A stretch of DNA of 64,000 nt. It comes from a phage. The notes beneath the pieces were generated by a model that was not told the DNA's origin, ran no database searches, and saw only the letters and a program-made list of their open reading frames with translations. Below are positions 1 to 64,000 of the stretch, piece by piece. The DNA is taken from sequence record PX930852.1; one strand, written 5' to 3'. Both the position numbers and the translations under genes were made by a program. Position 1 is the stretch's first letter. The number at the start of each line of letters is the position of its first letter.

Positions 1-178
1 AATAAAAATTTTAAAAATATTTTTGGCAAAACTGTAATGAAACGGGTGCGCACGACTACCACAAAACAGAACGCAAATCAAGAATTATTTTTCAATCCGC
101 TACAAATTTTTCTCTTGACTTTTGGGGAGAGGGGGAGTAAGAGGGGGAGAGGGGTTGGGCTGGCTGTCTATAAAAACC

Positions 179-368
179 TACCTGCACAATTCTAAAATGA
201 TTTTTCTTGCCCGACCTGAGCGGGGTCTGCACGTTTTGAAAATGAAAAAGCTCTTTGGAGATTACCTGCACAGTTTGAAAATGAATTTTCTCTTTGGAGT
301 TCAAAATTTTCTCTATAGATTTCTCTACAGAACTCTACCTGCACAAATCTGAAATGAAAAAGCCCTCC
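179..368. repeat. Four tandem direct repeats of a ~20-35 bp unit (core CTGCACANTTTNAAAATGA, some followed by CTCTTTGGAG) in a non-coding leader
   Basis: Copies seen at about 179-200, 227-260, 264-299 and 337-368; no credible ORF spans the region. Confidence 0.6.
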
Positions 369-430
369 TTACCTGAAAAATTTACCAGATAAGAAAGGCT
401 TAGGCTATTGTGAATATCCTACAGAGTTTC

Positions 431-1216
431 TTAGTTCTTTGCGTCTAAGAAGGTAACTTCTGGTGAAGAGAAGATTGCCTCAATATCCTCATCAGTTCTT
501 GCATAGATATAAGCTTCTGCATCACTACCAAATGTTACAGCAATTCTGTGATTGCTCTTTGACAGGTGGGTAACTAGAGCGTTACTTAGAGACATCTTTT
601 CAACCGGAGGGTTACTTTGATGTATCTTACCTTTTCTTCGTCTGAAGAGGGTAACTGCGTTATCTGTGAACACTGCTACACCTGCAAAGTATTCTGGTTC
701 ACAGTAGTTCTTCCAACCTGAGAGTAACTTGTGGTACATCTCTCCTTCATAGACATATAGATAAACATCTACACTCTTCATCACCTGATTGATGATAACT
801 GTGACGGCTTGAGGGTCAAGTCCACCGATACCTGCACCAATCATAGGTAAACCAACTTTCTTCAACTGATTGACTTCACAGTACCTGTTAAGTTTCTTCA
901 AAGATGACTCTAAAGCACTGTATCGGGCATCTTTACCAGTCTTAAGCTGAGTGTAAAGGTTAGCTATACGACCTTGTTTTAAACGTGCTACAGAGAAATT
1001 ACCCAGTAAATTTTCACAGGGCTTGTGGCCTATACCACCTGCATACAGATAAACTTCTGTATCGGTCTCATATGCTTTTGGGTAAAGTTTAGAAATCTTG
1101 TCAGCGATACCTGCACCCATTAAGTTCATACAGTTGCAACCGTGACCAATAATATCAAACTTACCTTTATCAAATGCGGAGAAGATATCCCCATTGATGA
1201 TTTTTACAATACCCAT
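431..1216 (-). CDS. Macro-domain-like (ADP-ribose binding/processing) protein with a C-terminal extension
   Basis: N-terminal INGDIFSAF..DIIGHGCNCMNLMGAGIA and later GLPMIGAGIGGLDP resemble the two glycine-rich motifs of macro domains (compare YmdB/Af1521 pattern). Confidence 0.5.
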   Translation of the reverse strand: MGIVKIINGDIFSAFDKGKFDIIGHGCNCMNLMGAGIADKISKLYPKAYETDTEVYLYAGGIGHKPCENLLGNFSVARLKQGRIANLYTQLKTGKDARYSALESSLKKLNRYCEVNQLKKVGLPMIGAGIGGLDPQAVTVIINQVMKSVDVYLYVYEGEMYHKLLSGWKNYCEPEYFAGVAVFTDNAVTLFRRRKGKIHQSNPPVEKMSLSNALVTHLSKSNHRIAVTFGSDAEAYIYARTDEDIEAIFSSPEVTFLDAKN

Positions 1217-1453
1217 TTAGCATCTCTCCCAAGATTCTTTATCTTCTGAAGGTTTTACACGTTGCCCTTCGTGGTCTACCCAGATACATCCACAGCCTTC
1301 ACAGATTACTGGCATTGCATAGCCAGCTTTAAAGTCATCTTCAGTGATAAGACCTTTTAAGTCACCTGTATCACGTCCAAACATTTCGATAGCACAATCT
1401 TTGCAGAAATCAGCCATGAATAATTGCCTCTTGAATGATGATGCCTTCGCCAC
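1217..1453 (-). CDS. Small Cys-rich hypothetical protein (possible zinc binding)
   Basis: CKDC...CEGCGC cysteine pattern; ORF abuts neighbours on the same strand. Confidence 0.35.
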   Translation of the reverse strand: MAKASSFKRQLFMADFCKDCAIEMFGRDTGDLKGLITEDDFKAGYAMPVICEGCGCIWVDHEGQRVKPSEDKESWERC

Positions 1454-1643
1454 AGCGACTTTTGAAATCTTCTAATGGTTCAGAGATGAAGCCGCGTAAA
1501 CGGTCACTGAATTTACGTTTTAAACCCTTCTTATAAGTTAGCACATCTTCCCCTGCAAACGGGACGACTTCATCTCTCCCTATGAATACTGCTGAACGTA
1601 CAATCTTGCGGGTCTTTTTATCTCTGGCTAGTATTACTTTCAT
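1410..1643 (-). CDS. Hypothetical protein
   Basis: ORF in a co-directional tightly packed block; start uncertain (overlaps downstream ORF). Confidence 0.3.
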   Translation of the reverse strand: MKVILARDKKTRKIVRSAVFIGRDEVVPFAGEDVLTYKKGLKRKFSDRLRGFISEPLEDFKSRCGEGIIIQEAIIHG

Positions 1644-1983
1644 AGTTTACCTTCTCAGTTAGCTCATATAAATCAACATGCTCAATACTATCAATGTTGA
1701 TATCAATCTTTTTGAAGCGTTCTATCACTTCGTTGTCAGTCATCCATATCAGACACCAATGATTCTGAATGGATTCTTCAAGAAGGTCAACACAATCTTT
1801 AAAAGTTTTTGTATCACTTCTTGTTCCGACTACTGCGATTGTCCCATACAACCACTTACCATTACCATAAGATACTTGTGCTACGCCAACTTCTTTATCT
1901 TTCTCGTAGTAAACGGCTACAAAGTCTCTTCCATTAATCTGCATTTGTAAGTTCCTCTGTTGGTAATTCACCATTTTCAGCAA
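1618..1983 (-). CDS. Hypothetical protein
   Basis: ORF in co-directional early-gene block. Confidence 0.35.
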   Translation of the reverse strand: MLKMVNYQQRNLQMQINGRDFVAVYYEKDKEVGVAQVSYGNGKWLYGTIAVVGTRSDTKTFKDCVDLLEESIQNHWCLIWMTDNEVIERFKKIDINIDSIEHVDLYELTEKVNYESNTSQR

Positions 1984-2248
1984 AGTATTGAAGGTACGGC
2001 AACAGTTCTTTTACCTGTTCTTGATTGAGTTTCATTCTTTGGTTACCTACAAAATCTTTGCCTACTAATGCTGGGATATCAAGTGTTTTCCAGCCACCAT
2101 CTAGGTACTGAACAGAGACCTCTTTAGCACCTAACCAGATACATGGTTCATATGATGAACTCTCTTGTAAAGTACAAATTTCCCCTTTAGCATCTTTAAA
2201 TTCTGCATAAGAAAATCCACGATTTGTTGGCTGGAATTGCATAATCAT
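1934..2248 (-). CDS. Hypothetical protein
   Basis: ORF in co-directional block. Confidence 0.35.
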   Translation of the reverse strand: MIMQFQPTNRGFSYAEFKDAKGEICTLQESSSYEPCIWLGAKEVSVQYLDGGWKTLDIPALVGKDFVGNQRMKLNQEQVKELLPYLQYFAENGELPTEELTNAD

Positions 2249-2514
2249 TTCCTCGTTTTAAGAACTGCTAAGATTTCTTTAGAGTCTGGTAAGAACCATG
2301 TGTAGTGATTCTCTTTGATTTCTGGATGAGTGTCAACCTTTATTTTGCACTCTTTACCAACATGCTTAAGCTGTGCTGTGACACCTTGCATAAAGATATG
2401 ACACATCACGTTGTCCATAATGGTTGGTGAGAAATCAACACGCATATAAGTTTCTTTTGGTCGTGGTAGTAGTAAGTACCCTTCTACATAGAAAGTGTCT
2501 TCATTCTCTGTCAT
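2245..2514 (-). CDS. Hypothetical protein
   Basis: ORF with 4-bp stop/start overlaps to neighbours. Confidence 0.35.
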   Translation of the reverse strand: MTENEDTFYVEGYLLLPRPKETYMRVDFSPTIMDNVMCHIFMQGVTAQLKHVGKECKIKVDTHPEIKENHYTWFLPDSKEILAVLKTRK

Positions 2515-2780
2515 TGCTGTTTGTTTCCTAATAAAATCATATCAATAAGGTTATTAGCTTTGATTGTGCACTGGTAAAAGCCGTCACGATAGAACTCAAG
2601 GGCTGCTGCTACATCGCTGCCTGTGTTGCCTTTGATGATATACCGTGATTCTTCTTGGGTGTACTTATCACCCTCACTTACTTGGGAGTTTTTGAATGTA
2701 CTGCTCACTTTGTTCGTTGAACACCCTGACATAGTTATCAGTAACACAAACATTATAAAACTCTGGCTTAGTTTTTTCAT
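2511..2780 (-). CDS. Predicted lipoprotein; candidate outer-membrane spanin (Rz1-like)
   Basis: N-terminal signal with lipobox-like LITMSGC; gene starts inside the 3' end of the upstream membrane-protein gene in another frame. Confidence 0.4.
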   Translation of the reverse strand: MKKLSQSFIMFVLLITMSGCSTNKVSSTFKNSQVSEGDKYTQEESRYIIKGNTGSDVAAALEFYRDGFYQCTIKANNLIDMILLGNKQQ

Positions 2781-3021
2781 ATGTTAGTACCTCTTTTGTA
2801 TGCTTATTCTTAGCAAGCACATCTTTCAAATCATTTTTGTAATTGGTGCTGAGTGTGGCTAAACCTTCCTGATAAGCATCTTTAGCAACACTTATTAGTT
2901 TCTCATTATTTAGCTCAGTTTCAGCAACTTGATAGTCTCTGTAAGAGTATCCTCCCCAGACACCTGCACCAACTAAGAAAACAATTATGAAAGTAGCTTG
3001 ACAGAACTCTTTAAATGTCAT
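2674..3021 (-). CDS. Membrane protein with N-terminal TM helix and helical periplasmic region; candidate inner-membrane spanin (Rz-like)
   Basis: TM segment FIIVFLVGAGVWGGY followed by charged helical sequence; overlapped by the lipoprotein gene. Confidence 0.4.
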   Translation of the reverse strand: MTFKEFCQATFIIVFLVGAGVWGGYSYRDYQVAETELNNEKLISVAKDAYQEGLATLSTNYKNDLKDVLAKNKHTKEVLTYEKTKPEFYNVCVTDNYVRVFNEQSEQYIQKLPSK

Positions 3022-3035
3022 TTAACAATCTCCTA

Positions 3036-3061
3036 AAATGAAAAAGGCTCCCGAAGGAGCC
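3036..3061 (-). terminator. Rho-independent terminator (GGCTCC-CGAA-GGAGCC hairpin plus T-run on minus strand)
   Basis: Perfect 6-bp GC-rich stem with tetraloop, followed by a T-run on the minus strand. Confidence 0.55.
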
Positions 3062-3073
3062 TGTATCTTAACC

Positions 3074-3538
3074 TTAACCGAGGACTTTAGCAAGGATATT
3101 CGCAGCCATCGAAGAAGCTTTTGCAGCAGCAACTACGCCAGCTTTGACAGTGCTATCCTTAATAGCAGATACCGTTGCAGCATCAGTAAAGAGATAAGTG
3201 ATTGTTTTAGAACCACTTGTAAAGGAAAGCATAAGAGTAGTTTCCAGATTGAAAGAGCGATACGGAGCACCTTCTTTAACGATACCTTCAGCACCTAACT
3301 CTGAAGCCTTGCCCATATCATAGATAGTCATCAGGTTTTCTTTGTGTGCAGTAGTTGAACCAGCACCTTTTACGTGTTTTTTAACATTCAATAATGCACG
3401 ATATTCACGAATGCTGCCATCAGCTTTTACATTAACAGCACGAAAAATTTTACCTTCAAAGTTACCTTGAATCATTTTACGAACTATTGCAGATTTGTTT
3501 ACCGTATCGTCCAGTGCTACCGTAATGATATTGTTCAT
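3074..3538 (-). CDS. Hypothetical protein
   Basis: 154-aa ORF with no recognisable motif. Confidence 0.4.
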   Translation of the reverse strand: MNNIITVALDDTVNKSAIVRKMIQGNFEGKIFRAVNVKADGSIREYRALLNVKKHVKGAGSTTAHKENLMTIYDMGKASELGAEGIVKEGAPYRSFNLETTLMLSFTSGSKTITYLFTDAATVSAIKDSTVKAGVVAAAKASSMAANILAKVLG

Positions 3539-3548
3539 AAGTTTTCTC

Positions 3549-4244
3549 TCAATGTTTAACTAACATGGTTTTAATGTGTGGAAGGATTCTGTTCACCTTC
3601 TGCACATTCTTCTCTGTGTCTTCTATAAAACATACTATATTAAAGTAAGGCAGGATGCAAGACTGAATCATCCTCACTTTCAAACTTTCTGCACTTATAG
3701 AGTTAGTCCCAAAACCACGCATAAAAAGCATGTAATCATGCTCTATGTAATGCCTTAAAAACATCTCAGTAGGTATTCTCTGAGATTCACCTCTCGCTGT
3801 CAAGAGTCCAATGGCGGCATGATTAGCAATTGCATCAATAATATTGAAAACATACGTTGGTTTTGCTCTTACAGAGTCAAGCAAATTAGTGTACTGTGAA
3901 AATGACCCATCAATCAATTCCGTTGAGCAATCTTCGTGATTAAAATTTGTAAGAACACCATCAATGTCTGCTAAGATAAGGTTACCTTTTTCTACAAGGT
4001 CTTTATTGACTATGACTAAGCTATCACGACTTACGCCTATAGTTTGTCCAGTCTCTTTATCTACAACATTCACAATTGGCTCTGATGTGTGGAACTCTTC
4101 AAGTGAACATACAACTTCTCTTGCAGTGTCTTCAAAATCCCTACACTGTTCTGGAGTCCATACACAGGAATCAAGACCTAACTCATGAGGATGTAAGTCA
4201 TAAGCATGACACAGTACTTCATCAGACTTTCTTAATTTTTTCAT
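3549..4244 (-). CDS. HAD-superfamily phosphatase-like protein (possible nucleotidase)
   Basis: DIDGVLTNF (HAD motif I, DxDG) and GLLTAR (motif II-like). Confidence 0.4.
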   Translation of the reverse strand: MKKLRKSDEVLCHAYDLHPHELGLDSCVWTPEQCRDFEDTAREVVCSLEEFHTSEPIVNVVDKETGQTIGVSRDSLVIVNKDLVEKGNLILADIDGVLTNFNHEDCSTELIDGSFSQYTNLLDSVRAKPTYVFNIIDAIANHAAIGLLTARGESQRIPTEMFLRHYIEHDYMLFMRGFGTNSISAESLKVRMIQSCILPYFNIVCFIEDTEKNVQKVNRILPHIKTMLVKH

Positions 4245-4770
4245 GATTTACCTTAGAAATGTTTGTTGCAAATTCACATTGAGCAATTACTTTCATGTTG
4301 TTATAGACATCTTGAGAATACTTCTTAGCTTTAGGGATTCTGTACGAATACCCAGCATTATATGATGCTAAAACTTTTTGTAAAGTCTTCTTTGACTTTG
4401 GCTGACCATGTACCTTTGTCCAAAACTCAAGCTCTTTGTGAGTTTCCTTCGCAGCATAATCAAAGTCTCTTAAGAGTTTCTTTTTAGCTACATTAGGGCT
4501 AATTTTGTTACGCTTTACAACAGTCTTCAAGTGATTCTGGAAAATACCATAATCATGTGTCTTTTTATTCTCTACCTTCAGACCTAACTCTGACTCTTGT
4601 AAGGCTATAGCAGCTAGAGTGATACCCCAACCTTTACCCATGTTATTCTCACCATACTGGTAAGCTTTTAACATGTTTACTTTTTGGCTAATTGATAGCT
4701 CTGGGCAGTCGACTGCATAAGATAAGTGTGCTGTAAACATTAAGCACAAACCTAGAATCAATTTCTTCAT
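4222..4770 (-). CDS. Secreted lytic transglycosylase (SLT domain), probable endolysin or cell-wall hydrolase
   Basis: N-terminal signal peptide; AIALQESELG (catalytic Glu-Ser), YGIFQ and LASYNAG motifs typical of SLT family. Confidence 0.6.
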   Translation of the reverse strand: MKKLILGLCLMFTAHLSYAVDCPELSISQKVNMLKAYQYGENNMGKGWGITLAAIALQESELGLKVENKKTHDYGIFQNHLKTVVKRNKISPNVAKKKLLRDFDYAAKETHKELEFWTKVHGQPKSKKTLQKVLASYNAGYSYRIPKAKKYSQDVYNNMKVIAQCEFATNISKVNHEKIKKV

Positions 4771-4831
4771 TGGTTCTCCTGTTTAGTTTATCGTGACAAC
4801 AATTATACAGCACTCTGCACAAAATACAAAT

Positions 4832-4858
4832 AAAAAAGGCCGCCGGAGCAGCCTTTTA
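4832..4858 (-). terminator. Candidate rho-independent terminator
   Basis: GC-rich hairpin AAAGGCCGCC..GCAGCCTTT flanked by A/T runs, between convergently ending minus-strand genes. Confidence 0.4.
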
Positions 4859-4870
4859 AGAAATTACTTA

Positions 4871-5980
4871 TTAGATTTCACGTTTACGTTGAGAGATGAG
4901 TTCACCAGCAGTGCCAACGATGACATGCAAAGCTTCAGTCTTACCGTCCCATGCTTCCAGCACTTTACGTTGATTATCAACGATTGCTGCAACTTCATAA
5001 CGAGAGGAACGCATCTTCATATCGTTGTAATCAGTTGGAACAGATACAACATCTCGTGGATGTACGCGAACCTTCAGGATTGTATCACCTGAGAAGCAAC
5101 GAACATAATCCCAAGCACCAACATGAAGACCTTGAGAGCAAGTTACGTTACGGTTATTATCAACCATCCAACGTGGCATTTCTACAATGTTACCCAAATC
5201 ATTAGGCACTTTGTAGGTGTGAGAGTCAACCAGCTTGCCTTCACGAGTAGAGACTTTCTTCCAACCAATGATGTAGCCTTCTTCATCAATTTCAACATCA
5301 AGGTGAGATACAAATCCCCAAAGTTGTTCTACAGAATCTTTAGATGGGTTTTCCATCAGTTTTTCGAAGAACATCACAAGGCGTTCAAAGCCTTTGTCTC
5401 CAGTCTTCATCATGTGAAGAATACGGTCAACCAGAGTAGAACGCATCTCAACAGCACCGTAGAATAGCTTGTCGCCTTTGATTGTGATAGCACCCTGAGT
5501 GAAGTTTTCGATAGACTTACGAATGTTCATCAGTTCAAATGCTTTCTTGAACTCACCTTTCACAACATGAACTACAATCTCTTGATAGTTCGGATGAGTA
5601 GACTCAACAATTTCAGATTCTGAACCATAAGTCATAATTACAGAATCACCAGTAATCATGTACTCAATCTTGTCATCTTTCTGCATAGCTTCGTGCAGTT
5701 TATTTACTGGAGCTTTCTGTACAGCGTCTTTAACTACCTTTTCAACTGGTTTTCCAGCTTGCTTCTTAAAGGTCTTAGCAACTTGTTTCAAAGTCTTCGT
5801 AGCTGGTGTAGAAGTTGCCTTCTTATTCCCTTTTAAGGTTGCTTCATGACGCTCTACAGCACGACCGACTGAACGGGTTGAAGTGTTAAATTTCTGTGCA
5901 ATAGCTGTTTTGGTCAGCTTACCTTCTTTAACCAGTTTGTAAATTTCTGCGTCAATCTGTGCTTTAGTTTTAGTAGTCAT
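4871..5980 (-). CDS. rIIB-like protein (tentative), N-terminal HTH-like region
   Basis: Lies immediately downstream of the rIIA-like gene in the same orientation; size in the rIIB range; no diagnostic motif recognised. Confidence 0.35.
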   Translation of the reverse strand: MTTKTKAQIDAEIYKLVKEGKLTKTAIAQKFNTSTRSVGRAVERHEATLKGNKKATSTPATKTLKQVAKTFKKQAGKPVEKVVKDAVQKAPVNKLHEAMQKDDKIEYMITGDSVIMTYGSESEIVESTHPNYQEIVVHVVKGEFKKAFELMNIRKSIENFTQGAITIKGDKLFYGAVEMRSTLVDRILHMMKTGDKGFERLVMFFEKLMENPSKDSVEQLWGFVSHLDVEIDEEGYIIGWKKVSTREGKLVDSHTYKVPNDLGNIVEMPRWMVDNNRNVTCSQGLHVGAWDYVRCFSGDTILKVRVHPRDVVSVPTDYNDMKMRSSRYEVAAIVDNQRKVLEAWDGKTEALHVIVGTAGELISQRKREI

Positions 5981-6025
5981 CTTATTACTCTCTCTTGTTA
6001 GTTAATAAATCATTTTGTGAGGATA

Positions 6026-6055
6026 TTCTAAGGGGCTTTGAAGCCCCTTGTCAAA
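6026..6055 (-). promoter_or_regulatory. Candidate sigma70-type promoter with a hairpin in the spacer (TTGACA-N18-TAGAAT on minus strand)
   Basis: Minus strand reads TTGACAaggggcttcaaagccccTTAGAAT upstream of the 4871..5980 gene; the hairpin may instead be a terminator for rIIA. Confidence 0.3.
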
Positions 6056-6059
6056 CACT

Positions 6060-8426
6060 TTAATCGTAAACTGTAGTTCCTTCTGGAACACACTTCACAT
6101 CAAAACCTAAGAACTTACTCACTTCGATGGGTGACACTTTATTCCAATCTAAATGGGAAAGCAAGAAGTTTTCTTGTTTTCTTTTTGAAAGGTAGTTTGT
6201 CACCTTAATAACCATACGGTCACCAGCTTTCTTAATTTTCTTGTAAAGCTTTGTATCGTTGTCAAGACAATCTTTCAAAGTTTTCAACACACTAATAGTG
6301 TAAGTGTATGCAAATGGTGCAGCAACATACTGGATTTTACCAAACATTGCCTCTACAGCCTCTTCATTACCTTCTAGGAAGATAGTTTTGTTTGTATCCC
6401 GTGAATAGCAATAGCCACGAGAAATCTTCCTGTTATTGAACGTAAAGTTTCTGGCAATAATCCAACTGCTTGTAAGGTCAAGGACACCATTCATATAGAT
6501 ACGTGTCATATACCTGTTATGATTAATCCAATGAACATCAGTTAAGCTATCGTTCAAGAGTTTCTCATCTACTTCAATCCAGTCTTCTGGTATCTTTTTC
6601 CAATTTGCTTTTCGGAAAACATAGACTGTCTTCCCTGTAACATTAGCAACTGACTTGGCTACATCTTCTGGAGATGAGCAAAAACATTCGCCATCAACTG
6701 TGTCACCAACTGCCTTAATGTAAAGCTGAGGCTCTTCAATTGTATCAAAGTCTTCTGAAACCTCTTTATAGGAAGCTACACCTTCTGCTGGAACAGCTTT
6801 CCAGAGTTTTACAACACCTCTTACAGCTTCTTTACGCTGGTAATGGTGCTCCTTATCAGACATTTTCACAATCTTTAACAAGCTTTTATCAAGTTTGTGT
6901 AGATTGATTAAATCATCTAACTCTTTTTCAGTCGAGAATACAAACACAATGCCATTATATCTGTGAAACAGACTGGACTCACTGGCGTAGTCTCGACATG
7001 CACCACGCAGAATCTGATTGCGGCCTACAGTCTTCTCAGTACCGTTTTTATTGCGACGGTCATTAATAACAAACAAAAACTGTTCAATTTGACTTTTACG
7101 CATTGCACCAAAGATATTGAACATACTTGCCTCTTGAGTGTAGGATAGTGCTGTTGCACGAATCTTACTCTCTAAAGAGTTAAACTTGACATAAGCAACT
7201 GGGTCATAAAGATAATCTACTTTAGGGATATTGTTCCCGTTCCTATCAACCTTAATATTACCTTTACCGTCACGTTCGTAAATGACTGAGCCGTCTTCTG
7301 CGTAGATAATTCCACGACGAATGTTTAGCAATTCTTCTTCCAGAGAATCAAGCTTAACGCCACCCCACTCTAGCTTTGGACACACAGCATTAAACATCTC
7401 TCGTGAGTTCAAACGTAACTCAGCATAAGCCTGTGCAGCATCCATGAGTGTAGGTTGGCTATTAACTTTCTTGATAACATCCTTTGTAATGGCTTCAGTT
7501 ATCTTTTTAGTAGCCTCAATGATAACATTTTTTGTCGTGTCATTCATCTGCAATGCTTCACGAGAAGCTGCAATAGCAACTGAACCAATAGGCATGTAGA
7601 TGTTTACAAGGTCTACGCTCCTACGGAAAAACTCTGGCAAGACTTTGAAGAAATCATCACCAAGTAACGCTTCCATGTTCACTGGATAGGCAATGTTACC
7701 CATCACCACATTAAACTCTGTCCTGTTATCACTAGAACGCCAGCTGTGCTTATGAATCATGGCATCATAAACACCTTCTTCACGGGCAATTACGTTCATA
7801 TCTGCTAATACATCGTCGTACTCAATATTACTTTCTGGTTTTACAGTGAAGTATGAGTACACATTCCCAGCTTCTTCAAAGAACTTTGAGATACGGTGGT
7901 CAGCAACTGCCACACGTACAGCTAAACCATTAGGTTCTTTTGTTTGGTTAGTTGTCAGCTTAGTTACTTGAGGGATACCATTCTCAAGATAAACAGAGTA
8001 CTTATTAACAACACCGTCAACATAACTAGATACTGTGAATGACTGAGCAATTGCAAATGGTGACTTTGAGCCGATACCCATTGCACCAATGTAGTCATTA
8101 GAGTCATTCTTCGTAGAAGCTCCATAGTTTAGGTACAAACTCATAACTTTATCATGAGTCAATCCAGTTCCAAAATCACGAACTTCGAAGTAAGGCTCAA
8201 AACGAGTAGGTAAATGCACATGGAATGGGATGTTCTCTTTTCCAGCTTCTTTCTGAGCATCTACTGCGTTACATGACAGTTCACGAATCACTGCCCTTTC
8301 TTTAAAGGTATATACACCAGAACTCAAAAGGCTGAACATCTCAGGTGTCATTGTAATCTGTGCTTGAGACGTCTCTAAAGAAGTTGAACTCTTAATCACT
8401 TCTGCGTGGTCATTTACCATGCGCAT
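6060..8426 (-). CDS. rIIA-like protein with N-terminal GHKL (histidine-kinase-like) ATPase fold
   Basis: RELSCNAVDAQKE (N-box), RDFGTGL (G1) and GAMGIGSKSPFA (G2) motifs; ~790 aa; followed by rIIB-sized gene. Confidence 0.55.
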   Translation of the reverse strand: MRMVNDHAEVIKSSTSLETSQAQITMTPEMFSLLSSGVYTFKERAVIRELSCNAVDAQKEAGKENIPFHVHLPTRFEPYFEVRDFGTGLTHDKVMSLYLNYGASTKNDSNDYIGAMGIGSKSPFAIAQSFTVSSYVDGVVNKYSVYLENGIPQVTKLTTNQTKEPNGLAVRVAVADHRISKFFEEAGNVYSYFTVKPESNIEYDDVLADMNVIAREEGVYDAMIHKHSWRSSDNRTEFNVVMGNIAYPVNMEALLGDDFFKVLPEFFRRSVDLVNIYMPIGSVAIAASREALQMNDTTKNVIIEATKKITEAITKDVIKKVNSQPTLMDAAQAYAELRLNSREMFNAVCPKLEWGGVKLDSLEEELLNIRRGIIYAEDGSVIYERDGKGNIKVDRNGNNIPKVDYLYDPVAYVKFNSLESKIRATALSYTQEASMFNIFGAMRKSQIEQFLFVINDRRNKNGTEKTVGRNQILRGACRDYASESSLFHRYNGIVFVFSTEKELDDLINLHKLDKSLLKIVKMSDKEHHYQRKEAVRGVVKLWKAVPAEGVASYKEVSEDFDTIEEPQLYIKAVGDTVDGECFCSSPEDVAKSVANVTGKTVYVFRKANWKKIPEDWIEVDEKLLNDSLTDVHWINHNRYMTRIYMNGVLDLTSSWIIARNFTFNNRKISRGYCYSRDTNKTIFLEGNEEAVEAMFGKIQYVAAPFAYTYTISVLKTLKDCLDNDTKLYKKIKKAGDRMVIKVTNYLSKRKQENFLLSHLDWNKVSPIEVSKFLGFDVKCVPEGTTVYD

Positions 8427-8612
8427 AATACTTTCCTCTCAGTTTACTGTTAAATTACTTATTAAACATTTTACCAGAACCACCACACATAGGGCAACAT
8501 CCTGCCCTTATGTACCCCTCTCCATTACAGTAGTCACATTTTTTGTGCTCTGCAAAGTACTTACAAAGGAGGTAAACAAATACTGCTACACTACCAAGTG
8601 ACAGTAAAATTT

Positions 8613-8948
8613 CTATCCAATATGCTTGCATGACTCACCTCTCATATTCTTGTAAAGGATAAAGCTTCTGTCATGGACGATACTTGTAGACACTGCAAAG
8701 TTACTTTCAAGCATCTGTTTGTTTGGATTGTAGAAGCTTTCTTTAAACTCGTCAAGTGCAAATTGGTGATTATCTGGAAGACCTTTTACACAGACCTTTA
8801 TTGTAATTGCTGCTGCGACCTTGCCAGTCAGTTCTTCTTTAGCTGCTACTAAAATTTTGTTAAGAAACTTATGGCCATCTTCAGGCTTCTTGATGTTCTC
8901 CCAACGTTCTTCTAAGACAATGTTGATGTTCATCTCTTTGATTTTCAT
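8613..8948 (-). CDS. Hypothetical protein
   Basis: 111-aa ORF. Confidence 0.4.
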   Translation of the reverse strand: MKIKEMNINIVLEERWENIKKPEDGHKFLNKILVAAKEELTGKVAAAITIKVCVKGLPDNHQFALDEFKESFYNPNKQMLESNFAVSTSIVHDRSFILYKNMRGESCKHIG

Positions 8949-8963
8949 AGTTTTCTCCAGAAA

Positions 8964-8986
8964 TTAAAAAGGCTCCCGTAGGAGCC
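8964..8986 (-). terminator. Rho-independent terminator (GGCTCC-CGTA-GGAGCC plus T-run)
   Basis: Perfect stem-loop followed by T-run on minus strand, downstream of the NAMPT-family gene. Confidence 0.55.
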
Positions 8987-9001
8987 TCTTATCATATACT
9001 T

Positions 9002-10783
9002 TTAAAGCTGCTTGTCAATATTATTTCGAATATCACCAAGAGTTGTGTAACCAAACTGCTCAGAGTCACTAAAGACTAAACGTAAAGCACAAGCTGGGTG
9101 GTCAAGTACATCTGCAAAACTCTGGAATCCATAGCCATCTACAGCTTTCAGCTTACCACCATCCCACATAGGTGCTACACCACCAAAGGCAGATTTCTTA
9201 ACACCACTATCTGTTTTAGGGTCTTTTGCAAGCATAATCTCTTTACCACCAATGCTTGCAAGAGTTGCTTTGACAGCAAATGCAAAGGTGTCACGAGTCA
9301 TGTACTGGTAAGTGTAAGAACCTACGCCAAACACTACGTTAGAGCTTGCAAAACCCATTTCATACAGACGCTTCAGGATTTCGTTTGCACGTTCCAGCGT
9401 GATAGAGTCACCATAGATAAGTCCGATATGCTCATCCAGTACCTTAAACCCTTTAGAGTTAATAGTTCCCCCAAAGATGTTGTACAGTGTCTTAATAGCT
9501 CCATCAATCTCAGCTACAGGACGTGTTACAACGTTTGCAGAACCAACCATATAAGCGTTTTTCAACAGCACTGTATCAGCAACTTCAAAGTCTTCTCTGT
9601 CAACAACCATTTCGTAGCCTTCTGACAGTAGCCATCCAGCAATACCATAATTGATGTTTTCAAGCTTCATGTTCAGAACAGCATTCAACATTGTGTCACT
9701 GGCTTCAAGCTTGCTTAAGTGTTCGTAATAAGCCTTTTTAGCACACTCTAAGTGGATTGCTTTATAACCTGTGACAATATGTACAGGGTCTCCAGAGTCA
9801 GGACGAATTACCAGTTTACCGTCACGTCCCATAATCTCTTTGCGAAGTGCTGGTAAGATTTCTGACACAGTTCTCCAGAAGTTATAAGTGTCTGAAACAA
9901 CACTTGCAATACCAGTTGGGTAAGTTTCTGTTAAGAAACGACGGAAGGTTTGTAACTCACCTTTAAAGCGTCTTTCTTCTTCAATCAACTCATTACCACC
10001 TTCCCAAGCGATGTTTGCACACATTACAGAGTGTTCAGTGGCTGGTACAGAACTACCAATATCAGAGATTGGGTAAGACTGTCCATAGATTCGTTTAGCC
10101 GTATACACAGCAGGGAAGCTATCAGTTCCTTTAAAGCTGGTTAAGTGGCCTACAGCGTTAAATGCGTCATCAGTAAAGCCGGACATACCACGCATAGCAA
10201 AGTCATGGCACTGATAAGGCAAATGCAAGTCGTTGTCACAAGTAAGGTCAGCCCACTTCTTACAGATACGTTTGTAGTGCAATGCAATAGTTGCAATGGT
10301 ACAAGCCTTCCAAATCTCAGCAGAGAAAGCATCTTCCAGATAACCTGCTACCCAATGGAAACCTGAAACAGTGTTCTGGAAAACAATCATCGGAACACGC
10401 ATAGGGACAACCGTGCCTTCTTCTACAGCGTATACTTCAACTGGTAGATAACCTAAGTCGTGAAGTGCTTCCCAATGCTCTCGACCGATAGCATCTTTGC
10501 CCAGAACACCATTCATGACTTCTAAGATTTCGTCAATTGCTTCTTTTTTGTCACGTTCAAAGAACGTAGCATTCCAGTGGTCTATCAAGTAATCTTTAAC
10601 AAAACGTTGAATACCAAAAGCGACTACACCATCAATTGCTAATGGGCTGTTAAACCATTTGTCGCTACGTGGTGTCAGGTTGAACATCAAATATTCTGTT
10701 GCACTAGGGTACTGGTAAACATGACCAGATTTGTAAGCATCTGCGTTTAAACCTGCTGGTACTGCATAAAGTGATTTAGTCAT
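9002..10783 (-). CDS. Nicotinamide phosphoribosyltransferase family protein (NAMPT/NadV-like; possibly nicotinamide ADP-ribose transferase, Namat, of a NARP1 pathway)
   Basis: DAYKSGHVYQYP, HDFAMRGMSGF..FKGTDS, SVPATEHSVM, SVVSDTYNFW, VIRPDSGDPV all match conserved NAMPT blocks. Confidence 0.85.
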   Translation of the reverse strand: MTKSLYAVPAGLNADAYKSGHVYQYPSATEYLMFNLTPRSDKWFNSPLAIDGVVAFGIQRFVKDYLIDHWNATFFERDKKEAIDEILEVMNGVLGKDAIGREHWEALHDLGYLPVEVYAVEEGTVVPMRVPMIVFQNTVSGFHWVAGYLEDAFSAEIWKACTIATIALHYKRICKKWADLTCDNDLHLPYQCHDFAMRGMSGFTDDAFNAVGHLTSFKGTDSFPAVYTAKRIYGQSYPISDIGSSVPATEHSVMCANIAWEGGNELIEEERRFKGELQTFRRFLTETYPTGIASVVSDTYNFWRTVSEILPALRKEIMGRDGKLVIRPDSGDPVHIVTGYKAIHLECAKKAYYEHLSKLEASDTMLNAVLNMKLENINYGIAGWLLSEGYEMVVDREDFEVADTVLLKNAYMVGSANVVTRPVAEIDGAIKTLYNIFGGTINSKGFKVLDEHIGLIYGDSITLERANEILKRLYEMGFASSNVVFGVGSYTYQYMTRDTFAFAVKATLASIGGKEIMLAKDPKTDSGVKKSAFGGVAPMWDGGKLKAVDGYGFQSFADVLDHPACALRLVFSDSEQFGYTTLGDIRNNIDKQL

Positions 10784-10828
10784 CTTTTAATCTCTCTCAA
10801 AATGGGGCTTTCAAGCCCCTATAAACTT

Positions 10829-11725
10829 TCAATCAAGGTTTGCTACAGTAACTTGACCATAATGTGTTAAGCCACGGTCTTTAGCTTCGCCTAAAGAGTT
10901 TGTAGTGTAAATATGGTCGATACCGTTGTCAAGAAGGTTTTCAACACCTTTAGAGAAGATACCATGTGTTACATAAAGCTCAACACGTTTTGCACCTGCT
11001 TCACGTAGGTGTTTAGCTGCCTCTACGAAGGTTCGACCACCATCACAGATATCATCAAGAATCATGACGGTTTTATCGGTCAAATCAACATCGTCAAGGA
11101 TTCGCATACCAGTGATTTCTCCAGTCTTAAGATTTCGCACCTTAGACATTGTGATATATGGTTTATCCACCTCTTTAGCAGTCTCTGCAATCTTCTTAGA
11201 AGCACCTGCATCTGGGGCTACTAAGTAATCAATTAGAGGGTCATTTGCATAGTGGACTGCAATCTCCTTTTGAGGAATACTTTGGAAGCAGTTAAACAGG
11301 TTATCTGGTACATAACTGTGAGGGTCAACTGCACAGACTGCACCAAATCCCATTGCATTTACCTGTTTAGCAAAAACCTTTAAAGCTGCTGCGTCGCCTT
11401 TAAACATGTGACGGTCGTATCGTGCATTTGGCAAGTAGTAAAAAATGACAGTCTTCAGGGCATAATCATGAGGAACTAAATCGTCAATTGCTTCTTTAGC
11501 CAGTGCCACAGCAAACAGTGTGTCTTTGTTATAACCCTTTACAATCATAACCACATTGTTAATAGATGATGCTGCATAAGCAGTAAAATCAACAAGCTCT
11601 TGTGAAAAGTGGCCACCAATCTCACCAGAAGGGAATTGGATGATGTTAAACTCTTCTTCATGAGTTCCTTTAGTCGGTGAATGAATTGTGACACGGATAG
11701 ATGTTTTCATAGTTTTCTCTCTCAA
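10829..11725 (-). CDS. Ribose-phosphate pyrophosphokinase family protein (Prs-like; possibly ADP-ribose pyrophosphokinase, Adps, of a NARP1 pathway)
   Basis: LVAPDAGASKKIAE and MILDDICDGGRTF match the Prs PRPP-binding/PRTase loops; directly upstream of the NAMPT-family gene. Confidence 0.8.
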   Translation of the reverse strand: MREKTMKTSIRVTIHSPTKGTHEEEFNIIQFPSGEIGGHFSQELVDFTAYAASSINNVVMIVKGYNKDTLFAVALAKEAIDDLVPHDYALKTVIFYYLPNARYDRHMFKGDAAALKVFAKQVNAMGFGAVCAVDPHSYVPDNLFNCFQSIPQKEIAVHYANDPLIDYLVAPDAGASKKIAETAKEVDKPYITMSKVRNLKTGEITGMRILDDVDLTDKTVMILDDICDGGRTFVEAAKHLREAGAKRVELYVTHGIFSKGVENLLDNGIDHIYTTNSLGEAKDRGLTHYGQVTVANLD

Positions 11726-12000
11726 TCAAAAGTTACGTTTGTTACTGCCATTGCAGATTTGCATTTTGCAGGGTCTACAACGTGATAAAGTACACTACAG
11801 TTACCTGTGCTGTCTGGTACAGGTTTAACCCATTGTTGCTTGACAGTTGGTTCGCCTAAGTCTTTGTAAGAACCATCTGTAAAGTTGTTTACCATCTCAA
11901 GTGCAATTGGCTCTGGAACATGACCACGTATCATGTACATTTCACAACCATTACCTCCTTCACTGACTAATGGTAAAATCTCCCACTTTTCTTTAGCCAT
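11722..12000 (-). CDS. Hypothetical protein
   Basis: 92-aa ORF overlapping neighbours by a few bp. Confidence 0.4.
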   Translation of the reverse strand: MAKEKWEILPLVSEGGNGCEMYMIRGHVPEPIALEMVNNFTDGSYKDLGEPTVKQQWVKPVPDSTGNCSVLYHVVDPAKCKSAMAVTNVTFD

Positions 12001-12508
12001 TATAAGTTGCCCTATAAACTGTCTCGAACTTCAACAGGAGAGATATTGCCAAATCTGTATAGTTGTTGTCAAGCACATCTGGCATATTATTTTTGATATA
12101 TTTCTCTTGCTCTTCATAGGTCATCTTAGGGATACTTAGGAGGCTATCTCCTTGCTTCTGGTTATCAGCTTTAGTTTGGATAAACCAGTTTGCACAGTGA
12201 TGTTCACCACCTTTTGTAACAGGTTTGTGATGACCTAATGTAAATGTTTGCTTACCCGTATACCTGCAAAGATTGTTCAGTGTTGCAATGGTGTTCTTCA
12301 CAACACACCATTCATACAGGTTATCTATTGTGTAGTGTGGGTAATAACGGACAAGTGCTCTTTCACGGAAGTTATCACGATTCCAAAGAACCATGTGATT
12401 AGAATTTGAAGGGTCATATTTGTGGGAGTCTATAAACTCTTGACGCTCATCAAAGCTGAGTCTTAGAACTGACATTGCAACCGAACGTTTCAGGTTTGAC
12501 AGATACAT
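11993..12508 (-). CDS. HNH-family endonuclease-like protein (possible homing endonuclease)
   Basis: GHHKPVTKGGEHHCANWFIQTKADNQ resembles HNH core (HH..P..GG...N....N). Confidence 0.4.
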   Translation of the reverse strand: MYLSNLKRSVAMSVLRLSFDERQEFIDSHKYDPSNSNHMVLWNRDNFRERALVRYYPHYTIDNLYEWCVVKNTIATLNNLCRYTGKQTFTLGHHKPVTKGGEHHCANWFIQTKADNQKQGDSLLSIPKMTYEEQEKYIKNNMPDVLDNNYTDLAISLLLKFETVYRATYNG

Positions 12509-12559
12509 TTTACCTCCAAAATAAAAAGGGAACCTTTACAGTCCCCTTATAGTATCTGT

Positions 12560-12880
12560 TTACTGAGCTACTTTCAAGATGCTTGTGAATGAAATCTCAC
12601 TCTCATCCATAAACTCTTTTGCTTCTCCAGTAACTTTCACAAAGTTATCTAGGCAGATAATCTTCTTATCTTTCTTGCTGTAGGTTAGCTTAACCTTTTC
12701 AATATCTTTCTTAGAACTTTTCTCTTCATTGAAGAGTTTTACAGCCTCTTTGAATGGGAGGTATGAGCCATCATCATCGCTAATAAAACCTGTACCACAA
12801 TAGTAGAAGTTGTATTCTTTAGCCATAAACTGGCACAGTACGAAAATCTGTAATTTACGAGTGTTATAAACTTTGCTCAT
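12560..12880 (-). CDS. Hypothetical protein
   Basis: 106-aa ORF. Confidence 0.4.
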   Translation of the reverse strand: MSKVYNTRKLQIFVLCQFMAKEYNFYYCGTGFISDDDGSYLPFKEAVKLFNEEKSSKKDIEKVKLTYSKKDKKIICLDNFVKVTGEAKEFMDESEISFTSILKVAQ

Positions 12881-12882
12881 GG

Positions 12883-13149
12883 TTATTTAACCTTCTTGTT
12901 ACGTTTACGGTTACGAGCTTTCTTAGCTGCTCGTTTAATAGCTGCTGCACCAGATTGGCGGTGGGCTTGTTTCTTACCACCTTTACCACGTCCTACGTAG
13001 ATGTAAGGCTGCTGTTCAATTTGGCTTGCAAGAACCTGTGCAACCGCTGAAGCATCTACACCGACCTGCTTTCCAGTCATAGAAACAATTGCTGCTGCTT
13101 TTTCCAGTGCCTTCAAGAATCCAGCTTTCATATTACCTAAAATTCCCAT
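12883..13149 (-). CDS. Small highly basic protein (possible nucleic-acid binding)
   Basis: C-terminal KRAAKKARNRKRNKKVK. Confidence 0.35.
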   Translation of the reverse strand: MGILGNMKAGFLKALEKAAAIVSMTGKQVGVDASAVAQVLASQIEQQPYIYVGRGKGGKKQAHRQSGAAAIKRAAKKARNRKRNKKVK

Positions 13150-13245
13150 TTTTAGTCTCTCTCATTAAAGTTTAATACAGAACTTATGAAGTTCTTCTTC
13201 AGTGATACCAATTGGAGTTATACCTTAGTCCATTTGCCAGAATAA

Positions 13246-13731
13246 TCACTCTGCTCTCCACTGACAATCACCTTGCCATCCGTACTCTTTTCTCCAGAGG
13301 TTTTGGTTATCTGAACCACGATACGGTTTAACTGTTGGTTTAGATGAATCATACTTACCATCAATCACCACGTCAACATATTTCATCACATCAAGGTGAA
13401 TTTTTTCATGTAACTGAAAACCTGTCCAGAGCCAGATAGATTTTTCTGGGTAAACGGTTTTAATACGTTTGCATATGTTGGTAACCTCTTGAATATTTCT
13501 ATCATCTAGAGGTTCTCCACCAAGTATTGACAGCCCACTGATGGCATTATCATCCATTAACTTAATGATGCCATAAAGGTTTGCATAAGTGAACTCTTTA
13601 CCAGCATTAAACTTCCAAGATTCCTTATTAAAGCAGCCTTCACAGTGATGCTTACAACCAGCTACGAAGAGGCTTACACGAACCCCTTCACCATTAGCTG
13701 TGTCAAATGGTCGAATCTCCATGTAATTCAT
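13246..13731 (-). CDS. nrdG: Anaerobic ribonucleotide reductase activating protein (radical SAM)
   Basis: CKHHCEGC (CxxxCxxC) radical-SAM cluster motif near N-terminus; size and position next to nrdD. Confidence 0.75.
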   Translation of the reverse strand: MNYMEIRPFDTANGEGVRVSLFVAGCKHHCEGCFNKESWKFNAGKEFTYANLYGIIKLMDDNAISGLSILGGEPLDDRNIQEVTNICKRIKTVYPEKSIWLWTGFQLHEKIHLDVMKYVDVVIDGKYDSSKPTVKPYRGSDNQNLWRKEYGWQGDCQWRAE

Positions 13732-13740
13732 CTAGTTACC

Positions 13741-14040
13741 TCACCAATACATATAAGTGTTCTTAGCAGCTTTCTTTGGAGACTTGCTATCAATGTCAAA
13801 GTCTTCATCTAAGAAGGATGTCTTAGAAAGCTGCCTGATTTGTGTTCTTGTAAGACGTTTAGTAGCCTTCTTAATCTCCCTACAAGGTTGACTTGTAAAG
13901 TCATAAGAGCCACCTTTTCTGGACATCATATCAGAATGGAAGTAGACATCTGAAGCATTTTCTCTGTTACGTACCTCATTTCTCCACTCATAGAGTCCAT
14001 GAACGTTCTTTAAACCTTTTCTTCGAATTGTTTTACTCAT
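13741..14040 (-). CDS. Hypothetical protein
   Basis: 99-aa ORF. Confidence 0.35.
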   Translation of the reverse strand: MSKTIRRKGLKNVHGLYEWRNEVRNRENASDVYFHSDMMSRKGGSYDFTSQPCREIKKATKRLTRTQIRQLSKTSFLDEDFDIDSKSPKKAAKNTYMYW

Positions 14041-14432
14041 TCAAACACCACCTGACAAGGAACCTGTTTAGTAATAAATTCTTCACAGTGTTCTTTAATG
14101 AAGTTTTGTAATGGTACACAATCTTGTGCGCAAGTCATTAGCATAATGTACTCTGGATTCATAATATTTTCAAGACTGTAGAAAACAACATCGTTAGATA
14201 GTTCATGACCGTCTTCTTCAGACCAAGTTCCAGTGACTACAGCTAATTTGTCAAGCAATTCATTAGGCAATGCTACACCATCTTCTACAGAATCACTTAG
14301 AACGTTGTCGCTGATGTACAATGTGAAGGTCGTATGGAATGTTGAATATCTTACGTGATTCTTTTCGCAAGAGCCACACTCTGAGGCATAATCTTTAATC
14401 CACTCTAACTGTTTTTTGTTCAACTTAATCAT
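14037..14432 (-). CDS. Hypothetical protein
   Basis: 131-aa ORF. Confidence 0.35.
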   Translation of the reverse strand: MIKLNKKQLEWIKDYASECGSCEKNHVRYSTFHTTFTLYISDNVLSDSVEDGVALPNELLDKLAVVTGTWSEEDGHELSNDVVFYSLENIMNPEYIMLMTCAQDCVPLQNFIKEHCEEFITKQVPCQVVFE

Positions 14433-14629
14433 AATTTCACCTTAGTTGGCAATGCACTGAATGCTATGACTAACCCTAAAAATGGTTTGAAGCATGACCA
14501 TAAATCCATCTGACCATGATATGAGAAACCCCATTGTGGGTCTGAAAAACCCCATACCATAACACTAACCCCAAAGAAGAAGACTAGAATATGGAGTATG
14601 TATATCAACGCTTTTGATATCTTAAACAT
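14429..14629 (-). CDS. Small membrane protein (two predicted TM segments)
   Basis: Hydrophobic stretches LIYILHILVFFFGVSVMVW and FLGLVIAFSAL. Confidence 0.35.
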   Translation of the reverse strand: MFKISKALIYILHILVFFFGVSVMVWGFSDPQWGFSYHGQMDLWSCFKPFLGLVIAFSALPTKVKL

Positions 14630-14783
14630 TTTAACTTACCTTTCAATTCACAATAAGAGAGTCCTAAAAAGAACCCTAGTAAGACAGAACCTATGAACAA
14701 CCCAATAATACTCTCTGCCATATCTAACATCCAATAAAAAAGGTGATGTAAGCCTATCAAGACCCACATCACCTTGTCAAGTT

Positions 14784-16928
14784 TTACATAGAGACTCTAT
14801 CACGAATCTCAGCGATTTTTGCATCGTTCATTCGGGATTCACCTTTAATCTTGGTCCACCCAAGATACCCGCACACCCTGTTAATCACAGAGATATCATG
14901 TGAATGGCAAACCTCACATTCTTCAACATCAACCTTTGGTCTGTTACCACAATGTTCACAGATTGCTAAGTCAAAGTTAAGTCCCTGATAAAAACCCTTC
15001 AACATCCCTCTGGTAATACAACTTTTAAGTGCTGTTAAGTTTTCTGGGTTAGCTACCCTTACATACTGGATTCTGCCACCTCTACAGATATGGAAGAATG
15101 GCTCTTCTAAGTCCTGCTTCTCAAATGGTGAGATGTCTGCTGCAACATTCATATGGAAACTGTTTGTAAAGTATTCCTTGTCAGAGACACCTTTAATAAC
15201 GCCAAACATATCTCTGAACTGTTTTAACTGAGTTCCACAAAGTGATTCTGCTGGAGTGCCATATACCGCATACAAGAAGCCATCTTCGTTCTTAAACTCT
15301 TCAGTTTTCATGTTGATGTATTCCAGAACATCGTATGCAAAACTATATCTTCCAACTTCATGAAGTCGTTTACCTTCAGCAAGAACAGACAGTTCATCAA
15401 GAGCAGTAACCCCAAAAGAAGCTGTGAAGGACTTCACGATATCCCAACCAACCTTGTCAGTAGGTTTCTTAGTCCCTTTGTACAGACCACCTTGTGTGAA
15501 TGCAAGAGGGTTAGAACTTGCTGGCATATTAGCAATCATTTCGTAGCGTTTCTTGTGGAAGCTGCGAATCATCTCTAGGTACTTATCAAGCTCTTTCCAG
15601 AAATCTAAACCATTCTCTTTAGAATACTGGTAAATCATTGGTAAGTTCAAAGATACAGCACCAATGTTAGCACGACCAACGTAGAACTCTTCCCCATTCT
15701 CGTTAAGATACGGAGATAAGAACGCTCGGCAACCCATCGGCGAAATAACCTTGCCAGAACGCTCAAAAGCCTCTGCTACAGCACCATGACCAGATACACT
15801 TAAGAAATCTGGATACATCGCTTTAGAGCAACACTCTATAGCTTTACTGTACAGGTGGCCTTGACAGATATTCTCATTATGTCTCTTCTGGTCATAAATA
15901 TAAACCAGTTTAGGGAATACAACAGGTTTCTTGCTCTTACCTTGTCCATTCATACGAACATCTAGGAGAGTACTTGCAATCATATATTGCAGTCGGTTAT
16001 CTTCATTGGACATATCTGAGTCAAGTAGCCCGAATGTCAAAGTTGTGAATGCAAAATCCCCACGGCTACAAGGTACAGTGTTTAGTTTCATTTCAAGTGA
16101 CTGGAAACCTTGAGTCAGTTCAATCTGTAGCTGCTCCATGACATAATTGTGGTAATGTTCTTTAGGAATACCATAAGATGCTGCTTTCTCAGCATGATAG
16201 CGTAGAGACTTCTTAGCATACGGCACAAGTACCTTATCAATCTCTGCTAAAGTAAAACCACCAAATTGCTGTGCAGTTGCTGAAAGAACTACGTCACCTA
16301 TAACCTGTAAGGCCGACAGTACAGACTTTGGTTCACAATATTCGATGCCAGACATTTCAAAGCCACCTTTCAGGACTTTACCAATGTCAAACAGGCAACA
16401 GTTGATACCACCAAAAATTAGGTCTCTTAAATCATGGATATAGATAAATCCTTTTTCAATGGCTTCAAGTTCCTCTGGTGTTAAATGGTACTGTTTAAAG
16501 ATTTCTTTAGTCAGGTAACCACGGATAATTGAACCTTTCGTAGAAATTAAACTGCTGTCAAAGTTAGCATTTTCACGGTCACCTAAGAAGAGTGTATCTT
16601 TAGTCTTCTGGTAGAGTTCATCCCAATTTTGAGCAACCTCTTTACGGTAATTTCTGTATGTTGAGTAAGACTCATAAATCTCGTGATTAACTTCTGCCAA
16701 AGCACCTTCAACAATACTGTGAATATCATTTACCGAGATAAGCAAATTATTCTGCTTAGTGGACTTTACCAAAATCCTCATGAATGCTGACTCAAGAGCT
16801 TGGGTAACATCTGGTGGAAGTTCTTTATATCCAACCCTGTTAGCTGACTTAGCTACTGCTGCTAAAACTTTTTTGATATCAGGTTCTTCAAGTGAGCCGT
16901 TCTTTTTAATAATCTGTACTTTGTTCAT
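14784..16928 (-). CDS. nrdD: Anaerobic ribonucleoside-triphosphate reductase (class III RNR)
   Basis: 714 aa; C-terminal glycyl-radical region ...RVCGYLGW and C-x-x-C zinc ribbon (CEHCG..CEVCHSHD). Confidence 0.85.
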   Translation of the reverse strand: MNKVQIIKKNGSLEEPDIKKVLAAVAKSANRVGYKELPPDVTQALESAFMRILVKSTKQNNLLISVNDIHSIVEGALAEVNHEIYESYSTYRNYRKEVAQNWDELYQKTKDTLFLGDRENANFDSSLISTKGSIIRGYLTKEIFKQYHLTPEELEAIEKGFIYIHDLRDLIFGGINCCLFDIGKVLKGGFEMSGIEYCEPKSVLSALQVIGDVVLSATAQQFGGFTLAEIDKVLVPYAKKSLRYHAEKAASYGIPKEHYHNYVMEQLQIELTQGFQSLEMKLNTVPCSRGDFAFTTLTFGLLDSDMSNEDNRLQYMIASTLLDVRMNGQGKSKKPVVFPKLVYIYDQKRHNENICQGHLYSKAIECCSKAMYPDFLSVSGHGAVAEAFERSGKVISPMGCRAFLSPYLNENGEEFYVGRANIGAVSLNLPMIYQYSKENGLDFWKELDKYLEMIRSFHKKRYEMIANMPASSNPLAFTQGGLYKGTKKPTDKVGWDIVKSFTASFGVTALDELSVLAEGKRLHEVGRYSFAYDVLEYINMKTEEFKNEDGFLYAVYGTPAESLCGTQLKQFRDMFGVIKGVSDKEYFTNSFHMNVAADISPFEKQDLEEPFFHICRGGRIQYVRVANPENLTALKSCITRGMLKGFYQGLNFDLAICEHCGNRPKVDVEECEVCHSHDISVINRVCGYLGWTKIKGESRMNDAKIAEIRDRVSM

Positions 16929-16946
16929 TATTGCCCCTTTACATGC

Positions 16947-16968
16947 TAAAAAGGTCTCCGAAGAGACC
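16947..16968 (-). terminator. Rho-independent terminator (GGTCTC-CGAA-GAGACC plus T-run)
   Basis: Perfect stem-loop with T-run on minus strand. Confidence 0.5.
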
Positions 16969-16976
16969 CTTTCATT

Positions 16977-17183
16977 CTAAATCTTTTTAGAAAACTTAGA
17001 AACGAGTTTTCTCAGTTTTTCAGTGATGCCTAACTGTATCTCTAATATTTCAAAGATAACCCATAGTAACATGGCTCCAAACAATGAACCTTGTTCAAAA
17101 TCAGTAAATAGGTTAACGATAAGCATACCAATCACAATAGCTGGTGCATCAACAACCAAACCTTCCCAAATGCGTTTAAGCAT
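16977..17183 (-). CDS. Small membrane protein
   Basis: Two hydrophobic segments. Confidence 0.35.
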   Translation of the reverse strand: MLKRIWEGLVVDAPAIVIGMLIVNLFTDFEQGSLFGAMLLWVIFEILEIQLGITEKLRKLVSKFSKKI

Positions 17184-17418
17184 TATTCACCTCTGCCATA
17201 AAATTCTGTAGCGTACCAACAGGTTTTAGGTTTTGCCCATCAGTTTTCATGATGAATGGCATCTGACGAACTGGCATCTGTGCAATATCAATCAGGTCTG
17301 ATAGTTCATAGTCCTGCCCTAACATTCTCACAACATGGTCAATACCACGAGCTTTTGCAAAATTCTTTGCAGTCTCGCACTGAGGGCATCCAGTTTTGGA
17401 GTAAATTACATAAGTCAT
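17176..17418 (-). CDS. Glutaredoxin/thioredoxin-like protein (RNR reductant)
   Basis: Active-site CPQC near N-terminus (YSKTGCPQCETAK); adjacent to nrdB. Confidence 0.6.
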   Translation of the reverse strand: MTYVIYSKTGCPQCETAKNFAKARGIDHVVRMLGQDYELSDLIDIAQMPVRQMPFIMKTDGQNLKPVGTLQNFMAEVNNA

Positions 17419-18491
17419 TAAGGAACCTCTAAAAATCCACTATTCAAATCATCTACAACAGTATTCAATAGGTACGCACCGTTCTGTTGCTCCTGATTAG
17501 CATTCTGCTCTTTATCAATTTCCATCTTCTTAATCATGTACTTCAAAGGTGGTTCTTTAGGAGCTACAAAATCTCTGGGAATGCCAAACATATCATACAG
17601 TGGGGCAGCATTATAGTAAACCCACTCATGAAGAAGCTTTGTATTTAAGCCAACTACAGCACGTCCTTCGGAGAAGATATAATACGACCATTTCTCTTCA
17701 CTTTCAACTACTTCATCTAAGATTACTTTAATCTCTGGAAGAATTTGTTGAAAAGCTTTCTGCCACTCATCATCTCTTAAAGTTTCTTTTAAAACTTCAA
17801 TATCAATTTTAGTGTGAAGGATTTCATCAAGCATAATCTTCTGCACAGCTTGAGCAATACCCTGAAATTTATCTTGAGCATCAAGTGCAAAAGTACATGC
17901 AAAGGATGCCATAAAAGATATACCTTCAAGTGCAGTCACTGCAAACAGCCCTTTCAGAATCACTTTATGGAAGTGTAAAGGGTCTTTGTCCAGAAGTGAA
18001 TCACGCACATAACTCAGACGATAGTTTATACCTTCATCCAGTAATTCTTCAAGAACACGATTCACAGTTTTTAATCGGTCTTGCACAGCAACATTCTGGT
18101 TAATCTCATCTAAGATTGTTTCAGGGTTTTTAATACATTGCCTTACAATCTCTGAGTAAGTAAGGGCATGTAGGTTTTCAATCTCAGACTGCTTCATAAT
18201 TGCAGTTGCATAGATGTCATCAGAGATAAATGGTGCAAAGGCAAATGCCAAGCTCTTAGCAACTTGAGTATCTGCTTCCCACTGCCACTTAAGAATCTCA
18301 AGCATTACACCTGACATTGATGCTGGGACACTCTCAAAATCAAGACGTGATTGTTCAAAAGGGAACTCATCTTCTGACCAGTCTTGTGCTTTTTGTTGTT
18401 TATAAAGTTCAAAGATTTTTGGGTAGTGTTTATTAAGTGAGTCAAAAGTTTTTCTCTCACCACCTAAAAAGATTGGGTGCTGGTTAATCAT
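17418..18491 (-). CDS. nrdB: Ribonucleotide reductase class Ia small subunit
   Basis: Ferritin-like protein adjacent to nrdA; likely start at MINQHPIF (ATG at 18491), not the longer track ORF. Confidence 0.75.
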   Translation of the reverse strand: MINQHPIFLGGERKTFDSLNKHYPKIFELYKQQKAQDWSEDEFPFEQSRLDFESVPASMSGVMLEILKWQWEADTQVAKSLAFAFAPFISDDIYATAIMKQSEIENLHALTYSEIVRQCIKNPETILDEINQNVAVQDRLKTVNRVLEELLDEGINYRLSYVRDSLLDKDPLHFHKVILKGLFAVTALEGISFMASFACTFALDAQDKFQGIAQAVQKIMLDEILHTKIDIEVLKETLRDDEWQKAFQQILPEIKVILDEVVESEEKWSYYIFSEGRAVVGLNTKLLHEWVYYNAAPLYDMFGIPRDFVAPKEPPLKYMIKKMEIDKEQNANQEQQNGAYLLNTVVDDLNSGFLEVP

Positions 18492-18745
18492 AGCGTGATT
18501 TCTCCTTTCTTTATCATTTCTAAGGCTTGTTTTCTGTCTAAAACTTCCCAATTTTCTTTGTTAAACATCTCATAAGGTCTTGCGTAAATTTTACCATCTG
18601 CTGTAGAGATATAAGAGGCTCCAGTGACCCATAAGTCATCATTCTGCTTTATCATGATACCTGTGCTGCTCACATAGTACAATGTTTTGCGGGGTTTGTA
18701 GAGCAAGTATATTGGTCGCTCATGTTTTTCTATTAAATCTTTCAT
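18488..18745 (-). CDS. Hypothetical small protein between nrdA and nrdB
   Basis: ORF; start assigned to an internal Met to avoid overlap with nrdA. Confidence 0.3.
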   Translation of the reverse strand: MKDLIEKHERPIYLLYKPRKTLYYVSSTGIMIKQNDDLWVTGASYISTADGKIYARPYEMFNKENWEVLDRKQALEMIKKGEITL

Positions 18746-18800
18746 GGTCTCTCCAAAGTTATTTTTAGAGGGTCTTTTACGACCCTCATAATTGTTAAAA

Positions 18801-21035
18801 CTAAACACCACAACCCTCACAATAAGCATCTTGCAGTGCAGATTTACCTACACCAATGCGACTGTTAAGGTAGTACATGGTTTTCATACCTACCGAGTTG
18901 GCATAAATCATGTACTTCAAAGCTTGAGCCAATGATACCTTCTTAGCTTTTGCGTAGTCAACATAGAAATCTGAAGAGATAGCTTGACCAGTGAACTTTT
19001 GAACAATTGCATAACAATCAATCAGGTCAAAGGTGTCAATACCCCAAGCAATTTCATATACATACTTCAACTCTTCATAATCTGGAACAATAAACAGTAC
19101 GTTACCGGTTGCAGACTTTTTAGTTAAAATAAAGTCACGAATTGGATACAAGCCATTTGTCGTATTGGTTGCCAGTGAAGAACTCTCATTAGGCATGTAA
19201 GCTTCTAATACAGAGTTTCGGATTCCACCATTTTCTTTGATACGTTGTGCTAAGTCATCCCAATCATATCGTAGTTTTGCATCATGCTTTTCATCAATCT
19301 TCTTGTTAGCTGTCTTTGGAGGAACCCAGCCTTCAGGATACTTAGTGAACTTCATGTACTCTGGCACGCCACGTTCTTTAGCAAGTCTCAGAGAGGCTTC
19401 ATGCAGATAGTAAGAGTGCATCTCTGCCAGTTCATGAAGTTTCGTTTTGCCTGCTCGTGAAGAGTAGTTCACGTAGTTCTTCGCAAGGTAATGAGCCACA
19501 TTTGTAAGGCCAATCCCAACAGAACGACGCTTCTGAACGTGGTTACGCATCGACGGATACGGATAATCCATAAGGTCAATAACGGAGTCAACCATTGCAA
19601 GAGCATAATAAGCAACGTCAGCGTATTCATCTTCTGAAATTCTCCCTGCAACCAAACTAGCTAGGAAGCAAAGAGCCACCTCACCATCCTCTTTCACAGC
19701 ATCATCTCTGTAAAGGTCTGTCTCTTTCTCAAAACCATACACTGGCAATACAATTTCCATACAAAGATTTGACATCTTCAATGGTTCTTTAAATGGTGTA
19801 TGTGTGTTTGCATTGTTAGTGAAGAATGGATACACACGACCTGTAGCATAACGCTGTTGAATAAACAGCTTAGCAATTTCACGAGCCTTTACCCGTCTGT
19901 GCTTAACACCTGAATGTACTGCATGACCAACTGCCATAGCAAACTCATCAGCAGATGCTGTGTAGAACATGTCATAGAGTTTTGGTGCATCTTTGTAAGA
20001 GAATAGCAACCAATCTGTATCATACTGAACACACTGCCAGAAATAATCGTTTGTGCCGAATGAATAGTCCATCTCATTAATACGTTTAGAAGGAACCGTT
20101 GTAGGGTGCTTCAAACGCAGTAAATCTTCAATCTGCGGGTCTAGAGCAGTGTAGAAGTTATTAGCTGAACCGCCACGACTCTTCTGTTTGTTTGCCTCTA
20201 CAGATGAACGTACAAGCTTGTAATAAGGTAGTTTACCCATGTGCTCAATCGTATTTTGACGGATACCATCACCAATAGTACGTGTCTCCATCAGCATACC
20301 AATACCAGCTTGCTTTGTGGTCATATCATAAGCAACCTTTGCAGCAATACCAAGAGACTCAGCAGTATCATTTGCCTTAATCAAACAGCATGACGCATAG
20401 CCCGATTTAGTTGCTCTTAACCCGTTTAAATAGGGCGTAGGAGCGTTAATCTTCAGGTCAGATAGGTAAGTGTACAGCTTGATAACATCTTGCAGTCTAC
20501 GGTGCTTTGGTTGCTTCTCAAAGGCTTTCATAGCCATACCCATGAACATAAATTGTGGTGACTCAAAAAGTCTTCCCGTTTTAATATCACGGATACCATA
20601 CTTGTCTCTGAACTGTTTCAAGACTGCATAACCGTAAGAGATATCTTTTGAGTGCACAATGTAACCTTGCAGGTATTCAAGCTCTTCCTGTGAGTAGTCC
20701 ATCTTCTCCCAAAGTCCTGCTCTCTCCATATTTTTAACGAAGGTAACCAGCGTAGGAACCTTAGTAAAGCCTCCAAAGGCTTCTTTGTAGATAATACCCA
20801 AAAGCAGTCGTCCAGCCATATCTGAGTACTCTTGAGTTTGTTTATCAACACAAACATCAATCATGGCTTGGTGCATCTCTTTTGTGGTACAACCTTCATA
20901 GACACGTTTCATAGCTTCCATAGTGACTTCTGACCAGATAATTCCACGCTTATCTGCCCATGATGCCCATTTATTCAATCTTTCTGGGTCAAAGCTTACT
21001 ACTGTACCGTTTGATTTTTTAATTGTCTTAATCAT
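18801..21035 (-). CDS. nrdA: Ribonucleotide reductase class Ia large subunit
   Basis: 744 aa; conserved RNR-alpha blocks and C-terminal CEGCG redox tail. Confidence 0.85.
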   Translation of the reverse strand: MIKTIKKSNGTVVSFDPERLNKWASWADKRGIIWSEVTMEAMKRVYEGCTTKEMHQAMIDVCVDKQTQEYSDMAGRLLLGIIYKEAFGGFTKVPTLVTFVKNMERAGLWEKMDYSQEELEYLQGYIVHSKDISYGYAVLKQFRDKYGIRDIKTGRLFESPQFMFMGMAMKAFEKQPKHRRLQDVIKLYTYLSDLKINAPTPYLNGLRATKSGYASCCLIKANDTAESLGIAAKVAYDMTTKQAGIGMLMETRTIGDGIRQNTIEHMGKLPYYKLVRSSVEANKQKSRGGSANNFYTALDPQIEDLLRLKHPTTVPSKRINEMDYSFGTNDYFWQCVQYDTDWLLFSYKDAPKLYDMFYTASADEFAMAVGHAVHSGVKHRRVKAREIAKLFIQQRYATGRVYPFFTNNANTHTPFKEPLKMSNLCMEIVLPVYGFEKETDLYRDDAVKEDGEVALCFLASLVAGRISEDEYADVAYYALAMVDSVIDLMDYPYPSMRNHVQKRRSVGIGLTNVAHYLAKNYVNYSSRAGKTKLHELAEMHSYYLHEASLRLAKERGVPEYMKFTKYPEGWVPPKTANKKIDEKHDAKLRYDWDDLAQRIKENGGIRNSVLEAYMPNESSSLATNTTNGLYPIRDFILTKKSATGNVLFIVPDYEELKYVYEIAWGIDTFDLIDCYAIVQKFTGQAISSDFYVDYAKAKKVSLAQALKYMIYANSVGMKTMYYLNSRIGVGKSALQDAYCEGCGV

Positions 21036-21051
21036 TTTTGAATCCTACAGA

Positions 21052-21075
21052 TGAAAAGAGCCTCCGAAGAGGCTC
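21052..21075 (-). terminator. Rho-independent terminator (GAGCCTC-CGAA-GAGGCTC plus T-run)
   Basis: Perfect 7-bp stem, tetraloop, T-run on minus strand. Confidence 0.5.
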
Positions 21076-21081
21076 CCTAGT

Positions 21082-21420
21082 TTAAATCTTGAAAATTTGC
21101 TCATTCTGCCACATATCGTAAAACTTATCACTTACTTTTGTGACTGAAGAAGTGTGCATACAGTTCAGGGAGAACCATGATGATGTATTATCATCCATAA
21201 TTGTTTCAAGTTTTTGTGTAACGTTCACATCCATGTCTGCAACAACGTAATTACCTCGCATCTTGCAAACAATTCTTCCAAACAAGATTGCACTTCTCCC
21301 TCTTCGGTCATCACAGTACATAACTGTGTCTCCGTGCTTAACGTCTTGTCCGATGCTGTCAACACCTAACTTAACACCTGAGATAATGTCATCATAGGAT
21401 AGCTTTTTTGCTTTAGACAC
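21082..21420 (-). CDS. Hypothetical protein
   Basis: 112-aa ORF. Confidence 0.35.
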   Translation of the reverse strand: MSKAKKLSYDDIISGVKLGVDSIGQDVKHGDTVMYCDDRRGRSAILFGRIVCKMRGNYVVADMDVNVTQKLETIMDDNTSSWFSLNCMHTSSVTKVSDKFYDMWQNEQIFKI

Positions 21421-21745
21421 GGTATTTCTCCAAGTTTCTTTTTAGATATAACCAACCGTAGTCAGTCCTTTCTACACCCATAAAAAGTGGAGCCATCACA
21501 ACTTTACCAAAAGTATTCCTGTGTTGGCAGATTTCAAAAGAATACTCTTTCTCAATATCAATCCCATATTTGTACAGGACTGCTTTTAAAACTTGTTCAT
21601 TGTCCAGAAGTGTATCTGGAGTCTCACCATATTTTTCTAGTAACGGGTCATTCATAAACACCGTCATAGAAATATTGTAGTTTGAGAAGTGGCTCTTCTG
21701 AGCCACACCCTCTTTATTAATGTTCTGTGAATCCATTATAACCAA
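21413..21745 (-). CDS. Hypothetical protein
   Basis: 110-aa ORF. Confidence 0.35.
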   Translation of the reverse strand: MVIMDSQNINKEGVAQKSHFSNYNISMTVFMNDPLLEKYGETPDTLLDNEQVLKAVLYKYGIDIEKEYSFEICQHRNTFGKVVMAPLFMGVERTDYGWLYLKRNLEKYRV

Positions 21746-22472
21746 CCCCTTTTAACCAGCACTTCAGGTTATTAGCATCATAATTCAGTTTCGGGTATGA
21801 GGTTACATGGAACTGCTCACCATCATAGTAGACAATATCTGCAATCCATAGTCCATTCTCTTTACAGAAGTCTTTATCTGCTTTAGAGGTAATTGGATTA
21901 ACTTCTACAAAACCATCTACACCCAAATCCTTTAAGCTACCTACAATACCTTTGCAGATAACGCATGTCTCAGATACTACCACAAAAAGTTCTTGGCTTT
22001 CAAGCTCTACAATGTATTCACCAAGCTGTACTTTAGGGAGATTTGATTGCTTCATAATCTTCCCATCGGCTGCACGGACAATCGCATACCACTCTTTACC
22101 ATCAACCACTGACATTCGAATAATACACTCTTGACCAGTACGCTTTTCAATGTCTGCAAGACGTTTTAAAGCTTCTTCATAATCGTCTGTGTACTTCAGG
22201 TCATTATTATAGCAAACAGCTTTCATAGCACCGTTATGGTCATGTTGTGACAGGTAAATCAAACCGTCAAGAACATATTGCAAATCTGCCTGAGCATCCA
22301 GTGTCTCAATGGGGTCTTTCTCTTCAATTGCTTTTACAAGCTCTTTTGCTTCTTCAAGCATACACAGAGATTGAGATTTCAAAGATTCCCAATACTCATT
22401 ACTGTAAGGTTGTTTTTGAGTGTTTCCACAACGAAGATTCCAGTTTTTTACTGATTCTCTTGAGTTAAACAT
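21717..22472 (-). CDS. MazG-like nucleotide pyrophosphohydrolase domain protein (tentative) with C-terminal extension
   Basis: LEEAKELVKAIEE...D..ELDAQADLQYVLDGLIY resembles the EExxE/D MazG helical motif. Confidence 0.3.
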   Translation of the reverse strand: MFNSRESVKNWNLRCGNTQKQPYSNEYWESLKSQSLCMLEEAKELVKAIEEKDPIETLDAQADLQYVLDGLIYLSQHDHNGAMKAVCYNNDLKYTDDYEEALKRLADIEKRTGQECIIRMSVVDGKEWYAIVRAADGKIMKQSNLPKVQLGEYIVELESQELFVVVSETCVICKGIVGSLKDLGVDGFVEVNPITSKADKDFCKENGLWIADIVYYDGEQFHVTSYPKLNYDANNLKCWLKGVGYNGFTEH

Positions 22473-22711
22473 TTTGGCTCCTTAAAATATCTGTTAACCT
22501 TTAGCTCTCGTGTTTCGATATATTCTAGATGCTCACGTAGCTCTTGACGTTTAAGCATTAGGTGTTGCATTTGAGATTCAACAGCTTCAACTTCTTTAAT
22601 TATTGACTCTCTAGCATTTGCAAGAATGCGCTCAAGTTCTTCAATCTTACTGTCAACTTTTGCTACATGACTCACAGCTTTACTTTTGTTAAACATTTTA
22701 TTCTCTCTCAA
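22448..22711 (-). CDS. Small coiled-coil protein
   Basis: Charged heptad-like sequence. Confidence 0.3.
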   Translation of the reverse strand: MRENKMFNKSKAVSHVAKVDSKIEELERILANARESIIKEVEAVESQMQHLMLKRQELREHLEYIETRELKVNRYFKEPKCLTQENQ

Positions 22712-22717
22712 TAGTTA

Positions 22718-23215
22718 TCAAGCACAATTTGCTTTCATTACCTTATGGATTCTTTTTTCAGCATCTTCATAAGTTTCTTTAGTAATAAACTTAATTGCTG
22801 CAATATTGGCATTGTAGAAGAGTCTGAGCTTCGAGTCAATCCTTTTTGTCATTACATCGAATTTATGTTGAAGGTTTGCTTCACCATAGACTAGGCCACC
22901 TTTTGTGTAGTAGGTTTGGATAATGTAAAAGTCAAAAAATTCTTTTCCAAAGCTCTCAATATCTTTTTTAATATACTCAGAAGAGGTTTCGTAAGTCATC
23001 CAATCACTTTCCTTAGTGACTACCTTCTTCCGAGTCTTCCCAGCAACTTTTCTTTTGGTCACACTGTTAAGCTGTTTCTTTCCAATATAATATTGTCCAG
23101 TCTTCTTACAGTGTACTAAATAGACAAAGCCGAAATGTTTAGTGGGGTCAACTTCCCCACATAAAGATACCCAATGACCATAGGTAGGGCAATTGCCAAA
23201 TCCTTTAATCTTCAT
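22718..23215 (-). CDS. GIY-YIG-like nuclease domain protein (possible homing endonuclease)
   Basis: GFVYLVHCKKTGQYYIGKK resembles GIY..YIG motif. Confidence 0.4.
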   Translation of the reverse strand: MKIKGFGNCPTYGHWVSLCGEVDPTKHFGFVYLVHCKKTGQYYIGKKQLNSVTKRKVAGKTRKKVVTKESDWMTYETSSEYIKKDIESFGKEFFDFYIIQTYYTKGGLVYGEANLQHKFDVMTKRIDSKLRLFYNANIAAIKFITKETYEDAEKRIHKVMKANCA

Positions 23216-24245
23216 TCATACACGGCTCCCAATTATATTTCTTAAAAGAGAAATTATCTTTTGGATTTCTCTCTTGATACGCTATCCAGAAATGCTGTTC
23301 CATTAACTCTAATGGTGTTTTGGTAACAGTCTGTCCATCCCATGACACATAGGTATAAGAGTCTTTTTTAGCATAAAGTTCATAGATAGCATCAAGACAC
23401 TCTTTGTAGGTCTCTTTACCACCTAAAGCATTCATCACAGCTACTTTACCAGCCCCTTTTAGGCCGAAGTAGTTGTCTGCATTGTCTCCAGCAACAGCCT
23501 GATAACACAAGAATTTAAAACCTACACCAACTGTTTTTGCAGCTTTTGGTTTTGATTTGATAGGACAATCCCAGATATCACCAACATTATTATCAGCAAT
23601 AAAAATTAGTGGTGATTTTTCATAAGTCATATCAATACAATAAGTTCCTTCAGCTTGTCGAAGGTCTTTGTCAATACTCATAAGAGCAGCTTTCTTACCC
23701 ATCTTTTCAGCTTTAGCAATTACGATTGAATCGGCTTCGAATCCTCCCTTTAAGAGTTTGAACTCTGGTCTTGACAGAAGGTATTCACGACAAGCGACTA
23801 AGTGTGTTGGTGTGACAGCATCTTTACGGTTACCTTGATATTGGTGCTCAAGACCTTTAATGTCTTTATGTTTATGCACACCTTTCTCTGTTAAATAACC
23901 TACCCAAGTTCTTTCTTTACCAACAATCTTAAGCCATTCCTGAAGCACCTGTTGAGTAGCCATGATAGCTTCTTTTTCACTCTTAGCTTCTTTCCAAGTC
24001 TGTCTTTCCCATTCATCTTCATCAAATGTCAGGCCAAGTTCTTCCACAAGGATTCTCTGGTCTGCTAACCATCTTGCAGCATCTTTCGCATTGTCAAATG
24101 GTTCAGATTCTTCTGCTGTGAGTTTATTGACGTATTTATATTTTGCTTTCTCAACTACACAAGCACCTTTATAGGCAATGCTGTCAGAGTCAATAAAAAC
24201 ATGTGTAACTGAATCGGGAAGTTTTGTTAATGTGTACTTCTCCAT
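23205..24245 (-). CDS. Flap endonuclease / 5'-3' exonuclease (RNase H-like)
   Basis: N-terminal acidic HVFIDSDS block and H3TH-like AGDNADNYFGLKGAGKVA motif. Confidence 0.65.
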   Translation of the reverse strand: MEKYTLTKLPDSVTHVFIDSDSIAYKGACVVEKAKYKYVNKLTAEESEPFDNAKDAARWLADQRILVEELGLTFDEDEWERQTWKEAKSEKEAIMATQQVLQEWLKIVGKERTWVGYLTEKGVHKHKDIKGLEHQYQGNRKDAVTPTHLVACREYLLSRPEFKLLKGGFEADSIVIAKAEKMGKKAALMSIDKDLRQAEGTYCIDMTYEKSPLIFIADNNVGDIWDCPIKSKPKAAKTVGVGFKFLCYQAVAGDNADNYFGLKGAGKVAVMNALGGKETYKECLDAIYELYAKKDSYTYVSWDGQTVTKTPLELMEQHFWIAYQERNPKDNFSFKKYNWEPCMNED

Positions 24246-24261
24246 TATGGCTCTCCATATG

Positions 24262-24290
24262 AAAAAGCCCCATACTAAGTACAGGGCTTT
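24262..24290 (-). terminator. Candidate rho-independent terminator
   Basis: AAAGCCC..GGGCTTT stem with T-run on minus strand. Confidence 0.4.
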
Positions 24291-24307
24291 AAAGTAACTT
24301 TTAGAGA

Positions 24308-25165
24308 TTAGTCTTCTGTATCGAAGTCTTCATCTTCTTCGTCATCTGGGTCTGGCAAATCTTCATCATCACCATCATCAGAATCATTCGAAGATTTATG
24401 GTCTGTTGCGTCTTCTTCAGTGATTTCACCGTTATCTTCGACACCATCAAGACCAAGCATAGCCAGTTCATCTTCATCCAGTTCAGGTTCACCATTAGCA
24501 CCGTTACCACCAGTGTAAGGTACAAGGGTATCGATGATAAACTGTTCCTGAATAGGTTTTGTCAGAACATTGTTCTCAAAAGTGTAGAAGTGAGTAGAAA
24601 GAATCACACTACCAAAAGAACCGTTACCAACTGCGATATCTGGATGAATTACATCATAGTTCTTGTCATCTTCATGTTTATCAGATGCTTGAGCTTTGAT
24701 TTTCTTCATCGGCTGCTTAACAGCTACACGCTTACCATTCACTTCTTCAATCAGCATTACAGGGAATGACTGTTTAGCTGTCCATACAGCACCATCTTTA
24801 TAAGCTGCTGCACGACTTACTTTCAAGATGTAGTAAGTGTCTGCTTCAAATGGTGGTTTGCAGCCAAACTTCTCTTCGAAGTCATCTGCATCAACTGCTT
24901 CAGTAGTAACTTTATCCCAACCCTCTGGGTTCTTCTTAGACTTAGTAAACTCTTTAAAGAGTTTGTTACCGTCTTCTGCCAGAATTGATACGCTGTAGTT
25001 ACAATCTTTTCCTGGGAATTTCTTGTCAATAGATTTACCTTTACCAGGACGTGGTGAAGTGTTCAGGTAATAAAACCAGACATCTTTCAGCAGGTAACGC
25101 AGAGTTTGACGTTCAGTACCGTTGTACTTCTCTACCGGAGCTTTCATTTTAACAACTTTAGACAT
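24308..25165 (-). CDS. Putative single-stranded DNA-binding protein with acidic C-terminal tail (tentative)
   Basis: Strongly acidic C-terminus (DDGDDEDLPDPDDEEDEDFDTED); located within the replication block. Confidence 0.3.
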   Translation of the reverse strand: MSKVVKMKAPVEKYNGTERQTLRYLLKDVWFYYLNTSPRPGKGKSIDKKFPGKDCNYSVSILAEDGNKLFKEFTKSKKNPEGWDKVTTEAVDADDFEEKFGCKPPFEADTYYILKVSRAAAYKDGAVWTAKQSFPVMLIEEVNGKRVAVKQPMKKIKAQASDKHEDDKNYDVIHPDIAVGNGSFGSVILSTHFYTFENNVLTKPIQEQFIIDTLVPYTGGNGANGEPELDEDELAMLGLDGVEDNGEITEEDATDHKSSNDSDDGDDEDLPDPDDEEDEDFDTED

Positions 25166-25383
25166 TATTTAAACCTCTATCTCAATTTATGAAGAGTGCC
25201 AATTCTAATTTGTTGATACTCTATTGTCAAATACTAATTACTGGAAGTTGTGCTTATCTTTAGAAGCTGCTTTACGTGCAGTTTTTCCAGTTCTTACACG
25301 TTTTTCTTCATAGTATTTTGCTGGTTTTCCAGCAGTGGCTTTTAAGGAATCCCCAAAAACTTTTTCAAATGCTTTAGAGTGTT

Positions 25384-25677
25384 TCATGATATTCTCCGAT
25401 ATACTTGATATTCAAACACATTTTCTTTCATTATAAACAGCCAACCAATATCATGCTGAGGCAGTGTAATGATGACTGTAATCATACTTTGATGGAACTG
25501 TTGTTCTATTTCAACTTCTCCATCGCATTTCATGTGGAGCATTCTATAGAACCTATCAACCTTTGTCAAACACTCTTCATGAAATTTATTTAAACTTTTT
25601 TCTTCAAAGAAGGGTGTGAACCCCTCTCTTTTATAGCTATCACTCAGTTTCGAACGGGCAGTCATCTGCATCCTCAC
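25384..25677 (-). CDS. Hypothetical protein
   Basis: 97-aa ORF. Confidence 0.3.
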   Translation of the reverse strand: MRMQMTARSKLSDSYKREGFTPFFEEKSLNKFHEECLTKVDRFYRMLHMKCDGEVEIEQQFHQSMITVIITLPQHDIGWLFIMKENVFEYQVYRRIS

Positions 25678-27631
25678 TTAATACAGGTGGAATCGTTGAG
25701 CTTTGACGCTGCTCTTCAGTATAGACTTCACCAGTCTCACGGTCAAACACTTCATCCTCATAATGTGGCAAAGAGTCATCGTAATGGTCTTCAGCTTCAC
25801 CAATACCAAACTGTTGGCGAATATTTTCTGCTGCACCATCAATGTCAACTCCACAACCAGAGGCTTTAATGAGACGTCCTGTATCTGGATTGTACCAAGT
25901 ATGACCAGCAATGCCTGTTGACTTACCGTGACGACGGCATTTAGTTAACTTGATTTTTGTCAAGTTTTTCTTAACAGGGTCTGGGTCAACCTTGTTACGC
26001 ATTAACAGAATGTTGTTCATAGAAATCTGGAAATACGCACCAGAACCTTTAATATCCTCTTCAGAGATATCTCCACCTTCGGAGTTAGCCTTCTGACCAC
26101 CTGCACTCTTACGAACGTGACAGACGTTCACCTGTGCATACTGGTAGCGTTTGCAACGACGCAATAGCTCAGATAAAACTTCCTCTTCATCCGTATCTGA
26201 ACGTGACAGAGCCAACGTAATAGGGTCAAGAATAATAATCTTACAGTCTAAGCTGTTAACAAGATAGTCAACAAACTCCAGCAAGTTATCTTGGTCAATT
26301 GCCCCTTGATGGTCAACGATGTGGATACGACGACCTTTAGACAGTTCTGCGTGTGCCTTCTTCAATTCATCCCAATCACGTTCGTCATAAGGAATCTCAG
26401 AAATCTGCTTGCTCAGGTGGATTGCACAGAGCATCTCCATCAACTCTTCATAGGTATCTTCTACAGGAATTACACCAATATTGTAATCGGTATCTTTCCA
26501 AGCAGTATAAATCATTTCACGAGTGTATGCAGATTTACCCACTGAAGATGGTGCTGCCAGAGTTGTAATCTCACCTAAACCGTAACCACCATAAGTCAGT
26601 CTGTTCAAATCCCCGAAAGATTCTGGGAAAGGAATCAATGGAATCTGACCACGATTCTTCATTGCCTCAAAACCATCTGCAAAGTTCTTGATACCAGCAG
26701 GGCAATAACGAGGTGCGTTGTAGATACGCTGCTTAAATCCTTCCAGAACTGTGTCTTTCTCTTTATAGAACTTTGTCCACCATTCGTTAAGGTCTTTTAC
26801 ACCCTCTGGATACTGGAATAAACGAACCTTCTCGATAGGTAAGATACCAGCAGCCTCTTTGGTAGCTTTAGCACCTGCTTCATCGTTATCAAAGCACAAG
26901 TAAATTTCATCAAATGATGTGATGTACTGATAGTTATCTTTGATAGACTTGATGTTTGCACCTGACGGAACAGATACATGACAGTAATTCTTACGACGAG
27001 ATTTGTCCTTAATCGCAAGAGAAGTCATATAGATTGCTGTCGCACATTCCATCTCACCTTCCCAGATGAATAGACGGTTACCACCTTCTGGAGCAATCCA
27101 TGAACCGAACATTGCCAGTTCACCTTTAATGTCTCCAACACCACCTGAGAAGTCTTTTAGCTTACCTCGTAGGTGTTCTTTTGGATGGTCTTCTGGATAA
27201 CGATGACGTACACGGTAACCGACGTGCTCTAGCTTACCATCTTCATTACGTTTGTAAGTTGGATAGAAATGCGCATCAATTTCACCGTCACTGTCAATGT
27301 CAACCTTGATACCCAAACGCTCAAGAACTTTTGCAGGAATCTTCCTGTCCTTTAAGTCCATTGCTTCAAGGTTTTCTTTCACATCGTCTAAATCCATTCC
27401 ACGGAAAGTACGGTTTTTATTGTCTGAACCAGTAGAATAAGTGCTCACGATTTGTCCTTTATCAAAATCCCACTCTGGGAAACCTTTGTTACAACTAAAG
27501 CAAGTCATTGAATAAGAATCATCGTCATGGTGATAGATTGAACCAGCATCTGATGAACCACAACGTGGACATGCGCAATGACCAACAAACTGACCAGCCT
27601 CTTTCAATTTACGACCTTTAGACATTAGCAC
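25640..27631 (-). CDS. Bifunctional DNA primase-helicase (T7 gp4-like)
   Basis: N-terminal zinc ribbon CPRCGSSD...CFSCNKG, central TOPRIM-like region, C-terminal DnaB-type helicase with Walker A AAPSSVGKSAYT. Confidence 0.8.
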   Translation of the reverse strand: MLMSKGRKLKEAGQFVGHCACPRCGSSDAGSIYHHDDDSYSMTCFSCNKGFPEWDFDKGQIVSTYSTGSDNKNRTFRGMDLDDVKENLEAMDLKDRKIPAKVLERLGIKVDIDSDGEIDAHFYPTYKRNEDGKLEHVGYRVRHRYPEDHPKEHLRGKLKDFSGGVGDIKGELAMFGSWIAPEGGNRLFIWEGEMECATAIYMTSLAIKDKSRRKNYCHVSVPSGANIKSIKDNYQYITSFDEIYLCFDNDEAGAKATKEAAGILPIEKVRLFQYPEGVKDLNEWWTKFYKEKDTVLEGFKQRIYNAPRYCPAGIKNFADGFEAMKNRGQIPLIPFPESFGDLNRLTYGGYGLGEITTLAAPSSVGKSAYTREMIYTAWKDTDYNIGVIPVEDTYEELMEMLCAIHLSKQISEIPYDERDWDELKKAHAELSKGRRIHIVDHQGAIDQDNLLEFVDYLVNSLDCKIIILDPITLALSRSDTDEEEVLSELLRRCKRYQYAQVNVCHVRKSAGGQKANSEGGDISEEDIKGSGAYFQISMNNILLMRNKVDPDPVKKNLTKIKLTKCRRHGKSTGIAGHTWYNPDTGRLIKASGCGVDIDGAAENIRQQFGIGEAEDHYDDSLPHYEDEVFDRETGEVYTEEQRQSSTIPPVLSEDADDCPFETE

Positions 27632-27830
27632 CTCTTCGTTGTAGTTCTGCCTTCAATCCATTTTCAATCTTGTCCAGTTCATGAATTTCATCTGCAATCT
27701 CTTTCCTTCGTGATTCAACTCTCTTAAGACGTTCAATCATTACCTCATTGGAAAGAGATGAGAGTTCCACTAAACGGTGGTCAATAACTTTAAAATTGTC
27801 TTTTACTCTCATCTTCATTATCTCTTTCAA
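27618..27830 (-). CDS. Small coiled-coil protein
   Basis: 70-aa ORF. Confidence 0.3.
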   Translation of the reverse strand: MKEIMKMRVKDNFKVIDHRLVELSSLSNEVMIERLKRVESRRKEIADEIHELDKIENGLKAELQRRGANV

Positions 27831-28570
27831 ACTTTAATGATGGCTCTTAGCTTGTTCTCAAGGTCTGCAAGAGTACCATTATTATGAATAATGTCACGCT
27901 CATATTTTGTAGAAATCCCATTTTCTGAAACATGTGATGAAACTTTGTCCACATTGTCTCTTTTTACTTCAATAGTTTGGTGTGCAAATCTACTCAGCCA
28001 TTCAGCTTCAGAGTCAAATCTTAAATCACTGATTAAGACAAAACCATATTGATTTCTAAGTGAGCACATTTCATGGAATCTAACCATTCTTTTTTCAAGG
28101 TCTTTAGACCAGAACTTGTCGCCCATTACTTTACGGACAACTTCAGTACCCCAAATCTGTTGAATTTGTCTTGATGAGAATTTATACTTTTTACTAAACC
28201 CCAGACGTGTCAATAGAGTCGGTTTAGCAACCTTCTTAAGCTCCATGATTAATCGTCCGGTTAACTCTGACATAAGCTTGAAGTCCATATGGTAACGTTC
28301 ATCCCTGAAGGTGAACTCCATAGCTTCCGTAACTTTAAACATCAGTTCATGATATGATAAGTCAAATACCTGCGGAGTCTCTTTAGTTTCACCGTACAGG
28401 TCATTCCAAGTCAAGTCAAATATCTTTGATGCAGATAGTTTAAGGTTGTCTGCAAAGGCCATTACTGCAACATTGTAGCCGTGCTCATCCTCTAAGATGT
28501 TCTTCACAATAGAACATGAGGTGTCTTTTCCAGAACGCGCCTTTCCAGTAAATGCTATAATATTACTCAT
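27827..28570 (-). CDS. Deoxynucleoside monophosphate kinase
   Basis: N-terminal P-loop FTGKARSGKDT closely resembles phage dNMP kinase (T4 gp1-type) P-loop. Confidence 0.65.
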   Translation of the reverse strand: MSNIIAFTGKARSGKDTSCSIVKNILEDEHGYNVAVMAFADNLKLSASKIFDLTWNDLYGETKETPQVFDLSYHELMFKVTEAMEFTFRDERYHMDFKLMSELTGRLIMELKKVAKPTLLTRLGFSKKYKFSSRQIQQIWGTEVVRKVMGDKFWSKDLEKRMVRFHEMCSLRNQYGFVLISDLRFDSEAEWLSRFAHQTIEVKRDNVDKVSSHVSENGISTKYERDIIHNNGTLADLENKLRAIIKV

Positions 28571-28631
28571 TTTATCTCCATTAATTACTAAAAAGCCCCC
28601 AACTAAGGAGGCTTGTAAGATTTATAAAGAC

Positions 28632-29432
28632 TTAGTGCAGTTGGTCAGCAGACTCTTTTTCAGCCATAGCTGAGATTTGCTTCACAAAATCATCACCAAA
28701 GTTAATGCGCAGCTTCTCTTCAATGATTGAAGCACCAATGCTCACCAGAACATCATTGATTGCTTGCATACTCACACCACCAGTCATACTCTCAATGAAC
28801 TCAATGCTTGTGCCCATCATCTGTGAAAGCTGGATTAGTGCAACGATATTCATCATCGTAGAGATGGCTGGAATCATCAATGCAACTTTCACCTGAAGTG
28901 GTTCAATGTCAGCTACAGAATCATTTTTTACAGCTTCTTCCAAAGAATCTTTGGTTTGCTGGATAATCTCTTTGATTCGTGGGTTTAATTCCTCTACACC
29001 CCAATCAAGCTTTTCATATCGTGACAGCTTCTCTTCCATTCGCTTCTCAAGAGCAGCCATAACAGCACTCGTTGATGAGATAAGCGTATCAATAATGAAA
29101 TCAGTGTCCTTAGTCAGCAACAGTTCCTTATCTTCGTCTGACATCCTGATATAGTCATTCTTTTGCATTTCATAAAAAATGAACTCAGCAAGTGCATCAA
29201 CACCAACCGCAATAGATGCCAGAGCAAGTGTAGTGTCTGTCAACATCATATTAACCTGTTCTGCAAAAGCACCGTTATCAGACTTGTCTTCAGGCAAGTT
29301 ATAGCTTGCAGGCATAAACTGTTCTGTGTAGTTATTACCACGAAGAATCATAGCCATGCTTTCTACGGCATTGATTAAGAATGCTTCATCAACACCTTTC
29401 TCTTCAAGCATCTTTTCTACATCGATATTCAT
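28632..29432 (-). CDS. Hypothetical protein
   Basis: 266-aa helical ORF. Confidence 0.4.
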   Translation of the reverse strand: MNIDVEKMLEEKGVDEAFLINAVESMAMILRGNNYTEQFMPASYNLPEDKSDNGAFAEQVNMMLTDTTLALASIAVGVDALAEFIFYEMQKNDYIRMSDEDKELLLTKDTDFIIDTLISSTSAVMAALEKRMEEKLSRYEKLDWGVEELNPRIKEIIQQTKDSLEEAVKNDSVADIEPLQVKVALMIPAISTMMNIVALIQLSQMMGTSIEFIESMTGGVSMQAINDVLVSIGASIIEEKLRINFGDDFVKQISAMAEKESADQLH

Positions 29433-29433
29433 A

Positions 29434-29856
29434 TTATTTCTCTCTCAGTTGGTTAAGTTTCTTTCTAGAACATTTTAAGTTTTCGGATGAAGAAAAGTCA
29501 AGTGTCTTTTCAGAACGTGGATAATAGTGCCTATCCCAAGAAGTTTCAACATCGTTAATCAGTGACGCTAGATTACACAGGTCTGTACCACTTTGCAACC
29601 TCTTTTTAAGAGAATCTAGTAAAGCAACTGTGTCTTTAGCTTTACGTCTCGCTGTAGCAACATCTTTCATATGCTCAAATACAGAGCATTTTAAGTCATC
29701 TTCATAGTTTTCAGACAACTCTATTTCATGTTGTATATCAACCATTCTCCTGTGATGGTGAGCATATTCCCGTTGAGCAGCAATGTCAAGTTCTTCCAAC
29801 TTCTGCAAAGCTCTAACAAAGTCAGCTATGTCTGGGTGAACAAACATTTTCTGCAT
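29434..29856 (-). CDS. Hypothetical protein
   Basis: 140-aa ORF. Confidence 0.4.
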   Translation of the reverse strand: MQKMFVHPDIADFVRALQKLEELDIAAQREYAHHHRRMVDIQHEIELSENYEDDLKCSVFEHMKDVATARRKAKDTVALLDSLKKRLQSGTDLCNLASLINDVETSWDRHYYPRSEKTLDFSSSENLKCSRKKLNQLREK

Positions 29857-29900
29857 GTAAGCCTCTTTTAAGTAACTATTAAGTTTTAATCTTTTATCTT

Positions 29901-29917
29901 AACGTATTCTATACGTT
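29901..29917. promoter_or_regulatory. Perfect 7-bp inverted repeat (AACGTAT-TCT-ATACGTT) in the divergent intergenic region
   Basis: Palindrome in AT-rich region between oppositely transcribed gene blocks; candidate operator. Confidence 0.3.
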
Positions 29918-30113
29918 ATACTTTAAAGCTTTTTAAAAGCTATTAAATAATCTTTTAAGAATTTTAAAGTATCTGTATAGTTAAACTGTTAAGTAACCTT
30001 TTAAGTAAAAACCCACTTCGCAAAGATTAACACCTTGTCAAGTGCATTGTCAACTTGCTTTTTATAATTTTTTGCAGTAATGTATGAGGTTAATGATTTT
30101 AGAGGGAGTAAAA

Positions 30114-32813
30114 ATGGAAAACGTAGATTTTAAAAACTTACATTTAGTTGGTGATACAGAAACTGATGGTTTACTCCTTGAGTTCACTAAAGTGCACGTA
30201 ATGGCTTTCGCAGACTATAAATCTGACGATGAAGAGCCACCTGTATGGGTCTTTACGGATGAACCTATCCTCGGTCACAAGTATACCAAGTACATTAAGG
30301 GTGGCTTACGTGAAGGTGTTGAATTTGCGTTAAAGGCAAAACGTCTTTGCATCCATAACGGTCTCGGTTATGACTGGTGGGTTTTTAATCACATTGCACC
30401 TGATTTATGGAACTTTGATAATCCAAAGTGTAAGCCGTGGAGTAATTTCTTTCAGGATTCTCTTATCCAGTCTCGTGTTCAGTGGATGGATAGACCAACT
30501 CCAAAGGGTTATAAAGGTGCTCATGGCTTGGCTGCATGGGGTGCTCGTGTTGGTGTTCGTAAGCCAGAGATTGAGCATTGGGGTGTGTGGAATGCAGAAA
30601 TCTTCACTCGTGTTGTAGAAGATATCCGTATTAACGCCAAAACTAAACGGGCACTTGATAACGAGTATCTCAAGCTTAAGAAGTGTGGCATAGACACTTA
30701 TGAAACTTACATGCGAGCTAAAGAAACATCTTTCTGGATGAGTCAACAAGCTATCAATGGTTGGAAAGCTGATAAAGAGCTTATGGAGTTCCATGTAAAG
30801 GAGCTTGACAAGTTGACTAATGAGCTTGCTTCAGAGGTTGAACCACATCTACCTCCAACTATTAAGACCAAAGGTAAAGTCACTGGAGAAGAGTTTGCAA
30901 AAGCTTGGAATGAGTATGTTGAAACATTTGGTCATGCAGATGGACTGAAAAGAATTACCAAGTACCCTAAGACAAAGTATCGTCAGCAGGTACGTAATGG
31001 TGAGATGCAGACATACGAAATCAAACCATTTGGTAAGCCAACTACAAAGATTTTTAACATTGAAAAGAGAAATTGCTATACACCAACCAACTCTGTAACT
31101 GGTGAAGAGTACAAGGAAGGCTTTGTAGCAATGAAGGATGCTCGTGCAATTTGCAATGAGTTGAACGCAAAGATTGGTAAGAAATGCAAAGACTGGAAGC
31201 CAGTAAAAACAGTCAAAACTGTGAAGTACTATAACAGCCACGTTGTTAACCACTTTGAACTTGAGTCAAGTCGCTACACAGGTTTGATTGATGCACCATA
31301 TACACCAATTGAGTTTGAAGTTTCTCGTATGACTCAGGTAGCAGTTGTTAAAGACTACTTGAAATCAGTTGGTTGGATTCCAGATGACTGGAACTACAAG
31401 AAAGACTCAGATGGTCGCCCTGTCAAAGTTTGTCGTTTCAAAGACAATAAAAAGATGATTACAAAACATCCTAAGTGGCAGGAGATGGTGGAACGATGTG
31501 GTTTAAGTTATGTTGAACATGAAGGTGTCCAGTACATTGAGCATAACTGGTCTGTGAAGAAGTACACAGATTTGCTTGAGCCTTGCTTAATCCGTACTTC
31601 ACCAAAACTTACTGAATCATCTTATGATACGATTGAAGGTGAGCTTGGACAGAAGATTGCTAAGTACTATACTTTGATGCACCGACGCAGAACTATTGAG
31701 AACTCAAAGGATGATGAAAAAGGTTGGTTGAACCAGATTCGTCCTGATGGTCGCCTTAGTGCTGGTGCAATGGTGTTCGGTACTTCAACTGGACGTATGA
31801 CGCAATATGGTATTGTAAACGTACCGTCTGGTGCTGCTGTCTATGGGGAACCAATGAGGGCAGTGTGGATTTGTGAGGAAGGTACTAACGTTGTCTCTGT
31901 AGATATGAACTCTGCCCAGCTAGTTCTTCTTTGTAACTTTATGGGTGATAAAGACTTCACCAAAGCGGTAACGCAAGGTAAAGAAGAAATTGAGTTCATT
32001 CGTCAAGAAGATGGACGCTATTACTGCAAACACTTTGATGAGTACCTCAACCCAGAGATTGATAAGTACCTTCGCTATGACTCTGAGAATGACCTGTACG
32101 TTGTTTATTCAGGGACTGATGCACATACACTGAACAGTATCTACTTTAGCTTGAATGATGAGCAGGATATCTTGACTTGTCGAGCTACTCAGGATGAGAA
32201 TCTTCTTCATGAGATTAGCAAAGGTCGTAAGAAAGCTAAGAATGGTATCTATGCACTACTGTTCGGTGCAGGGGATGAGAAGTTTGCTAAGACGATTAAA
32301 GCTGCAACTACTCAGGAAGGCGCACTGACTAAACAGACTTATTTTATTCGTTTGCCTAAAATTAAGAAGCTGTTAGATGACTTGGAAGCTGACTACAAAG
32401 CAACTAAAAAGGCACTTGAAGAGGTGTTTGGTAAGACTGCTGCAATCTCTAAAGGGGGTTTTGTAAAGGTTGCTGGAGCTTGGTTGTGGTGTAAATCTCC
32501 ACACAAACTGTTGAACTACCTTTTGATGGGTTCAGAGGCCCAGATTCAAAATGAGGCAATTAACCTTGCTTGTCGTCGCATGATTGACGAAGGGTTGATG
32601 AAGCTAAATGGGCGTAAACCAGCTATAGGTGCTCGTTTGCTCTGCGCATATCACGATGAAACAAGTTGGGAATGCCCAGAAAGTATGACGGCAGAAGTGA
32701 AAGCAGTTACTGACTGGTATTATGGACAAGCTTCTAAAAACTTAGGTCTTAAGAAAGAAACACTTGTTACAGGTACTGGTAAGGTTGGTAAAAGCTGGCT
32801 TGAAGTACACTAA
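30114..32813 (+). CDS. DNA polymerase, family A, with 3'-5' exonuclease domain
   Basis: Exo motif LHLVGDTETDGL; polymerase motifs VSVDMNSAQL (A), RKKAKNGIYALLFGAG (B), CAYHDETSWE (C); start set at ATG 30114 after GAGGGAG RBS. Confidence 0.85.
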   Translation: MENVDFKNLHLVGDTETDGLLLEFTKVHVMAFADYKSDDEEPPVWVFTDEPILGHKYTKYIKGGLREGVEFALKAKRLCIHNGLGYDWWVFNHIAPDLWNFDNPKCKPWSNFFQDSLIQSRVQWMDRPTPKGYKGAHGLAAWGARVGVRKPEIEHWGVWNAEIFTRVVEDIRINAKTKRALDNEYLKLKKCGIDTYETYMRAKETSFWMSQQAINGWKADKELMEFHVKELDKLTNELASEVEPHLPPTIKTKGKVTGEEFAKAWNEYVETFGHADGLKRITKYPKTKYRQQVRNGEMQTYEIKPFGKPTTKIFNIEKRNCYTPTNSVTGEEYKEGFVAMKDARAICNELNAKIGKKCKDWKPVKTVKTVKYYNSHVVNHFELESSRYTGLIDAPYTPIEFEVSRMTQVAVVKDYLKSVGWIPDDWNYKKDSDGRPVKVCRFKDNKKMITKHPKWQEMVERCGLSYVEHEGVQYIEHNWSVKKYTDLLEPCLIRTSPKLTESSYDTIEGELGQKIAKYYTLMHRRRTIENSKDDEKGWLNQIRPDGRLSAGAMVFGTSTGRMTQYGIVNVPSGAAVYGEPMRAVWICEEGTNVVSVDMNSAQLVLLCNFMGDKDFTKAVTQGKEEIEFIRQEDGRYYCKHFDEYLNPEIDKYLRYDSENDLYVVYSGTDAHTLNSIYFSLNDEQDILTCRATQDENLLHEISKGRKKAKNGIYALLFGAGDEKFAKTIKAATTQEGALTKQTYFIRLPKIKKLLDDLEADYKATKKALEEVFGKTAAISKGGFVKVAGAWLWCKSPHKLLNYLLMGSEAQIQNEAINLACRRMIDEGLMKLNGRKPAIGARLLCAYHDETSWECPESMTAEVKAVTDWYYGQASKNLGLKKETLVTGTGKVGKSWLEVH

Positions 32814-32874
32814 TTAGTATTGACAAGGTGCTCATGGAAGAGTACCTTATACTGTATCTTATATAGGAGGGCTT

Positions 32875-33084
32875 ATGAGCCATCGTGGAAGAACCCATGC
32901 AGCGATGATGAAAGGTGCTTCAAAGGAGACTATCAAAAATCGTAAGCAGAAGTTGTTTGAGAGAATGAACAGGTTAATTGACAATTCATCTCTTTCAGGT
33001 TCTGAGAAGGTTTTCTTGAAAGGTAATCTGAAAAGCATTGCACAAGAACTTATTGACATTGAGTATTGGAGACATCAAAAATGA
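32875..33084 (+). CDS. Hypothetical protein
   Basis: ORF with strong RBS (TAGGAGGG). Confidence 0.4.
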   Translation: MSHRGRTHAAMMKGASKETIKNRKQKLFERMNRLIDNSSLSGSEKVFLKGNLKSIAQELIDIEYWRHQK

Positions 33085-33299
33085 CACTTGCAGACGTTAT
33101 TCAGCAACTTCACGACAACTGCTATACTCCAGAGTTGATTCAGGAGATGTGTATTGTAGTGATGCCTAGCAAGTTCGTAAAAGCCTTTAACAGTGACACT
33201 TTAAGGTCTGCACACATTCTTATTGTTGAAGGTAAGATTGCAAAAGACCGTACTGGAGTACTCAAAGGTGAGCGTATTGATATTCTGGAGTTGCTATGA
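33081..33299 (+). CDS. Hypothetical protein
   Basis: ATGA start/stop overlap with the upstream gene. Confidence 0.4.
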   Translation: MTLADVIQQLHDNCYTPELIQEMCIVVMPSKFVKAFNSDTLRSAHILIVEGKIAKDRTGVLKGERIDILELL

Positions 33300-33565
33300 A
33301 GAAAATGTACAGTCTCTGGGGAAGTATTATGTGGAAAGCAGTAATTGCGCTTGGTGTTGTTTTTCTATCTGGCTGCAACCCTTCTTATGAAGATAAAAAT
33401 GCTTCTTACAGTCTCCCACCAGAGATGCAAGATTGCAGAGTATACAAGTTACATGGTGATGCTATAAGCAGAGATATTGTTGTTGTCAGATGTCCAAACT
33501 CCCAAACAACAACATCTTATAGCTATGGCAAAAATGGTCAATCACACACTACGGTTATTGAGTGA
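33296..33565 (+). CDS. Predicted lipoprotein
   Basis: Signal peptide with lipobox VVFLSGC. Confidence 0.5.
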   Translation: MKKMYSLWGSIMWKAVIALGVVFLSGCNPSYEDKNASYSLPPEMQDCRVYKLHGDAISRDIVVVRCPNSQTTTSYSYGKNGQSHTTVIE

Positions 33566-33575
33566 GGGTTTCACG

Positions 33576-33782
33576 ATGGAAGTCCTAGTAAACTATATCT
33601 ATTGTTATGATGTTGTTCACTCTACTACAACGGTAGCTCAACGTAACCCAATCGTCCCACGAGAAGGTGAGTTGGTTCGCATTGATGGTTGGACTTACAC
33701 TGTGGAAAGCATCATTCATAAGTTTGATGTTGCTGGTGATGTTCAAGTTATTGACGTAGAAATTGGTGGTAAGAGAAAATGA
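33576..33782 (+). CDS. Hypothetical protein
   Basis: Start set at internal ATG 33576 preceded by GAGGG. Confidence 0.35.
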   Translation: MEVLVNYIYCYDVVHSTTTVAQRNPIVPREGELVRIDGWTYTVESIIHKFDVAGDVQVIDVEIGGKRK

Positions 33783-34132
33783 AATCTAAGCAAACAATGG
33801 CAGATGCAATCTTCACAGTACACAGTTTCGAAAGGTTGCGCATCAAAGATGCAAAGGATACCCCAAAATGCGTTGTACATTTTATTAAAAGGCGTAGTAA
33901 CATGTCCTATATGAAATCTGACAAAGGCAATAGCACAAATGAATAAAGAAGACAAGCATAAAAATGCTGTATGAACTCCTGATGGAAAGGTTCAATCCTT
34001 CATTCTGACAGTTGGTGGAAAACCATTTCGTTGTCACTGCGGAGCGAACTGTTTTCATAAACCAGATAAAAATGACTTAGAGCTTTACGCATGTAATGCT
34101 TGCAACACTTGGTATCACTCAGAGGATTGATT

Positions 34133-34657
34133 ATGATTGACAATAGGCGCAGAAATATAATCATCAAAAACTTCCGCGAAGTGTCTCAAAATTTAAGGTT
34201 AGATGATGTCAGACTTAGGAAATCTTGGTATGACATAAAGGTATTAGAATATTCTAAAAATCAGCCAATTAAGTTATCTATCTTAGAACATTGGTATACA
34301 AACTTTGCAACACCTGAAAATCATAATAAATTATACAAAAACTATGTAGATATTTGTAAAAAGTTTGGTGTAGCAATAGTCGACGACAGTATTGGATTGC
34401 TTTATGACCTGTACACAAGGTTCTCTGAATATGCTTTTAATGTTCAGTTCAAGAACTACTTAAAGTATGATGATGGTTCATTAAAGTTGTACAACTATGG
34501 TTATGGAAAACTAGCCTGCAAACAAGATGATGGTTCTTTTATAGACTTCTACACAGGGGTTTTTGTGTACTTACCTGAACAGTGTATGTCACTATCTGGG
34601 TTAGCAGTCTCACAATTTGGTATCTTTATTCCAGTAAAATCACACATGCTAAGGTAA
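34133..34657 (+). CDS. Hypothetical protein
   Basis: Start set at ATG 34133 after AGAGGA RBS. Confidence 0.35.
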   Translation: MIDNRRRNIIIKNFREVSQNLRLDDVRLRKSWYDIKVLEYSKNQPIKLSILEHWYTNFATPENHNKLYKNYVDICKKFGVAIVDDSIGLLYDLYTRFSEYAFNVQFKNYLKYDDGSLKLYNYGYGKLACKQDDGSFIDFYTGVFVYLPEQCMSLSGLAVSQFGIFIPVKSHMLR

Positions 34658-34662
34658 TTTGA

Positions 34663-35763
34663 ATGACAATTCTGTACAAACAAAATAAAGACGGTTCCTT
34701 CAACGTCTGGTCATGCGTTGCTGTAGGTGACAAAGTTATTACAACCTACGGTAAAGAAAATGGCAAGATGATGTTTGAAGAGTATACAGCAGAGCCTAAA
34801 AACATCGGTAAAAAGAATGAGCGTAACGCTGAACAGCAAGCCCTCTTTGAAGTTGCTGCTAAGTATAAAAAGCAAGTTGACCGCAAAGGTTATGCTTACA
34901 CAAAAGAGTCTGCACAGAATACTGAGAAGGTAGGTGTACAGCTTGCTCATGATGCTGCAAAGGTTAGTCATGCAAAGTATCTGAAGTTCCCTGCTGATGC
35001 TCAACCAAAACTTGATGGTGTCCGTTGTAGAATTTCAAGAGATGCTGATGCAGTCAGTTTCACAGCTTATTCTCGTGAGAATACTGTTTACAACGTTCCA
35101 ACAGAACTAATCCCAGATTTGCTTTTGTTGCTTAAATTACATCCGCAAGTTGAAGACTTTGACGGAGAGATTTATGCTCATGGTTGGGACTTAGAAGATA
35201 TTGTATCTATGATTAAGAATGCTGACAATCCAGACCGTCACCTTCTTAAATTCTACTGGTATGATATCTGTGACAATTCAAAATCTTGGCCTGAGCGTCG
35301 TGAAGTTATTGATAACTCACCTATTGTTGAGCTTGGGGATACCTGTAGAGTTGTTCCTGTACAGACTATCCGTGTAAATTCTTGGGAAGAGTTTGATGAA
35401 GCTCATGATAAGTGGGTTGAAGCTAAGTTTGAAGGTGCAATGTACCGTTCAATCTCTGAAGACTCCTTCTATGAGTGTTGTCACCGTTCATACTTCTTGA
35501 TTAAGCACAAGAAGATGCACACTGAAGAGTTTAAAGTGACTGGTGTAAAGACCGATAAGCGTGGTCATGGTAAGTTCGTTGTAGAGACTCTTCCTAACGT
35601 CTTTGTAGATGTTTCATGGAAAACTACACACGAGAAGAAACAGTATCTTGCTGAACATCCTGAAGAGTTTATCGGGAAACCTTTAACTGTTCAGTTCCAG
35701 AAGATGACTCGTAAAGGTTCTTTACAGTTTCCTGTAGGGCTAGTTATTAGGGATTATGAGTAA
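34663..35763 (+). CDS. ATP-dependent DNA ligase
   Basis: Adenylation motif I PKLDGVRC (KxDGxR), FDGEIYA (III), EGAMYRS (IV), LIKHKKM (V). Confidence 0.7.
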   Translation: MTILYKQNKDGSFNVWSCVAVGDKVITTYGKENGKMMFEEYTAEPKNIGKKNERNAEQQALFEVAAKYKKQVDRKGYAYTKESAQNTEKVGVQLAHDAAKVSHAKYLKFPADAQPKLDGVRCRISRDADAVSFTAYSRENTVYNVPTELIPDLLLLLKLHPQVEDFDGEIYAHGWDLEDIVSMIKNADNPDRHLLKFYWYDICDNSKSWPERREVIDNSPIVELGDTCRVVPVQTIRVNSWEEFDEAHDKWVEAKFEGAMYRSISEDSFYECCHRSYFLIKHKKMHTEEFKVTGVKTDKRGHGKFVVETLPNVFVDVSWKTTHEKKQYLAEHPEEFIGKPLTVQFQKMTRKGSLQFPVGLVIRDYE

Positions 35764-35919
35764 ACTATGTTCAGTACAGTCATTCTATTTATACTGGTTG
35801 TCTTTGTATTGTCATACGTTGCAAGTAAGCTTTTGGACACATCTTTTGCAATGGGTGTCTTGTTTACAATCTTTTGTTTCGTGACGCATATAGCTATCAG
35901 AACTTTTTTATAAAAGTTG

Positions 35920-35947
35920 TTGACATAGGAAATTTGGTGAGTATACT
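35920..35947 (+). promoter_or_regulatory. Sigma70-type promoter (TTGACA-N16-TATACT)
   Basis: Consensus -35 at 35920-35925 and near-consensus -10 at 35942-35947. Confidence 0.5.
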
Positions 35948-35974
35948 GAGCATCATAAACCAACGGGTACTCAC

Positions 35975-36290
35975 CAGCATCACTTAAGAGTCTTTGAAAA
36001 GGGTTTTTAAGTGATGTAATGCGTGGCTCGGTGCAGTGAAGTATGGTGGGGTAGGGTATAATATGGTGCGGTAATGTATGGGTAGTTAGTCTCAGCTACA
36101 TTAAAATGAGACTTACCTTTTTAAAAGGTCTTTGGAGAGGGTCTTTTAATAAGGTCTGGTGTAGTAGGGTTGGGCATGGTACGGTCCGGTGTGGTGTGGC
36201 ACGGTATGGGTGGATGGTAGTATCCACGTTAAAAATCTACCAAGTTTCTAAAGAGTCTTCTGTTGAGGGTTCTTTACAAACAACTTAACA
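35975..36290. repeat. Repeat-dense non-coding island A: G-rich GGT-periodic arrays, conserved hairpin and direct-repeat element
   Basis: Hairpin AGTCTCAGCTACATTAAAATGAGACT at 36088-36113; element TTAAAAGGTCTTTGGAGAGGGTCTTTTAA at 36117-36154; GGTNN-periodic tracts at 36020-36085 and 36155-36225. Confidence 0.6.
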
Positions 36291-36299
36291 ATCAACTAA

Positions 36300-36905
<606 letters not shown>

Positions 36906-36907
36906 TT

Positions 36908-37348
36908 ATGAATACAAAAGCATTAGCAGCAAAGTTTAGTTACGGTGACACTGTATCACATTCTGAGATGGACACCTTCTTAGGTATTGTGAAGCCAACT
37001 TATCAAGGTGACATTGTTAAGTACGAAGATGAAATGAAGGCTTATGCACTTACACGTCTAAACCGACTTGAGAAGTTTATTGAAAAGCTTCTTAAAGAAG
37101 AGAAGATTTATCTGGTTGCTTCAATGGGTGTTGGTTATCGTGTGGTTGAACCTAAGCATCAAGCAACTATTGCAAAACGTAAAATGTCTGGTAAGATTGG
37201 TCGTGCTTTAAAGCAAGCCACTCAAGCGATTGAGAATGTGAATACTATGGCACTTAGTCATCAAGAACGTTCACGACTGATTGAACAGCAAAACCATTTA
37301 GCTGCTATGAAAGCTAACATTAACAAGCAACGTAGAAAACCTTTCTAA
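36908..37348 (+). CDS. Hypothetical protein (second gene of repeat-flanked cassette)
   Basis: 146-aa ORF with helical basic C-terminus. Confidence 0.4.
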   Translation: MNTKALAAKFSYGDTVSHSEMDTFLGIVKPTYQGDIVKYEDEMKAYALTRLNRLEKFIEKLLKEEKIYLVASMGVGYRVVEPKHQATIAKRKMSGKIGRALKQATQAIENVNTMALSHQERSRLIEQQNHLAAMKANINKQRRKPF

Positions 37349-37360
37349 GTTGACTAGGTA

Positions 37361-37383
37361 GCCTCTTCGGAGGCTCCTTTTTA
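37361..37383 (+). terminator. Rho-independent terminator (GCCTC-TTCG-GAGGC plus T-run)
   Basis: Stem-loop followed by TCCTTTTT directly after the 36908..37348 stop. Confidence 0.55.
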
Positions 37384-37790
37384 AAAGGTCTTTAAGAGGG
37401 TCTTTTAATGAGGTACGGCGCGGTTAGGTAAGGTCTGGTAGGGTAGGGTGAGGTTTGGTAAAGTGCGGGTAGTTAATCGGAGCTACATAAAAATTCGATT
37501 ACATCACTTAAGAGTCTTTAAATTATAGTCGATAGAGTATCTCATAGGGTTTTTAAGTGAGGTGTGGTAAAGCGCGGTTAGGTATGGCGCGGTCAGGTCA
37601 GGTGAGGTTCGGTGCGGGTAGTTAGTCTCAGCTACATTAAAATGAGACTTACCTTTTTAAAAGGTCTTTAAGAGGGTCTTTTAATAAGGTATTGTATGGT
37701 GTAGTTTGGTTAGGTATGGTTGGGTGTGGTAAGGTAGGGTATGGAAGGATGGCAGTAGCCTTATAAAAAATCTGCCAAATAAGCTATAAA
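37377..37790. repeat. Repeat-dense non-coding island B: two further copies of the island-A unit
   Basis: ~75 bp near-identical to island A at 37615-37690 (hairpin at 37624-37649); variant hairpin at 37475-37500; G-rich GGT-periodic arrays at 37410-37470, 37560-37620, 37690-37760. Confidence 0.6.
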
Positions 37791-37795
37791 ATCTG

Positions 37796-37830
37796 TTGAC
37801 AAGTCAGGTGTTATAGCTTATTTTTATACT
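37796..37830 (+). promoter_or_regulatory. Candidate promoter (TTGACA at 37796-37801 with A/T-rich -10 candidates)
   Basis: Consensus -35 hexamer; -10 either TATTTT (17-bp spacer) or TATACT (23-bp spacer), so ambiguous. Confidence 0.3.
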
Positions 37831-37868
37831 CAATGTAATACAAAATTTAATATAACTTTGAGGTCATT

Positions 37869-38252
37869 ATGAAAAAGGTTTTATTAGCTGCTGCAATGGT
37901 TATGGCAATGAATTTACCAGTTAATGCAACAGAACTTCCAAATGTGGACTTATCAGGTGTTCCAGAAGACACTTGTCAGATTGTTAAAGGTGTTGCTCTA
38001 TCTAAAGGTGAGCTACTTAAACCAATCTCTGAAGAGTCTTTGACAGAGATGACTGATAAGGTAACTGACTATCAATATCGTGTTCTTGCAGAGTATTTCC
38101 TGCAATCTGCAAATATTAAAGATAAACACCATGACGATATTGATGTACAAACTATGCTCAACCACCGTATCCAGTTTAAAGAAGATTTGATGCAAAAAGC
38201 TATGTATGGTGTTGAGTATTTCTTAGAAAACAGAAGCTGCACAGGTATTTGA
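37869..38252 (+). CDS. Secreted/periplasmic hypothetical protein
   Basis: N-terminal signal peptide MKKVLLAAAMVMAMNLPVNA. Confidence 0.45.
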   Translation: MKKVLLAAAMVMAMNLPVNATELPNVDLSGVPEDTCQIVKGVALSKGELLKPISEESLTEMTDKVTDYQYRVLAEYFLQSANIKDKHHDDIDVQTMLNHRIQFKEDLMQKAMYGVEYFLENRSCTGI

Positions 38253-38253
38253 T

Positions 38254-38466
38254 ATGGCTCTTAAAAAGTTACATCCCAGAAGCGGTTATGGTAAGATAAT
38301 TGACGATACAGACGGATTTACAGTCTTTACAGTCATCTGTCAAGATGATTCACAGATTGAAAAGGCTCTTGACGATTATCTTAACGATGAACGTGAAAAG
38401 GTTAGGGCTACAAACATAGATTCATTGATTGACACTTCACGCAAACGGAAGAAGAAAGATGAATGA
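38254..38466 (+). CDS. Hypothetical protein
   Basis: 70-aa ORF. Confidence 0.35.
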   Translation: MALKKLHPRSGYGKIIDDTDGFTVFTVICQDDSQIEKALDDYLNDEREKVRATNIDSLIDTSRKRKKKDE

Positions 38467-38758
38467 GATTTTTGACCCTTATGCTCCACAAGATGATTGG
38501 GAGGCTGATAGAGAGGCTGAAATGGAGAGTTATATTTGTCCAATGGATGTAGATGAAATGAGAGATTTCGTTGCACATCGTTTTAAGAGAGAGATTAAAT
38601 CCAGAGGTCTTTCTCAAGAGCAAGTTGCTAAAATTTGTGGTATCTCTCAGGCTCGTGTATCCAACATAATCCATCTCACTGGTAACGTCTCCCTTGAGTA
38701 TATGTTGGAAGTATGTGAAAAATTTGGTGTTAATTTTAATTTAAGGTTGGCAGATTAA
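38459..38758 (+). CDS. Helix-turn-helix (XRE-like) DNA-binding protein
   Basis: LSQEQVAKICGISQARVSNI helix-turn-helix segment; start set at ATG 38459. Confidence 0.5.
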   Translation: MNEIFDPYAPQDDWEADREAEMESYICPMDVDEMRDFVAHRFKREIKSRGLSQEQVAKICGISQARVSNIIHLTGNVSLEYMLEVCEKFGVNFNLRLAD

Positions 38759-38759
38759 T

Positions 38760-39119
38760 ATGAAACGTGAAAACATTATCCACTCTGAAAACTTCGCATT
38801 AGGCTTTTATGGCGTACCCACTCACCTTGAAAAGTATTATGGTGTGAAGATTCTCTCCAATCTCATTATGGCTTACAAAGATGGTAAGATTAAGCATACT
38901 GAGAAGAAACGTGTCATGGGCTATATGGCTGTAGGTTCAGCAATCTCGAACATTAAGCTGGAAACAACTAGCAGTCAGCTTGTGAAAGACCACTTCATCA
39001 AAGAGCTTTACCAGAATCTTGATGGTGTAGATGTTCAGGCTGTTTGGTTGGATGTTGATGGTCATAACTACACAAGTTTTGTTTTTAAAAACGACGACAT
39101 TAAGTGCTTGTTCCCATAA
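38760..39119 (+). CDS. Hypothetical protein
   Basis: 119-aa ORF. Confidence 0.35.
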   Translation: MKRENIIHSENFALGFYGVPTHLEKYYGVKILSNLIMAYKDGKIKHTEKKRVMGYMAVGSAISNIKLETTSSQLVKDHFIKELYQNLDGVDVQAVWLDVDGHNYTSFVFKNDDIKCLFP

Positions 39120-39132
39120 TAGGTGATTGATT

Positions 39133-39648
39133 ATGATTGATATCTACTTACAAGATGCTCATGCAGATTTCCTTAAAGAGATGCTTAAAAAGTTTATGGC
39201 TTCACATTATGAGAATGAAGCATCTTTTAAAATAGTTACATGTGGCGACGAAGCTGGTTTTGTTGAGATTGAACATGAAGGTACTGGAAAGACTGTTTGT
39301 AAGCTACCTGATAGCATGTTCTCTAAAACGTTCTTAACAAAGACTAGTATAAATGTTAAGCTTGTGCCTCAGATTGAAACATACTCTGGTACAGATTACC
39401 CTAAAGGTTTCAAGTCACTAATGAAGCACTTCTTAGATGACTTTGTGGGTAATCTTCTGAGGGAGGTAACAGAAAGCCGTACAATATTAACTGTAGAGAA
39501 TATAGGGAACACTATCAGGGTTACTTCTGACCGATATTCTATGAGCCTCTTCGACTTTGTACCTAAGAACTTTGATGGTATTCTGGATGAAGAAGATGAC
39601 TGTGTAGACTTTATATTGGTTCTTGAACCAGTTTTTGAGGTTAAATAG
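39133..39648 (+). CDS. Hypothetical protein
   Basis: Start set at ATG 39133 after AGGTGA RBS. Confidence 0.35.
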   Translation: MIDIYLQDAHADFLKEMLKKFMASHYENEASFKIVTCGDEAGFVEIEHEGTGKTVCKLPDSMFSKTFLTKTSINVKLVPQIETYSGTDYPKGFKSLMKHFLDDFVGNLLREVTESRTILTVENIGNTIRVTSDRYSMSLFDFVPKNFDGILDEEDDCVDFILVLEPVFEVK

Positions 39649-39909
39649 ATGAAAATTGAACACTGCTATGAGTCTGATGGGGCACCTATCCGATGTCCAC
39701 ATTGTGGGTGTACAGACTTACAAGGTGAAGTTCATGTGATTGTTAATGGTCATATAGCTGAAGAAAGTACTACATGTGTTGGTTGTGGTGAGCATCTATC
39801 ATTCTGGGCTTATGGTTCATACCAACCTACACCACACCTAATATACCATAGCAATAAAGCCGTGAAGAATGTTATCAACTGGTTCATTAAGAAAGGATTT
39901 ACAAAATGA
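39649..39909 (+). CDS. Small zinc-ribbon protein
   Basis: CPHCGC...CVGCG cysteine pairs. Confidence 0.4.
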   Translation: MKIEHCYESDGAPIRCPHCGCTDLQGEVHVIVNGHIAEESTTCVGCGEHLSFWAYGSYQPTPHLIYHSNKAVKNVINWFIKKGFTK

Positions 39910-40451
39910 TTAAATTAATCTTTGCAAGTGGTGAAAATGGGGAGTTTGGTACTCCAACTGGTATGCCGTGGCCTCGACATAAACAGGACATGCAAGAGTT
40001 TAAGAGACTCACTAAAAATAACTTAGTAGTCATGGGTAATGAGACTTTTAAGACTCTGGGTAGTAAACCTCTACCAGAACGTGCAAACCTAATCTTAACA
40101 AATTCTGTACCATACTTAGGTATAGATTTTGGCAAAGATGGTGTAATGTATGCTAAGGCCAGCAAAGAATCCTTTGGAGCATTTTTGAAGTATCTTGATA
40201 GCTCTATTGATGAAGATGTCTTTGTAATTGGTGGTGCAGGTGTCCTTGTCAATGCTTTACCGTATGCTGGTGTGGTGTTCCATACAGTCTTCCATAAAGT
40301 TACTGAAGAGGCTACTGTGCATTTACCTTTTGAAAACTTCTTTGAGAAGCTGTATGATAACCGTGTATTTACAAAGGTACAGTCAAAACCATCAGAGGAT
40401 GGTAAAGCAACTTTTGAAATTTATGTTCCACAAGTAAAAGGACACTTTTGA
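39906..40451 (+). CDS. folA: Dihydrofolate reductase
   Basis: N-terminal IFASGENGEFG..GMPW pattern typical of DHFR; immediately upstream of thymidylate synthase. Confidence 0.65.
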   Translation: MIKLIFASGENGEFGTPTGMPWPRHKQDMQEFKRLTKNNLVVMGNETFKTLGSKPLPERANLILTNSVPYLGIDFGKDGVMYAKASKESFGAFLKYLDSSIDEDVFVIGGAGVLVNALPYAGVVFHTVFHKVTEEATVHLPFENFFEKLYDNRVFTKVQSKPSEDGKATFEIYVPQVKGHF

Positions 40452-40452
40452 T

Positions 40453-41352
40453 ATGTCACAAGCAGATTCAAGTTACAAAAATATCCTGAACCATGTTTTA
40501 TCCGTTGGTGAACTGCGTACTACACGAACTGGAGATGTTATCTCTGCATTTGCTCCACCTCAGTTTCGTTTTGATATGCGAACTGGTTTCCCGCTCTTAA
40601 CATCTAAACAGGTGTTTACACGGCAAGTCATTGGGGAAGCTTTATGGTTCCTGAATGGTGAGAATAAACTTAGTGAACTCCGTTATCGCACTTGGGGTGA
40701 AAATGATGGAGAACGTTGGACTATCTGGTCAGATGATTTTAAACGTTGGTTAAGCTCTAACTATTCTTCTGAGCAAGACTGGTTAGAAGATGCAGGTGGG
40801 AGAATCTACGGGGTTCAGTGGAGAAACTTCGAAGGTCATAATGGTTGTGTTGTAGACCAGTTAGAGGCCTTAGTAACGAAGATGAAGGGTGATATCACAG
40901 ACCGTTACATGCTTGTTAATGCTTGGAATGCAGCAGATATTGCAGCAAACTCAATGGCTTTAGCACCTTGTCATGTTCTGTTTCAGATTTATATCACTAA
41001 TGAAGGTGAAGTGGATTTGCAATGGTATCAGCGTTCTGTAGACACCTTTTTAGGACTTCCATTCAACATTGCGTCTTATGGCTTCATCTTAGAAGTTCTT
41101 TGCAAGATGACTGGATACACTCCACGGTACTTGATAGGTGTCTTTGGAGATACTCAGATTTATCAGAACCATATGAAGCAGGTTTATGAACTGATAAACA
41201 ATGAAGAGTTCCATGCACCTACTTTTGAGATTGGTGTACAGCTTAACACTCTAAGTGATTTAAAACACCTTACTGCAAGTGATTTTATTGGCGGCATTAA
41301 CAACTACCAACATGCAGGGAAGATTGAAGCACCTCTGTCAGTAGGTAAGTAA
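40453..41352 (+). CDS. thyA: Thymidylate synthase
   Basis: Catalytic-Cys block ALAPCHVLFQ(I)Y and other ThyA conserved segments. Confidence 0.85.
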   Translation: MSQADSSYKNILNHVLSVGELRTTRTGDVISAFAPPQFRFDMRTGFPLLTSKQVFTRQVIGEALWFLNGENKLSELRYRTWGENDGERWTIWSDDFKRWLSSNYSSEQDWLEDAGGRIYGVQWRNFEGHNGCVVDQLEALVTKMKGDITDRYMLVNAWNAADIAANSMALAPCHVLFQIYITNEGEVDLQWYQRSVDTFLGLPFNIASYGFILEVLCKMTGYTPRYLIGVFGDTQIYQNHMKQVYELINNEEFHAPTFEIGVQLNTLSDLKHLTASDFIGGINNYQHAGKIEAPLSVGK

Positions 41353-41354
41353 AA

Positions 41355-41385
41355 CAAAAAAGGCTCCCGTAAAAAGGAGCCTTAA
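41355..41385. terminator. Bidirectional rho-independent terminator between convergent gene blocks
   Basis: GGCTCC-CGTAAAAA-GGAGCC hairpin flanked by A-run upstream and T-rich sequence downstream. Confidence 0.55.
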
Positions 41386-41388
41386 ACT

Positions 41389-41760
41389 TTATTTTTCAGT
41401 ATTCTTTGTGTTCTTCTCAGTAATAGCTTGCAAGGCTGATACTGATTGAGCCAGATTGTTCACACTGTCAGAGAATTTATCAAGAGTTTTGGTAAGTTTT
41501 GCGTTTTCACCCTTAACATTCTCTAACTGAACTTTCTGGTTCTCCATCCCTAGCTGAATCAGTCTCATGTCAGACTGTAAATCACGAATAGCTGAATAGT
41601 TACTTTTGGAATAATTATCTAGCTGCTGTAACTTTGTTGTGACAGACACTTCTTGCTTACCACTTGAAACTTGCATAGTGGTATACATCCCAATAACACT
41701 AAAAATACCAACTACAATTGCACCAATATTGTTTTTAAAAGCTTCCTCTAGCCACTTCAT
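41389..41760 (-). CDS. Membrane-anchored coiled-coil protein (possible lysis accessory or spanin-like protein)
   Basis: N-terminal TM IGAIVVGIFSVIGMY followed by helical, charged sequence. Confidence 0.3.
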   Translation of the reverse strand: MKWLEEAFKNNIGAIVVGIFSVIGMYTTMQVSSGKQEVSVTTKLQQLDNYSKSNYSAIRDLQSDMRLIQLGMENQKVQLENVKGENAKLTKTLDKFSDSVNNLAQSVSALQAITEKNTKNTEK

Positions 41761-41955
41761 TTATTTCTCCCCCTTAAAAGCTTTTTCTAAGTTATCTACG
41801 AACTCATCATCAATAGGCGTGTCTGTTTTACTCGCAAGGTATCTTGCAAGCTTAAAGAACACTTTCTCAATCATGTATTCACTTAGAAGGGATAAAATGA
41901 GTTTCCAGAAGAAGCTACCTAGATTTTTTAGAAGAATTGCTAGGATTGTAGGCAT
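41761..41955 (-). CDS. Small membrane protein (holin-like, tentative)
   Basis: 64 aa, one hydrophobic segment then charged C-terminus; follows the tail fibre genes. Confidence 0.3.
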   Translation of the reverse strand: MPTILAILLKNLGSFFWKLILSLLSEYMIEKVFFKLARYLASKTDTPIDDEFVDNLEKAFKGEK

Positions 41956-42034
41956 TTAATCACCTCATCAGCCAAGATGGTGAGAATACCCATAAAGAAT
42001 ATTAACACCGTCTTAACAATCAGTCAACAAGGGA

Positions 42035-44419
42035 TTAAGCAGTTCTTACCCAAGCCATTAACTTGTAGAACTGGTTAGTAACACTGAATGCTGAACCAGA
42101 ACCTGTACCACCAGTGTTACCACTAACTGTATGAGTGTGAGCACCGATACCTACAGAGTGGGTGTGAGCACCAGTGTTACTTGTAGTACCAGACCATGTG
42201 TGTGTATGGTTACCAGTTGTGTTAGTGTTAGGGAATTTGTTATCTTTTCTATCAAGCCAGTCAAGAGTTCTTGTCTTGCTGTTGCTAACAGTTGTGTAAC
42301 CATACTGAGCATCACCACCATTAACCAATAGCAGACCTAAGTGGTGAGCATGGTTACCCGCAGCACTTGTTGTACCACTTACAGTGTGGGTGTGACCACC
42401 AGTACTATTAGTGCTCTTCGTACCATAATCAAAAGATGAAGTGGTAGCAGAGAAGCTGTGAGTGTGTGATGGTAAGTTACCAACAGCTAATGTTACAGAA
42501 TCTGAACCACCAGTTGTAGCAACATCTGAACCGTTAGCTGCTGCGATTCTGATAGTTCTACCAACACCATTGTTCAGGTACGTCCAAGTTAACCCAGGCA
42601 ACGCTGTGTTAGGGTCAACATTACTGTTAAACCACGTTACAATGCCTACTGGATAGATTTTATTAAGGTCTGTAGAGTCACTAATTGCTGTTGCAATTTT
42701 CTGGTCAGTTTCAGCTTTAGTGTATGCACCAATATCTGAAGGGGTTGGTTTAAAATCAGTTGTATAAAGTTGTGCTTCTCCGGCATAGTCACCATTTTTG
42801 TCATAGGCATAGGTGAATGTTGCCAGACCGTTTGAACCGTATACAAAAGAGATACCCCTTGCATGTGCAGCAGACTTACTAGAGTGAGCAACATGAATTG
42901 CCAACTCTTTCAGACCACTAGTCACACTGTTGTTTCTGACAAAACCTGAATATCCAAGATTAAATGCTGAAGGGTTTTCAAGGTTATCTACAGAGACAGT
43001 CATTAAGGATTGATTTAATAACTGAGTTTTAACAAAATATCTAGCATCTAAGTTAGACCAATCAGAAGGTTGTACTTGACCAGTAATTGTTAGATTCTTA
43101 TTAGCCTTAATCGCTGAGGACATAAGAGTAATTTGAGTCCCAGAGTAGCTGTTGTTTAATGCTACATCAGTAGAATTTGTGCCACCCACACCTACCCACC
43201 ACCTAGATACATTCTGGGTATCAACACCACGGATATATTGTGGCTGTCCCTGTGTTAAGTTTCTTAATACTACGCCTTCATTATTTGATACAATAGTTTG
43301 CACATTCACAAATGTGTTAGCAACATTAAGTTTAGGTAGGTTACTCAAAGTTGCTGCTGGGATGTATCTAGAGTCAATGTTAGCCCAATCTGAAGGTTGA
43401 ACTTGACCAGTGATTCTGAAGTCCTTGTTTACTGCGACATGACCATTGTCAAGTCTAAGATAAGAACCATACACATAGTTGCTGATGAATACAGCAGGTG
43501 TATTATCACCATTTCCTACATACCACTTACCAGAACCATCATTAGCTTCGGCTTTAACGTATAGTGCAGCATTTGCTACAGTATTTTTCAACCTTAAAGC
43601 AGCACTGTCACTAATAATAAGTAGGTTTCTGCTAAACGTGTTAGTGCCAGTGAAATTGTTATTAGCAGCTAACTGTGCAAATCTCTGATTAGCAACTGTC
43701 TGTGTGAAGTATCTAGCATCTAAGTTAGAGAAGTCAGAAGGTTGGACTTGACCAGTGATTCTAAGTGTTTTACTGATAGCAGCAACACTAGACAGATTCA
43801 CTTCACAACCTGTCTTGTAGTTGTGGATAATAACATCATCATTCCCTGAACCATTACCTACATACCACCTATTAGCACCAGTGCTGTCCTGACCTCTAAT
43901 ATACAACGGTGAGTTCTCAGAAGAATTTTTTAGTCTAATAGCTTCGCCATTTGCTTGAATAACCTGTTGGAAGGTAAAGATGTTATTTGCAGCTAATCTT
44001 GAGTATCTTGCATCATTCTCTTCATTAGTTCTCATCCCAAGCTCATTAGGACTTGGCTTATTCAGGGTATGATAAACAGTTGCCGACCTTGAAGCATCTG
44101 CAATAGTTAGCTTAAGACCGTTTGCGTTAATTTTAAAAGTCTTTAAAACATCCCCAATATTAATCTCAGAAGAGCCTGTAGGGTCAAATACTGTCTTACC
44201 ACCATAAAGTAACTTAACAATACCTAAATCACCCGTCATGGTACTACCAATAATCTGAACAAATCTCTCAAGCTTAAAAGATGCTAAGAAATCTTGATAG
44301 GTCATTCGACGGTCTTCATCACCCAGCATTTCAGGTCTCTTTTTAACTCTGACATGAAGAAGGTCATCTGAACGGATTGTATCGATTGAGTTTAATTCAC
44401 TCAACTTGTAATCTGCCAT
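42035..44419 (-). CDS. Tail fibre protein with three internal repeats and His-rich C-terminal tip
   Basis: Triplicated ITGQVQPSD(W/F)(S/A)N(L/I)D(A/S)RY units; C-terminal GxHxH repeats (HTHS, HTHT, NHAHH); terminal WVRTA. Confidence 0.65.
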   Translation of the reverse strand: MADYKLSELNSIDTIRSDDLLHVRVKKRPEMLGDEDRRMTYQDFLASFKLERFVQIIGSTMTGDLGIVKLLYGGKTVFDPTGSSEINIGDVLKTFKINANGLKLTIADASRSATVYHTLNKPSPNELGMRTNEENDARYSRLAANNIFTFQQVIQANGEAIRLKNSSENSPLYIRGQDSTGANRWYVGNGSGNDDVIIHNYKTGCEVNLSSVAAISKTLRITGQVQPSDFSNLDARYFTQTVANQRFAQLAANNNFTGTNTFSRNLLIISDSAALRLKNTVANAALYVKAEANDGSGKWYVGNGDNTPAVFISNYVYGSYLRLDNGHVAVNKDFRITGQVQPSDWANIDSRYIPAATLSNLPKLNVANTFVNVQTIVSNNEGVVLRNLTQGQPQYIRGVDTQNVSRWWVGVGGTNSTDVALNNSYSGTQITLMSSAIKANKNLTITGQVQPSDWSNLDARYFVKTQLLNQSLMTVSVDNLENPSAFNLGYSGFVRNNSVTSGLKELAIHVAHSSKSAAHARGISFVYGSNGLATFTYAYDKNGDYAGEAQLYTTDFKPTPSDIGAYTKAETDQKIATAISDSTDLNKIYPVGIVTWFNSNVDPNTALPGLTWTYLNNGVGRTIRIAAANGSDVATTGGSDSVTLAVGNLPSHTHSFSATTSSFDYGTKSTNSTGGHTHTVSGTTSAAGNHAHHLGLLLVNGGDAQYGYTTVSNSKTRTLDWLDRKDNKFPNTNTTGNHTHTWSGTTSNTGAHTHSVGIGAHTHTVSGNTGGTGSGSAFSVTNQFYKLMAWVRTA

Positions 44420-44439
44420 TATAAATTTTCCTCTTAAAA

Positions 44440-44455
44440 GGGGCTATAAAGCCCC
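44440..44455 (-). promoter_or_regulatory. Conserved GGGGCT-loop-AGCCCC stem-loop between the two tail fibre genes
   Basis: Same stem as hairpins at 6031-6048 and 10804-10819, each just upstream of a gene start on the minus strand. Confidence 0.4.
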
Positions 44456-44465
44456 TGTAAAGAAA

Positions 44466-45653
44466 TTAAGCTGTTCTCTGCCATACATACAGCACGAATG
44501 ATGGCTGCTCAATGTTGAAAGCTTGTCCACCACCAACACTATTAGTGTTTCCACTATGTGTATGCTCAGAAGAAGAAACTGCCACAGTACCATTGTGTGT
44601 GTGTGAACCAATACCAACTGTATGGCTATGAGCACCAATACCCACCGTATGATTATGGTTACCAGTTGTGTTAGTGGTAACGCTAAAAGAGTGGGTGTGC
44701 GAACCAGCGACTTCACAGACAGCATCTGCTGAGTACCATGATTGGTCATTTCTTGTAGACCAAACCATTGCAGGTCTCTCCGATAGGCCACCACCCGCTT
44801 CATAGGTCAATCTGTGGTTGTGAGCACCAGCAGCACTTGTTGACCCACTACCAACGTGATTGTGGTTACCAGTTGTGTTAGTAGTCTTTGTTCCATAGTC
44901 AAAAGAGTTGGTAGTCTTAGTCCCATAGTCAAAAGCTGAAATTGAAACAGTTGCATTATGAGTGTGACCACCACCACTAAGAGATACAGAGTGTGAGTGT
45001 TGAGGCATGTTATTAACTGACAAAGTGACAGTCGAAGCACCAAATACAGAACCTGCTGGCCTTGTATCAGAGTCATAGCCAACCAATGCCCTACCTTTTG
45101 AAACCAACTCCCAAGTACCTCCACAAATTAAGTATGTAGAAGGGTTTGCAGAGTTCATAGAAAGATGGATAGTACCTACTGGATAAGAAGCCTGAACAGC
45201 CTTGTACAAGTTATTTACTGCTCTTGCTGTAGCATACTTATCTGCATCTTCATTATACAGGTTAGATGTTGTCCAGTTCTGAACATTACTTAAACCAACC
45301 TGTGCCTTAGTTGTATTGTGTGGGTTACTCTTGTCCTTGATATGTTGCTGAACAAGGTTATTAACCTCTTCTGAAGACATAATCTGTAGATTTGCTCTTG
45401 CCTCAGCTACATTAACAATATCTGATAAGTTATTTGCAGCGACTAACTGAAGAGCATTAATAACGTTATCTAAACCAATTTGTGTTTTAGTCACACCATG
45501 AGGGTTATTTCTTAGGCTTGAGTGTGGAGCAAGTAATTGCTCAAGAGTACATCTCTTATCCTCAATACCCTGCTTAAGATGGAAGATATCACTAAGGTCA
45601 ATTGGTAAGGCTGCTTGAGGCAAGGCACTAATTTGAATTTCACCTACCGCCAT
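44466..45653 (-). CDS. Tail fibre protein with His-rich (GxHxH) C-terminal tip
   Basis: Multiple HTH/NHNH/HSH repeats and terminal WQRTA homologous to the C-terminus of the 794-aa fibre. Confidence 0.65.
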   Translation of the reverse strand: MAVGEIQISALPQAALPIDLSDIFHLKQGIEDKRCTLEQLLAPHSSLRNNPHGVTKTQIGLDNVINALQLVAANNLSDIVNVAEARANLQIMSSEEVNNLVQQHIKDKSNPHNTTKAQVGLSNVQNWTTSNLYNEDADKYATARAVNNLYKAVQASYPVGTIHLSMNSANPSTYLICGGTWELVSKGRALVGYDSDTRPAGSVFGASTVTLSVNNMPQHSHSVSLSGGGHTHNATVSISAFDYGTKTTNSFDYGTKTTNTTGNHNHVGSGSTSAAGAHNHRLTYEAGGGLSERPAMVWSTRNDQSWYSADAVCEVAGSHTHSFSVTTNTTGNHNHTVGIGAHSHTVGIGSHTHNGTVAVSSSEHTHSGNTNSVGGGQAFNIEQPSFVLYVWQRTA

Positions 45654-45655
45654 TA

Positions 45656-53677
<8,022 letters not shown>

Positions 53678-53678
<1 letters not shown>

Positions 53679-53917
53679 TACATTTTTCCTGCTCTTCTAA
53701 GTTCGTTGTAAGCAATTTCCTCTTTATACGACCTCTGAATCTCAAGAAATTGTCTCAATGATAATAAATCAGAGAATGTCATAGCAAAGAGTTGGTCAAG
53801 TGTTTCTTTACACCCTTCCATACCATAAATAGCAAGCACAAATTTCATCTCGTCTGCTTCTTCATAGGTTGCCTCTACAGCAGCATCAGTTAGTGGTGTC
53901 TGTAGAGTGTTACCCAT
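53678..53917 (-). CDS. Tail assembly chaperone (second ORF of pair)
   Basis: Small acidic ORF immediately upstream of tape measure gene. Confidence 0.4.
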
Positions 53918-53919
53918 GT

Positions 53920-54318
53920 TTACTGAGAAGTTAGGCTTTTGAAAATGCTTGCTTCGAAAAAACTTCCGAAGTTTGCCTCCAGCGCAAATGCTAAGTAATC
54001 AATAAATTCACCATAGTTTGCTTGGAAGTATGTATCAATATTAAGTGGGAAGTCATCAACAGTTGCCCCTTGAAATAACAGGGTAGCCATTTCTTCAAGG
54101 TTAATTTCTTCAATTCTGTCAAAACAAGCTTCAACAAGTTCTTTAAATGGAACCATTGGAGCTTCTTTCTTACCCTTGTCAGTCAGACTTGACAGCATCT
54201 GTGCAAAAGTTGGAACAACAATTTTACCCAACTTCATAGACATCTTAATACCATCTCTTGCCCCAAGCAGAACGATATTTACTTTCTTACCATTAATTAC
54301 TCTAGATTCTGTTTTCAT
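53920..54318 (-). CDS. Tail assembly chaperone
   Basis: 132-aa ORF between tube and tape measure genes. Confidence 0.4.
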   Translation of the reverse strand: MKTESRVINGKKVNIVLLGARDGIKMSMKLGKIVVPTFAQMLSSLTDKGKKEAPMVPFKELVEACFDRIEEINLEEMATLLFQGATVDDFPLNIDTYFQANYGEFIDYLAFALEANFGSFFEASIFKSLTSQ

Positions 54319-54344
54319 TGTGATTCCTTAATACTTTTAAAAGA

Positions 54345-54380
54345 AACAAAAAAGGGGAAGACCTTTTAAAGTCTCCCCCT
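54345..54380 (-). terminator. Rho-independent terminator downstream of tail tube gene
   Basis: GGGGGAGAC..GGTCTTCCCC hairpin followed by a long T-run on the minus strand. Confidence 0.5.
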
Positions 54381-54391
54381 TATAGGATTTA

Positions 54392-54838
54392 TTAAACACT
54401 TGACGCTGGAATTGTAGAAGTGTAGTCTAGCTTCTCACAACCAAAAATCCAAGTTTTAGAGTTCTGGTCACGACCAAGTTCAATCTGCGGTAATTCCTGC
54501 AACCAAGCATTAATACCAGTTGCCAGAACAGAGCCTGATGGGTCGTAGATTACGAAGTTAGAAGAGATATCTTCTTCAAGTTCCATATTGTCTTGTTTAG
54601 CTTGAATTGCAGAAAGCATCTGGTTAGAGAGAGAAGTCTGCATTAACTCAATCTCAATAGTACCTGTCTTGTCTGCATTTCTTGTCAGAGCAACTTGACC
54701 ACCTGCACCAACAACTGGTGTCACAAGTGGTGATGTTCTCTGTAGACGCAAGAATGAATCTGGGGCAAAGCCTTCAATGGCAATACCATTCCAGCTACAT
54801 ACAACGTCTTTAGGGGAATATTGCTGATACATAGCCAT
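54392..54838 (-). CDS. Tail tube protein
   Basis: 148 aa directly downstream of the sheath-sized gene and followed by a strong terminator. Confidence 0.5.
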   Translation of the reverse strand: MAMYQQYSPKDVVCSWNGIAIEGFAPDSFLRLQRTSPLVTPVVGAGGQVALTRNADKTGTIEIELMQTSLSNQMLSAIQAKQDNMELEEDISSNFVIYDPSGSVLATGINAWLQELPQIELGRDQNSKTWIFGCEKLDYTSTIPASSV

Positions 54839-54853
54839 TCCAATTTACCTCTA

Positions 54854-56206
54854 TTATTCGTAAGCCACTGTACCTTTCAAGTCAACATCCAAGATAGCCC
54901 CTGCTAAGATACCTGCGAAGGTAACGTCTTTCAGGATACGTGCTTTCTTGTCTGCTAAAGCAACTTGAGAGGCTTTAGGAACATTAACTGTGTAAGATGA
55001 CAGGAAGTTTCTGTTGACTGCTCTTTGCAGAGAGGTTTCAATGACTTGACGAATACGAGTAATACCAGTATCATCATAAGTAATCTTACCACCCTTCTGG
55101 TTAATTAGCAAGTCTCTCAGAGAAGTTTTCAGGTCTGATTCTAACCAGTCAACACCACGGATGATATCAATCCATTCCCCACCAGAAGTAATCCCTCTAC
55201 GAACCACTGGAACACCACCATCAAGGTCAATAAAGTTACAGTGACGTGCATCTAAAGCAGACTTCTGAATACTTGTCAGAGGTCTCTGATTAGATGGTTG
55301 TAGAGAAGCTGCTACACCAGTTAGCTGAGCATTACCCCAAGCAATCGAACCTGCGTCATATGGAGCACCATAAGCAATGTATGCCATCTCTGGATAATCT
55401 TCTGCTGCTGTGTGATGCCACAAGCAAACTGTACGAGTGTACATATTCTTAGCAAGCTGTGCTGGAACATCATTTGCACTGGCTAATTCTGTGCCTTGCA
55501 GTGCTGCTACATCTGAGTTAGCCGTAAAGAAGATTTTCTTGCGAGCCTGAATCTCAGAAGCCATTGCTAAGACAAACTGTTGAGTTCTGTCTTCTGCTGC
55601 AATGAAATACCAGTCAGTAGAATAAGCTTCGATAGCTGCCAGAGCAGTTGATGCTGTATCGGCAGTTGTACTTGCAATGTATACAGTCTGTGCTGTGGTT
55701 GTTACTTTCACAAAGTCATTATCACCAGCTTTGGTAATAATCATTGTGGCAGAGCCATTGCTACCAGTTACATTCACAGAAACCTTATCTTTGATTGTTG
55801 GGTCAGCTTCAATCTGTGTTTTAAACTGTTGCAACACTACCTCAGCAGTGTCTGAGTCTTGTGCTGTGTACTGGTATGGTTGAGAAATTCCACCGCCAGC
55901 AGCTACAGTAATTGAGTAGTCTGTACTTTCGGTAACGGCATCAGGAATTGATACAGTGTACTGCATAGCACGTCTACCAATATAAAGCTGAGTTACTTTA
56001 GGAGTCTGACTCCAAAGTTGTTTAGCAGCCTTATATGCAGCAGAGTTTTCATCGAAATCTTCAGCAACTTCAGTTAAGGAAGTGTAACCACGTACTCTTT
56101 CTTCAAAATTATCTGTTGAAGCTAAGAATAGTGGCAAACCAAAACCTTCTCTTGTAGTTCCTGCGGTGTTCAATGTAATATCTACATTAACAATTGGATT
56201 CCACAT
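54854..56206 (-). CDS. Tail sheath protein
   Basis: 450 aa immediately upstream of tube gene; contractile-tail gene order. Confidence 0.5.
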   Translation of the reverse strand: MWNPIVNVDITLNTAGTTREGFGLPLFLASTDNFEERVRGYTSLTEVAEDFDENSAAYKAAKQLWSQTPKVTQLYIGRRAMQYTVSIPDAVTESTDYSITVAAGGGISQPYQYTAQDSDTAEVVLQQFKTQIEADPTIKDKVSVNVTGSNGSATMIITKAGDNDFVKVTTTAQTVYIASTTADTASTALAAIEAYSTDWYFIAAEDRTQQFVLAMASEIQARKKIFFTANSDVAALQGTELASANDVPAQLAKNMYTRTVCLWHHTAAEDYPEMAYIAYGAPYDAGSIAWGNAQLTGVAASLQPSNQRPLTSIQKSALDARHCNFIDLDGGVPVVRRGITSGGEWIDIIRGVDWLESDLKTSLRDLLINQKGGKITYDDTGITRIRQVIETSLQRAVNRNFLSSYTVNVPKASQVALADKKARILKDVTFAGILAGAILDVDLKGTVAYE

Positions 56207-56806
56207 TTATTTTACCCCTTTGGAGTCTACATCTAGATGGATAGTATATTCTGGTGGCTCTTGTCCTTCTTCATAAACCAACTCACCATCAACAATGACA
56301 CGCTCAATAATACTTCCACGTTCATCCTTCAGGACTGAGTTTTTTACAAGAGTTACAACAAGAGGTGCAGAATTTTCGAAATCTGTATTGAGATAAGTGT
56401 AATCATTTGGGATTGCTCCAGTGTCCAGTACTGTAGCTCCTGTTTCTTCAAGGATTAAATCTCTGACTGAACTCATCTCTAATCGTTGTTTAAGCTCAAG
56501 CATAATACTGTGAGCACCTTTACCATTCACCGTAATTAACACTGGAATCTGAAAAGCAATTCTGTAGCAAACTACATCATCCTCAACAAACTTATCAAGA
56601 ACCCAACCATAAGGTGTTGCAGCATCTTGACAGTATACGGTGATAAATGGCTGGTCAGGTTTTAAACCTTTGTCATTTGAGTTATCAGAAGGGTAAGCTC
56701 TAATTACATTTGGTCTATTATTCTTATCACGAGCTAGTCTGTGACCAATAACATCCACTAAGGTTCTAACTAGACCTTTTTCAAGTTCTGCTGTTTCTAA
56801 CTGCAT
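56207..56806 (-). CDS. Head-tail joining / tail completion protein
   Basis: Position between capsid and sheath genes. Confidence 0.35.
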   Translation of the reverse strand: MQLETAELEKGLVRTLVDVIGHRLARDKNNRPNVIRAYPSDNSNDKGLKPDQPFITVYCQDAATPYGWVLDKFVEDDVVCYRIAFQIPVLITVNGKGAHSIMLELKQRLEMSSVRDLILEETGATVLDTGAIPNDYTYLNTDFENSAPLVVTLVKNSVLKDERGSIIERVIVDGELVYEEGQEPPEYTIHLDVDSKGVK

Positions 56807-57182
56807 TCATTTTATCCCTTCTAATAATGATATATTCATAATGGGACGTATGGGCTAATTGCTGTGACCAATCCATAGTCATAAATACTTCATACTCATG
56901 ACCATCAATCATAACAATGTCAGACTCATTCCACTCTACATCATCTGAAGTTCTAAGCTTATATGTGGTATACAGGATTCTTGTATCAGTAAGCCTAATA
57001 CCTTCCGGTAAAGCAATCTGTGTACCATTCTTTACAGAACCTTTGATATATGGCTGGATATTACCTTTACAGTTGACCTCTACAATATCTTGCGAAGCTA
57101 CCCAATCACCATCATCGTTATAATAACCGTCTTCAGAGACTTTACGCTTTACTACAAAGCTGTGTCTGTTTAAGAGTCTCAT
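56781..57182 (-). CDS. Head-tail connector protein
   Basis: Position. Confidence 0.3.
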   Translation of the reverse strand: MRLLNRHSFVVKRKVSEDGYYNDDGDWVASQDIVEVNCKGNIQPYIKGSVKNGTQIALPEGIRLTDTRILYTTYKLRTSDDVEWNESDIVMIDGHEYEVFMTMDWSQQLAHTSHYEYIIIRRDKMNAVRNSRT

Positions 57183-57661
57183 TTCTTAATACCCTTCTTA
57201 GTAGAAATTTTATAAGCAAGGTTATCTCTTAAGTCACCTGTCTCAACAAGAGGTGCGTTAAAGCCTTTTTTCTTGACTGTGGAAGGTGCGTTAGGAGGGA
57301 GGATAGCAGAATTACCAAAACCCCTTTTAATTGCCTTTTGAGCATTCTTTGCAAATGCTTCTAAGGTATTTGAAGGGTCTGTGTTGAGACTGCTAAGTTG
57401 CTTATATAGATTCTTCTTAGTCTGCTCTAACAAGGTCTGTTTGTTTAGCATCATAGTGATTTCAAACAACCTACGATATACTTTACCAGAAGCTGAAGGA
57501 ACCCCAATAACTTCTTGTAAATACATTAAAGCAGGATAAGAAAAACCAGAGCTATGTTGACCTTGTTCTTGAAAATACCCAACTTGAGCATTAGCCGTTT
57601 GCAAGTTCTTCATAGCCCCGACTAATTTTGCTCTAGCGGGGTGAATAACCCTTTTAACCAT
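57179..57661 (-). CDS. Head-tail connector protein
   Basis: Position. Confidence 0.3.
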   Translation of the reverse strand: MVKRVIHPARAKLVGAMKNLQTANAQVGYFQEQGQHSSGFSYPALMYLQEVIGVPSASGKVYRRLFEITMMLNKQTLLEQTKKNLYKQLSSLNTDPSNTLEAFAKNAQKAIKRGFGNSAILPPNAPSTVKKKGFNAPLVETGDLRDNLAYKISTKKGIKK

Positions 57662-58110
57662 TATTCATCTCGCTCGATAATAAATACGCCATTAACACGG
57701 TTGCAGTAATCTCTGCCTTCGTATCTGGCAGCATCACCATATTCTGTGTATTTCTTGACAGAGCAAGGATTCTGACGACGCATGTCAATATCACACTGAT
57801 TAATACCACCTGCATAGGGTAGTCCTGAAACAGAGCTTTTAACAAGGTCGTCATAAACAGCTTTCAGAGATTTGAATCTGGAAGAGTTACGTAAATAGAC
57901 ACCACCAACTTTCTCATCTCCCATCTTGGCTACTTGAAAGAGTAAATATTTAAGAGCTTTGATGGCTGCTTTCTTTTCATCCTTTCCAGATTCTAGATAG
58001 AACCACTCTAGCACAGACTGTTCAATAAGAATTTCATCATTATTGGTGTCTGTGCAGAGGATTCTTACTCTATCAAGAGGGTTATTGGCTGGGTCGCCTG
58101 TATAGCACAT
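57661..58110 (-). CDS. Head completion protein
   Basis: Position immediately downstream of the major capsid gene. Confidence 0.3.
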   Translation of the reverse strand: MCYTGDPANNPLDRVRILCTDTNNDEILIEQSVLEWFYLESGKDEKKAAIKALKYLLFQVAKMGDEKVGGVYLRNSSRFKSLKAVYDDLVKSSVSGLPYAGGINQCDIDMRRQNPCSVKKYTEYGDAARYEGRDYCNRVNGVFIIERDE

Positions 58111-58131
58111 TTATAACCCTCCTTAAGAATA

Positions 58132-59238
58132 TTAGTCTGGTTTAGCGTCAGAACGAACGTCTACCAGCAACTGAGGACGAGTACAGTATGGCAGCATGTA
58201 AGAGTGAGCTTCAAAGTCGATACCTTCGTCACGGTCTTTTTCGTATTCGAATACGTACAGTTCCTGACCAAGTGTATTTGCATAACCCATCTTAGGACAT
58301 GGACCATATGCAACTTCGAAGATGTTGTTTGCTTCACCCAGCATAGAAACGTTAGGGAAAGCATGACCAACACCAACAGTTGCTGCTGCACCATCAATGC
58401 TCACCAGAGTGTGAACCTTACCACGCTTGTCTTTGAACTTACCGTTGTACTGGACAAACTTAACACCACCGTAGTAGAAAGTGTTCATGTGGGCCTGAAC
58501 GCCGTCAGTACCACCAGTTCTCAGAGAACCAGTAATCTGCTGCCAAGCCAGTGGAGTCTGCTGTGCAAGATAAGCGTCACGAATCTTAGGATGCTTAACC
58601 AGTTTGCTGAAGAACACACGGTCAACAACTACGTGAATTTCTTCACCGTTGATTACAGTGCCAGTCTTAGCTTCGTCTTCCATGTGCATACGCAGTTCTT
58701 CAATAGAAGCGTCGATGTCAGCATTAGGGTTGTCAAGGTCGAAGTAAACAGTCTTCTTCTCAACGTCGAACTGCTTGTACAGGTCAGCGTACAGAGTACC
58801 ACGAGCATCAACAACTTTACCCTTCAGAGCTTGCATAAACAGGAACTCACGAGTAATATCGAACTTGGTACGAATCTTCATCAGCTTCTTAGCACGTACT
58901 ACAGCTTCAGTAGTCAGTTCGTTTGCAGTGCCTGGCTGACGTACACCCTGAATTTCATCAGGAGTGATGCTTTCAACTTCTTTGAAGTACATCATTGGGA
59001 AGCTGATTTGACGAACACGCTCAGGTGCGCTAGTCTCTGCTTTACGGCTATCACGGTCTACCGCATCAAGCAAGCTAACATCCCAATCAGTCAAGTCCAT
59101 AAGGAAAGTAGTTTGGGTGATTGGTGCTGAACGGAACAGACCTAAGTTGGAAATATACCCATAAGTATTTGGGATAGACTGGACTTCACCAGTCAGGTCA
59201 GCAAGGAAAAATCTGCTTTTTTCAGAATTAGTCAACAT
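58132..59238 (-). CDS. Major capsid protein (lambda gpE-like)
   Basis: 368 aa; sits after the protease and decoration genes in lambda order C-D-E. Confidence 0.65.
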   Translation of the reverse strand: MLTNSEKSRFFLADLTGEVQSIPNTYGYISNLGLFRSAPITQTTFLMDLTDWDVSLLDAVDRDSRKAETSAPERVRQISFPMMYFKEVESITPDEIQGVRQPGTANELTTEAVVRAKKLMKIRTKFDITREFLFMQALKGKVVDARGTLYADLYKQFDVEKKTVYFDLDNPNADIDASIEELRMHMEDEAKTGTVINGEEIHVVVDRVFFSKLVKHPKIRDAYLAQQTPLAWQQITGSLRTGGTDGVQAHMNTFYYGGVKFVQYNGKFKDKRGKVHTLVSIDGAAATVGVGHAFPNVSMLGEANNIFEVAYGPCPKMGYANTLGQELYVFEYEKDRDEGIDFEAHSYMLPYCTRPQLLVDVRSDAKPD

Positions 59239-59271
59239 TGTAAAATTCTCCAGAATGTCTTATTATTGTTA

Positions 59272-59649
59272 TTACAGGCCAGTTGGTACGAAATCAATAC
59301 CTTTAGCAGCCAGAGCTTTCTTGACGTTCTCAGCATTAACACCAGACTCAAGAGTAAGCATGTCTTTCAGTTCTGCGTCGCGGTAAATACCAACGACTTT
59401 CAACTGACCGTGGTAAGACAGTTGCAGGTCTGCATAAAAGTTAACGATACATACAGAATCAGCCTGAGCTTCTTCCCCTGCTGCAACTTTAGTACCATCT
59501 GCTTTCAGGACTTCACCTACACGGTATTCTGTTGAAGCAACTGGAGTGTACTCTTTGCGAGAGTGACCTGTTGGGGTAACCTGTTCCCAAAGAATGATAT
59601 CATTCAGAGGTTCTCTTTTACCTAAGTGAGTAAAACCTTCATATGCCAT
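59272..59649 (-). CDS. Head decoration protein (lambda gpD-like position)
   Basis: 125 aa between the protease/scaffold and capsid genes. Confidence 0.45.
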   Translation of the reverse strand: MAYEGFTHLGKREPLNDIILWEQVTPTGHSRKEYTPVASTEYRVGEVLKADGTKVAAGEEAQADSVCIVNFYADLQLSYHGQLKVVGIYRDAELKDMLTLESGVNAENVKKALAAKGIDFVPTGL

Positions 59650-59660
59650 TATTGTGTTCC

Positions 59661-61007
59661 TTATTTGATAAGAGATTTTAGAGCATTCTGGAGAGCCAGT
59701 TTGCGTTGTTCAGCGGTGTCTTCGGAAGCATTCTTAGCTGGTTCTTTTTCTTCTTCAACCAAATCAGCTTCGCCGTCATTACCCATTTCTTCCATAGCAT
59801 TAGAATGTTCAAGAACAGCACCAGCAGTTTCTTTCAGCTTGGTAATTTCTGATTCTTTTTCTTCCATTGCAGAAGCATGGGACGCGATAGTTTCATTAAG
59901 TTTCTGGTTAGCACCTTCCATAGCATTCATAAACAGAACGCTCAGAGGGTTATCAAGACCAGCACCTAAAATAGTCGTTGCAGCTTCTTTTGCATCAAAC
60001 CCAAAAGCTTCAGCAGAAGCAGAAATCTTATTAGTCAAATCTGACAAAGCAGCTTCCTGTTCTTTAGCTTTCATTTGAGCAACCTGAAGACGCAAAGCTT
60101 CTAGTTCTTGCTTTTCTTGTTCAGTCATTTCTTCACCTGAATTGTTAACGTTTAAACTTACAGGAGCCTCTTCAGAACCTTGTAAGTAATTTAAGAAATC
60201 ATCTTGAGACATGATTGAGTTAATTAAACCAAGTTCAAGAGCTTCCTGAGCAGAATAAACATTCGCCTCAGTATTCTTTACAGCTTCTTCAGAGAGATTA
60301 CGCGATTCAGCTACAAAGCCTGTAAAGGTTGAGTAGGTATCATTAATTCTCTTTTGAAGTCTTTCTTTGCTTTCTTCTGAAAGTGCTTGGAATGGTGAAC
60401 CCATACCTTTAAACTCACCAGCTTTGATGACGTTAATTGTTACGCCATTCTTTTCAAATGCCTTAGTTAATTCCTGATGAACCATGATTACACCAATAGA
60501 ACCAACATCTGCATCTGGTGATGCAATAATTTCTTCAGCAGAAGATGCAAGAGCGTATGCAGCGGAACAAGCGAACTCATCTACATAAGCAATAATTTTC
60601 TTTTGGCCTCTTGAAGCCATAATGTGACGTGCTAATTCAAAGCAACCTGAAGCTTCACCACCACCAGAATCGATGTGCAGAACAATAGTCTTGATTGACT
60701 CATCTGCTAAAGCTTCGTCAAAGCCTCTACGCAAACCTTCATAAGAACTTAATCCACCTGTACACATTGCATCAATGAATGTCATACGATGGGTTAAACC
60801 ACCCATAATAGGGATAATAGCAATGTCATCTTTCACTTTTAAAAGACTTCTTGCTTCACCTTTGGGTTTATCAAAGTTTACTGCTGCTTGGACATCACCC
60901 AGCAATCTGTTATTCACATAAGTTGCTGCTGAGTGAGCTAATGATTCAGTGGCTAGTAAAGGTTGGTTGAATAATCTATCAGCAAGTCTGAAGATATTCG
61001 AACTCAT
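59661..61007 (-). CDS. Prohead protease (S49/ClpP-like) fused to scaffold-like C-terminal domain
   Basis: TIVLHIDSGGGEASG and DEFACSAAYALASSAEEIIASPDADVGSIGV (S49 serine protease blocks); C-terminal Glu/Ala/Lys-rich coiled coil. Confidence 0.65.
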   Translation of the reverse strand: MSSNIFRLADRLFNQPLLATESLAHSAATYVNNRLLGDVQAAVNFDKPKGEARSLLKVKDDIAIIPIMGGLTHRMTFIDAMCTGGLSSYEGLRRGFDEALADESIKTIVLHIDSGGGEASGCFELARHIMASRGQKKIIAYVDEFACSAAYALASSAEEIIASPDADVGSIGVIMVHQELTKAFEKNGVTINVIKAGEFKGMGSPFQALSEESKERLQKRINDTYSTFTGFVAESRNLSEEAVKNTEANVYSAQEALELGLINSIMSQDDFLNYLQGSEEAPVSLNVNNSGEEMTEQEKQELEALRLQVAQMKAKEQEAALSDLTNKISASAEAFGFDAKEAATTILGAGLDNPLSVLFMNAMEGANQKLNETIASHASAMEEKESEITKLKETAGAVLEHSNAMEEMGNDGEADLVEEEKEPAKNASEDTAEQRKLALQNALKSLIK

Positions 61008-61018
61008 TTTTACTCACC

Positions 61019-61351
61019 CTATTTGTTTAAATCTACAGAGACTGAAGAGATAACATAGATACCTTCTTCAGCAAAGAATTGAGGTTTGCTAAGAGCACCA
61101 GTTGCCACGCATTTATCGTTAGCATCCCACAAGCTATAGTGTGAGACCGTTGCAGAAGCTGGAACAGTGATATTAACTGTGTCTTCTGAGGCAATTAAGC
61201 CATTATCCGGTTCAGAAAAATAAATAGCCACTGGCTGAGTAACCTTATTTGCTGTAGGGTCTGCCGTTGGGTCTACATTGTGTAAAATAATAGTCGTTGG
61301 GGTTAGCGTGGCGAGGATTTTATTCTTACCATCAATAGTTAATGTTCCCAT
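61019..61351 (-). CDS. Hypothetical head protein
   Basis: 110-aa ORF in head module. Confidence 0.3.
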   Translation of the reverse strand: MGTLTIDGKNKILATLTPTTIILHNVDPTADPTANKVTQPVAIYFSEPDNGLIASEDTVNITVPASATVSHYSLWDANDKCVATGALSKPQFFAEEGIYVISSVSVDLNK

Positions 61352-61851
61352 TAATTAAACCTTACTTTTTGTTTAAGGACTGTTGAATGGTTACCAGATT
61401 CATCTACCACATTTACAATCATATCATATACTTTGCCTTTGACAAGTACTTTGTAATCATTTTGTGAAAAAATGTATTCAAGTCTGTTTGTTTCTTTATT
61501 AACTGTCATTGGAGATTGAAATGCAGTGTCGAGGGTAATGAAAGCGGCTTCAATGCTATTAACATTGATACGTTTATTCTCGCAGTTATATAACTTTACA
61601 CCCAAAAGGCATGAACTGTCAAATGGAATTTTAACAATTTCACTACAATTTCCTGAAATAAACGGTTTTCCACTCATTGGAGCATCAAGTAACCTACAAA
61701 TAGTGAAAACGTCAGAGGTTCCACCATCACTTACATAACCTGAAAGGCTGACCCTTGAGCCAGCCTCTACAGATAATTTGTCAGTGATAATAAGAACACC
61801 TCTATACGAATGCACTCGTGTAGCATTTGAAATAGAGATAACTTCAGCCAT
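61351..61851 (-). CDS. Hypothetical head protein
   Basis: 166-aa ORF in head module. Confidence 0.3.
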   Translation of the reverse strand: MAEVISISNATRVHSYRGVLIITDKLSVEAGSRVSLSGYVSDGGTSDVFTICRLLDAPMSGKPFISGNCSEIVKIPFDSSCLLGVKLYNCENKRINVNSIEAAFITLDTAFQSPMTVNKETNRLEYIFSQNDYKVLVKGKVYDMIVNVVDESGNHSTVLKQKVRFN

Positions 61852-63326
61852 TATTTATTTGCCTTATTTGCTGTGCTTGGGTCTTTCGCTGAAGGTGTCT
61901 TTGCAGTACCTTCTCCAGCGGTCTTATAACCATCTCCTGAGCGGCTTTGACTATTTGGAGAAAGCTTTTCAGATACTGGCTGAGATTCATCAGCAGGAGG
62001 AAGACCAATATGCTCTCTAAGCTTGTTAGATAGCTCTTTGTCAACTTCCAAAGCACCTACTGCAACAGTCTTCTGAATATAAGAACCAATTGCTTCAAGG
62101 TCTGGAGTTTCGATATCATCATATGTGATTTGTACATGTTCTTCATCATCCCACATATTAAGAGCATAAGTCTGTGCAACTAAGTCACGGTTAATTACGT
62201 TCTTAATTTGCTTAAGCAGAATATCTACTGACATCGCTAGTAAGCTTGTCTTAGAATCTGCAAGAGAGAATGAACCGTATTTTGACTGACCCATAGCAAG
62301 AACATCTGACATAAATGCCATCATAATCTGCTTGGAATATCTGTCAATAATAGAACCTGTATCGTATGCTTTAGCACCCTGTCTAGAAACTAATGAGAAC
62401 TCGAAAATATCCTCTTTAGTTTCTGGGTCGATATATCTAGGCCAGATTAAACCCGCTCTATCATTAGCAATCATATCGTTAACAACAGTTTTGCAGTATT
62501 GTACGAAAGCTTTCTTTTCAGGTTCTGCATTTTCATCCAGATAATCTGGTGGTAAACCAATCTTTGGCATACCTACTAAATCTCTTGAGACACCAACAGC
62601 TTCGTACTCTTCAATCTGAACTTTATACTTCCACGGTACATAAGCATTAAGTAATGGTGAGCGACCTTCTGGGTTTCCATATTCATCGTCATACTTAAAC
62701 AGCATGAATTTAGCTCGTGGAAGTTTTCTTGTTAGTGGTCTTTCTCCGAGATTAATTGCTCCAGCAATATGTGAAACATTTCTCAGATTCTGCCTAACAC
62801 CAGTAACTTTTCTAAAGTCTTCGTCAAAATACCACTTATCAAGTGTTGATTGGTTTCTAATTGGTAATTTAGCCCATCCAATTAGACCATCATCAAATTT
62901 AGACTGATACTTTCCTTTTTTACCCTGACGCTTCTTATAAACTTTCTCGTTAACACAGAACCCATAAGTGCAGAATGACATTACAGAATTAATAAAATCT
63001 GCCCAATCATGCTCCATGTCATCCATTAAAGAATTAAAGAAGTCTGCTCTTTCAAGCATTTTAGGGTCTTGCTCTTTTCCCTTTGGAGGTACGAATCTCC
63101 AGTTGACTTTTCTGACAAACATCTTAATAATATTTACAGATGCTGCTACAGCAGGGTCACGCATCATTAATTGGAAAGTTTTAATACTTTCAGGGAACCT
63201 TAGTGCCTGACGAGGTTCTTCATAGATTCTTCCATTCTTAACCTTCAGACCCAAAGAACCTACTTCACCCATTCTAAATGGTGGTAAGCTTTCTTGTGTT
63301 TCTGTAATATCTGCCATTCTTCTCAC
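61851..63326 (-). CDS. Portal protein
   Basis: 491 aa immediately downstream of the terminase large subunit gene; acidic/basic C-terminal tail. Confidence 0.65.
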   Translation of the reverse strand: MRRMADITETQESLPPFRMGEVGSLGLKVKNGRIYEEPRQALRFPESIKTFQLMMRDPAVAASVNIIKMFVRKVNWRFVPPKGKEQDPKMLERADFFNSLMDDMEHDWADFINSVMSFCTYGFCVNEKVYKKRQGKKGKYQSKFDDGLIGWAKLPIRNQSTLDKWYFDEDFRKVTGVRQNLRNVSHIAGAINLGERPLTRKLPRAKFMLFKYDDEYGNPEGRSPLLNAYVPWKYKVQIEEYEAVGVSRDLVGMPKIGLPPDYLDENAEPEKKAFVQYCKTVVNDMIANDRAGLIWPRYIDPETKEDIFEFSLVSRQGAKAYDTGSIIDRYSKQIMMAFMSDVLAMGQSKYGSFSLADSKTSLLAMSVDILLKQIKNVINRDLVAQTYALNMWDDEEHVQITYDDIETPDLEAIGSYIQKTVAVGALEVDKELSNKLREHIGLPPADESQPVSEKLSPNSQSRSGDGYKTAGEGTAKTPSAKDPSTANKANK

Positions 63327-63333
63327 CTAGCTA

Positions 63334-64000
63334 TCAACGTCTAAGCCCCTCATATGGGTTTCCTCTCACTAAATCTGTGTGAGCACCCATTGATGGTGGC
63401 TTGAATAATTTAACTTCGTTAAGACTGTTGAAAGCATCACTGGTAGCATCCACTTGGTCATCTTTAGTTTTGCCATCACCACAAAAGCCTTCAAGCTCTT
63501 GAAAGTAAGCTTCGTTCCAACTACCTCTCAAGACTTTCACAAGTCCAGCTTCAGAAGCAGCAGAAAACCCCGCAAATCGGGTAACTTTATCTTTATTTGT
63601 TGGTTTGGCTCTTGCACGATAACCTTTCTCGGCAAGTTTCCTGATGAGGGATGTTGCGTAGGATTTACCAGCAGCGCCTGGGTCTTGAGGGATAAAAATA
63701 CCAGTTCGCTTACCGTCACTTTCAGCAGTCAAATTAATTTGTGTTTCGACTCCAGAGGGTCTATCTCTAAATCTTACTACATCAATGATATAATAGCAAC
63801 CGTCTTTTTTAGATTTACCCATCTTAACACCTGCTGTCCAGTCTGGATTAGGGTTAATCTCAGATGGTAAAGTTGCTGCTAAGTCCCATGCTCTAACATC
63901 AAATACATCTTCTGGGAGTGAATCAACAATCTCACACCACTGTCTTTGCCAATAGTTTGAACCTTCTGCACGAGCCTTCCAGTTACCGAAACGAAGTCTT
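63334..64000 (-). CDS. Terminase large subunit, C-terminal part (5' end of the gene lies beyond the window)
   Basis: C-terminal nuclease-type acidic motif KTKDDQVDATSDAF; reading frame stays open upstream of the first ATG to the window edge. Confidence 0.65.
   Translation of the reverse strand, partial: RLRFGNWKARAEGSNYWQRQWCEIVDSLPEDVFDVRAWDLAATLPSEINPNPDWTAGVKMGKSKKDGCYYIIDVVRFRDRPSGVETQINLTAESDGKRTGIFIPQDPGAAGKSYATSLIRKLAEKGYRARAKPTNKDKVTRFAGFSAASEAGLVKVLRGSWNEAYFQELEGFCGDGKTKDDQVDATSDAFNSLNEVKLFKPPSMGAHTDLVRGNPYEGLRR

Follow-up and report, generated by a model that had tools for sequence, protein, structure and literature searches.

The gene at 33296-33565 (+) of the phage sequence record PX930852.1, a 64,000-nt stretch of DNA referred to here as the window, encodes, judging from its sequence, a lipoprotein precursor that belongs to a very large, phage-restricted and uncharacterised family and that is under strong purifying selection. 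The gene is constrained yet accessory, and the family is a catalogued orphan, not a new kind of system. The evidence argues against a masking of the phage's own receptor in the manner of T5 Llp, while the protein may act in superinfection exclusion by a route other than receptor blocking. We tentatively favour a standalone periplasmic effector with a conserved envelope target, for which the most likely role would be post-adsorption protection of the infected cell, this estimate applying to the two parts jointly. In addition, the analysis corrects the start codon and the gene model, and it excludes the spanin and the Llp readings.

Gene model and start codons

The 89-aa ORF with a canonical lipobox that had been described originally was confirmed in the window, but its length turned out to be the product of a deletion, and the start typical of the family lies further downstream. 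Its ATG at 33296 overlaps the stop codon of the upstream ORF 33066-33299 (ATGA), an alignment of homologues places the start of most of them at the equivalent of ATG 33329, and both ATGs are preceded by Shine-Dalgarno-like sequences (Table 1). DNA alignment of the window with Ro111lw and Bas63 revealed that ~127 bp are absent from the window, with the deletion junction at ~33320-33324, and that the deletion takes out most of a small upstream gene, the homologue of bas63_0043 (an ORF of 48-58 aa), of which nine codons are left. Therefore, both the 89-aa length and the N-terminal extension result from the fusion of the neighbour's start onto the lipoprotein ORF. LMP25 and LMP34 share the deletion allele, which was also seen on 91 contigs, each as long as a phage genome. 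GenBank already lists the identical 89-aa protein under phage vB_EcoM_LMP25, where it is called a 'hypothetical protein'. After cleavage before Cys27, an identical 63-aa mature protein would be expected from both starts.

Table 1. Coordinates of the lipoprotein gene, its elements and the spanin genes in the window
Feature	Position	Strand	Description
ORF as flagged	33296..33565	+	89 aa plus stop; exact protein in GenBank (LMP25)
ORF from the family-typical start	33329..33565	+	78 aa, MWKAV...; equivalent of bas63_0042 in Bas63
Nine leftover codons, MKKMYSLWG	33296..33322	+	5' end of the bas63_0043 homologue, fused in frame to the lipoprotein ORF
Shine-Dalgarno-like GGAG	33287..33290	+	5 nt before ATG 33296; read from the sequence
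Shine-Dalgarno-like GGGGAAG	33318..33324	+	4 nt before ATG 33329; the Bas63 equivalent is GGAGAAG
Lipobox L24-S25-G26-C27	33365..33376	+	Cys27 is the predicted lipid-modified first mature residue, followed by Asn-Pro
Mature domain	33374..33562	+	63 aa; ~20-residue tether, then a predicted small beta domain of ~five strands (AlphaFold2 model and alignments)
Cys47	33434..33436	+	Invariant in the family; putative disulfide half
Motif V-V-R-C66-P-N-S	33482..33502	+	Most conserved stretch of the family; Cys66 putatively pairs with Cys47
Rz-like i-spanin	2674-3021	-	phrog_1152, E = 8e-42
o-spanin lipoprotein ORF, MKKLSQSFIMFVLLITMSGC...	2511-2780	-	phrog_4180 ('unknown function' in PHROGs); overlaps the i-spanin 3' end by 107 nt

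Lipoprotein signals and predicted location

Lipoproteins were recognised by a positively charged N-terminal region, a hydrophobic region and a lipobox of the form [LVI][ASTVI][GAS]C, and all three are present in the window protein, wherein the signal peptide MKKMYSLWGSIMWKAVIALGVVF precedes the lipobox; from the 78-aa start, the signal peptide reads MWK-AVIALGVVF-LSGC. When the lipobox filter was applied to all window ORFs of 40-250 aa, just the flagged ORF, with three nested starts, and the o-spanin ORF were returned. Among the retrieved family members, 208 of 212 have a lipobox, and Pfam LPAM_1 matches nine members of the family. Therefore, the lipobox is unlikely to have arisen by chance, and the lipoprotein assignment made in the original prediction is borne out by the signal peptide, the lipobox and its retention among the homologues.

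In E. coli, an Asn at position +2 after the lipid-modified cysteine predicts sorting to the outer membrane by the Lol rule, while in Enterobacterales an Asp at this position confers Lol avoidance and leads to inner-membrane retention. The +2 residue is Asn in the Felixounaviruses, Glu in the Vibrio phages, and Ser or Asn in the Acinetobacter phages, Thr also occurs in the family, and it is Asp in A5-4, PBECO4, FKP3 and BF (52 of the 208 members overall). By this rule, the Felixounavirus protein is predicted to reach the outer membrane and the Asp+2 members to stay in the inner one. In rare members (P0069 and P0071), the place of the lipobox is taken by a plain signal peptide or by a membrane anchor. 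Given that the lipobox is replaceable in these members and that the +2 residue varies, it is the periplasmic location, and not a particular membrane, that looks constant.

Size, spread and conservation of the family

The window protein matches the PHROG family phrog_902, of unknown function, over residues 11-87 (E = 7e-17). Nearly all homologues, including one that is 93% identical, carry a precomputed assignment to PF16225 (DUF4884) at E <= 1e-5, and the GenBank name 'DUF4884 domain-containing protein' has been used for a small phage protein (PMC12210894). However, a local Pfam-A hmmscan of the window protein and 64 relatives reported PF16225 for none of them, and the DUF4884 label is therefore taken as unconfirmed; the discrepancy is probably a difference of version or library. 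Membership in DUF4884/phrog_902 by itself explains nothing, because the family has no known function. Searches of the protein and of the 64 relatives with Pfam-A, NCBIfam and PADLOC yielded sub-threshold noise (SIR2_2, ThsA and Zn_ribbon_InsA) in addition to LPAM_1. Literature searches on Felixounavirus lipoproteins, PF16225, phrog_902, DUF4884 and Llp with Felix O1 returned no functional study, and gp42 is not discussed in the accessible part of the text of the Bas63 gene-essentiality study (PhageMaP).

When 1.84 billion representative proteins were searched with the family profile, 1262 clusters (50% identity) were retrieved at E <= 1e-3, 720 of them at E <= 1e-10, and all of the 150 matches listed of the 1262 clusters are 71-154 aa long. 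Exactly two further cysteines occur in 182 of the 212 retrieved members. In the family alignments, C47 and C66 are invariant and P67, N68, G78 and K79 nearly so; the consensus core is Y-x-L-P-x-G-L-x-D-C-K-x-Y ... V-V-R-C-P-N-S-x-T, with a conserved D-C-K-(I/V)-Y segment, and this core recurs in phages that infect Vibrio, Aeromonas, Acinetobacter, Serratia and Klebsiella. By tblastn, the gene was located in 585 phage records, 295 of which are of Vibrio phages, the two examined among these being T5-like Demerecviridae. Its other carriers comprise the Felixounaviruses, Aeromonas Plateaulakevirus, Vequintavirinae (rV5-like), Justusliebigvirus (phi92-like), the jumbo phages Serratia BF, Yersinia fHe-Yen9-03 and E. 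coli PBECO4, and Acinetobacter phages including the T4-like Acj61. Among 185,579 representative genomes of bacteria and archaea, no relative was found by a scan with the single protein, which is sensitive to close relatives only.

AlphaFold2 produced a poor model of the full precursor (pLDDT 57); for the mature domain with a 150-sequence alignment, it returned ~five beta strands with a pLDDT of 68.6 and a pTM of 0.48 (model m3e7a41ade95b). The predicted fold is thus a compact beta domain, in which Cys47 and Cys66 may form an intramolecular pair. Foldseek with this moderate-confidence model detected nothing significant in the PDB (best E 1.4), and in BFVD it recovered uncharacterised family members plus two Aeromonas phage proteins ('Aeh1 lipoprotein' and a phiAS5 protein). 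Searching the PDB with the single sequence gave no match, and with the family profile an unusable best E of 0.56.

Genomic setting

The window comes from a Felixounavirus. Its region 32800-34700 has counterparts in 259 phage records, with 88-96% nucleotide identity, and almost all of these records are Felixounavirus, namely Felix O1-like myophages that infect Escherichia, Salmonella, Shigella and Citrobacter; both Felix O1 and Bas63 carry the lipoprotein gene. The gene lies in a co-directional plus-strand block that runs from the DNA polymerase gene (30084-32813) through small ORFs to the DNA ligase gene (34663-35763). Two small ORFs stand between the polymerase gene and the lipoprotein ORF, and the description of the gene as just downstream of the polymerase among small genes is correct. 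Its placement in the early region also holds in that it lies in the replication (early/middle) module, where the timing of expression is read from gene position only. The number of sites returned by a scan for promoters and terminators did not exceed the chance expectation, and none was convincing for the gene itself, which is packed between the polymerase and ligase genes.

Across the 12 loci examined, the window included, the gene stands alone among small early or replication genes and not beside a receptor-binding gene; in several of the 10 other lineages, the nearby annotations are origin-binding protein, ligase, polynucleotide kinase, primase and nucleotidyltransferase. A conserved partner gene was sought by all-against-all BLAST of the ORFs of 11 loci, and no other family was common across the lineages. 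Therefore, the gene travels, and presumably works, alone. No cell-wall hydrolase gene, with which the lipoprotein could have formed an inhibitor-enzyme pair, was found near it among the ORFs scanned.

Selection and dispensability

The median dN/dS in the mature region is 0.054, as calculated over 156 pairs with dS > 0.1 among 22 Felixounavirus alleles. At a threshold of at least 60% identity, the gene is present in ~196 of the ~259 Felixounavirus records and is apparently missing from about a quarter of them. Two Logan assemblies (P0012 and P0013) contain 64-aa alleles with a frameshift after residue 45-46, by which Cys66 and the C-terminal half are lost; these alleles are either pseudogenes or assembly errors. 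Taking together the records that lack the gene and the frameshifted alleles, the gene appears dispensable.

A standalone periplasmic effector as the favoured explanation

Based on these findings, we propose, as the leading though still tentative explanation, that the protein acts alone in the periplasm on a conserved component of the host envelope and protects the infected cell after adsorption. As its gene position suggests, the lipoprotein would be made early or in mid-infection together with the replication genes, and it would then be exported, acylated at Cys27 and held on the periplasmic face of a membrane, which in the Felixounaviruses is predicted from Asn+2 to be the inner leaflet of the outer membrane. 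The beta domain, probably stabilised by a Cys47-Cys66 disulfide, would by itself bind an envelope or periplasmic component conserved across Gammaproteobacteria, and secondary infections or envelope damage might thereby be excluded, much as is done by T4 Spackle/Imm or TP-J34 Ltp.

Several features would be consistent with such an effector, namely the lipobox and the two further cysteines (208 and 182 of 212 members, respectively), with C47 and C66 invariant and P67 nearly so, the spread of the 1262 clusters over unrelated lytic phage groups, the lack of covariation with the fibre tips, the lack of a neighbour common to 11 loci, and a +2 residue that differs even among Enterobacterales phages (N vs D). 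The dN/dS of 0.054 fits a constrained protein with a conserved target. Against the explanation stand the lack of a structural analogue, at a model confidence that is moderate, the apparent absence of the gene from about a quarter of the Felixounavirus records, and the existence of frameshifted alleles. Additionally, the family may have several targets, since the variable +2 residue implies different membranes and, with the short tether, is hard to fit to one membrane-proximal target.

A hint of an exclusion role comes from Acj61 (L040 4956-5546), wherein 27 bp separate the family member Acj61p058 from the spackle gene sp downstream of it, whose product is an exclusion protein of the periplasm. 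Such guilt by association is weak, coming from a single case in a hypervariable region, and at the corresponding position T4 has the unrelated gene 61.4, which does not encode a lipoprotein. T4 Spackle (Sp) and the window protein are both small early periplasmic proteins encoded near replication genes, whereas the Sp sequence, unlike the window protein, lacks a lipobox. T4 Sp is helical. Homology between the two was rejected, as neither the PHROG nor the Pfam results included a Spackle family and the two are separate adjacent genes in Acj61.

It is rather unlikely that the protein instead serves as an envelope shield or in counter-defence, inhibiting a conserved periplasmic enzyme, an incoming toxin or an envelope stress sensor and so keeping the cell intact until lysis, with, for example, lytic transglycosylases, lysozymes, peptidoglycan-targeting type VI effectors or colicins as candidate targets. 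The conservation of the core across many Gammaproteobacteria phages under strong purifying selection would suit a conserved enzyme target, and the protein would be periplasmic whatever the anchor, encoded by a gene that is standalone and accessory. However, Pfam, NCBIfam and PADLOC searches and PDB sequence and fold searches found nothing significant to lysozyme inhibitors or immunity proteins. Identity with a lysozyme-inhibitor lipoprotein (MliC/PliC and similar) was rejected on the lack of a Pfam match and of a PDB fold match, the fold test being weak because the model is only moderately confident.

Receptor masking, a disfavoured reading

In the original prediction, the lipoprotein was likened to T5 Llp and Cor-like proteins, which typically block the phage's own receptor. 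By this reading, to which Rtp45 may be added as a further model, an outer-membrane lipoprotein in the inner leaflet clamps the receptor of its own phage, or LptDE, and blocks further virions on infected cells or debris; we consider it improbable. The format is indeed shared, in that the mature protein is a lipoprotein of ~6-7 kDa with two cysteines encoded by a single gene, and its Asn+2 would direct it to the outer membrane in E. coli. T5 Llp has, like the window protein, a type II signal peptide, two cysteines and a mature domain of similar length (~62 aa), and its synthesis is reported to begin soon after infection. Phage Rtp has Rtp45 as its exclusion lipoprotein, which is likewise small (~6 kDa) and binds LptDE, a conserved essential envelope machine and a target relevant to an LPS-dependent phage (PMC12685063).

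Beyond this format, the resemblance does not extend to sequence, fold or gene order. The hhalign probability between T5 Llp and the family profile is 72% with the signal peptide and 0.6% for the mature sequence, and the former value is discounted because the match rests on the signal peptide; the alignment with Rtp45 is likewise confined to the signal peptide, and homology to both was rejected. PDB sequence, profile and fold searches for an Rtp45-like structure gave nothing usable, in copies that may not include 9RPS. The Cor type was assessed through a PHROG search with the window protein, in which no exclusion-annotated PHROG was matched. The cysteine spacing differs as well, with C26...C73 in T5 Llp and C47...C66 in the window protein. 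Furthermore, llp is divergently transcribed from the receptor-binding gene oad, and rtp45 adjoins tail-tip and receptor-binding genes, whereas the window gene sits in the replication module, 8.5 kb from the fibre genes (42035-45653, minus strand), which belong to another module on the other strand; nor does a receptor-binding gene adjoin it in the 11 other loci.

Masking proteins are expected to track the receptor-binding protein, and the window lipoprotein does not. The lipoprotein of the window phage shares 94% identity with that of Bas63, whereas the long tail fibres share 61% and the short tail fibres 75%. In several Felixounaviruses, among them ST11, O157 typing phage 15 and Sf13, the long fibre has no detectable similarity to that of the window over its distal 130 residues, and the lipoprotein is 74-94% identical; over several Felixounaviruses with long-tail-fibre tips that are 61% identical or replaced it remains 74-100% identical. 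Receptor masking is therefore disfavoured, since the protein keeps its sequence when the fibre tips are exchanged. The occurrence of the same core in phages of very different hosts, and of Asp+2, the inner-membrane retention signal, in many members also speaks against it. Additionally, Bas63 is reported to be LPS-dependent (PMC12609058), which leaves a periplasmic lipoprotein without a known protein receptor on which to act. Of the first interpretation, the lipoprotein, its place in the replication module and its not being half of a spanin pair were upheld, while the receptor blocking of the Llp/Cor type was not.

Returning to the favoured effector, a bolder form of it, which we regard as doubtful, is that a disulfide-locked beta domain passed horizontally among phages binds one conserved, possibly essential envelope machine of Gammaproteobacteria, which could be LptDE, BAM, Lol, Tol-Pal or a peptidoglycan enzyme. 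If true, this pan-phage protein would represent a receptor-independent general exclusion or envelope takeover and a natural ligand for a drug target. Llp, Cor and Rtp45 each showed how a 6-kDa protein in the periplasm can shut down a large machine of the outer membrane, and the DUF4884-labelled family is far more widespread than these; a conserved envelope target, if confirmed, would make this a general strategy of lytic phages without receptor dependence. Felixounaviruses are used in biocontrol, where cross-exclusion between the members of a cocktail would matter. If the gene is dispensable with a narrow effect, it would be an ordinary hypothetical gene. Its breadth and conservation make the family a reasonable experimental target.

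Lysis and gene decay as improbable readings

Most annotated lipoproteins of lytic phages are o-spanins, and the periplasmic antiholin RI of T4 offers a further precedent for a role in lysis, be it as an antiholin, as another component akin to an o-spanin or in the control of lysis timing. Such a role is nevertheless very improbable here. A complete spanin pair in overlapped arrangement is already present at 2511-3021 (-), 30 kb from the lipoprotein gene, one partner of which is assigned as the o-spanin because of its lipobox and its overlap with the Rz-like i-spanin (Table 1). The claim that no spanin partner lies near the flagged gene is correct, and no hydrophobic membrane-spanning stretch is visible on reading in the flanking ORFs 33066-33299 and 33576-33782. 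The window protein resembles the Rz1-type o-spanins as a predicted phage outer-membrane lipoprotein of similar length, but the former has no partner i-spanin and is distinguished by its predicted compact beta domain with a putative cysteine pair. An o-spanin identity was therefore rejected, as no i-spanin adjoins or overlaps the gene, no partner is conserved and the phage has its own pair elsewhere. Against a lysis role of any kind stand also the location of the gene in the replication module, with no holin or endolysin gene beside it in the loci examined, and the Asp+2 members, which are predicted not to reach the outer membrane.

That the ORF is a chance one or a decaying non-functional gene, as the frameshifted alleles P0012 and P0013 and its apparent absence from roughly a quarter of the Felixounavirus records might suggest, has a negligible probability and is effectively refuted by the dN/dS of 0.05, by the 1262 homologous clusters with conserved lipobox and cysteines, and by identical or near-identical copies in hundreds of genomes.

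Further observations on the region

In Serratia phage BF (L004 2780-3228), the lipoprotein gene overlaps the stop codon of a 69-aa 'membrane protein' with two hydrophobic segments; no equivalent of this neighbour occurs in the other lineages examined. In the window, the stretch 33779-34657 (+) between the lipoprotein cluster and the ligase gene is mosaic and contains a 55-aa ORF (phrog_25478) and a 185-aa ORF, the latter with no Pfam or PHROG match, and at this place Bas63 has a 72-aa cysteine-rich ORF, bas63_0040, instead. At least 80% of 32800-34700 is covered by just 5 of the 259 Felixounavirus records.

Among the matches to the region, one record is named Staphylococcus, and MG065668.1 ('Campylobacter phage A126', 43 kb) shows ~89% nucleotide identity to the window region; these Campylobacter- and Staphylococcus-named records are probably mislabelled or contaminated assemblies. 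The best sigma-70-like promoter of the region lies just after the ligase gene at 35920-35947 (+), with TTGACA and TATACT separated by 16 nt (11 of 12 positions), and it was reported together with an ORF-poor gap at 35964-36302 and a terminator-like hairpin at 37360-37375. This promoter and the hairpin may mark the boundary of a transcription unit.

Follow-up and report, generated by a model that had tools for sequence, protein, structure and literature searches.

The stretch analysed here, hereafter the window, is 64,000 nucleotides of sequence record PX930852.1 and is part of the genome of an E. coli myophage of Felixounavirus (Felix O1-like) type. The region under study matches Escherichia phage EF202P1 at 98.2% identity and 100% coverage by megablast, and nearly all of the 239 records matched in this search are Felixounavirus-type phages of Escherichia, Salmonella and Shigella. 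Two tandem open reading frames lie on the minus strand, one encoding a protein of 395 amino acids (STF, 44466–45653) and the other a protein of 794 amino acids (LTF, 42035–44419), with tail-fibre PHROG matches to phrog_2097 (E 6.5e-138) and phrog_4277 (E 0), respectively. We regard it as very probable that these are both fibres of the baseplate, the short (STF) and the long (LTF), a judgement that covers the whole explanation set out below, with its trimer, metal and specificity steps.

Gene order agrees with that of Escherichia phage JohannRWettstein (Bas63) from bas63_0023 to bas63_0029. In both phages, the genes for baseplate wedge 2, wedge 1 and the LTF platform are followed by STF, LTF, two small open reading frames and a convergent thymidylate synthase, and DNA identity to Bas63 is 91–99% outside the variable cassettes. 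The 100-residue protein encoded directly upstream of STF equals bas63_0025 in length and position, with 93–95% DNA identity; its Bas63 counterpart, gp25, is the LTF-platform trimer, described as a homologue of T4 gp9 (PMC12609058). The genes and their domains, in window coordinates, are as follows.

45656..45958, minus strand: 100-aa protein directly upstream of STF, orthologue of Bas63 gp25 (phrog_4141, E 2.8e-62)
44466..45653, minus strand: STF gene, 395 aa, orthologue of Bas63 gp26 (bas63_0026, by synteny) and VpaE1 gp74
45204..45653, minus strand: STF N-terminal region, aa 1–150, 97% identical in Bas63 and Phi87
45006..45203, minus strand: STF collar domain, aa 151–216 (Pfam Gp10_C PF21939, E 1.1e-18, above cut-off)
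44814..45005, minus strand: STF descending needle strands, aa 217–280, with HxH at 219, 230, 264 and 278
44706..44813, minus strand: STF head segment, aa 281–316, predicted receptor-contacting distal loop, from its variability, with the role inferred from T4 and Bas63
44529..44705, minus strand: STF ascending needle strands, aa 317–375, with HxH at 319, 333, 342, 351 and 364
44469..44528, minus strand: STF C-terminal strand, aa 376–395, ending ...QAFNIEQPSFVLYVWQRTA, which aligns with both the LTF end and ...NIAFNYIVRLA of T4 gp37
42035..44419, minus strand: LTF gene, 794 aa, orthologue of Bas63 gp27 (bas63_0027, by synteny) and VpaE1 gp75
44012..44419, minus strand: LTF N-terminal region and first degenerate shaft unit, aa 1–136, 96% identical in Bas63, Phi87 and P54
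43034..44011, minus strand: LTF shaft, three tandem repeats of ~110 aa (aa 137–238, 239–352 and 353–462; Pfam gp37_trimer PF20744 three times, E 9.8e-70)
42680..43033, minus strand: LTF last degenerate shaft domain, aa 463–580 (Pfam gp37_C, E 0.0022, below cut-off)
42473..42679, minus strand: LTF collar domain, aa 581–649, by hhalign to the STF collar
42341..42472, minus strand: LTF descending needle strands, aa 650–693, with HxH at 652, 676 and 690 (HAHH)
42215..42340, minus strand: LTF head segment, aa 694–735, predicted receptor-contacting loop, from its variability among relatives
42095..42214, minus strand: LTF ascending needle strands, aa 736–775, with HxH at 738, 752 and 761
42038..42094, minus strand: LTF C-terminal strand, aa 776–794, ending ...SAFSVTNQFYKLMAWVRTA, which aligns with the ends of STF and T4 gp37

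By tblastn, STF is 99.7% identical to its counterpart in EF202P1 and 69.6% identical to that in Bas63. Its N-terminal region, which binds the baseplate in the Bas63 homologue as seen by cryo-EM (PMC12609058), contains two copies of a helix-turn motif, NPHxxTKxQ(I/V)GLxNVxN, at residues 50–66 and 110–126, and this part matches fibres of unrelated phages and the short tail fiber gp92 of PDB 9zd7. The collar matches structures of the T4 gp10 C-terminal domain (2FKK, 5HX2) and is the best-predicted part of an AF2 monomer model (pLDDT 83–87). The model as a whole has low confidence (mean pLDDT 64, pTM 0.28, head below 50), and a Foldseek search of the PDB with this poor model gave no match below E 0.3. 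Beyond the collar, the descending strands carry a duplicated FDYGTKTTN motif and align to the T4 gp37 tip structure 2XGF, their HxH motifs pairing with the T4 His motifs at 883, 915 and 929, with one additional motif; on the ascending side, the spacing of 14, 9 and 9 agrees with that of T4 residues 966, 980, 989 and 998, again with one motif to spare. The C-terminal strand is 85–90% conserved in relatives, and Y389, W391 and R393 are invariant across 43 homologues.

LTF, 98.7% identical to the EF202P1 protein, likewise begins with a region that binds the baseplate in the Bas63 homologue (PMC12609058). The first-pass annotation had described three internal repeats of about 90 residues; the repeats are real by BLASTP (31–46% pairwise identity, E 1e-19 to 1e-28) and by Pfam, but their period is about 110 residues, the same as that given by the spacings of 327 and 345 nucleotides in DNA repeat family D2. 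Each repeat ends in ITGQVQPSD(W/F)xN(L/I)DxRY. Two degenerate units (residues 41–136 and 463–575), which match one another at E 1e-4, flank the three clear ones, so that LTF has five units in all, as does its Bas63 homologue, in which five beta-helix domains are reported (PMC12609058). A profile of the shaft repeats matches a 65-residue stretch of the crystallised T7 gp17 fragment 4A0T/4A0U (E 1.5e-6), with the core motif xLxLxxxxxxxxxYIxxxxxxxxxxWYxGxG present in both. T7 gp17 has a single copy of this domain, whereas LTF has three clear and two degenerate units and, unlike T7 gp17, an HxH needle. Within the last degenerate domain, at about residue 532, a tblastn alignment to T4 gp37 residues 757–993 begins. 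The collar that follows is 99–100% identical in Bas63, Phi87 and P54 and scores 21.7 bits for Pfam Gp10_C, under the cut-off of 27; the C-terminal ending is the same in all 120 closest homologues.

All nine HxH motifs of STF fall within residues 219–366 and all six of LTF within residues 652–763, compared with a mean of 1.39 (maximum 6) for STF and 0.49 (maximum 4) for LTF in 5,000 shuffles of each protein. The full GxHxH form is present in 7 of the 9 STF motifs and 5 of the 6 LTF motifs. Nine motifs are found in 51 of 74 STF homologues and six in all 120 of the closest LTF homologues; the count is a family trait. Two adjacent fibres with His-rich tips and W-x-RTA ends had been proposed earlier, and the reading frames, their coordinates and every quoted string are indeed present: HTHTVSG at LTF 761–767, GNHNHTVGIGAHSHTVGIGSHTHNG at STF 331–355, ITGQVQPSDWSNLDARYF at LTF 445–462, and the termini MAWVRTA and YVWQRTA. 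The C-terminal regions of the two proteins, 210–240 residues long, are 35% identical (BLASTP, E 6e-23), and hhalign pairs STF 152–395 with LTF 584–794 at a probability of 99.85% (E 1.6e-30), making them homologous to the final residue.

The likeness of these His-x-His repeats to the tip of the T4 long fibre, also suggested in the first-pass annotation, is borne out as homology to the iron-binding gp37 needle (crystal structure PDB 2XGF, residues 785–1026). Single-sequence phmmer searches match this tip at E 7.3e-26 for STF and 5.6e-19 for LTF, profile searches reach 3.2e-26 and 2e-20, and a tblastn query with T4 gp37 matches the STF and LTF genes alone within the 64-kb window. The homology extends over the collar, the FDYGTK motif, the GxHxH boxes and the terminal strand. 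A collar of the gp10/gp11/gp12/gp37 type precedes the needle in both fibres, recognised through Pfam in STF and through hhalign to STF in LTF; the T4-like HxH spacing of 14/14/9/9 is common to both; and the W-x-RTA terminus of both aligns with the ...AFNYIVRLA end of T4 gp37. In T4, as in the fibres of the window, a variable head lies between two His blocks, with descending and ascending motifs numbering 4+5 in STF, 3+3 in LTF and 3+4 in T4.

As opposed to T4, where a single tip of this kind closes a long fibre made of four proteins (gp34–37) and the short fibre is made of another protein, gp12, the window has a gp37-like tip on two single-protein fibres, the short one included. Moreover, T4 gp37 binds OmpC or LPS, whereas Felixounavirus is reported to depend on LPS only. 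Assembly of T4 gp37 depends on the chaperones gp38 and gp57A, a requirement that is specific to T4 and not part of the definition of the fold. A tblastn search of the 64-kb window, itself part of the genome, gave no gp38 homologue (best E 0.22), and assembly may thus differ from that of T4.

On this basis, each fibre would be a homotrimer whose N terminus docks on the baseplate and whose C-terminal part forms a tip of the T4 gp37 type, with a collar, a six-stranded needle and a small distal head. Each chain would descend the needle, form the head and ascend again. In the T4 tip, Fe is held octahedrally by six histidines, each of three chains contributing one HxH. By analogy, the HxH motifs of the three chains would come together along the axis to bind metal ions (iron in T4), with one site per motif giving nine predicted sites in STF and six in LTF, compared with seven in T4; the metal binding we infer from homology in the motifs, and the trimer geometry of the two fibres is likewise predicted. 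A chain that doubles back, its C terminus returning to the collar, has been reported by cryo-EM for the 70%-identical Bas63 homologues (PMC12609058). With a chain that returns in this way, the W-x-RTA terminus would belong to the mature fibre as a structural strand rather than being a cleaved chaperone.

Paired fibres that both end in gp37-like HxH tips are already published, for VpaE1 in 2015 (PMC4690856) and for Bas63 in 2025 (PMC12609058). The Bas63 cryo-EM study (Sci Adv 2025) describes gp26 as STF and gp27 as LTF and assigns to both of them a head, an HxH needle and a collar like that of gp37 (PMC12609058). Bas63 has the same domain plan as the window, from the N-terminal baseplate-binding domain to a return strand ending in WQRTA or WVRTA; N termini, collars and C termini are 85–100% identical, and its LTF likewise has six HxH motifs and five shaft units. 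The differences lie in the STF motifs (nine in the window, four descending and five ascending, against seven in Bas63), in the heads (10–28% identical), in the LTF shaft repeats (45–54%) and in an extra LTF histidine, which follows the motif in the window (HAHH 690–693) and precedes it in Bas63 (HHNH 692–695). For VpaE1 (Viruses 2015), virion mass spectrometry found both fibres, and a C-terminal likeness to the gp37 adhesin was noted (PMC4690856). Its gp74 and gp75 are the orthologous pair, megablast covering 84% of the region at 88.4% identity; the tip and shaft cassettes of VpaE1 differ from those of the window, and VpaE1 is limited to the truncated LPS core of E. coli B type.

Among 48 homologues, the head is the most variable stretch of STF (identity 0.30–0.35, entropy 2.3–2.9 bits), at 19–28% identity to Bas63, Phi87 and Sf18 compared with 76–100% in the flanks. 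The LTF head is 10–19% identical to the same three phages, compared with 68–100% for collar and terminus; DNA identity to Bas63 drops to 36% in the bin 42209–42358, and the head is conserved (87–99%) solely among the 120 closest LTFs. Comparison of the STF head (~281–316) with the LTF head (~694–735) gave no meaningful similarity. What is common to the two fibres is the scaffold of collar, His-box needle strands and terminal strand, not the predicted receptor-contacting part. The duplicated tip of the first-pass annotation is therefore right for the scaffold but not for the head: because the heads are unrelated between the fibres and swapped among relatives, the tip is not duplicated as regards receptor specificity. 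This specificity would sit in the loop that forms the head, flanked by the His blocks, and related phages appear to exchange this loop as a cassette. Given heads that differ completely between the fibres and are exchanged in this manner, the virion would carry two different adhesins on one scaffold. Felixounaviruses depend on LPS and not on protein receptors (PMC8594841; bioRxiv 10.64898/2026.04.02.716166), and LPS structures are most likely the targets of both fibres.

Many phage fibres and spikes bear C-terminal autoproteolytic chaperone domains, and the W-x-RTA region could in principle be such an intramolecular chaperone, cleaved off after trimerisation. This is extremely improbable, since the last HxH leaves only about 20–30 residues before the C terminus, both termini align with that of T4 gp37, whose translated gene ends at the same ...IVRLA, and the chain goes back to the collar in the Bas63 model (PMC12609058). 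A Pfam search at E ≤ 0.01 found no Peptidase_S74 or other chaperone domain in STF or LTF, and autoproteolysis, which the first-pass annotation had named as a result that would overturn its reading, finds no foothold next to a terminus that aligns with the retained C terminus of T4 gp37. Nor are the two adjoining homologous tips, with short DNA repeats encoding their His boxes (families D1 and D3–D5, 61–76% identical), at all likely to reflect a programmed switch, in which the virion shows one tip or the other as with the Gin and Cin invertible segments of Mu and P1. The two reading frames are complete, lie on one strand and have separate start codons and N-terminal domains; inverted repeats reach at most 23 nucleotides and are 78–85% complementary, which is the chance level; the longest DNA similarity between the genes is 81 nucleotides at 75%; and homologues of both fibres occur together in virions (PMC4690856; PMC12609058). 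An invertible fibre locus is effectively refuted, with no segments in opposite orientation and only short, imperfect inverted repeats at the fibre genes.

Two fibres could also be redundant or divide the labour, either both binding the same LPS core or LTF alone recognising the host while the STF tip acts mainly as a latch, docked on the tail sheath and let go when triggered. This would suit the reports that Felixounaviruses depend on LPS only (PMC8594841; bioRxiv 10.64898/2026.04.02.716166) and the description of the short-fibre role as unexplored (PMC8594841), and in Bas63 the retracted STF head lies between sheath domains (PMC12609058). We nevertheless consider it improbable, because the sequences of the two heads are unrelated and no part of STF varies more among relatives than its head (19–35% identity). 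Such variability suggests diversification driven by the host, not contact with the sheath, which is highly conserved within the genus. The earlier suggestion of dual or switchable specificity divides in two: switching is unsupported, as the tandem genes are complete, whereas dual specificity is plausible, and reasonable because homologues of both fibres are found together on virions (PMC4690856; PMC12609058).

Variation is not confined to the heads. Compared with phage P54, STF and the LTF N terminus, collar and head are 88–100% identical in protein, whereas the LTF shaft block is just 36–49% identical in protein and 39–76% in DNA, with abrupt boundaries, a pattern that resembles the exchange of cassettes under diversifying selection. 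It is conceivable, if rather unlikely, that the shaft, with its beta-helix repeats (~42660–44010, residues ~137–587), is a second module for host interaction or defence evasion, beyond a passive spacer. Should it bind surface glycans laterally, or be a target of anti-phage defences, each long fibre would have two independent specificity determinants, and the shaft, the LTF head and the STF head would together make three per virion.

Globally, the two-fibre locus carries little weight as a discovery, and its value lies in annotation and in guidance for engineering. The scaffold of collar, His-box strands and WxRTA strand would be separable from the specificity cassettes, the head loops at STF 281–316 and LTF 694–735, and these loops would be the segments to swap for retargeting Felix O1-like phages in diagnostics or therapy.

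The two tail-fibre genes lie in tandem on the minus strand, 46 nt apart, between genes for baseplate proteins and a terminator:

46818–48287, baseplate wedge 2 (Baseplate_J)
45958–46815, wedge 1
45656–45958, LTF-platform protein, 100 aa
44466–45653, minus strand, short tail fibre (STF), 395 aa
42035–44419, minus strand, long tail fibre (LTF), 794 aa
41389–41955, minus strand, two small open reading frames (ORFs), 64 aa (41761–41955) and 123 aa (41389–41760)
41360–41383, strong bidirectional terminator, between the small ORFs and the convergent thymidylate synthase gene
40453–41352, plus strand, thymidylate synthase, within a GC-skew block and convergent with the fibre operon
39906–40451, plus strand, dihydrofolate reductase, within the same block

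Across its full length the region shares 98.2% identity with Escherichia phage EF202P1. It matches 239 phage records, nearly all from Felixounavirus-type phages of Escherichia, Salmonella and Shigella. The gene order around the fibre genes, including both wedges and the platform protein, is exactly that of Escherichia phage JohannRWettstein (Bas63). Given this identity and gene order, STF and LTF are orthologues of Bas63 gp26 and gp27 and of VpaE1 gp74 and gp75. Two ORFs overlapping the STF gene (44444–44803 and 44807–45124) were treated as spurious, alternative-frame readings. The STF N-terminal part contains two copies of the motif NPHxxTKxQ(I/V)GLxNVxN, 60 residues apart (residues 50–66 and 110–126; window ~45276–45506). 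Very distant phages (Bacillus SPR, Klebsiella and Ralstonia jumbo phages) have fibre or structural proteins that match this double-motif stretch alone, as does PDB 9zd7 (‘short tail fiber gp92’); the stretch is probably the ‘triple alpha-helix and turn’ element of Bas63.

All relatives examined have the small ORFs downstream of LTF. In the 123-aa protein, a hydrophobic N-terminal segment precedes a region weakly matching coiled-coil families, and the protein carries a ‘holin’ annotation in phages Sf18 and P54; in PHROGs, both ORFs (phrog_4038 and phrog_402) are entered as of unknown function. If it is a holin gene, its place directly behind those for the distal fibres would parallel T4, in which gene t follows g37–g38. 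The terminator is of the intrinsic type, a hairpin (AAGGCTCCC...GGGAGCCTT) with a run of T after it on the minus strand, and separates the end of the fibre operon (minus strand) from the convergent thymidylate synthase gene (plus strand). The GC skew changes from negative to positive at ~30 kb and back at ~42 kb (block ~30000–41400), and in the examined part of this block (~37.9–41.4 kb) the genes run on the plus strand; the structural genes around the block otherwise lie on the minus strand. The 64-kb window has no tRNA genes.

Both fibres contain strongly clustered and enriched His-x-His (HxH) motifs, and the strings quoted in the first-pass annotation are all found in the two proteins. STF has nine motifs (residues 219, 230, 264, 278, 319, 333, 342, 351 and 364) and LTF six (652, 676, 690, 738, 752 and 761), with the full GxHxH form in 7 of 9 and 5 of 6, respectively; these counts were never reached in 5,000 shuffles per protein, which gave chance means of 1.39 for STF and 0.49 for LTF. 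The His-rich C-terminal region, which had been described as common to both fibres, is indeed homologous to the final residue, with 35% identity between the C-terminal parts by BLASTP (E = 6e-23) and a probability of 99.85% in a profile–profile comparison of STF 152–395 with LTF 584–794 (E = 1.6e-30).

The proposed likeness to the T4 long-tail-fibre tip also holds, as both STF (E = 7.3e-26) and LTF (E = 5.6e-19) match the sequence of the gp37 receptor-binding tip crystal structure (2XGF), with similar results from profile searches. The STF collar additionally matches structures of the T4 gp10 C-terminal domain and Pfam Gp10_C. In a three-way alignment of STF, LTF and T4 gp37 785–1026, all three have equivalent elements: a YP[VI]G... 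collar, the first His box and then the FDYGTK motif, two further descending boxes with a 14-residue spacing, a stretch that is not conserved, ascending boxes spaced at 14, 9 and 9, and a terminal strand, AF...(W)xR(T/L)A. Compared with the seven motifs of T4, STF has two more (230 and 364), and the final ascending motif is missing from LTF. The W-x-RTA ending, singled out in the first-pass annotation, lines up with the terminal strand of gp37, which ends in ...AFNYIVRLA, with the translated T4 gene stopping at the same place; W-x-RTA is therefore the normal C-terminal strand of the family. Removal of the C-terminal regions by autoproteolysis had been raised as an alternative, but Pfam detects neither Peptidase_S74 nor any other chaperone domain in STF or LTF, which argues against it. 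NCBIfam has no family matching either fibre, and tblastn with T4 gp34, gp35, gp36, gp38 and holin T finds nothing in the window.

Structure prediction, suggested earlier for trimeric tips, was run on the full-length STF monomer (AF2, 43-sequence alignment) and gave a mean pLDDT of 64 and a pTM of 0.28, with the head below 50. Such low confidence is expected because the fibre would be an intertwined trimer. Foldseek of the model against the PDB returned nothing below E = 0.3, the only matches being weak ones to the gp10 collar, and the model is neither for nor against the sequence-based assignment.

The two-fibre gp37-type tip arrangement is correct and already known. For both VpaE1 fibre proteins, homology of the C-terminal region to the T4 gp37 adhesin was described in 2015, and the 2025 Bas63 structure has a collar, HxH needle and head in both STF and LTF, with seven and six di-histidine motifs, respectively, and five beta-helix domains in LTF; its authors noted that the tips vary, as do the beta-helix repeats. 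Differences from Bas63 are quantitative only: nine rather than seven HxH motifs in STF, and different head cassettes. Because nine motifs is the commonest STF state (51 of 74 homologues), the Bas63 STF is the less typical member.

The three internal LTF repeats reported in the first-pass annotation are real, but their period is ~110 aa rather than ~90 aa. Units 137–238, 239–352 and 353–462 match pairwise with E values of 1e-19 to 1e-28, Pfam gp37_trimer matches LTF three times (E = 1e-69), the repeats recur in the DNA at intervals of 327 and 345 nt, and degenerate units (41–136 and 463–575) flank the three clear ones. The Bas63 LTF shaft is reported to resemble gp34 by structure, a likeness invisible at the BLAST level here. 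The stretch that matches T7 gp17 falls within the first half of the crystallised gp17 fragment. We take this half to be the pyramid (shaft) domain, not the distal tip, and do not claim from the match that the repeats of the shaft act as tip domains binding a receptor. For the LTF of Salmonella phage Si3 (KY626162, 2501–4844), the annotation gives two ORFs (453 and 311 aa) that part directly after the third shaft repeat, and the collar, the needle, the head and the terminal WVRTA all belong to the second. Either this fibre truly has two genes, or the split stems from a frameshift or a sequencing error.

The shaft varies separately from the tip. Compared with Escherichia phage vB_EcoM_P54 (P54, PV390658), STF and the LTF N-terminus, collar and head are 88–100% identical in protein, whereas the LTF shaft block (residues ~137–587, 42660–44010) is 36–49% identical in protein and 39–76% in DNA. 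The block boundaries are abrupt, with DNA identity beside it of 91–99% in most bins and 89% across the final 300 nt of the LTF gene. At the sequence level, this divergence with sharp boundaries beside a near-identical tip indicates that the shaft is exchanged as a cassette independently of the tip, and the abruptness of the boundaries favours recombinational exchange over gradual drift. To the Bas63 authors, shaft variability was unexpected; as possible explanations they named recognition of the host and evasion of defences. P54 itself (88 kb) is placed by GenBank in Straboviridae, Tequatrovirus; it is probably misclassified, since both the fibre locus and the order of the genes are of the Felixounavirus type.

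Within the tip, variability centres on the head, the distal segment between the two His blocks. Among 48 homologues, STF residues 281–320, exactly between the last descending and first ascending His boxes, are by far the most variable (identity 0.30–0.35, entropy 2.3–2.9 bits), against identities of 0.85–0.99 in the N-terminus, collar and C-terminal strand. Domain-by-domain alignment with related phages, a check that had been proposed earlier, gives the same pattern: the heads of both fibres are 10–28% identical to those of Bas63, UAB_Phi87 and Sf18, and the collars and C-termini 68–100% (83–100% to the Felixounaviruses Bas63 and UAB_Phi87, 68–85% to the Mooglevirus Sf18). DNA identity to Bas63, 91–99% in most flanking bins, falls sharply at 44459–45058 (STF distal needle and head) and to 36% at 42209–42358 (LTF head). 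The two heads, STF 281–316 and LTF 694–735, are essentially unrelated to each other. The duplicated tip of the first-pass annotation thus holds for the needle and collar scaffold but not for the heads, and the duplicated, conserved parts appear to be structural rather than the receptor-contacting tip proper. This variability fits an older T-even model, reportedly described by Tetart and colleagues in J Mol Biol in 1998, in which adhesin segments are exchanged by recombination through the conserved DNA of the His boxes. The LTF of Shigella phage Sf18 (1801–4179) retains the collar, the first two His boxes, the last two and a KLMAWVRTA terminus, with a ~65-aa His-free insert in place of the mid-needle and head and four HxH motifs remaining; head modules of very different kinds are therefore compatible with the tip scaffold.

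The homology and the variability pattern are shown by the sequences themselves; the metal binding, trimer geometry and receptors of the two fibres we infer from their likeness to T4 gp37 and from the cryo-EM model of Bas63 (PMC12609058). Each would be a trimer docking on the baseplate by its N-terminus; in Bas63, STF binds wedge 2 and LTF the platform trimer (PMC12609058). Distally, the three chains would build a beta needle, six-stranded because each chain runs down and returns, with metal ions along the axis coordinated by HxH pairs from the three chains (one predicted site per motif, nine in STF and six in LTF) and a small apical head touching the receptor. As Felixounaviruses depend on LPS and not on protein receptors (PMC8594841), both heads probably recognise LPS structures.

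Of the dual or switchable specificity proposed earlier, nothing speaks for the switchable form: both genes are complete, on one strand and equipped with their own N-terminal domains. Programmed switching was rejected, the only inverted repeats being at most 23 nt long, 78–85% complementary and at chance level; the longest DNA similarity between the STF and LTF tips is 81 nt at 75%. Virions carry homologues of the two fibres together, as seen for VpaE1 by mass spectrometry (PMC4690856) and for Bas63 by cryo-EM (PMC12609058), from which the phage would be expected to display two adhesins at once.
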